Origin: Eledone cirrhosa
Taxonomy: Eukaryota
Length of the DNA stretch: 64,000 nt
Reading direction: 5' to 3'
Assembly (NCBI GenBank): GCA_964016885.1
Contig: OZ024752.1
Span: 7,254,001-7,318,000 of the forward strand
How positions within the stretch are numbered: position 1 is the stretch's first letter; each line of letters begins with the position of its first letter. Below, piece by piece: positions 1-64,000 of the stretch. The position numbers and the translations under genes were made by a program. Under the pieces are notes generated by a model, which searched no databases, was not told where the DNA came from, and saw only the letters and a list, made by a program, of their open reading frames with translations.

Positions 1-15600: not shown

Positions 15601-15829
15601 TTAATCCTTTAGCCTTGAAACCAGCCGTATCCAGCCAGAGTTCTCTCACCTCTTTCTATTCAAACTGGCTGTAACTGGCCACTCATACTGATGTTAAGGT
15701 ATTGTTCTCAAAATAAATAACATCAAAATCTCATAGATTCGATATTGTGTGAGATAATTATGTGAGGTAAAGCCTCTACCATGAAAATATAATAGTATAT
15801 ATAAAGTAATGTGAATGCTAAAGGGTTAA
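15601..15829 (+). mobile_element. TTAA-flanked piggyBac-like MITE, copy B (about 1 unit)
   Basis: TTAA-TCCTTTAGC...AATGCTAAAGGG-TTAA. Confidence 0.75.
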
Positions 15830-16609
15830 AATGCCGTATGTTTAAGGAGTTTACTTCACGTGCTCCAAGGTTCAGTCCTGCTGTGGTACCTTGAGCAAGT
15901 GTCACCTGCTATGGCACCTTGAGCAAATGTCACCTGCAGGGTTGACCAATGCCTTGTGAGTGGAATTTGGTAAAAAGTATCTGCTGAAGCCTGCCATACA
16001 TATGTTATATGTGTGTGTGTGTGTTGGGGTGTGTGTGTGGGTGTGTGTTGGTGTGTATGTGGGTGTGTGTTGGTGTGTATGTGTTGGTGTGTGTATGTGA
16101 GTGTGTTGGTGTATGTTGGTGTGTGTGTGTGTTGCTGTGTGTGCGTGAGTGTTGGTGTGTGTGCGTGAGTGTATGTGTGTGTGCGTGAGTGTATGTGTGT
16201 GTGCGTGAGTGTATGTGTGTGTGTGTGTGAATGTGTGTGTGTATGTGGGTGAGTGTATGTGTATGTGTATGTGTGTGTGAGTGTCTGTGTGATATTTCTA
16301 ACTAGCCACAGTTACCACAGCCACTGGAAGTATGTAGAGAAGTAGAGTAACATTCTATCTAAATTACAAATGGCCGACACCTTATTATATTTTATATATG
16401 CACCACCAAGTGTGAGAAACATCTGGTCAGTTGAAAACATATTCTAAAGCCTGGGAAGCGGGAGACATTTCTGTCAAAACATCCCTTTTAAAAGCAAAAC
16501 ATCACACTGAGAACTGAAATAGTAGAATCACTAATAAGATGGACATTAGTGATCTAATGTGGGTTGCACTGCAGATTTCTAATCTGTCAGTAAATGATCA
16601 GAGAGAATG

Positions 16610-17072
16610 CAGGCATGGCTGTGTGGTTAACAGGCTCAGATCACAATCATGAGGTTTGCATTACTCTGTGGTCCAGGCATGGCTGTGTGGTTAACAGGCT
16701 CAGATCACAATCATGAGGTTTGCATTACTCTGTGGTCCAGGCATGGCTGTGTGGTTAACAGGCTCAGATCACAATCATGAGGTTTGCATTACTCTGTGGT
16801 CCAGGCATGGCTGTGTGGTTAACAGGCTCAGATCACAATCATGAGGTTTGCATTACTCTGTGGTCCAGGCATGGCTGTGTGGTTAATAGGCTCAGATCAC
16901 AATCATGAGGTTTGCATTACTCTGTGGTCCAGGCATGGCTGTGTGGTTAATAGGCTCAGGTCACAATCATGAGGTTTGCATTACTCTGTGGTCCAGGCAT
17001 GGCTGTGTGGTTAATAGGCTCAGGTCACAATCATGAGGTTTGCATTACTCTGTGGTCCTGGTATGGCTGTGG
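16610..17072. repeat. 64-bp minisatellite, 7 copies
   Basis: CAGGCATGGCTGTGTGGTTAACAGGCTCAGATCACAATCATGAGGTTTGCATTACTCTGTGGTC. Confidence 0.95.
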
Positions 17073-18206
17073 GGGTGGGGGGTTACATAGTAATTTGTGG
17101 AGCAATTTTGTTAAAAAGAGTTTGGCAAACAATCTGTAACACTTCCACAATAGAATATATTGATTGAAGCAGAAGATTTGATTATTCTCAACACATAATT
17201 TAATGAATAGTGTTTAAATACCCACGAGACAAAGAACTTTCGATATCAAATTTATAGCAAATTAAATCATTATAGAAGCTATTGCCGTGAGATGTAAATC
17301 AAGAGTATGGTTTGGTAGATACAGGAGTTATGCCTAGACGGTAATGAAAGCAGGTGTTTCAGGTAGGGTCTAGTTATTGCTTGGTGAAAGCAGGAGTTAT
17401 ACCTAGACTGTAATGGAAGTAAGTATTTGGTTATTGCTTGGTGAAGACTATTTTAAGCAAGAAACATCTGCATTGCTAGAGCAGACATCAACTAAAGAAA
17501 CAGGGTTTGTAAGAAACATATCAAAGACATCAATTGCTAGAATTACAATTCCAAATTTATTATCAGCAATTGGAAAGTGTGAACAATCCTGAAAATGTGA
17601 GATCGTTGATATATGTTCTGTAACGAACTTGATTAAGAATATATCTGGGTTAATTAACAGTTGTCTCTAGTTTTTGAAATATCATAAACTAAGTCTTTTA
17701 TCAGTTTACTGACAAATGTGTTATAAATAGAACTGGATAATGATATTAATCATAATAATAATTGTTTCTACTTTAGGCACAAGGCCAGCAATTACCCAGT
17801 ACATTACTGGTACTTTATTTTATCGACCCCATAAGGATGAAAGGCAAAGTTAACCTCGGCGGGATTTGAACTCAGACTGTAAAGGGACGTAACTATGCTA
17901 GAAAGCATGGCGTCCGACTCTCTACCGATACTGCCAATTCCCCAACTATTATTATTATTATTAATCATAATAATAATAATAGTTGTTTCTACTTTTGGCA
18001 CAAGGACAGCAATTACCCGAGTGAATTACTGGTGCTTTATTTTATCGACCTCCGTAAGGATGAAAGGCAAAGTTAACCTCAGCAGAATTTGAATTCAGAC
18101 CGTAAAGGGCCGTAACTCCATGCTGCAAAGCATGATAATAATTGTTCTACATTTGTCACAAGGCATTAATCCCAGTGCATTACTGATACTTTATTTTATC
18201 AACCCT

Positions 18207-18445
18207 GTAAGGTGTAAGTGAGCAAGGTCAGTTTTTATCACCTCATCCCAGGTTTTTCTTGGTCTACCCACTCCGTAGCTTCCATCAATTTTCATTGCTC
18301 TACACTTTTTTATACAGCTGTCGTCCTTCATATGCATCACATGTCCATACCAACGCAGTCTCCTCTCCAGAACACAACATTTGATACCTCTTATGCTTAG
18401 TCTCTCTCTCAATTTGTTTATACTTCGCCGTTTGCACACATTACT
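18207..18445 (-). mobile_element. RTE ORF2 C-terminal fragment
   Basis: [28 protein letters not shown]...GRPRKTWD. Confidence 0.85.
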
Positions 18446-18515
18446 ATTACTATAATTAGATTTAATCTATATATATATACATACTATAATTAGGTTAAAT
18501 CTGTATATATATATA

Positions 18516-18741
18516 CTCAGCTGTAGAAATGAGATGATAGGGACCGGGGTCCTTATCATTCCACTGCAAAGTGGTCGTGGAGGTGTCACGGCAAAAAAGC
18601 ACCCAGCACTCACTGTAAATGAGGTTGGTGTTAGGAAGGGCATCCAGCTGTAGAAATCAAGCCAGAATCAGTTCCCGTCCCACCCTTGCAAGCAGGGAAA
18701 AGCGGACGTAAAATGATGATGATGATGATGATGATGATGAT
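18516..18741 (+). mobile_element. 5'-truncated family 1 SINE
   Basis: Body and RTE tail match 3942-4152. Confidence 0.8.
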
Positions 18742-18901
18742 ACAAATATATATATATTGATTATGTTACTCAACAAAGAAAGCTTAATGAATATTGAGCT
18801 CAGAGCATAATTTATACAAATTTAAACAATATACAAACATATTTTTCCATATATCTAGTTGAGGAACAACTAATATTATGGACAACAAATAATAAATGTA
18901 C

Positions 18902-21900
18902 TTAAACCAGCCATATATGGCCAGAATTCTCTCACTTCTTTCTGTTCAAACTGGCTGTAACTGGATGCTCATACTGATGTTAAGGTATTGTTCTCAAAAT
19001 AAATAATATCAAAATCTCATAGATTTTGATATTATGTGGGATAATTATGTGAGGTAAACATTTACTGTGAAAATACAATAGTATATATAGAGTAATGTAA
19101 ATGTTATGTGAGATATTATGTGAGGTAAAGACTTTACTGTGAAAATACAATAGTATATATAGAGTAATGTAAATGTTATGTGAGGTAAAGCCTTTACTGT
19201 GAAAATACAATAGTATATATAGAGTAATGTAAATGTTATGTGATATTATGTGAGGTAAAGCCTTTACCAAGAAAATACAATAGTATATATAGAGTAATGT
19301 AAATGTTATGTGAGATATTATGTGAGGTAAAGCCTTTACTGTGAAAATACAATAGTATATATAGAGTAATGTAAATGTTATGCAAGATATTATGTGAGGT
19401 AAAGCCTTTACTATGAAAATATAATAGTATATATATAGAGTAATGTAAATGTTATATGAGACATTATGTGAGGTAAGACCTTTACTGTGAAAATACAATA
19501 GTATATATAGAGTAATGTAAATGTTATGTGAGATATTATGTGAGGTAAAGTCTTTACTGTGAAAATACAATAGTATATATATAGAGTAATGTAAATGTTA
19601 TGTGAGGTAAAGCCTTTACTGTGAAAATACAATAGTATATATAGAGTAATGTAAATGTTATGTGATATTATGTGAGGTAAAGCCTTTACCATGAAAATAC
19701 AATAGTATATATAGAGTAATGTAAATGTTATGTGAGATATTATGTGAGGTAAAGCCTTTACTGTGAAAATACAATAGTATATATAGAGTAATATAAATGT
19801 TATGTGAGATATTATGTGAGGTAAAGTCTTTACTGTGAAAATACAATAGTATATATAGAGTAATGTAAATGTTATGTGAGGTAAAGCCTTTACTGTGAAA
19901 ATACAATAGTATATATAGAGTAATGTAAATGTTATGCAAGATATTATGTGAGGTAAAGCCTTTACTATGAAAATATAATAGTATATATATAGAGTAATGT
20001 AAATGTTATATGAGACATTATGTGAGGTAAGACCTTTACTGTAAAAATACAATAGTATATATAGAGTAATGTAAATGTTATGTGAGATATTATGTGAGGT
20101 AAAGTCTTTACTGTGAAAATACAATAGTATATATATAGAGTAATGTAAATGTTATATGAGATATTATGTGAGGTAAAGCCTTTACTGTGAAAATACAATA
20201 GTATATATAGAGTAATGTAAATGTTATGTGAGGTAAAGCCTTTACTGTGAAAATACAATAGTATATATAGAGTAATGTAAATGTTATGTGATATTATGTG
20301 AGGTAAAGCCTTTAGTATGAAAATATAATAGTATATATAGAGTAATGTAAATGTTATATGAGATATTATGTGAGGTAAAGCCTTTACTGTGAAAATACAA
20401 TAGTATATATAGAGTAATGTAAATGTTATGTGATATTATGTGAGGTAAAGCCTTTAGTATGAAAATATAATAGTATATATAGAGTAATGTAAATGTTATA
20501 TGAGATATTATGTGAGGTAAAGCCTTTACTGTGAAAATACAATAGTATATATAGAGTAATGTAAATGTTATATGAGATATTATGAGAGGTAAAGCCTTTA
20601 CTCTGAAAATACAATAGTATATATAGAGTAATGTAAATGTTATGTAAAATATTATGTGAGGTAAAGCCTTTAGTATGAAAATACAATAGTATATATAGAG
20701 TAATGTAAATGTTATGCAAGATATTATGTGAGGTAAAGCCTTTACTATGAAAATATAATAGTATATATATAGAGTAATGTAAATGTTATATGAGACATTA
20801 TGTGAGGTAAGACCTTTACTGTGAAAATACAATAGTATATATAGAGTAATGTAAATGTTATGTGAGATATTATGTGAGGTAAAGTCTTTACTGTGAAAAT
20901 ACAATAGTATATATATAGAGTAATGTAAATGTTATGTGAGGTAAAGCCTTTACTGTGAAAATACAATAGTATATATAGAGTAATGTAAATGTTATGTGAT
21001 ATTATGTGAGGTAAAGCCTTTACCATGAAAATACAATAGTATATATAGAGTAATGTAAATGTTATGTGAGATATTATGTGAGGTAAAGCCTTTACTGTGA
21101 AAATACAATAGTATATATAGAGTAATATAAATGTTATGTGAGATATTATGTGAGGTAAAGTTTTACTGTGAAAATACAATAGTATATATAGAGTAATGTA
21201 AATGTTATGTGAGGTAAAGCCTTTACTGTGAAAATACAATAGTATATATAGAGTAATGTAAATGTTATGCAAGATATTATGTGAGGTAAAGCCTTTACTA
21301 TGAAAATATAATAGTATATATATAGAGTAATGTAAATGTTATATGAGACATTATGTGAGGTAAGACCTTTACTGTGAAAATACAATAGTATATATAGAGT
21401 AATGTAAATGTTATGTGAGATATTATGTGAGGTAAAGTCTTTACTGTGAAAATACAATAGTATATATATAGAGTAATGTAAATGTTATATGAGATATTAT
21501 GTGAGGTAAAGCCTTTACTGTGAAAATACAATAGTATATATAGAGTAATGTAAATGTTATGTGAGGTAAAGCCTTTACTGTGAAAATACAATAGTATATA
21601 TAGAGTAATGTAAATGTTATGTGATATTATGTGAGGTAAAGCCTTTAGTATGAAAATATAATAGTATATATAGAGTAATGTAAATGTTATATGAGATATT
21701 ATGTGAGGTAAAGCCTTTACTGTGAAAATACAATAGTATATATAGAGTAATGTAAATGTTTTGTGATATTATGTGAGGTAAAGCCTTTAGTATGAAAATA
21801 TAATAGTATATATAGAGTAATGTAAATGTTATATGAGATATTATGTGAGGTAAAGCCTTTACTGTGAAAATACAATAGTATATATAGAGTAATGTAAATG

Positions 21901-22110
21901 TTATATGAGATATTATGAGAGGTAAAGCCTTTACTGTGAAAATACAATAGTATATATAGAGTAATGTAAATGTTATGTAAAATATTATGTGAGGTAAAGC
22001 CTTTAGTATGAAAATATAATAGTATATATAGAGTAATGTAAATGTTATATGAGATATTATGTGAGGTAAAGCCTTTACTGTGAAAATACAATAGTATATA
22101 TAGAGTAATG
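18902..22110 (+). repeat. MITE copy C with a roughly 55-unit array of the 60-bp satellite (47/58/60/62-bp variants)
   Basis: MITE left body 18902-19030, then TTATGTGAGGTAAAGCCTTTACTGTGAAAATACAATAGTATATATAGAGTAATGTAAATG units; right end cut by a SINE. Confidence 0.9.
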
Positions 22111-22319
22111 ATTTCTATGTTGGGCACAAGAACAGCAATTTTGGTAGAGAGGGCAAAGTCGATTAAATCAACTCAGTTCATTACTGGTACTTTATTTTAA
22201 CGACCCTGTAAGGATGAAAGGCAAAGTTAACCTTGGTGGGATTTGAACTCAGATCGTAAAGGGCCATAACGCTATGCTGCAAAGTATGGTGTCTGACGCT
22301 GTACTGATACTGCCAATGC

Positions 22320-22408
22320 AGTAGTGGTAGTGGTAGTAGTAGTGGTGGTGGTGGTGGTGGTGGTGGTGGTGGTGGTGGTCGTCGTCGTCGTCGTGGTGTG
22401 GTGGTGGT

Positions 22409-22488
<80 letters not shown>

Positions 22489-22620
22489 AGGGTAGTTGTA
22501 GTAGTAGTTAGTAGTAGTAGTAGTACTAGTAGTAGTGTGGGGGGGGGGTAGTAGTAGTAGTAGTAGTAGTACTAGTAGTAGTGTGGGGGGGTCGTAGCAG
22601 CAGTAGTAGTAGAAGTAGTA

Positions 22621-22672
<52 letters not shown>

Positions 22673-23495
22673 CAGTTCTCTAATATGTTAAATGTTTTAA
22701 TTTCTGTTATTTGATAACTTTTTGTTGCTGCTGCTGCTGTTGTTGTTGTTGCTGTTGTTGTTGCTGTTGTTGTTGTTGTTGCTGCTGTTGTTGCTGTTGT
22801 TGCTGTTGTTGTTGCTGTAGTAGTCATCATTAACTGCAATGTAGCCCTACCTCCATTACAACAATATATTGACCCCCTCCCCCCTCTACAATATCATCAT
22901 TGATCCTCCCACAATTGTAATTCTATCAGCTATTGAGTTAACTAATACACACACATACATACACTCACATACACATACATACACTCATACATACACACAG
23001 TCATACACATATACACACACATACATACACACATATACATACACACATACACACACATACACACACATACACACACACACACATATACACATACATACAC
23101 TCACATGCACACATACACATACATACATACACATACATACATACACTCACATACATACACACACACATACACACATACACACACATACACATACATACAC
23201 TCACATACACACATACACATACATACATACATACACATACATACACATGCATACATACACACACACATACACTCACATACACATACATACATACACATAC
23301 ATACACACACATACATACACACACATACACATACACACACATACACACATACTCACACACATATACATACACACCCTCCCACACACACATACACTCACAT
23401 ACACACACTCATACACTCATACACACACACACACATACTTACACTCATACACACACACTCCTACACAGACACATACACTCACTCCTACATACATA
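22320..23495. repeat. (GTA)/(GGT)/(GTT)n and degenerate (CA)n microsatellite cluster
   Basis: Direct reading. Confidence 0.9.
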
Positions 23496-23632
23496 ACTCC
23501 AGCCTCACTCTTCCATACACCTCGCCATGACTACAGGCTGAAGCATTCATCTAGTGTGCTCCACCCCACGCCTTCTGCAACCTCCCGCATCCTAACACTC
23601 CTTCCCAATCCCGACAGACCACTCCCACGATA

Positions 23633-25364
23633 GTGTCACAACACAAGCACCCAGTCCACACTGTAAAGTGGTCGTGTAGGTGTCACAACAAAAGCACCCA
23701 GTCCACACTGTAAAGTGGTCATGTAGGTGACACAACAAAAGCACCCAGTCCACACTGTAAAGTGGTCATGTAGGTGACACAACAAAAGCACCCAGTCCAC
23801 ACTGTAAAGTGGTCATGTAGGTGACACAACAAAAGCACCCAGTCCACACTGTAAAGTGGTCATGTAGGTGACACAACAAAAGCACCCAGTCCACACTGTA
23901 AAGTGGTCATGTAGGTGACACAACAAAAGCACCCAGTCCACACTGTAAAGAGGTTGTGTAGGTGTCACAACACAAGCACCCAGTCCACACTGTAAAGTGG
24001 TCATGTAGGTGTCACAACACAAGCACCCAGTCCACACTGTAAAGAGGTCGTGTAGGTGTCACAACACAAGCACCCAGTCCACACTGTAAAGAGGTTATCT
24101 AGGTGTCACAACACAAGCACCCAGTCCACACTGTAAAGAGGTCGTGTAGGTGTCACAACACAAGCACCCAGTCCACACTGTAAAGTGGTCATGTAGGTGT
24201 CACAACACAAGCACCCAGTCCACACTGTAAAGTGGTCATGTAGGTGTCACAACACAAGCACCCAGTCCACACTGTAAAGTGGTCATGTAGGTGACACAAC
24301 AAAAGCACCCAGTCCACACTGTAAAGAGGTTATGTAGGTGTTACAACAAAAGCACCCAGTCCACACTGTAAAGAGGTCATGTTGGTGACACAACAAAAGC
24401 ACCCAGTCCACACTGTAAAGTGGTCATGTTGGTGACACAACACAAGCACCCAGTCCACACTGTAAAGTGGTCGTGTAGGTGTCACAACACAAGCACCCAG
24501 TCCACACTGTAAAGTGGTCATGTTGGTGACACAACACAAGCACCCAGTCCACACTGTAAAGTGGTCGTGTAGGTGTCACAACACAAGCACCCAGTCCACA
24601 CTGTAAAGTGGTCATGTAGGTGTCACAACAAAAGCACCCAGTCCACACTGTAAAGTGGTCATGTTGGTGACACAACACAAGCACCCAGTCCACACTGTAA
24701 AGTGGTCGTGTAGGTGTCACAACACAAGCACCCAGTCCACACTGTAAAGTGGTCATGTAGGTGACACAACAAAAGCACCCAGTCCACACTGTAAAGAGGT
24801 CATGTTGGTGACACAACAAAAGCACCCAGTCCACACTGTAAAGTGGTCATGTTGGTGACACAACACAAGCACCCAGTCCACACTGTAAAGTGGTCGTGTA
24901 GGTGTCACAACACAAGCACCCAGTCCACACTGTAAAGTGGTCATGTTGGTGACACAACACAAGCACCCAGTCCACACTGTAAAGTGGTCGTGTAGGTGTC
25001 ACAACACAAGCACCCAGTCCACACTGTAAAGTGGTCATGTAGGTGTCACAACAAAAGCACCCAGTCCACACTGTAAAGTGGTCATGTTGGTGACACAACA
25101 CAAGCACCCAGTCCACACTGTAAAGTGGTCGTGTAGGTGTCACAACACAAGCACCCAGTCCACACTGTAAAGTGGTCGTGTAGGTGTCACAACACAAGCA
25201 CCCAGTCCACACTGTAAAGTGGTCATGTTGGTGACACAACACAAGCACCCAGTCCACACTGTAAAGAGGTCATGTTGGTGACACAACAAAAGCACCCAGT
25301 CCACACTGTAAAGTGGTCATGTTGGTGACACAACAAAAGCACCCAGTCCACACTGTAAAGTGGT
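23633..25364. repeat. 47-bp minisatellite, about 37 copies, inside an RTE-UTR/SINE-type element
   Basis: CCCAGTCCACACTGTAAAGTGGTCATGTAGGTGTCACAACACAAGCA; continues into the element 3' end (25365-25497). Confidence 0.95.
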
Positions 25365-25834
25365 CTGTGTTAGGAAGAGCATCCAGCTGTAGAAACCAAG
25401 CCAGAAACAGTTCTGTGACCTGACATGGCATTTCTCATAACAGAACAACTCGTCTAACCCATGCTAGCGTGGAAAAATAGACGTTAAACAGTGATGATAT
25501 ATCATCATCATCATCATCATCATCATCATATAGTAATAATTGTTTCTACTTTTGGCATAAGGCCAGCAATTATCCCAGTGTGTTACTGATACTTTATTTT
25601 ATCGACCCCGTAAAGATGAAAGACAAAGTTAACCTCGGCGGGATTTGAACTCAGATCATAAAGGGCCGTAACTTTATGCTAAAAACCATGGTGTCCGACT
25701 CTCTACCAACACTGCCAATCCACCACCTGTTATATCCACCATCATATATAGTAAGAATAATTATGAAGACCAAAATCCAAAAGAACCTGTAAAAGGGTGA
25801 AAGCAGCAATTCTTTGCTTAAACTTTAATCTGTA

Positions 25835-26054
<220 letters not shown>

Positions 26055-26135
26055 CCTATTACCCACTCTACTACCCTAAGTATTGAGTACTTTGGTGCGT
26101 TATGGTCCACCTGGTTCCTTACCACTTTTCCTTCG

Positions 26136-26171
<36 letters not shown>

Positions 26172-26176
<5 letters not shown>

Positions 26177-26520
26177 AGAAGACCCAACTACCGTTGCATA
26201 CAAACCTACAGTCAGTAGGTATCTCTTAACTCAATGTACACCCCACCACCACACCCTACCCCACCCTCCCTCTCCCGTTCTGTCCACTGTGTTGATGGCA
26301 CAACAGTCCACACTGTAAGGTGGCCGTGTAGGAGACACGGTGAAAAGGCTCTCAGTCCACTCTGTAAATGTGGTTGGTGTTAGGAAGGGCATCCAGCTGT
26401 AAAAAAAACCTGCCAGAGACACTTCCGTGTGAGCAAGACTTGGTCTCCCGACCATTCCTGCATCAAATGGAACAAGACCGTTTAACCCATGGAAGATGGA
26501 CGTTAAACGATGATGATGAT
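26172..26520 (+). mobile_element. RTE (long-UTR family) 3' end
   Basis: Collinear with the reverse complement of 8798-9210; related pieces at 52992-53397 (-), 58580-58907 (+) and 61138-61356 (+). Confidence 0.7.
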
Positions 26521-26711
26521 ATATATATATGTATATATGTGTATATATATATATATAAATAAATATACGCGGGTGTGTATGATTGTGTATAGAAGATTAT
26601 ATTAATAAAAGGAATTCCAACTTTGTCTGATTTACTCGTTTTATTTACAATCCTTTAAAATTATAATGATATCATAATGAAATAGTATGGTAGAATATTA
26701 AATGTTAAGTG

Positions 26712-26759
<48 letters not shown>

Positions 26760-27695
26760 GGGGGGGGGTCTGTGTGCATGTGTGTATGTAAAAGGTAAAC
26801 AGAAATAAGAACACAATCGCTACAGTATATGGAAGGTATATATTAGGTTAACGCTTGATGTAGCAGGAAGAGGGTCTTAACGTTTCGGACGCTAGTCCTT
26901 CATCAGTAGAAAGAATGAGAAATAAGATAGATTGAGGGGATGAGCGGGGTGGAATTGTGTATATATATGTATGTATATAACTATATATTGTTATACTTTG
27001 GTAGGGTCATGCTACCAATAAAAACATACACACCAGTTGAGTTTCACTTCAGTTTATTATACATAGACTTAATGTATATTGTGAAGGTACGTTGCTTAGT
27101 GGTTAGAGGTATTTAATTCCCAATCAGAAGGTTGTGAGTTCAACTCCTGCCAGTGTGTTGTGTCTTTGACGAAGCCACTTCATGTTGCTCTGGTCCTCTC
27201 AGATGGTAAGAAGTGAGTTCTACCTCTGATTTAAAGGGCTACCATTGTCATACAGTGTTATGTTGGATCTCCCTGAGAATTACATTAAAGATATACATGT
27301 CTGTGGAATACTCAGCCACTTGTAAAGTAATTTCACAAACAGGCTGTTTCTTTGATCATACAACTAAAACAATCAACAGAGATGCAACAGAAAAGTTTAA
27401 TATCGGAACGCATACTCTTTTATTCTGAATCACACTGTGTTAGTACTGTGACTTGACTAAACAAAAATATTAGATATGGTGTGGTTTAGTTGATTCTATA
27501 TTTCCCCTATAAATTGATGGCCCTCTGCCAATATATGGAATCAATATTTGGCAGACTTCATGAGGAATTTATTCCAAACTTCATTTCCATTTCTAGAAGA
27601 ACAAAGAGAAGGATACTTGCAGATAACCTCTGGCATTGTTCATATAAAATACAGCACAACAGATCAGATTGATTGATCCTCCCTCAGTTTCAGTG

Positions 27696-28998
27696 AACAG
27701 TAGCCACTGGTTCAATCTACTGAGTCTACAGCTCAACATTAGTCACTGGTTCAATCTACTGAGTCTACAGCTCAACAGTAGCCACTGGTTCAATCTACTG
27801 AGTCTACAGCTCAACATTAGCCACTGGTTCAATCTACTGAGTCTACAGCTCAACATCAGTCACTGGTTCAATCTACTGAGTCTACAACTCAACAGCAGCC
27901 ACTGGTTCAATCTACTGAGTCTACAGCTCAACATCAGTCACTGGTTCAATCTACTGAGTCTACAACTCAACAGCAGCCACTGGTTCAATCTACTGAGTCT
28001 ACAGTTTACCACCAGTCATCCACAGGCTCAATATACTGAGTCTACAGCTCAACAGCAGCCACTGGTTCAATCTACTGAGTCTACAGCTCAACATTAGCCA
28101 CTGGTTCAATCTACTGAGTCTACAGCTCAACAGTAGCCACTGGTTCAATCTACTGAGTCTACAGCTCAACAGTAGCCACTGGTTCAATCTACTGAGTCTA
28201 CAGCTCAACAGTAGCCACTGGTTCAATCTACTGAGTCTACAGCTCAACATCAGTCACTGGTTCAATCTACTGAGTCTACAGTTTACCACCAGTCATCCAC
28301 AGGCTCAATCTACTGAGTCTACAGCTCAACAGTAGCCACTGGTTCAATCTACTGAGTCTACAGCTCAACAGTAGCCACTGGTTCAATCTACTGAGTCTAC
28401 AGCTCAACAGTAGCCACTGGTTCAATCTACTGAGTCTACAGCTCAACATTAGCCACTGGTTCAATCTACTGAGTCTACAGCTCAACATTAGCCACTGGTT
28501 CAATCTACTGAGTCTACAACTCAACAGCAGCCACTGGTTCAATCTACTCTAGTCTACAGCTCAACAGTAGCCACTGGTTCAATCTACTGAGTCTACAGCT
28601 CAACAGTAGCCACTGGTTCAATCTACTGAGTCTACAGCTCAACATCAGTCACTGGTTCAATCTACTGAGTCTACAGCTCAACAGTAGCCACTGGTTCAAT
28701 CTACTGAGTCTACAGCTCAACAGTAGCCACTGGTTCAATCTACTGAGTCTACAGCTCAACATCAGCCACTGGTTCAATCTACTGAGTCTACAGTTTACCA
28801 CCAGTCATCCACAGGCTCAATCTACTGAGTCTACAGCTCAACAGCAGCTACTGGTTCAATCTACTGAGTCTACAGCTCAACAGTAGCCACTGGTTCAATC
28901 TACTGAGTCTACAGCTCAACATCAGTCACTGGTTCAATCTACTGAGTCTACAGCTCAATATCAGTCATCCACAGGTTCAATCTACTGAGTCTACAGCT
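27696..28998. repeat. 39-bp minisatellite, about 33 copies
   Basis: CACTGGTTCAATCTACTGAGTCTACAGCTCAACAGTAGC, with a recurrent longer variant at about 28003, 28281 and 28793. Confidence 0.95.
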
Positions 28999-29093
28999 AA
29001 TGAATCAAAGTATAAGTGGTTGAGTATTCCACAAACACATGTACCTTTAACATACCTCTCAGACAGAATCAGCCTGACATACCATAAAACAGT

Positions 29094-32000
29094 GTACCAT
29101 GCCAAGTCCTTCTCTATGGTACCATGTCAAATCCTTGTCTATGGTACCATGCCATGTCCTTGCCTATGGTACCTTGTCAAGTCCTTGTCTATGGTACCAT
29201 GTCAAGTCCTTCTCTATGGTACCATGCCAAGCCCTTCTCTATGGTACCATGCCAAGTCCTTCTCTATGGTACCATGTCAAGTCCTTCTCTATGGTACCAT
29301 GTCAAGTCCTTGTCTATGTCACCATGTCAAGACCTTCTCTATGGTTCCATGTCAAGTCCTTCTCTATGGTACCATGTCAAGTCCTTGTCTATGGTACCAT
29401 GTCAAGTCCTTGTCTATGGTACCATGTCAAGACCTTGTCTATGTCACCATGTCAAGACCTTCTCTATGGTACCATGTCAAGTCCTTGTCTATGGTACCAT
29501 GTCAAGTCCTTGTCTATGGTACCATGTCAAGTCCTTGTCTATGGTACCATGTCAAGTCCTTGTCTATGGTACCATGTCAAGTCCTTCTCTATGGTACCTT
29601 GTCAAGTCCTTGTCTATGGTACCATGTCAAGTCCTTGTCTATGGTACCATGTCAAGTCCTTGTCTATGGTACCATGTCAAGTCCTTGTCTATGTCACTAT
29701 GTCAAGACCTTCTCTATGGTACCATGCCAAGTCCTTGTCTATGGTACCATGTCAAGTCCTTGTCTATGGTACCATGTCAAGTCCTTGTCTATGGTACCAT
29801 GTCAAGTCCTTGTCTATGGTACCATGTCAAGTCCTTCTCTATGGTACCTTGTCAAGTCCTTGTCTATGGTACCTTGTCAAGTCCTTGTCTATGGTACCAT
29901 GTCAAGTCCTTGTCTATGGTACCATGTCAAGTCCTTGTCTATGTCACTATGTCAAGACCTTCTCTATGGTACCATGCCAAGTCCTTGTCTATGGTACCAT
30001 GTCAAGTCCTTGTCTATGGCACCATGTCAAGTCCTTGTCTATGGTACCATGTCAAGTCCTTGTCTATGGTACCATGTCAAGTCCTTCTCTATGGTACCAT
30101 GCCAAGTCCTTGTCTATGGTACCATGTCAAGTCCTTGTCTATGTCACCATGTCAAGTCCTTCTCTATGGTACCATGTCAAGTCCTTCTCTATGTCACCAT
30201 GTCAAGTCCTTGTCTATGGTACCATGTCAAGTCCTTCTCTATGGTACCATGTCAAGTCCTTGTCTATGGTACCATGTCAAGTCCTTGTCTATGGTACCAT
30301 GTCAAGTCCTTGTCTATGGTACCATGTCAAGTCCTTGTCTATGGTACCATGTCAAGTCCTTGTCTATGGTACCATGTCAAGTCCTTGTCTATGTCACAAT
30401 GTCAAGTCCTTGTCTATGGTACCATGTCAAGTCCTTGTCTATGGTACCATGTCAAGTCCTTGTCTATGGTACCATGTCAAGTCCTTGTCTATGGTACCAT
30501 GTCAAGTCCTTGTCTATGGTACCATGTCAAGTCCTTCTCTATGGTACCATGTCAAGTCCTTGTCTATGGTACCATGCCAAGTCCTTGTCTATGGTACCAT
30601 GTCAAGTCCTTGTCTATGGTACCATGTCAAGTCCTTGTCTATGTCACAATGTCAAGTCCTTGTCTATGGTACCATGTCAAGTCCTTGTCTATGGTACCAT
30701 GTCAAGTCCTTGTCTATGGTACCATGCCAAGTCCTTGTCTATGGTACCATGTCAAGTCCTTGTCTATGTCACCATGTCAAGTCCTTCTCTATGGTACCAT
30801 GTCAAGTCCTTGTCTATGGTACCATGTCAAGTCCTTGTCTATGGCACCATGTCAAGTCCTTGTCTATGGTACCATGTCATGTCCTTGTCTATGGTACCAT
30901 GTCAAGTCCTTGTCTATGGCACCATGTCAAGTCCTTGTCTATGGTATCATGTCAAGTCCTTGTCTATGGTACCATGTCAAGTCCTTCTCTATGGTACCAT
31001 GCCAAGTCCTTGTCTATGGTACCATGTCAAGTTCTTGTCTATGTCACCAGGTCAAGTCCTTCTCTATGGTACCATGTCAAGTCCTTCTCTATGTCACCAT
31101 GTCAAGTCCTTGTCTATGGTACCATGCCAAGTCCTTCTCTATGGTACCATGTCAAGTCCTTGTCTATGGTACCATGTCAAGTCCTTGTCTATGGTACCAT
31201 GTCAAGTCCTTGTCTATGGTACCATGTCAAGTCCTTCTCTATGGTACCATGTCACGTCCTTCTCTATGGTACCATGTCAAGTCCTTGTCTATGTCACAAT
31301 GTCAAGTCCTTGCCTATGGTACCATGTCAAGTCCTTGTCTATGGTACCATGTCAAGTCCTTCTCTATGGTACCATGTCAAGTCCTTGTCTATGGTACCAT
31401 GTCAAGTCCTTGTCTATGGTACCATGTCAAGTTCTTGTCTATGATACCATGTCAAGTCCTTGTCTATGGTACCATGTCAAGTCCTTCTCTATGGTACCAT
31501 GTCAAGTCCTTGTCTATGGTACCATGTCAAGTCCTTGTCTATGTCACCATGTCAAGTCCTTCTCTATGGTACCATGTCAAGTCCTTGTCTATGGTACCAT
31601 GTCAAGTCCTTGTCTATGGCACCATGTCAAGTCCTTGTCTATGGTACCATGTCAAGTCCTTGTCTATGGTACCATGTCAAGTCCTTGTCTATGGTACCAT
31701 GTCAAGTCCTTGTCTATGGTACCATGTCAAGTCCTTGTCTATGTCACCATGTCAAGTCCTTGTCTATGGTACCATGCCAAGTCCTTGTCTATGGCACCAT
31801 GCCAAGTCCTTGTCTATGGTACCATGTCAAGTCCTTCTCTATGGTACCATGTCAAGTCCTTGTCTATGGTACCATGTCAAGTCCTTGTCTATGGTACCAT
31901 GTCAAGTCCTTGTCTATGGTACCATGTCAAGTCCTTGTCTATGGTACCATGTCAAGTCCTTCTCTATGGTACCATGTCAAGTCCTTGTCTATGGTACCAT

Positions 32001-33325
32001 GTCAAGTCCTTGTCTATGGTACCATGTCAAGTCCTTGTCTATGGTACCATGTCAAGTCCTTCTTTATGGTACCATGTCACGTCCTTCTCTATGGTACCAT
32101 GTCAAGTCCTTGTCTATGTCACAATGTCAAGTCCTTGCCTATGGTACCATGTCAAGTCCTTGTCTATGGTACCATGTCAAGTCCTTCTCTATGGTACCAT
32201 GTCAAGTCCTTGTCTATGGTACCATGTCAAGTCCTTGTCTATGGTACCATGTCAAGTCCTTGTCTATGATACCATGTCAAGTCCTTGTCTATGGTACCAT
32301 GTCAAGTCCTTCTCTATGGTACCATGTCAAGTCCTTGTCTATGGTACCATGTCAAGTCCTTGTCTATGTCACTATGTCAAGACCTTCTCTATGGTACCAT
32401 GTCAAGTCCTTGTCTATGTCACCATGTCAAGTCCTTCTCTATGGTACCATGTCAAGTCCTTGTCTATGGTACCATGTCAAGTCCTTGTCTATGGCACCAT
32501 GTCAAGTCCTTGTCTATGGTACCATGTCAAGTCCTTGTCTATGGTACCATGTCAAGTCCTTGTCTATGGTACCATGTCAAGTCCTTGTCTATGGTACCAT
32601 GTCAAGTCCTTGTCTACGTCACCATGTCAAGTCCTTGTCTATGGTACCATGCCAAGTCCTTGTCTATGGCACCATGCCAAGTCCTTGTCTATGGTACCAT
32701 GTCAAGTCCTTCTCTATGGTACCATGTCAAGTCCTTGTCTATGGTACCATGTCAAGTCCTTGTCTATGGTACCATGTCAAGTCCTTGTCTATGGTACCAT
32801 GTCAAGTCCTTGTCTATGGTACCATGTCAAGTCCTTCTCTATGGTACCATGTCAAGTCCTTGTCTATGGTACCATGTCAAGTCCTTCTCTATGGTACCAT
32901 GTCAAGTCCTTGTCTATGGTACCATGTCAAGTCCTTGTCTATGTCACCATGTCAAGTCCTTCTCTATGGTACCATGTCAAGTCCTTGTCTATGGTACCAT
33001 GTCAAGTCCTTGTCTATGGTACCATGTCAAGTCCTTGTCTATGGTACCATGTCAAGTTCTTGTCTATGTCACCATGTCAAGTCCTTGTCTATGGTACCAT
33101 GTCAAGTCCTTGTCTATGGTACCATGTCAAGTCCTTCTCTATGGTACCATGTCAAGTCCTTGTCTATGGTACCATGTCAAGTCCTTGTCTATAGTACCAT
33201 GTCAAGTCCTTCTCTATGGTACCATGTCAAGTCCTTGTCTATGATACCATGTCAAGTCCTTGTCTATGGTACCATGTCAAGTCCTTGTCTATGGTACCAT
33301 GTCAAGTCCTTGTCTATGGCACCAT
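29094..33325. repeat. 25-bp minisatellite, about 169 copies
   Basis: ATGGTACCATGTCAAGTCCTTGTCT. Confidence 0.98.
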
Positions 33326-33385
33326 CCTACAGTGGACCAAATTAAGTCCTTATGATTACACGGCAAACTTCTTAACTGTTAACCA

Positions 33386-34124
33386 TGCACACACACATGT
33401 ATACACATACAAATACATACACAAGCACACACACACACATACACATACAAATACATACACATGCACACACACACATATACACATACAAATACATACACAT
33501 GCACACACACATGTATACACATACAAATACATACACAAGCACACACACACACATACACATACAAATACATACACATGCACACACACACATATACACATAC
33601 AAATACATACACATGCACACACACCTGCACATATACACATACAAATACATACACATGCACACACACCTGCACATATGTACATATGATACTTATATATACA
33701 CACAAATACATACACGTGCACACACACACACAGATACAGATATACTAACATCTCCATATACACACACAAATAGATATATACACATGCACACACGCATACA
33801 CATGCGCACACACACACACACACACACACAGAAATAGACAAATAGATACACACACATCCATATACATACACACAAATACACACACACTCATACACATATA
33901 GACACACACACACATCTTCCCACTAAAGATTATCCCCCGTGTCTCCAGATTATTCCAGAAGAAGGAAACGAGATAAAAACCAGAGAATCTCTGGAAATCC
34001 AAATCTCTGGAAATAATCCAATATTTTCCTCCATTAAAACCTAAAATATTTCCGTTTCTCTCCAATTATTGATTTTATTCAATTTCTCTCGGATGAAAGC
34101 TGTCAATATTATTGGAGAGCTTCT

Positions 34125-34200
<76 letters not shown>

Positions 34201-34328
34201 AATGTGTGTACTGTTGCATGTGTGTGTGTGTGTATGTGTATCTGTGTGTGTAAGTGTGTGTGTGTATGTGTGTGTGTGTATGTGTGTGTGTGTACTGTTG
34301 TCTGTGTGTAATTGTGTGTGTGTGTGAT

Positions 34329-34363
<35 letters not shown>

Positions 34364-34700
34364 ATGTGTGTGTGTGTGTATGTGTAAGTATGTGTGTATA
34401 TGTGTATGCAATTGTGTGTGCATGTGTGTGTGTGATCGTGTGTGTATGTGTGAGTGAGTGTGCGTGTGTGTGTGTGTGCATGGGTGTATGTGTATCTGTG
34501 TGTGTGATTGTGTATGTATGAGTATGTATATGTGTGTGCATGTGTGTGTATGTACTTACATACACACACATACATGTGTATATGCATGTGTGTGTGTGTA
34601 TGTACGTGTGTGTGTATATGCATATATGTGTGTGTGTATGTGATTGTGTGTCTGTATGTGTATGTATATGTGTGTATGTGTATGTATGTGTGTGTGTGTG
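33386..34700. repeat. Degenerate (CA)n tract (33386-33914) facing a degenerate (TG)n tract (34126-34700)
   Basis: Direct reading. Confidence 0.9.
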
Positions 34701-34961
34701 AGGGGGAAACATGGCGTTTTTAGTGCAAGTCTTCCCTGTTGTCATGGTATCAATGACGTTTCTGGCTGTGGTCATGTGACAGCTGTGCCTCTATAGCAAC
34801 CAATGACAGAACTGTGAAAATATCTGGACTGATATTAGTGCAGACGTCATCACATCACGTGATCTCCTCACTGTCAACTAAAATGCAAACCAAGTATCCA
34901 TTGAAGGGAAAACCTTCTAGACAGGCAGTTGTTCCTGCTAGAAATAGTAGCCAAGTCTCCC

Positions 34962-36973
34962 TTAACCCTTTACCATTTACATTACTCTATATATACTATT
35001 GTATTTTCACAGTAAAGGCTTTATCTTGCATAATATCTTACATAACATTTATATTACTCTATATATACTATTGTATTTTCACAGTAAAGGCTTTACCTCA
35101 CATAATATCTCACATAACATTTATATTACTCTATATATACTATCGTATTTTCACAGTAAAGGCTTTACCTCACATAATATCTCACATAACATTTACATTA
35201 CTCTATATATACTATTGTATTTTCACAGTAAAGGCTTTACCTCACATAATATCTCACATAACATTTACATTACTCTATATATACTATTGTATTTTCACAG
35301 TAAAGGCTTTACCTTACATAATATCTTACATAACATTTATATTACTCTATATATACTATTGTATTTTCACAGTAAAGGCTTTACCTCACATAATATCTCA
35401 CATAACATTTACATTACTCTATATATACTATTGTATTTTCACAGTAAAGGCTTTACCTCACATAATATCTCACATAACATTTACATTACTCTATATATAC
35501 TATTGTATTTTCACAGTAAAGGCTTTATCTTACATAATATCTTACATAACATTTATATTACTCTATATATACTATTGTATTTTCACAGTAAAGGCTTTAC
35601 CTCACATAATATCTCACATAACATTTATATTACTCTATATATACTATTGTATTTCCACAGTAAAGGCTTTATCTTACATAATATCTTACATAACATTCAT
35701 ATTACTCTATATATACTATTGTATTTTCACAGTAAAGGCTTTACCTCACATAATATCTCACATAACATTTATATTACTCTATATATACTATCGTATTTTC
35801 ACAGTAAAGGCTTTACCTCACATAATATCTCACATAACATTTACATTACTCTATATATACTATTGTATTTTCACAGTAAAGGCTTTACCTCACATAATAT
35901 CTCACATAACATTTACATTACTCTATATATACTATTGTATTTTCACAGTAAAGGCTTTACCTCACATAATATCTCACATAACATTTACATTACTCTATAT
36001 ATACTATTCTATTTTCACAGTAAAGGCTTTACCTCACATAATATCTCACATAACATTTACATTACTCTATATATACTATTGTATTTTCACAGTAAAGGCT
36101 TTACCTCACATAATATCTCACATAACATTTACATTACTCTATATATACTATTGTATTTTCACAGTAAAGGCTTTACCTCACATAATATCTCACATAACAT
36201 TTACATTACTCTATATATACTATTGTATTTTCACAGTAAAGGCTTTACTTCACATAATATCTCACATAACATTTACATTACTCTATATATACTATTGTAT
36301 TTTCACAGTAAAGGCTTTACCTCACATAATATCTCACATAACATTTACATTACTCTATATATACTATTCTATTTTCACAGTAAAGGCTTTACCTCACATA
36401 ATATCTCACATAACATTTACATTACTCTATATATACTATTGTATTTTCACAGTAAAGGCTTTACCTCACATAATATCTCACATAACATTTACATTACTCT
36501 ATATATACTATTGTATTTTCACAGTAAAGGCTTTACCTCACATAATATCTCACATAACATTTACATTACTCTATATATACTATTGTATTTTCACAGTAAA
36601 GGCTTTATCTTGCATAATATCTTACATAACATTTATATTACTCTATATATACTATTCTATTTTCACAGTAAAGGCTTTACCTCACATAATATCTCACATA
36701 ACATTTACATTACTCTATATATACTATTGTATTTTCACAGTAAAGGCTTTACCTCACATAATATCTCACATAACATTTACATTACTCTATATATACTATT
36801 GTATTTTCACAGTAAAGGCTTTATCTTACATAATATCTTACATAACATTTATATTACTCTATATATACTATTCTATTTTCACAGTAAAGGCTTTACCTCA
36901 CATAATATCGAATCTATGAGAGTTAGATATTATTTATTTTGAGAACAATACCTTAACATAAGTATGAGTGGCC
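34962..36973 (-). repeat. MITE copy D with about 32 units of the 60-bp satellite
   Basis: TTAACCCTTTACCATTT terminus at 34962, strict 60-bp period, MITE body at 36900-36973. Confidence 0.9.
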
Positions 36974-37694
36974 TCTGGAAGGGCAAGGTTGAAGGGTGGG
37001 AGGTGAAGGGAAATGGTAGCCTGTAGGTGGGGCAGTGCTGAGGGTGTAAGGGAAGCAGTGGGGTCAGTGTCATGAGCCTGGATGATGGCAGGGCAAGGGT
37101 GTATCCTGGCCGAGGGAGGGAAGGGCAGTCTGGCCAGGTAATGATCCTGAGACTCAACGTCAGGAGTTTGAGGGCAGAGACGGTGGAGAGGAAGTTATTG
37201 GGAGAAGGGGTGGAGTGGTGTGAGTGGGAGGGGGTGAAGTTGGGGTAGGGGTGGTGTGGTGGGAGGGGGTGAAGTCGGAGTAGGGGTGGGTGGGAGGGGG
37301 TGCAGTTGAGGTAGGGGTGGGTGGGGTGGGAGAGGAAGAATTCGAGCTAGGGGTGGGGGATGATAAGAGAGGTGGTATGAGAGGAAGTTGATGGGGGAAA
37401 AGACGGAGGTGGGGAAGTCATGGGTTGGGTGGAACAGAAAATGGCGATGTGTGTGTGTGTGCTCATGAGGAGATGTGTGTGTGTGTGTATTTGCTGAGGA
37501 GGAGATATGTGTGTGTGCTGAAGAAGGATGTGTGTGTGTGCTGAGTTGCACCAGTCAAGCTAAGCAGCAGACATACTTCTACTCTGCTAACTGATGTCTC
37601 TATTCTCACTGCAGGATATTATATACAAGAGGTCAACAATGTCACTTATAAAGTAGATATGAGACACCATGATACGGAGATTCTTGTAGCCAGC

Positions 37695-38445
37695 ACCTAG
37701 GTGTTATATACAAGGTAGACCCCATCTAGAGAACGATGCTATATACAAGGTACTCCCCACCTAGAACGATGCTATATACAGGGTAGACCCCACCTAGAAA
37801 ACGATATTATATTCAAGGTAGCCACCACCTAGAGAATGGTGCTATATACAGGGCAGACCCCACCTAGAGAATGGTGTTATATACAAGGTAGCCAATACCT
37901 AGAGAACGGCGCTATATACAAGGTAGCCACTACCTAGAGAACGGCCCCCACCTAGTGAACAGTGTTATATACAGGTTAAACGCCACCTAGAGAACAGTAC
38001 TATATACAAGGTAGCCTCCCACCTAAAACGGTGCTATATACAAGGTAGCCCCCACCTAGAAAACGTTGCTATATACACGGTAGCCCCCAACTAAAATAGT
38101 ACTATATACAAGGTATCCCCCACCTAAAACGGTGCTATATACAAGGTATCCTCCACCTAGAGAACAGTACTATATACAAGGTAGCCACCGCCTAGATGAC
38201 GGTAGTATATACAAGGTATCCCCTATCTAGAGAACGGTACTATATACAAGGTAGCCCCCACCTAGAGAACGGTACTATATACATGGTATCCCCCACCTAA
38301 AACAGTACTATATACAAGGTAGTCCCCACCTGAAATAGTACTATATACAAGGTAACCCCACCTAAAACACGGTACTATATGCAAGGTAGCTCCCACCTAG
38401 AGAACGGTGCTATATACAAGGTAGCCCCCACCTAAAACAGTACTA
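37695..38445. repeat. Degenerate 33-35-bp minisatellite, about 22 copies
   Basis: TATATACAAGGTAGCCCCCACCTAGAGAACGGTGC consensus. Confidence 0.88.
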
Positions 38446-38558
38446 ATCATTTTCTTTTTAATATGGAAAGTTTTTGATATATTTCAAGGCAATTTCTTTG
38501 GTATTTAAAATAGTTAATTAAATCCAAGTTTCAAATTACATTATAGTCAAATGTAAAC

Positions 38559-38613
<55 letters not shown>

Positions 38614-38939
38614 AACACTGACACACACACGCATAAATGTGTGTTTAATTTTTCATCGTTTTCAACCAACTTTCTTAACTTTGATCGCAGCTTAACCTTC
38701 GTCTTCACCACGTAAAAAGTGTTTAAACAGCTTTTGTAAGATAAAATATTGTTACATTGAAAAAAAAAAAAAGAGGATTTCAAAGGGAAATAAATCGTAT
38801 AAGATTATGGTTTCAGATTTATTTCTCTTTAATGGTAGAATTGATAAAATTCACTTGAAACATGTAACATAGTGAATGTATTGACTTTGTCTCCCCATAA
38901 CTTTTTTAATAATGAATATTATTTATTCAAAGGGTCGGA

Positions 38940-39122
38940 TTGGCAGTATCGGTAGAGGATCGGACGCCATGCTTTGCGGCATAGAGTTACGGCCCTTTAC
39001 GATCTGAGTTCAAATCCCGCCGAGGTTAACTTTGCCTTTCGTCCTTACGGGGTCGATAAAATAAAGTACCAGTAACGTACTGGGGGTAATTGCTGGCCTT
39101 GTGCCAAAAGTAGAAACAATTA
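38940..39122 (+). mobile_element. Family 2 SINE
   Basis: Full head, core and tail as at 2042-2250. Confidence 0.8.
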
Positions 39123-39273
39123 TATATTGAAATTTTGCAAAGATACGTATTAAAATGACTAGATTCTAATTCTGGAGATGGAAAGAAAACATTTTAACAA
39201 GACTAAAACGTGTGACTAGAAGTAGATTTGTTTGCTATTTCTATCAATTAAATTAAGGAAAGGCGCGACACAC

Positions 39274-39413
39274 CTGCCTTAGTGGTTGTTATATTAGTTG
39301 ACCTTGTCCAGAATGAGGTAAATCCGTGAGCACCCAAACATCTGGCTAGAACCAGCAAAATCACGTGTTTCTCCATGACCCCCTCTTCCGCTTCCGCCAA
39401 ACCATGACGTCAT
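39274..39413 (-). promoter_or_regulatory. Candidate promoter and first exon of a second, unidentified minus-strand gene
   Basis: Local CpG cluster with CRE TGACGTCA (about 39405-39412), tandem ETS-like CGGAAGCGGAAG and E-box CACGTG. A gtcATGG start at 39376 opens MEKHVILLVLARCLGAHG... and ends at a CAG|gtgtgt donor at 39274. Confidence 0.35.
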
Positions 39414-39677
39414 TTATTTGAAATATTTCTGCTCTGCTACCCTCGTAGTCCTCAACAACATTTAGAAGAATATTTCGATTGTCTTGTATCTTTACTTGCT
39501 GAAGTACTTTAAGTGTGTATTGAGCTTGTCTCATTTCTCACCTTACCAAAAGTAATAGTGGAATATTCCATTATAATCACTTATATCACGGTGTGTGATT
39601 TGAGGGAGACTTGGCTGCTACTTCTAACATTTTCCTATATATTTTTATATTGTATGGCTGCTTTTTTCTGGTACCTA

Positions 39678-40046
39678 CAATAATTGTTTCTACTTTTGGC
39701 ACAAGGCCAGCAATTACCCAGTGTATTACTGGTACTTTATTTTATCGACCCCGTAAGGATGAAAGGCAAAGTTAACCTCGGCGGGATTTGAACTCAGATC
39801 GTAAAGGGACGTAACTACGCTGGAAAGCATGTCCGACCCTCTACCAATACTGCCAATTCACCGACAATAATTGTTTCTACTTTTGGCACAAGGCCAGCAA
39901 TTACCCAGTGTATTACTGGTACTTTATTTTATCGACCCCGTAAGGATGAAAGGCAAAGTCAACCTCGGCGGGATTTGAACTCAGATCGTAAAGGACGTAA
40001 CTATGTTGGAAAGCATGGCGTCCGACCCTCTACCGATACTGCCAAC
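39678..40046 (-). mobile_element. Two tandem family 2 SINEs
   Basis: Two near-identical head-to-tail copies of about 185 bp. Confidence 0.8.
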
Positions 40047-40499
40047 ACGTCTCTAAGCCAGGCCTAAGGTTTTCCAAAGGGAAATCAATCATACAAGACT
40101 ATCTTTCAAACTTATCTCCCTTGGATAATATTTTTATAGGAATTTTGCAAAGTTATGTATTAGAATCTGTAGATAACGAATGTGGAACGGGATTAAAAGG
40201 AATTTTAACAAGACTAGAATATGTAGTAAGAAGTAGATTTATTTCTATTTCTATCATTTTCTAACACAGCGTGACACAGTGTTTTTGATTTACAGAGACA
40301 GCCACTTTCACAATAATACAAGATCGACTGAGTATTCCAGACACATATACCCATAACATACTTTCCAGAAACATTCAGAATAACAACCCTTAGAATTACA
40401 CACACACATGCTACCGAACAATATACAAGGAACTTTTAACAATGAAGGTTATGTTATTTTCATCTACATTATTTTTACATTTCTATTTCCATGAGTTAG

Positions 40500-41665
40500 A
40501 TGAGTCTTCTCTAGCACAACATCCTTCCACTTGTCTCTTTATCATCTTCTCTGTGAAGTTCAGCATCCATAGATCTGCTTTCATCACTTCTTTACCCAAG
40601 ATTTCTTCAACATACTTCTACCATATCTTCGTTCCATGTGAAACTCCTGGCACTTCTTCACCCAACAAACTTCTACCATATCTTCCTTTCATGTGAAACT
40701 CCTGGCACTTCTTCACCCAACAAACTTCTACCATATCTTCCTTTCATGTGAAACTCCTGGCACTTCTTCACCCAACAAACTTCTACCATATCTTCCTTCC
40801 ATGTGAAATTCCTGGCACTTCTTCACCCAACAAACTTCTACCATATCTTCCTTCCATGTGAAACTCCTGGCACTTCTTCACCCAACAAACTTCTACCATA
40901 TCTTCCTTCCATGTGAAACTCCTGGCACTTCTTCACCCAACAAACTTCTACCATATCTTCCTTCCATGTGAAACTCCTGGCACTTCTTCACCCAACAAAC
41001 TTCTACCATATCTTCCTTCCATGTGAAACTCCTGGCACTTCTTCACCCAACAAACTTCTACCATATCTTCCTTCCATGTGAAACTCCTGGCACTTCTTCA
41101 CCCAACAAACTTCTACCATATCTTCCTTCCATGTGAAACTCCTGGCACTTCTTCACCCAACAAACTTCTACCATATCTTCCTTTCATGTGAAACTCCTGG
41201 CACTTCTTCACCCAACAAACTTCTACCATATCTTCCTTCCATGTGAAATTCCTGGCACTTCTTCACCCAACAAACTTCTACCATATCTTCCTTCCATGTG
41301 AAACTCCTGGCACTTCTTCACCCAACAAACTTCTACCATATCTTCCTTCCATGTGAAACTCCTGGCACTTCTTCACCCAACAAACTTCTACCATATCTTC
41401 CTTCCATGTGAAACTCCTGGCACTTCTTCACCCAACAAACTTCTACCATATCTTCCTTCCATGTGAAATTCCTGGCACTTCTTCACCCAACAAACTTCTA
41501 CCATATCTTCGTTCCATGTGAAACTCCTGGCACTTCTTCACCCAACAATGTCGATACCAGTGCATTCTTCTGTCTTGCACACTACAACTGATTCCTCTGA
41601 TATCCAGTTTTTCTCTGAACTCATTCATCCTTTGTCCTTTATAAATCCTAACATTACACATTTAA
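40500..41665 (-). mobile_element. Old RTE ORF2 3' fragment containing an internal 55-bp tandem array
   Basis: EFREKLDIRGISCSVQDRRMHWYRHCWVKKCQEFHME... on one flank and EVMKADL... on the other. Confidence 0.75.
40615..41548. repeat. 55-bp minisatellite, 17 copies, RTE-derived
   Basis: CCATATCTTCCTTCCATGTGAAACTCCTGGCACTTCTTCACCCAACAAACTTCTA. Confidence 0.95.
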
Positions 41666-41704
41666 TGACAAATGAATATATTAATGACAAATACCTCCAC
41701 AACA

Positions 41705-42175
41705 ACACCTGGGCCTTCTATGTGAGATCTCAGGTGAGCCTACGTCATAGTTACACCTGGGCCTTCTATATGAGATCTCAGGTGAGCCTACGTCACAGTT
41801 ACACCTGGGCCATCTATGTGAGATCTCAGGTGAGCCTACGTCACAGTTACACCTGGGCCATCTATGTGAGATCTCAGGTGAGCCTACATCACAGTTACAC
41901 CTAGGCCATCTATGTGAGATCTCAGGTGAGCCTACGTCACAGTTACACCTGGGCCATCTATGTGAGCCTACGTCACAGTTACACCTGGGCCTTCTATGTG
42001 AGATCTCAGGTGAGCCTACATCACAGTTACACCTGGGCCATCTATGTGAGATCTCAGGTGAGCCTACGTCACAGTTACACCTGGGCCATCTATGTGAGAT
42101 CTCAGGTGAGCCTACGTCACAGTTACACCTGGGCCTTCTATGTGAGATCTCAGGTGAGCCTACGTCACAGTTACA
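41705..42175. repeat. 48-bp minisatellite, about 10 copies
   Basis: ACACCTGGGCCATCTATGTGAGATCTCAGGTGAGCCTACGTCACAGTT. Confidence 0.95.
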
Positions 42176-42383
42176 AACATAAATAAGACCAGCATTATCA
42201 AAGCCCCTCATTCATCAAAAGCCAACCACAAAAGCAGGGCTATAGATAGTGTAGCAACAGTGATAGCAATGCCCCAGTAGGGCCACAGACCAAGGGCTGA
42301 AACAGGTAATAAAAATTAAAAAATAGAAAATGGAAAAAAATATTAAAACAACAAAAGAGAAGATTTCTTTGAAATGTCATGGA

Positions 42384-42389
42384 TTTATT
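42384..42389 (-). terminator. Candidate GRIPAP1 polyadenylation signal (AATAAA)
   Basis: AATAAA on the minus strand followed by a U-rich tract, at the end of about 4 kb of mostly unique UTR-like sequence. Other AATAAA sites exist (e.g. 45336), so the site is uncertain. Confidence 0.3.
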
Positions 42390-42707
42390 GTAGAAACAGA
42401 GAACAATAAGTGAACCTTGACAAAATTCACATAATCCCTGCTGTATGAGGGTTAAAACATGGTAGTTTGGAAGGACTTAGGCAGTTTTCTTGAAGAGCAG
42501 AAACAAGATCAAAAAATAGACTCATGAAGTTTAGATTGAAAAAGTTTATCATTTCAACCTACAAAAATTACTAACATATAAAGTTTTGTTTTATTTTATT
42601 TGCTAAATTAATCCCTTAACCATTTAGTCAAAGATTTGGTGCAGCCAAACTAGAAGTGGAGAGAGTGCTGGAGGTGGTCAAACTGTACAGAGTATTTCTG
42701 ATTAGAC

Positions 42708-42979
42708 CAGTGGTTCTGAAATTGGGGTACACACCCCATAGGGGAGCAATTTAAATATTTGGAGGGAAGGAGATATTTATTTAAATAGCAAACATGCTTT
42801 TATATGTTGAAGGAGGGCATCAAATGATGGAACATCATCATCATCATCATCCTCATTTAACATCCATTTCCCCCCCAGCAAGGGTTCGACAGGTCTACAT
42901 AAACTGAGTACTTAGTTGATGCCACTGACAGACTAAAGGATATATCTCACTTATGGAGCAGAGAAACTAAGAACCATTG
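42708..42979. mobile_element. hAT (Charlie-like) MITE with a nested RTE tail fragment
   Basis: CAGTGGTTCT...AGAACCATTG termini; 8-bp flanks GATTAGAC / GTTTAGAC. Confidence 0.55.
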
Positions 42980-44647
42980 GTTTAGACAGAACTTTCTCTC
43001 GTGAATTCAAAAGGTTGCGTCTAATATCAGGGTTACATTTACTGCAGCACACAAATGAAAATATGTATTCACAACAAAATCAATGTAATTAAATACAAAG
43101 TTTAATTTCTTCTTAATGAACATATTTTACAACAAAATTAAATTATCTAAACCAGTGGACATGGTCAACAATGTTTTCTAGAACTGACCATTATACACTA
43201 AATCTGTTGTGGATGGCTTTAAATCAACCTAAGAAACAATGAATCTAAAAACTTCCTCGCATATTTTTGTTCTGGTTGTAAAAATAATGTATGGTCCCGT
43301 AACTCCTGATGGAGTGGCATACAGTGTTTCTAGGGCATTTTAAAACCTGGCTGATCCTGTCATCTTCAGGCCTGAATACAGCAGATTTCTTCCAGAGAAG
43401 GATAGAAGGTGAGAGAGGAAATAAGAAAGAACTAGAGAGGAAGAATCTACCCCAGTATTAGACTGGTACTTTTTTATTGACCTCGAAAGGATGAAAGGCA
43501 AAGTTGACCTCAGCGGGATTCGAACTCAGGGAGTAGAGTGCCAGAACAAATACTATAAAGCATTCTATCTGATGTTCTAACGACGCTACCAATTCACCGC
43601 CAGTGAAAAGAATAACTGAAGACAAAAGAAATGACTTCTTATTTCAAAAAATTGTGTAGATGTCATCGTGTTAGAGGTTGTATTGAGTGAGGGGTGTTAA
43701 GTAACGGACAGAGTCATGTAAACCAGGGTCTGAACAAACATACATTAGTTCACTCCAACACAAAAGTAAGACATTGAGAAATAAGTGTGTATGATCTGTA
43801 AAGAATAAAACAAGAAAATATTACAAGTTTAAGGTTAGAATGAGCAGCCATTTACAATGCCAAGATGGCATCTAAAAAAAGACATATCTTTATTATAGTC
43901 TGTTTTGCTGAAGCTGTTTACATTTATCTAAAAACCTTCCATCATAATTTTATGTAAGAACCTTTGTTAAGTTATGTTCCAAACATCAGCTTAACAAGAA
44001 AGTCAGTTATATCGTTAAATCCTTCCAAATTCTTGATTATTTTTTTAATGATTTGAAAATCACAGGCAGTGTCTTTCATAAGAAATACAGTAACAAAAGG
44101 GGTCAGGGTTTATATTTATCTAATAACCTTCCCTCATAATTTTATTTAAAAACCTTTGTTAAGTTATGTTCCAAACAAGATTATTAACAAGAAAGTTACA
44201 TATATTACTAAATGACTCCAAATTCTTGATTACTTTTCAAAATGATTTGAAAATCACAGGCAGTGTCTTTCATTAAAAATATGGTAATGAACAGTTTAGT
44301 CTAAGATGTTTGGAAAATTTCAGTTGGTAATTCATGAAATGGCATTATTTTCCATACCTTGGAACATTTTTCGAAACAACCAATATATATATATATATAT
44401 ATCAGACCTCACAACTCTCCCTGTCTAGTGGGGAGATTTGCAATAGCGTTTGGGGTGAGTGAGAGATGCTTCTCTTGTGAAAATGGTGTATAGCCTTCAT
44501 TATGTAAAAATCTTCCCATTTTGCCTCATTTCTTCCCATTTTGGGGCATTTTTTTTTCATAGTATTCCCCGTTTGGATTTTTAGAGGTTGGCAGGTCTGT
44601 ATATATATATATATATATATATTTATTATACTATATTATATATATAT

Positions 44648-44689
<42 letters not shown>

Positions 44690-44822
44690 ATACAGATAGA
44701 CAGATAAATGGATGTATCTATAATCTTACAACATGGCCACAATGTTTCAGTATTGCATATGTTCTCTGATGAAGCTTAGTGAACAAGTGCTTTGGTGAAG
44801 ACTTCAGCCAGTATCCCACCTC

Positions 44823-45076
44823 TTAACCTTTTTGATACCAACTTGCCTGAAACCAGCCCTGTGTTTATCATTCAAAACTGTCCATTTTAAACTGCTTCTT
44901 CTTATATTAAAACTCCCCATTATAATTCTCTTTAAGACATTTTTGTTAAGTAATATTCTAGACATTTGTTTAATTAATTTTTTCATTTTATTAAATTCTC
45001 AAAATTTTTGACTTTCAAGATTAATTGAAAATATAGGCAGTGTATTTCATTAGAAATCTGGTACCAAAAGAGTTAA
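44823..45076. mobile_element. TTAA-flanked MITE (another family)
   Basis: TTAA-CCTTTTTGATACCA...TGGTACCAAAAGAG-TTAA; related right-end sequence is tandemly duplicated at 43917-44295. Confidence 0.6.
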
Positions 45077-46008
45077 TGCTATGAAGAGTTCAAGACTAAG
45101 AATTATGGAACTTATTATTATTATTAGCTAACACCATCTTCCTTTCAACCACCATATCCTTACAATAGACTCAAATAGAAAAGTATCTTAACAATCTTGG
45201 CTATATCACATTATTATTATAATTATTATTACTACTCCTGATGTGGCATAGAAGATCCTCCTAAGTTTCAGAGACGATTTCTAAACCAAGCCACACACAC
45301 ACACACTCACACTCCCACATACACACACACACACATTTATTCATAGTCTTCCAACATGGTCGCATTGCAGTATTTCAGCATAGAGATCCGTCTTCTACTG
45401 AAGCGTACTGAAGACACGCTTTGCTGAAACACCATGTCCATGTTGTAAGAATATGACTAAACTTATATTCACAAGTTCATAACACTGAGTTGATTCTCAT
45501 CTGCAGTCTATTATGATCACTAAATCATAATCCTATATATATATATATATATATATATAATGTATATATATATATATATATAATGTATATTTCCCCTGCT
45601 AACAAGGATTAGACAAGTCAATATTCAAGCAAAGCTACAGAGTGCTCAGATGGGCTAGGGGCCTGCATCTCATATATATATGCTTATATACATAAATACA
45701 TATCTACATATGTTAGTGTATATATTATAAAGAGAGGGGGTGGGGGTGAAACTTCTTGTCAACATATACATACATAATAATACCTGTGTATATAGTAACA
45801 GTGTATAGTATTATGTACAGGATGTTTATATATTTATATATACATAACAAAATCTATGAACTGTCTAACGGTATGTACAAAGAAAATAGAGTAGGTGCTA
45901 CTGCTGCTGTATATATATATATATATACACACATATATATATAAATGTATATATACATTTATATAATATAGATCAAAAGACCAAAATCCAGAGAAATCTC
46001 GATAAAAG

Positions 46009-46060
<52 letters not shown>

Positions 46061-46139
46061 ATATATGTATAAATAAATACACATAAATATGTGTGTATAT
46101 ATACATAATTGTATAAATACAATCACATATATATATATG

Positions 46140-46177
<38 letters not shown>

Positions 46178-46393
46178 AAATAAATACACAAATATGTGTG
46201 TATGTATATATAATTGTATAAATACAATCATCATCATCATTTCATTTTATATATGTATGCTATATATATATATATATATATTATATATTATTATACACAC
46301 CGATATATATGTGTCTCTGGTCTGTGTTGTAATATTCTGATATTTGTAAGAATGGAGGAAAGAAATGTGTTACTATAATTATTAGTATTGAGT

Positions 46394-46549
46394 TCATTGT
46401 GCCAATATTGCACTAGGACAGGTATTCAGGTGAGATGAGGGGTCGTTGATAGGTAAGCTGGCATCACCGCTCAGATCTGTTGTTGGAGATGGAACTAATG
46501 GTGAAGTTTTTGATAACCGTACAACTTCTTGTGACAAAGTCTCCAGATC
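46394..46549 (-). CDS. GRIPAP1: GRIPAP1 last coding exon ([14 protein letters not shown]...SAILAQ*)
   Basis: ttttccag|GAT...TGA; 156 nt including the stop codon. Confidence 0.92.
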   Translation of the reverse strand, partial: DLETLSQEVVRLSKTSPLVPSPTTDLSGDASLPINDPSSHLNTCPSAILAQ

Positions 46550-49500
46550 CTGGAAAATAACAATAACAACAAATAAAAATAGCAATAACAAATAAAGGGA
46601 TAAGTTGTAGGATGCGGGAGAGAAGACTGCGATGGTATGGACATGTGATGTGCATGGAGGATGACGTCTGGGTTAAGAAGTGCCAAGAAATCCCGGTGGA
46701 AGGAAGACGTGCTAGAGGAAGACCACGAAAACATGGGCGGAGGTGGTGGTGAAAGTGAAACTGTGTCTGAGAGGGATGAACTGTAGTGTGTGGGAGAGAA
46801 GACTGCAATGGTATGGACATGTGATGTGCATGGAGGATGACCACTGGGTTAAGTGCCAAAAAATCCCGGTGGAAGGAAGACGTGGTAGAGGAAGACTACG
46901 AAAAACATGGGCGGAGGTGGTGAGAGCTGACCTCAGATTGCTGAAACTCAAGGAGGAGATGACAAAGGACCGTGACAAGTGGAGAGATGCTGTGCTGTAT
47001 AAGACCCGTCCCACCCTTGCAAGCAGGGAAAAGTGGACGTAAAATGATGATGATGAAAAATGGTTTCTTATATAGGCACAAGGCCAGCAATTTTGGGGGA
47101 GGGAAAATCGATTAAATCAACCCCAGTGTATTACTGGTACTTTATTTTATTGACCCCGTAAGGATGAAAGGCAAAGTTAACGTTGGCCAGATTTGAACTC
47201 AGAACATAAAGGGCCTAATGCTATACCGTAAAGCATGTTGGTCGACGCTCTACCAATTCTGACAACAATAACGGTTTCTAATTTAGACACAAGGCCAATG
47301 ATTGAGGGGGGGGGATTAAATTGACCCAAGTACATTACTGGTACTTTATTTTATTGACCCTGTAAGGATGAAAGGCAAAGTTAACCTCGGCGAGTTTTAA
47401 ACTCAGAAAGTAAAGGGCCGTAACTCTACCTAATATTGATGATGAGATGATGATGATTACATTGATGATTATGACAATAATGATGATGGTGAATGACTTA
47501 TAAGCCCTGGGTTTGATCTAATCTTCTAAATAGGTAAAGATGGTGCCCCAGCATGGACTCAGTCTATACACCTGTAACACAGTACAATACACCTGAAGCT
47601 AATTATCTCACCTTTTGGAGGTGCCCCAGTATGGCCCAAGTCTATACACCTGTAACACAGTACAATACACCTGAAGCTAATTATCTCACCTTTTGGAGGT
47701 GCCCCAGTATGGCCCCAGTCTATACAGCTGTAACAGTACAATACACCTGAAGCTAATTATCTCACCTTTTGGAGGTGCCCCAGTATGGCCCAAGTCTATA
47801 CACCTGTAACACAGTACAATACACCTGAAGCTAATTATCTCACCTTTTGGAGGTGCCCCAGTATGGCCCAAGTCTATACACCTGTAACACAGTACAATAC
47901 ACCTGAAGCTAATTATCTCACCTTTTGGAGGTGCCCCAGTATGGCCCAAGTCTATACACCTGTAACACAGTACAATACACCTGAAGCTAATTATCTCACC
48001 TTTTGGAGGTGCCCCAGTATGGCCCAAGTCTATACACCTGTAACACAGTACAATACACCTGAAGCTAATTATCTCACCTTTTGGAGGTGCCCCAGTATGG
48101 CCCAAGTCTATACACCTGTAACACAGTACAATACACCTGAAGCTAATTATCTCACCTTTTGGAGGTGCCCCAGTATGGCCCAAGTCTATACACCTGTAAC
48201 ACAGTACAATACACCTGAAGCTAATTATCTCACCTTTTGGAGGTGCCCCAGTATGGCCCAAGTCTATACACCTGTAACACAGTACAATACACCTGAAGCT
48301 AATTATCTCACCTTTTGGAGGTGCCCCAGTATGGCCCAAGTCTATACACCTGTAACACAGTACAATACACCTGAAGCTAATTATCTCACCTTTTGGAGGT
48401 GCCCCAGTATGGCCCAAGTCTATACACCTGTAACACAGTACAATACACCTGAAGCTAATTATCTCACCTTTTGGAGGTGCCCCAGTATGGCCCAAGTCTA
48501 TACACCTGTAACACAGTACAATACACCTGAAGCTAATTATCTCACCTTTTGGAGGTGCCCCAGTATGGCCCAAGTCTATACACCTGTAACACAGTACAAT
48601 ACACCTGAAGCTAATTATCTCACCTTTTGGAGGTGCCCCAGTATGGCCCAAGTCTATACACCTGTAACACAGTACAATACACCTGAAGCTAATTATCTCA
48701 CCTTTTGGAGGTGCCCCAGTATGGCCCAAGTCTATACACCTGTAACACAGTACAATACACCTGAAGCTAATTATCTCACCTTTTGGAGGTGCATGTTCTT
48801 GGTAAGGGTTTCCTCCAGCATCCTCTGTAATTTACGGTTCATCTCCTTCATGTTCACGTCACCACGGTTCACCAATTCCAGAACTTTCTTCAGTGAAGAT
48901 TTCTCTTCGTTTGACTTATTGTGGCTCGTTAAACAATCTGTTGTGGAATAGAGGTACATAGTAGTATAGGTGGTGGTAGTGTTGGTGGTGGTGGTGGTGG
49001 TGGTGGCGGTGGTAGTGGTGGCGGTGGTAGTGGTGGTAGTGTTGTTGGTGGTGGTGGTGGTGTAGTGGAATAGAAGTACATAGTAGTATAGGTGGTGGTG
49101 GAACAGAGGTACATAGTAGTATAGGTGGTGGTAGTGTTGGTGGTGGTGGTGGTGGTGGTAGTGTTGGTGGTGGTGGTAGTGTCGGTGGTGGTGGTGGTGG
49201 TGGTAGTGTAGTGGAATAGAGATGCATAGTAGTATAGGTGGTGGTGGTGGTGGTGGTGGCAGTGTTGGTGGTAGTGTTGGTGGTAGTGGTGGTGGTAGTG
49301 GTGGTAGTGTTGGTGGTGTTGGTGGTGGTGGTGGTAGTGTAGTGGAATAGAGGTACATAGTAGTATAGGTGGTGGTGATGGTAGTGGTGGTGGTAGTGTT
49401 GGTAGTGGTGGTGGTAGTGTTGGTGGTGGTGGTGGTAGTGTTGGTCGTAGTGGTGGTAGTGGTGGTGGTAGTGGTAGCAGTGGTGGTAGTGGTGGTGGTG

Positions 49501-52500
49501 GTGTAGTGGAATAGAGGTACATAGTAGTATAGGTGGTGGTGGTAGTGGTGGTAGTGTTGGTGGTGGTGGTGGTAGTGTTGGTGGTAGTGGTGGTGGTGGT
49601 AGTGGTGGTAGTGTTGGTGGTGGCGGTGGTAGTGTTGTTGGTGGTGGTGGTGGTGTAGTGGAATAGAAGTACATAGTAGTATAGGTGGTGGTGGAACAGA
49701 GGTACATAGTAGTATAGGTGGTGGTGGTGGTGTAGTGGAATAGAGGTACATAGTAGTATAGGTGGTGCGGGGGGGGGGGGTAGTGGAATAGAGGTACATA
49801 GTAATGGTGGTGGTGTAGTGGAATATAGGTACATAGTAGTATAGGTGGTGGTGGTGGTGGTGTAGTGGAATAGAGGTAGATAGTAGTATAGGTGGTGGTG
49901 GTGGTGGTGGTGTGGTAGTGGTGGTGGTGTGGTAGTGGTAGTGTTGGTGGTGGTAGTGTAGTGGAATAGAAGTACATAGTAGTATAGGTGGTAGTAGTGG
50001 TGGTGGTGGTAGTAGTATCTGTCACACAACAGTTACAGAGATAGCTGTCAAAACTTATGCATGTTTATTACATATAAACATTGTATATGACTCCATTGTG
50101 TGTGAATGTGTGTGGTGTGTGTGTGTATGTATGTATGTGTGGTGTGTCTGTACACATGCGTTTGTGTTTATTATTTATTTAAGACTTGACTTAGCAGCTG
50201 ATAAAATAAATTCTAGCCTTGGTGGGGTCAATAAGATCAAATGAATCCCTTCAGGATAGTGCCCCAGCATGGCCACAGTCATGTGAGAGAATTAAAAAAG
50301 AATATTTGCTCACCTGTTCGGCCATCCATCACATAATACTCAATAATAGCAGATTTTTGTAAAAGATCGTCACACATGGCAGCATTGCTCTCCTCAAGAT
50401 GTTGAACCTACAAAGGTAAAAATAAATTTTGGAGTTGAACATGTCTGGCAGATGACTTGATCTGAGATCATGTGTTGAAACTATAGTAATTACATCATGG
50501 AAGAGTCATTTGAGCCACAGTTGTACATGTCTGGCAGATGACTTGATCTGAGATCATGTGTTGAAACTATAGTAATTACATCATGGAAGAGTCATTTGAG
50601 CCACAGTTGTACATGTCTGGCAGATGACTTGATCTGAGATCATGTGTTGAAACTAAGATAATTACATCATAGAAGGGACAGTGTCCAAACATTTGACTGA
50701 CCTTTTCTTCCAATGTCCACTTCTGTTGTTGGGAGGTAGCAAGACGGTTGACCAACTCATTATGTTCGGACTCAAAATCACTTGGTGGACTTCCAGCTCT
50801 GTTGGGAGACTGAAACACAGAAACATTAACATGTCTTAACTGATAACACTGTCACATATATAACAGTAACATGTCTTAACTGATAACACTGTCACACATA
50901 ACATTATCATGTCTTAACTGATAACACTGTCACATATAACATTATCATGTCTTAACTGATAACACTGTCACACATATAACATTAACATGTCTTAACTGAT
51001 AACACTGTCACATATAACATTAACATGTCTTAACTGATAACACTGTCACACATAACAGTAACATGTCTTAACTGATAACACTGTCACATATATAACAGTA
51101 ACATCTCTTAACTGATAACACTGTCACACATATAATATTAACATGTCTTAACTGATAACACTGTCACACATATAACATTAACATGTCTTAACTGATAACA
51201 CTGTCACATATAACAGTAACATGTCTTAACTGATAACACTGTCACACATATAACAGTAACATGTCTTAACTGATAACACCGTCACACAGTAACATTATCA
51301 TGTCTTAACTGTTAACATTGATAATAATGTCACGCATAGCAACATTATGTTCTCAACACCACTAACACCAACAACATCACCAACACACCAACAACACCAA
51401 CAACATCACCAACACACCATCAATGAAAACTATTGCCACTACGAACCTGTGGAGAATCTTTGTTTCCAGTGCCACTGGCTCCAGCACTCCAAGAGGACAC
51501 AGAACTACTCTCTGCTTTATCTCCAATATCTGTTGGTTTAAATAAATCATCAACACCTGCAATAGAAGATTATATTATTTCAAGATAAAGAGAAATGATA
51601 TAGGGAACTTGTAGGATTCAGGAGTACAGGTTTGTCTGGAGCCCAGAGGGTCATCTGGCCTGAGCTTATCCAGGTTTCCATGGTATGAAGTGACAGAGTA
51701 CAAGACTCCCCACTGGACAGGATGCCAGTCCACCACAGGGTTAAACTCTTCAGTGCTGTAGACGAGATAACTTGTCCTAACATGTTTTAACTTGTTTCCA
51801 ATAGTTCACAACTTCAAAGTTATGAACTCGTTTCCAACAGTTCATAACTTCACAACTAGATGGCGTTACTAGTTTATTGATGTGATGTTTGTCAATCATT
51901 CAGATATGTGTTGTTAATAAATGTTTGTTTAAAAAAATAGTCACATTACTGAAAGAAAAAAAAAACCAGCACAGCAACTGTAGCTGTGTAAAATATACAT
52001 GGCAGTCAACACAGCAACTGTAGCTGTGTAAAATATACACGGCAGTCAACACTGCAACTGTAGCTGTGTAAAATATACATGGCAGTCAACATAGCAACTG
52101 TAGCTGTGTAAAATATACACGTCAGTCAACACAGCAACTGTAGCTGTGTAAAATATGCACAGCTACAGCAACTGTAGCTGTGTAAAATATGCACAGCAGT
52201 CAACACAGCAACTGCAGCTGTGTAAAATATGCACAGCAGTCAACACAGCAACTGTAGCTGTGTAAAATATGCACAGCAGTCAACACAGCAACTGTAGCTG
52301 TGTAAAATATGCACAGCAGTCAACACAGCAACTGTAGCTGTGTAAAATATGCACAGCAGTCAACACAGCAACTGTAGCTGTGTAAAATATGCACAGCAGT
52401 CAACACAGCAACTGTAGCTGTGTAAAATATACATGGCAGTCAACACAGCAACTGTAGCTGTGTAAAATATACATGGCAGTCAACACAGCAACTGCAGCTG

Positions 52501-55341
52501 TGTAAAATATGCACAGCAGTCAACACAGCAACTGTAGATGTGTAAAATATACATAGCAGTCAACAGATTAAATCACCAGATATTACTGGTACTCATTTTC
52601 AGCTGAAATAGAGTGTTTTGCTCAAGAACACAACACACAACCCAGTCCAGGGATTGAACCCCATCGTGTTCGTATGTCCAACACCCTTACCACGAGGCCA
52701 TCCACCTCCACTTTAAATTTTACAGTCTTTTTAAATAACAAAGATTGCAAATACCTGTTGCTAACAATTGTTTACAAATGGTATTTGATATATCAACAAT
52801 GTTTTCTAAGCATTGTGTTCTTTGACATTGTTTAATGACATGACAAGTTTAACATTCTAGTGAAATATGTGGGAGGAAGATTTTGATGGATGACATGATA
52901 CATACTACTGAGAAACCTTTAGGTGACTCTGATCATGCTATGATACATTTACATAGACATGTTGGTCAGCTACAGGATAAAAACATGTAGTCATCATCAT
53001 CATCATCATCGTTTAACGTCTATCTTCCACGCTAGCATGGTTTAGACGGGAATTGTCCCACTTGAGGCAAGATTGGTCGGATGACCTTGTCTCGCTCGTA
53101 TAGGACTGTCTGGCAGGTTTTCTATAGCTGGATGCCCTTCCTAACACCAATCACATTTACAGTGTGGACTGGGAACTTTTTACTGTGTTACCTACACGGC
53201 CACATTACAGCGTGAACTGTGTTTTTTTGTCATGACACCTACATAACCTCATTAGTTTGGACTGGATGTTGTGGTACCAACATAACTTTACAGAAAGGGG
53301 TGGTGTTGGTGGGACTGGGAGGATAGAGTAGGGGTAGTGGGTTGGGTTAAGAGGTGCCTACTGACTGTAGGTTTCGCTTTGCACATAGGCAAGGCGTAGT
53401 ACATGCTGTAAAATAGTTGTAAAGGGCTTCCCGCCATCGACAGCTTACCAAACAAGGGTTTAGAAGGACCCTTCAGTTTGTGTCAAAAGACATAACTTCC
53501 CCTCTGCACATAATAGAATGTATGACCATACATAAGCGAGATGTGGAGCTATGTAGACTTGTCCAACTCTTGCTAACAACGAATGTATTCTAAGGTGATA
53601 TTATACACAAAGATGTATTCTATTCTCCTTTTACCTTTAGTTTCAGAAAGGGGGGGTCACATTATACATAAATGCAGTAGGTTTAAGGTCACATTATACA
53701 CAAATACAGTAGGTTTAAGGCCACATTATACACAAATGCAGTAGGTTTAAGGGCTAAATTCAAGTTGAACCAGTCACAAGAGGGTCATGGAATGGATTTC
53801 TGTTAGTTACAGCAATATTCCATGTCTGTTAAACAGAAGAGCTTTTCCCATGAAATTTAACATACGAGTGGCTGAGTATTCCACAGATATGTGTGTAATT
53901 AATATAATTCAGATTCAAGGTGTCAGTGTGTGACAAGGGTGGTTTTTCAATTACAGATAGTCTTTATTGTATTATAGTGTCAGACCTGTTAGAAATAGCA
54001 ACTAAATTCTTCTCAACCAGTTACTTTCCTCCTTCCTCAACACATGACCAAACCATCTCATTGTCATCACCCAGTTACTTTCATCCTTCCTCAACACATG
54101 ACCAAACCATCTCATTGTCATCACCCAGTTACTTTCATCCTTCCTCAACACATGACCAAACCATCTCATTGTCATCACCCAGTTACTTTCCTCCTTCCTC
54201 AACACATGACCGAACCATCCAATTGTCATCACTCAGTCACTTTCATCCTTCCTCACCACATGACCCAACCATCTCATTAATACCAATTAACCAATAATTA
54301 CCATAATGAGGTTATCTTACCTTGTCTATTTTTAGGGTCCGTCAATAATTCCTGCAAGCGCTCCTGGAGTTTCTCAGCTCTCTTCCTCTCAGTATGGAGT
54401 TGTCGTTTCAAATCTTTCAACTGAAACCAGAGATTATATTGCGTCTTTATAATGAGAGATTGTCAGGGTCACCGCTCATGGAGGAGAGCTCACCACTGCT
54501 GGAGGAGAGCTCACCACTGCTGGAGGAGAGCTCACCACTGCTGGAGGAGAGCTCACCACTCGTGGGGGAGAGCTCAGCACTCGTGGGGGGAGGAGCTCAG
54601 CACTCGTGGGGGGGGGGGGGGGGGGGGGGCTCACCACTCGTGAGGGAGAGCTCACCACTCGTGGGGGAGAGCTCACCACTCGTGGGGGAGAGCTCACCAC
54701 TCGTGGGGGAGAGCTCACCACTCGTGGGGGAGAGCTCACCACTCGTGGAGGAGCGCTCACCACTCATGAAGGAGCGCTCACCACTCATGAAGGAGAGCTC
54801 ACCACTCATGGGGGAGAGCTCACCACTCATGGGGGAGAGCTCACCACTCATGGGGGAGAGCTCATCACTCATGGGGGAGAGCTCACCACTCATGGGGGAG
54901 AGCTCACCACTCATGGGGGAGAGCTCACCACTCATGGGGGAGAGCTCACCACTCATGGGGGGGAGCTCACCACTCATGGGGGAGAGCTCAACGCTCATGG
55001 GGGAGAGCTCAACGCTCATGGAGGAGAGCTCAACGCTCATGGAGGAGAGCTCACCACTCATGGAGGAGAGCTCACCACTCATGGAGGAGAGCTCACCACT
55101 CATGGAGGAGAGCTCACCACTCATGGAGGAGAGCTCACCACTCATGGAGGAGAGCTCACCACTCATGGAGGAGAGCTCACCACTCATGGGGAAGATGTTA
55201 GACAGAGAGAGATAAATACAAAATAAAGAGAGATAATTGTTTCTACTGTAGGCACAAGGCCAGCAATTTTAGGGGAGGGGAAAGTCGATTAAATCAACCC
55301 ATGTATTACTGGTATTTTATTTTATCGACCCCCGTAAGGAT

Positions 55342-55372
<31 letters not shown>

Positions 55373-58303
55373 ATTAAGAGAGAGAGAGAGAGAGATTAAC
55401 AGACAGACAGACAGATACATCTGTATTTGACTTCCATTGGTTCTGACAGCACCGTTTCATCTACCTCCCTACTTCATTTAATCCAAAGTTCTTGTCAGTC
55501 ACAACTCCTGTTTGAAAGTGGTGAGGTTTGACCTCCCAACCTCCAGATCCAGAACTAAACCTACATCAATTAATCCAATCTTCCAACTACTCTGTCCATT
55601 CACCATCTTTCTTTTCAAAGAACTGAATCTTTAGAAATAAAATACTTACCATAGTTAATCCTTTCTTCTCATGGATTTTCTTTTCATCAACGCTGTCTTT
55701 AATCTCCTGAAATAAAATAAAATAAAAACTGAGGTAAATAATTATCCTTTAATGTCTTATTTTCCAAGTTTGCATGGGTTGGGTAGGTCTTTATGCTGGA
55801 AAGCATTGTCAGACCCTCTACCGATACTGCCAATCCACCACCATATATCATATACAGAGTCCCAGGCCCATCTAGAGGGACAGTAACTGACTAATTACTG
55901 ACCTGGTCAGTATCAACCTGTCCAACTCATGTCAGCATGGAAGACTAGACAACATTAAATGATTCTGAAAACAAAGGTAACAATACTAAAATGAGGTTTA
56001 CCTGTTGTAATTTTTCTACAGATTCATCACGTTGAGCTATTTCAGCCCTCAATTCCACCTCGAGCTGTTTGTAACCCTGGAGGAAAGAAATTTAAGATAA
56101 CATAAATAAATCCTTCCATTATTAACCCTTTAAATGCCAACAATTATGTTTTTAAATAACTGATATATTAGGTTGTGTACAAACTCTCTCCTTTATATAA
56201 CCCTTTAGCATTTAAACCAGCCATATCCGGCCAGAATTCTCTCACCTCTTTCTGTTCAAACCGGCCATAACCGGCCACTCATACTGATATTAAGGTATTG
56301 TTCTAAATAATACCAAAATCTCATAGATTCGATACTATGTGAGATAATAAAAGTCTTTACCATGAAAATACAATAGTATATATAGAGTAATGTAAATGGT
56401 ATGCGAGATATTATGTGAGGTAAAGCCTTTACTGTGAAAATACAATAGTATATATAGAGTAATGTAAATGTTATGTGAGATATTATGTGAGGTAAAGCCT
56501 TTACTGTGAAAATACAATAGTATATATAGTATATATAGTAGATGTTATGTGAGATATTATGTAAGGTAAAGTCTTTACTGTGACAATACAATAGTATATA
56601 TAGAGTAATGTAAATATTATGTGAGATATTATGAGAGGTAAAGCCTTTACTGTGAAAATACAATAGTATATATAGAGTAATGTAAATGTTATGTGAGGTA
56701 TTATGTGAGGTAAAGCCTTTACTGTGAAAATACAATGGTATATATAGAGTAATGTAAATGCTATGTGAGATATGAGGTAAAGCCTTTACTGTGAAAATAC
56801 AATAGTATATATAGTATATATAGTAGATGTTATGTGAGATATGAGGTAAAGCCTTTACTGTGAAAATACAATAGTATATATAGAGTAATGTAAAGGGTTA
56901 AGGGTTAAGCCCGCCAGATGTTGAATAATGTAGTGCTATATACACTATATATCTATCTTTATGTCTGAAAATAGATGGTAGGCAGATCAAGGATAGAACG
57001 GTCTTTAATCATAAGCTTGCTTGACCAAGCTGACCTTGGGCTAAATAACAACAATCAGCAACTACTATACAACACATCTGTAATATCCACAGAAAATATC
57101 AGTTTCATGTCGTGATTCCAAGGAGATAAGAGAGATAATATACTTTAAACTTTTTATTATATTTCTAATGAAAGACACGGTCTTTGCTTTTAATACAATT
57201 TTGAAAATAATCAATTATTTGGAGTATTTAATAATATAAGTAACGCTCTCATTAGTGTTTGGAATACAGCATAAAACTATGCTGGAAGGTTTTTAGGTAC
57301 CGTATTTCCCGGGCCTCGAGGACACACGCTAATTTTGACAACCAAAAATTTGAAAAGAAAATAACAATCTTTGGCCTCCAGGACCCATGGTAGATTTTTG
57401 AGACTCATTTTAGGAAAAAGTAGCGTCTTCGACACCGGGAAATACAGTATTTTTAACCCGTTAAAACAAACAGTTTTATATAATAAAACAGGGGGGGGGG
57501 GGGGGGTATCAAAAGGGTTAAAGTGTGGGGAAGAAATCAAGTATTATTTATTCTATCCATAAAACAATCAGTTATGTAGTGTAGAGATGTAACTAAGGAA
57601 AATAGTGCATGTGGCAAGCTGTGAAATTGTGACCCTACCCAAATATTAGACCCTATTAAAATATTTGACAAATCACACTAAGAGGTAAGCCTATGCCATG
57701 TAGTTCCCAGCAACTCTGGGCTTAATAATTTATATAAATGGCTTAATGATCCAGCCACCACAGTGTTCTCACCCATGATAGAGACAGATCATACATCTGA
57801 AGAAGTCTCTTTTTTCCCCTCTGACGACAGCTTATCTGACTTTAATAGAAAGTGTTCCTAATCCCAGTGGTGCCCCCGACTTCAAGTAGCACCCATGGCA
57901 TGTGCCATGTTTGCCATACCCTAGTTACACCTCCGACTGTACTTAGCAGAAATATTAGATGAACCAATACCTCAAGATCTTGTTGAAATTTTTCTAACAT
58001 TTCATCTTTTTCCTGTTGGTATTTTTCTTGGGTCTCCAAAAGTGTTGATTCAAAGTCCTGCTTGTTAACCTTCAAATTGGTCTATAACAGAAAATGAAAC
58101 ATTATCATCATTTTAAGTTTGTTTTTCAGGCTAGTATGGGTTGGACAGAGTATCACAGTCTGAGACAAGATGGAACAAACCAGTAATCCACTCTGGATGT
58201 TTGCAACAGAGTGGATTCTGCTAAAAGCACCCAAGGGTCTGGTGGTGGTGGTGGTGGTGGTGGTGGTAGTATTTAAGCCTGGCAACAGATTAAGTCTACT
58301 TCC

Positions 58304-58343
<40 letters not shown>

Positions 58344-59181
58344 TATATATATATATATATGTATATATTTAATTCCAAAAAGAAACCAGAACATTTTTCT
58401 CTGAAAGTTCCTTATACTCTGAAGAAGGGAATTTTAAGTCCCAAAATATTAGGACAAAAGAAACAATAGCAACAACAACAAAATAAACAAAGATTACCAG
58501 GTAGCTAACTTCATCTTATCTATTTTGCATTGTTTAGCCTTATATAACTTTCCACATTTACAGAGTACCCGACCTCCCATGGGTACAAGCTGAAGCATAT
58601 AGACAATTTGCCCCCACACCCTCCCACTGCAAAGTGGTTGTGGAGGTGCCATGGCAAAAAAGCACCCAATCCACACTGTAAAGTGGACGTGTAGGCGCCA
58701 CGGAAAAAAAGCATCCAGCACTCACTGTAAATGAGGTTGGTGTTAGGAAAGGCATCCAGCTGTAGAAATCAAGCCAAAATCAGTTCCTGTATGAGCAAGG
58801 CATGGTCAGCTGACCAGACACTACCCACACAACAAGACAACCCGTCTAACCCATGCTAGCATGGAAGAACGGACGTAAAACGGTGATGATGATGATGATG
58901 ATGATGATACAATGTTTCAAGCAAACTACAACATTTTATTATATATAGAGAGACAGAAGGTTCAGTAAATCCATAGAAAACTGGGTACCAAAGTCAATAC
59001 TCATGCAAGAGCATATATAAGAACAAAGTGGAGGTGTTACATGAAGAATTGTGTTAACACTGGTCTGAGGATCAGGCAGAGCTGAAACCTGGTCTGGAAT
59101 ATTAACCCAGTTCATGAGTCAACTGTTTGTGAAACAATTGTAACCAAGACTGATCAAGAAATTCTTGATATAACCTTGTTC

Positions 59182-59243
<62 letters not shown>

Positions 59244-61078
59244 TACACAATATATTAACAAATGGAAACTATATTTATAAAACCATATTTATTTTATTAT
59301 ACATATTTCAAGAGCCACCAAGGTAAATTATGGTGCGCTTTCATCAGATAAAATACAATACAGATTAGTTTTATAAATAAATATTGACTTACCCTGAAAA
59401 AACTATCCAGGAAGCTCCAACTGTTAAGGTTGTCTTTTTTCAGGGTATGTCAATATTTATTTATAAAACTAATCTGTATTGTATTTTATCTGATGAAAGC
59501 GCACCATAATTTGCCTTGGTGGCCCTTGAAATATGTATAATGAAATAAATATGGTTTTATAAATATAGTTTCCATTTGTTAATATATTGTATATTTACTC
59601 CAATAATCTGTTGAGTGCTTTATATCAGTTATAAAAATATTTTTAAGCTTGTTGTATCCCAACAAATTAAATATAACCTCTAGATATATATATATATGGA
59701 AAATGAAGAATCGAAACACAATTTATTAACGTATTAAAAGCGTTTCTCCGCCGAACAGCTCGAGGTAGGATCTATTTGTAGATCAAACCTGACTCTGCAT
59801 TCACAAGTTCCTCAGATATGTCTAGTGACTTGAAAGCAAATCCTCTGCTCTAATTTGCAGTAGTAAAGCTCTGTCATAGCATGAAACATAAGGGTGTATA
59901 TTGAAACATAACACCACCACCCCACCACCACCACCACCGCAGCCATCAACACCCCACCACCAAACAACAATAAAGTAACCCACCTCAGCATCATTGAGTC
60001 TCCGCTGTAGCCAACCTTTAGTTTCTTCAGAAGAAACCAACTTGGTTTGAACCTTCTCAACCAACGACCGCAGTTTCTTCAACTCCGAACAATTTTCCTG
60101 AAGAATCAAATAAGAAATTGTCTTAAATAAACATTATATAACAGTAAAGACACATGGTCCAGTGGTGAGGGTCTGTCATGGTCCAGTGGTGAGGGTCTGT
60201 CATGGTCCAGTGGTGAGGGTCTGTCATGGTCCAGTGGTGAGGGTCTGTCATGGTCTAGTGGTGAGGGTCTGTCATGGTCTAGTGGTGAGGGTCTGTCATG
60301 GTCCAGTGGTGAGGGTCTGTCAAGATCTAGTGGTGAGGGTCTGTCATGATCTAGTGGTGAGGGTCTGTCATGGTCCAGTGGTGAGGGTCTGTCATGGTCT
60401 AGTGGTGAGAGTCTGTCATGGTCCAGTGGTGAGGGTCTGTCATGGTCCAGTGGTGAGGGTCTGTCAAGATCTAGTGGTGAGGGTCTGTCATGGCCCAGTG
60501 GTGAGGGTCTGTCATGGCCCAGTGGTGAGGGTCTGTCATGGTCTAGCGGTGAGGGTCTGTCATGGTCTAGCGGTGAGGGTCACACAGTCATGGTCTAGTG
60601 GTGAGGGTCTCACAATGAAATAGCTGTGGAATCAAGGAGAGACCCTGAAATAACAAACATACTTGTTCTTGGCACAGTAAGTCTTCAAGTTTCTGAAGTT
60701 CTGCTGTGTGGTCATGGTTCATCTGTTGTACCAATTCTCGGTGAGAATCACATTCTTTCTGGTATTTTATTGCCATTTCATCTATAAGACGTTTCCGTTT
60801 CTCGGCTACCTGCTCAGATAAACATTACATGTGTTACATATATATATATTTAAACAATTTTGAAAACCATACAAGGCACTAGAAAGAAAATTTAAATTGC
60901 TAAGTCATAGGGATGGTACCTTGATAAGGGGTTTTTAAACCCAAAAATATTTGAGATTATTAAATTTGCTAAGGTAATATTCTTTTGTTATCTTAGCAAT
61001 TTAAATTGTGTATGGTTTTTAAAATTATTTAAATTTGTGTTGCCTATTCAACAATGCTTCAAGCAAACTACAACACTG

Positions 61079-61138
<60 letters not shown>

Positions 61139-61501
61139 CAGTCCACGCTGTAAAGTGGTTGTGTAGGTAATACGGTAAAAAGCTCTCAGCCCACACTGTA
61201 AATGTGGTTGGTGTTAAGAAGGGCATCCAGCTGTAAAAAACCTACCAGACAGTCCTATACGAGCGAGACATAGTCACCCGACCAATCTTGCCTCAAATGG
61301 GACAATTCCCGCCTAACCCATGCTAGTGTGGAAGATAGACGTTAAATGATGATGATATAAAACTAATTTTAAGTTTAATCAATACCTATAAAATATATAT
61401 TGATAATGTTTCTCAGTAGAAAGTTCAATAAACTTCTGTTCAGAGTATGTATAATATAAATATAAAGGATATATAACAAGATATATCCATTGAGAAACTA
61501 G

Positions 61502-61537
<36 letters not shown>

Positions 61538-61914
61538 AAACGAAAAATCAGTGATGCATCTGAACTCAATTGTGTGTTACAATTGTTTCACCGGCGGACA
61601 GCTCGAGACGCGATCATTGTGTGGATCTGTCTGATTCTGGATCTTAAGATCTCTGATTCTAATGATTTCGGAGCAAGAATTTGCTCCGAAATCATTAGAC
61701 GTGTCCGTCGAACCTGCGAATCCAGAATCAGACAGATCCACACAATGATCGCGTCTCGAGCTGTCCACTGGCGAAACAATTGTAACACACAATAAATTGA
61801 GTTCAGATGCATCACTGATTTTTCGTTTTATATTATATCATACTCTGCTCTGTAAGACCATAGAGTGCTCAACCGCCATACCGCCTACGGAAGCATCTTA
61901 GCTACCATCAGACA

Positions 61915-61949
<35 letters not shown>

Positions 61950-63265
61950 ATAATAATAAATTTGAAGACTAAAATCCAAAGAGGGCTCGATAAGGATAAA
62001 TATATATCAAATATATAAGAACCGTTATTTTAATAAATATATATATATATGAAGATGGTGGTGGTGATGGTGATGATGATGATGGTGGTGGTGGTGATGG
62101 TGATGATGATGGTGGTGGTGATGGTAAAGATGATGGTGGTGGTGATGATGATGGTGGTAGTGGTGGTGATGATGATGATGGTGGATGGTGATGATGGTGG
62201 TGATAATGATGGTGGTGATAATGATGGTGGTGGTGGTGGTGGTGTATGCTATAAAAGACTTGCAATAGAGAACCAAACAAGTAAGAGGAGATCTTACCGA
62301 ACTGATTTCCTGTAAAGATTGTATTTGTGTATCCCGTTCCTGTTGTGCAGCGTAAAGTTGTTCGAGGGTGTGTTCACTGGCACGGTGACCTTCCTGGACA
62401 GGGGAATTAGAGAGCAGGAACAATGTCAAGGTCATATATATATATATTGGAAGATCACAAACATTGTCAAGGTCATATATATTGGAAGGTCAGACATATT
62501 GGAAAGTCAGAAATATTGACAAGGTCATATATATTATAAGGTCATTCAGTTTGAAACATTTGTCAAGGTCATATATATTGGAAGGTCAGAGACATTGACA
62601 AGGTCATATATATTGAAAGGTCAAAAACAATGTCATGGTCATATATTGGAAAGTCATCCAGTTTGAAACCTTTGAACTCAGAACGTAAAGGGCCATAACT
62701 ATGTGGCAAAGCATGGTGTCTGCCAATGCAGCCTATAATGGAAGTATAGTTACCAGAAGTTGTACTTTAAAGTCATCAAACTGCTGAGAATGGAGGGCCA
62801 ATTGTTTCTCTAGAACATTGATCTGCTGTTTGTACTCCTGCTCAACTTCATTGCGTTGTTGGTTGTTAACAATACTGGTAGCATCCACCTGTGGAGGAGG
62901 GGGGGAGAACAGTGTTAATACTGGTAGTATCACATGGTGGGGGGGGGGGGGGGCATTAGTGTTAATACTGGTAGTATCACATGGTGGGGGGAGACAGTGT
63001 TAATACTGGTAGTATCACATGGTGGGGGGGGACATTAGTGTTAATACTGGTAGTATCACGTGGTGGGGGTAGTATCCACATGTGGGAGGAGGGAGTGGTA
63101 CTATCCACATGTGGGGGGAGGGGCGTGGTAGTATCCACATGTGGTGGGGGAAATTTGAAATGTTCCAAAAATGGCCAAAGTTCTTACCATTTGCTGTAAG
63201 GCTATGTTTTGCTCCTCCAATTCCTTGATTTTAGAATACGAACAATTTTGAGAATCATCCAACAT
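46394..63265 (-). CDS. GRIPAP1: GRIP1-associated protein 1 (GRASP-1) orthologue, 3' portion; 14 coding exons in the window, 5' end beyond the window
   Basis: Manual splicing of 14 GT-AG exons gives one uninterrupted 508-aa coiled-coil ORF. I recognise GRIPAP1 motifs from memory: [52 protein letters not shown]...[51 protein letters not shown]. No BLAST was run. Confidence 0.93.
46597..47055 (+). mobile_element. RTE 3' fragment with an internally duplicated C-terminal segment, antisense in the last GRIPAP1 intron
   Basis: [16 protein letters not shown]...[10 protein letters not shown] occurs twice (46597-46750 and 46757-47055); tail matches 6870-6930. Confidence 0.88.
47542..48792. repeat. 78-bp minisatellite, 16 copies, overlapping a GRIPAP1 exon/intron junction
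   Basis: Period 78 (one 76-bp unit); each unit contains GCACCTCCAAAAG|GTGAGATAA on the minus strand. Confidence 0.97.
48780..48937 (-). CDS. GRIPAP1: GRIPAP1 penultimate exon ([53 protein letters not shown])
   Basis: ccacaacag|AT...AAG|gtgaga; 158 nt, phase 1/0. Confidence 0.93.
48940..50018. repeat. Compound (GGT/AGT)n repeat with about 13 copies of a 30-bp motif
   Basis: GTGGAATAGAGGTACATAGTAGTATAGGTG separated by variable trinucleotide runs. Confidence 0.9.
50314..50407 (-). CDS. GRIPAP1: GRIPAP1 exon ([31 protein letters not shown])
   Basis: ctttgtag|GTT...ACAG|gtgagc; 94 nt, phase 0/1. Confidence 0.93.
50439..50675. repeat. 86-bp tandem repeat, about 2.7 copies, intronic
   Basis: Units start at 50439, 50525 and 50611. 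Confidence 0.9.
50702..50809 (-). CDS. GRIPAP1: GRIPAP1 exon ([36 protein letters not shown])
   Basis: gtgtttcag|TCT...AAG|gtcagt; 108 nt, phase 0/0. Confidence 0.92.
50822..51318. repeat. 35-41-bp minisatellite, about 13 copies, intronic
   Basis: TAACATTAACATGTCTTAACTGATAACACTGTCACACA. Confidence 0.92.
51447..51556 (-). CDS. GRIPAP1: GRIPAP1 exon ([37 protein letters not shown])
   Basis: tattgcag|GT...CAG|gttcgt; 110 nt, phase 1/0; Ser-rich linker that restores the frame. Confidence 0.87.
51970..52565. repeat. 40-bp minisatellite, about 15 copies, intronic
   Basis: CACAGCAACTGTAGCTGTGTAAAATATGCACAGCAGTCAA. Confidence 0.95.
54016..54277. repeat. 54-bp repeat, about 5 copies, RTE-derived
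   Basis: Minus strand translates as ([18 protein letters not shown])n. Confidence 0.88.
54321..54420 (-). CDS. GRIPAP1: GRIPAP1 exon ([33 protein letters not shown])
   Basis: gtttcag|TTG...CAAG|gtaaga; 100 nt, phase 0/1; strongly conserved motif. Confidence 0.93.
54469..55191. repeat. 21-bp minisatellite, about 34 copies, intronic
   Basis: GGAGAGCTCACCACTCATGG(G/A), with variants in ordered blocks. Confidence 0.95.
55650..55706 (-). CDS. GRIPAP1: GRIPAP1 exon ([19 protein letters not shown])
   Basis: tatttcag|GAG...ATG|gtaagt; 57 nt, phase 0/0. Confidence 0.9.
56002..56076 (-). CDS. GRIPAP1: GRIPAP1 exon ([25 protein letters not shown])
   Basis: ttcctccag|GGT...CAG|gtaaac; 75 nt, phase 0/0. 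Confidence 0.85.
56197..56908 (+). mobile_element. MITE copy E with about 9-10 satellite units, in a GRIPAP1 intron
   Basis: ATAA-CCCTTTAGCATT...[units]...AAAGGG-TTAA; both ends present. Confidence 0.85.
57300..57447. mobile_element. Tc2/pogo-like MITE with TA target-site duplication
   Basis: TA-CCGTATTTCCCGG...CCGGGAAATACAG-TA. Confidence 0.7.
57971..58081 (-). CDS. GRIPAP1: GRIPAP1 exon ([37 protein letters not shown])
   Basis: tgttatag|ACC...GAG|gtattg; 111 nt, phase 0/0. Confidence 0.85.
59247..59590. repeat. Fold-back inverted repeat, 156-bp arms with a 32-bp loop
   Basis: 59247-59402 is the reverse complement of 59435-59590 with few mismatches. Confidence 0.92.
59984..60097 (-). CDS. 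GRIPAP1: GRIPAP1 exon ([38 protein letters not shown])
   Basis: ttcttcag|GAA...GAG|gtgggt; 114 nt, phase 0/0. Confidence 0.9.
60153..60610. repeat. 24-bp minisatellite, about 19 copies, intronic
   Basis: CATGGTCCAGTGGTGAGGGTCTGT. Confidence 0.95.
60663..60809 (-). CDS. GRIPAP1: GRIPAP1 exon ([19 protein letters not shown]...LLCQEQ)
   Basis: gagcag|GTA...CAA|gtatgt; 147 nt; carries the conserved AEKRK..DE motif. Confidence 0.9.
61529..61838. repeat. Nested fold-back element
   Basis: Outer arms about 61529-61642 and 61720-61838; inner perfect 18-bp stem CTAATGATTTCGGAGCAA / TTGCTCCGAAATCATTAG. Confidence 0.92.
62298..62393 (-). CDS. GRIPAP1: GRIPAP1 exon ([32 protein letters not shown])
   Basis: ctgtccag|GAA...TCG|gtaaga; 96 nt, phase 0/0. 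Confidence 0.82.
62420..62670. repeat. Degenerate 33-45-bp intronic repeat
   Basis: CAAGGTCATATATATTGGAAGGTCA motif occurs about 6 times. Confidence 0.7.
62766..62888 (-). CDS. GRIPAP1: GRIPAP1 exon ([41 protein letters not shown])
   Basis: cctccacag|GTG...TTTAAA|gtacaa; 123 nt, phase 0/0; donor is weak. Confidence 0.75.
63188..63265 (-). CDS. GRIPAP1: GRIPAP1 exon ([26 protein letters not shown])
   Basis: ctgccag|ATG...CAAATG|gtaaga; 78 nt, phase 0/0. Confidence 0.75.
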
Positions 63266-63399
63266 CTGGCAGACAAGAAACGAGACATTGTTTACTCATC
63301 ATCTTCATCATTGTTTTTGTCATCAACACAGCATCACAACACCTCACAACATTCATATCTTCCAATTCACAACACAAACTCACAACCCCCATCACTTTT

Positions 63400-63805
63400 A
63401 ATTCACAACACAACCACACAACACAACCACACAACACAACCACACAACACATCACATCACAACCACACAACACAACCTCACACAACACAACCACACAACA
63501 CAACCTCACACAACACAACCTCACACAACACAACCTCACACAACACAACCACACAACACAACCTCACACAACACAACCTCACACAACACAACCTCACACA
63601 ACACAACCTCACACAACACAACCTCACACAACACAACCACACAACACAACCTCACACAACACAACCTCACACAACACAACCACTCAACACAACCTCACAC
63701 AACACAACCACTCAACACAACCTCACAACACCTCAACACCCATCACTTTTAATTCACAACTACACAACACAACCTCACACCTCACAACACAACCTCACAA
63801 CACCC
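63400..63805. repeat. CACAACACAACCTCA-type 15-bp/pentamer repeat, intronic
   Basis: Direct reading. Confidence 0.88.
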
Positions 63806-64000
63806 TCAACAAGGCATTGGTCAACTAAGGATTACAATAGAAGACACCCGCGACCCAACCACATAATGAGACCCAACATGAAATGCTGCTACCACAAACC
63901 AACAAACCACACCGCCACACCTGTCACTATATCACCCTCCATTTCCTTGCAGCATAATCCACTGCACAGTCAATTTCCCACTTTACCTGTTGTTTAGATT

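Follow-up and report, generated by a model that had tools for sequence, protein, structure and literature searches.

Why does a GRIPAP1 exon of the octopod Eledone cirrhosa carry its 5' splice site in 16 tandem copies, and which of them does the cell use? The locus lies in a window of 64,000 nt (the whole stretch of DNA that was analysed; GenBank assembly GCA_964016885.1, contig OZ024752.1, positions 7,254,001 to 7,318,000 of the forward strand), and we give positions within that window except where a location elsewhere in the genome is named. A sequence-only reading of this DNA had proposed a copy-number-tunable poison-splicing switch or a U1 decoy array. We conclude, with a probability of roughly 80%, that the array is a minisatellite of an exon-intron boundary that is spliced at its first donor and is likely a neutral by-product of a heavy minisatellite load.

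The array occupies the last intron of GRIPAP1, and the gene identity and junction first read from the letters hold. The Octopus sinensis GRIP1-associated protein 1 maps exon by exon onto the minus strand, with the last exon ending at the same C-terminal residues, and a spliced contig from run X4 joins the same exons. The exon at the head of the array is 94% identical to the O. sinensis protein and 92% identical to that of Argonauta. The gene features that frame the array are these:

48780 to 48937, minus strand: penultimate GRIPAP1 coding exon, 158 nt, its last 13 nt forming the first part of the array; matched to O. sinensis, with both borders matching the spliced X4 contig.

46394 to 46549, minus strand: last GRIPAP1 coding exon, 51 codons plus stop; placed by O. 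sinensis mapping and the X4 contig, its acceptor at the 74th percentile.

48945 to 49987, minus strand: part of the upstream intron in which the 25-nt stretch before the acceptor occurs 12 times, the real one included, among GGT repeats.

Read-through open reading frames of many other animals break at the same residue as the 48780 junction, which is consistent with an old intron position. The last-exon motif occurs in 25 of 57 homologues, a figure that does not measure conservation because many of these rows read through into the intron. A Pfam scan of the GRIPAP1 protein and exon returned no family. On the upstream side, the 11 extra copies of the pre-acceptor stretch lack an AG, and the minus strand holds no other AG in the kilobase before the penultimate exon's acceptor. 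This exon is thus flanked on both sides by junction-derived repeats. Other minisatellites have an end about 60 nt or less from a GRIPAP1 exon and leave the splice site uncrossed (50433 to 51317, 54013 to 55195, 60153 to 60610 and 62440 to 63069); across the surveyed genes, such a pile-up of arrays 50 to 100 nt from exons is general rather than specific to GRIPAP1. The last GRIPAP1 intron also contains LINE-like and SINE-like pieces at 46600 to 47430.

The array reiterates a real exon-intron junction. Tandem Repeats Finder (TRF) reports a period of 78, 16.1 copies and 98% matches, and each unit joins 13 nt of exon end to 65 nt of intron start. The minus strand holds 16 occurrences of a 22-nt motif covering exon end and donor, the first of them at the true junction (48780/48779), so the motif count and TRF both confirm the array as originally described. 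Its parts are as follows:

47542 to 48792, minus strand: 78-bp minisatellite with 16 donor copies, from TRF, motif count and raw-data contigs.

48774 to 48782, minus strand: authentic 5' splice site AAG/GTGAGA, at the 49th percentile of 197 surveyed donors and hence of median strength.

47606 to 48704, minus strand: 15 identical pseudo-donors, with GT at 48701, 48623 and onward to 47765, 47689 and 47611.

47690 to 47765, minus strand: variant 76-nt unit with a 2-nt deletion, two substitutions and an altered acceptor-like AG/GT, from motif and interval comparison.

47542 to 47546, plus strand: GGTGC microhomology at the array's intron-side end.

48788 to 48792, plus strand: GGTGC microhomology at the array's exon-side end.

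Identical 78-mers make up 14 of the 15 donor-to-donor intervals. The remaining one, from 47765, measures 76 nt, so the last two donors fall 2 nt off the 78n ladder. The terminal unit carries four substitutions within its last ~20 nt. The locus therefore has the anatomy of a boundary minisatellite: a first unit spanning the real junction, a donor reiterated 15 further times within the intron, homogenised inner units (14 identical) and a diverged boundary unit. All 16 donors are identical and match six of nine positions of the donor consensus. Predicted folding of the real and a copied donor left both mostly paired, with no clear difference between them. When the exon and first unit were used as a genome query, a single locus matched and no second exon copy appeared.

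The two ends of the array suggest how it began. GGTGC is present at both, as the sequence-only reading had it, and the microhomology origin drawn from it holds as a probable account. The exon and the intron each carry a GCACC word, 78 nt from one another, and slippage or unequal exchange between these words would have duplicated the junction while leaving the exon intact. Later turnover would have homogenised the inner units, with the intron-side end unit staying diverged.

Raw sequencing data contain the array. A 108-nt contig from run X1 covers the unit once around, including the junction, at a depth of 111. Unit depth is 109–112 in X1 and 96–100 in X2, and locus-specific contigs at 47185 to 47351 stand at 8.56 and 7.56; the ratio gives about 13 unit copies relative to single-copy sequence in both runs, each ratio being taken from one single-copy contig and both runs from one sample, possibly the assembled one. 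The exact array length rests on the assembly together with this depth. An assembly artefact or a greatly inflated copy number is almost certainly not the explanation, because short-read contigs in both runs carry the unit-to-unit junction at that depth; the variant and terminal units also have substitutions of their own. What speaks for an artefact is that 14 units are identical to the letter and that no read or contig examined spans the full array.

The major GRIPAP1 message is cut at the first donor. In run X4, which comes from another sample under the same species label and has no recorded library type, one 2812-nt contig of depth 39 covers the upstream exon, 48937–48780 and the last exon without a break. 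One of its loose ends reads as the upstream exon, the other as the first part of the last exon. We take X4 as RNA because this contig is spliced, and because it joins donor 1 to the last exon, the major message must be cut at donor 1. Regular splicing at the authentic site thus persists beside the array, as read from one contig of one run that shows the major form only. A stop-containing isoform is absent from this contig; contigs drop rare forms, and nonsense-mediated decay (NMD) would hide forms of this kind. No X4 contig fell on the repeat unit, an absence given no weight because a filter omits some records, X1's exon contig and X4's last-exon piece among them.

Arrays that copy donors recur in unrelated genes and are rare. 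We surveyed 600 kb over 16 myosin genes with 177 exon matches, together with 23 GRIPAP1 exons, giving 17 genes in all. A profile of 24 myosin heads served to locate the myosin exons; a few of its matches cover profile positions already matched elsewhere. Donors were called heuristically for 197 of the 200 exons; the GRIPAP1 donor under study is one of the three uncalled and lies outside the counts, which describe one gene family plus GRIPAP1. Near-identical downstream copies followed three of the 197 donors, two of them real. The third, C3b, was rejected as a mis-called donor. Among 176 myosin donors, two have clear arrays and two degenerate ones. Reiterated acceptors appeared once among 195 surveyed (C11:43097256).

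C11:46630628 (L044:358-549): clear donor array, 64 bp in three copies, 99% identical; its exon end agrees with O. bimaculoides P0064.

C8:20538409, minus strand: older clear donor array of ~70 bp, in which two of three copies have lost their GT.

C8:48058610, plus strand: degenerate, probable donor array with 28 donor-like copies, 41 bp in 39 copies.

C3:145259696, plus strand: degenerate, probable donor array, 24 bp in 2.4 copies.

C11, ~43096800 to 43097256, plus strand: array of a myosin acceptor and the first ~35 nt of its exon, upstream of the real acceptor.

The C11:46630628 array repeats a myosin-head exon's final ~54 nt plus the donor, and an in-frame stop directly follows that donor. 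The survey also showed open frames of 808–1179 aa around short myosin exons at C18:36.96 Mb, C3:145.27 Mb, C2:18.98 Mb and C11:43.09 Mb. A myosin gene at C27:17.97–18.00 Mb has repeated matches to profile positions 100–132, 116–158 and 613–650, possibly duplicated alternative exons.

Donors are avoided by arrays, not favoured. The share of positions inside arrays rises from ~1% at the donor to ~17% beyond +90, and it is ~17–19% in the deep introns of the 17 genes. Arrays start at 2 of 194 donors, compared with 13 of 150 positions at +50, 14 of 151 at +80 and 15 of 155 at +100 (Fisher p 2e-4 to 7e-4, the offsets being mutually dependent); from +200 to +680 the starts number 2–7 of about 150. 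Donor arrays are therefore a thin tail of a general array load, rarer than arrays just inside the intron. Tandem repeat makes up 53% of the window itself.

The stop codon behind the GRIPAP1 donor is of an ordinary kind. It lies in the first intronic nucleotides and would be read whenever a later donor is used:

48771 to 48779, minus strand: in-frame V-R-stop if any downstream donor is used, by computation.

Use of a downstream donor would insert at least 78 nt and read K-V-R-stop. By computation, 69 nt would separate the end of this stop from the last junction for donor 2, and 1159 nt for donor 16. By this arithmetic the stop falls more than 50–55 nt before a junction, the distance used to recognise splicing coupled to NMD, and it does so as commonly happens by chance. 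Of the 197 surveyed donors, 44 meet an in-frame stop in the first 4 codons and 139 in the first 26 (78 nt), so the GRIPAP1 stop needs no special explanation. The reading K-V-R-stop and its distance from the junction both stand as first proposed; calling this the classical NMD configuration does not carry over as easily, since PMC3315328 describes the 50-nt rule as the mammalian route and invertebrates as said to use 3'-UTR length. Likewise, downstream donors would indeed remove a conserved 14-residue stretch, but that stretch begins the 51-codon last exon rather than forming the protein terminus.

A selected poison-splicing switch or U1 decoy array, with copy number as its dial, is highly improbable at this locus. 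In its favour, every downstream donor would place a stop at least 69 nt before the last junction and remove the conserved residues that open the last exon. Weighing against it are the chance expectation of such a stop, the mammalian provenance of the distance rule and the recurrence of the same arrays in unrelated genes, where they decay with loss of GT and are depleted at donors. The sole spliced contig uses donor 1, and RNA from a downstream donor was not seen in it, rare forms being dropped from such contigs. The intron start of a relative is diverged from the unit: in run X5 the exon matches at 89%, the sequence leaves the unit after 6 intronic nt and continues for 30 letters in a related but diverged form, and the contig stops short of where a second unit would lie.

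The GRIPAP1 array is an ordinary further example of a kind known from human and lancelet genes. The sequence-only reading had also called it a natural test of how one donor is chosen among identical ones, which is a fair description of an experiment already done on human F7 in 2006. In that report (Borensztajn et al. 2006, PMC1557585), F7 intron 7 carries a 37-bp VNTR of 5–9 copies that includes 4 exonic nt, and only the first donor is used in F7, LMNB2 and PDGF. As in F7, the first GRIPAP1 unit bridges exon end and donor, the pseudo-donors behind it are identical and the first donor is the one found in RNA; unlike F7, the GRIPAP1 unit is 78 bp, occurs 16 times, includes 13 exonic nt and belongs to a mollusc. 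The summary in the same source lists PDGF intron 4 (81 bp, 16–18 copies), whose unit length and copy number come close to those of the GRIPAP1 array, and LMNB2 (100 bp, 10–15 copies). Both use only the authentic donor, where the GRIPAP1 contig is also spliced. It further lists human 6-16 with 25 pseudo-sites and CBS intron 13 with 15–20 repeats, in which the next two donors are used as well. Such use was not seen in GRIPAP1, where a low level of it would escape our data.

Amphioxus supplies the invertebrate case. PMC3087553 describes "mirage" minisatellites in Adh3 and the globins BflGb6 and BflGb9, in which regular splicing is undisturbed, boundary units are unhomogenised and length is unstable between haplotypes and somatically. 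The octopod array shares with them tandem copies, on either side, of an exon-intron boundary in an invertebrate, normal splicing, unhomogenised boundary units and recurrence across genes; it differs in phylum. In a literature search that covered few subscription journals, cephalopod arrays of this kind did not come up.

Leaky splicing under no selection is unlikely, although it has precedents. On this account donors 2 and 3, or a predicted pseudo-exon, would be used at a few percent, the products would be decayed or truncated, and longer alleles would give slightly lower GRIPAP1 output. The pseudo-exon is a feature that the sequence-only reading missed:

48624 to 48661, minus strand: potential 38-nt pseudo-exon, shown for unit 2 and predicted once per standard unit, formed by an acceptor-like CAG and then a pseudo-donor.

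The acceptor-like CAG and pseudo-donor could define a frameshifting exon. Among 192 surveyed acceptors, the acceptor-like site of each standard unit ranks at the 35th percentile, and it outscores the penultimate exon's own acceptor (9.5 vs 4.7), which favours leak, as do 16 identical donors of median strength. Human 6-16 and CBS supply the precedent (as summarised in PMC1557585), and the depletion of arrays at donors fits a small cost. Set against these are the X4 contig, unbroken across the junction at depth 39 and free of any such form, and the pseudo-sites of F7, which PMC1557585 describes as silent even when strengthened.

A neutral boundary minisatellite accounts best for these observations. 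The spliceosome would commit to the most upstream donor, as in human F7, under a scanning model of donor choice whose tests were confined to mammalian cells. Only the first donor is preceded by a full exon and acceptor, and the 15 copies would be removed within the intron. A rare slip to a later donor would yield a stop-containing message that is lost or gives a protein without its last 51 residues, and the array would have little or no effect on fitness. We favour this reading because the major form in X4 uses donor 1 and the genome has a single exon copy, and because 53% tandem repeat surrounds the locus and junction arrays recur in unrelated genes. Against it, the 14 identical units could mean recent expansion or selection, and some leak is plausible by analogy with 6-16 and CBS.

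The rest of the window holds further repeats and candidate reading frames. A 48-bp array at 41705 to 42175 (plus strand) has a strong donor-like CAG/GTGAGC in most units; an exon in front of it is not established. One 72-bp satellite family occurs in both orientations at 19032 to 22110, 34974 to 36909 and 56350 to 56894. A reverse-transcriptase frame at 4805 to 5929 (plus strand; Pfam RVT_1, E 1.7e-19), likely a LINE, was the only Pfam match, with no family found among 17 candidate open reading frames from the rest of the window. Exon-like short frames at 17451 to 17666, 27561 to 27683, 33933 to 34040, 39364 to 39537 and 43248 to 43457, all on the minus strand, may belong to a second gene; Pfam matched none of the three that were scanned.

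The base rate carries more than the locus. Taken alone, GRIPAP1 is one more example of a kind described in humans and amphioxus. It is very unlikely that decay masks use of its downstream donors and 38-nt pseudo-exon and that array length thereby sets GRIPAP1 dose; were that so, arrays at ~1–2% of surveyed donors would give octopods thousands of repeat-length splicing dials and ready places for introns to be gained. Of more use is the finding that two clear arrays, and up to four, occur among 176 myosin donors, and that donors are avoided. If this rate held genome-wide, an extrapolation, Eledone cirrhosa would contain thousands of F7-like loci, and long-read RNA that already exists would allow donor choice, leak and intron gain in an invertebrate to be measured in bulk.
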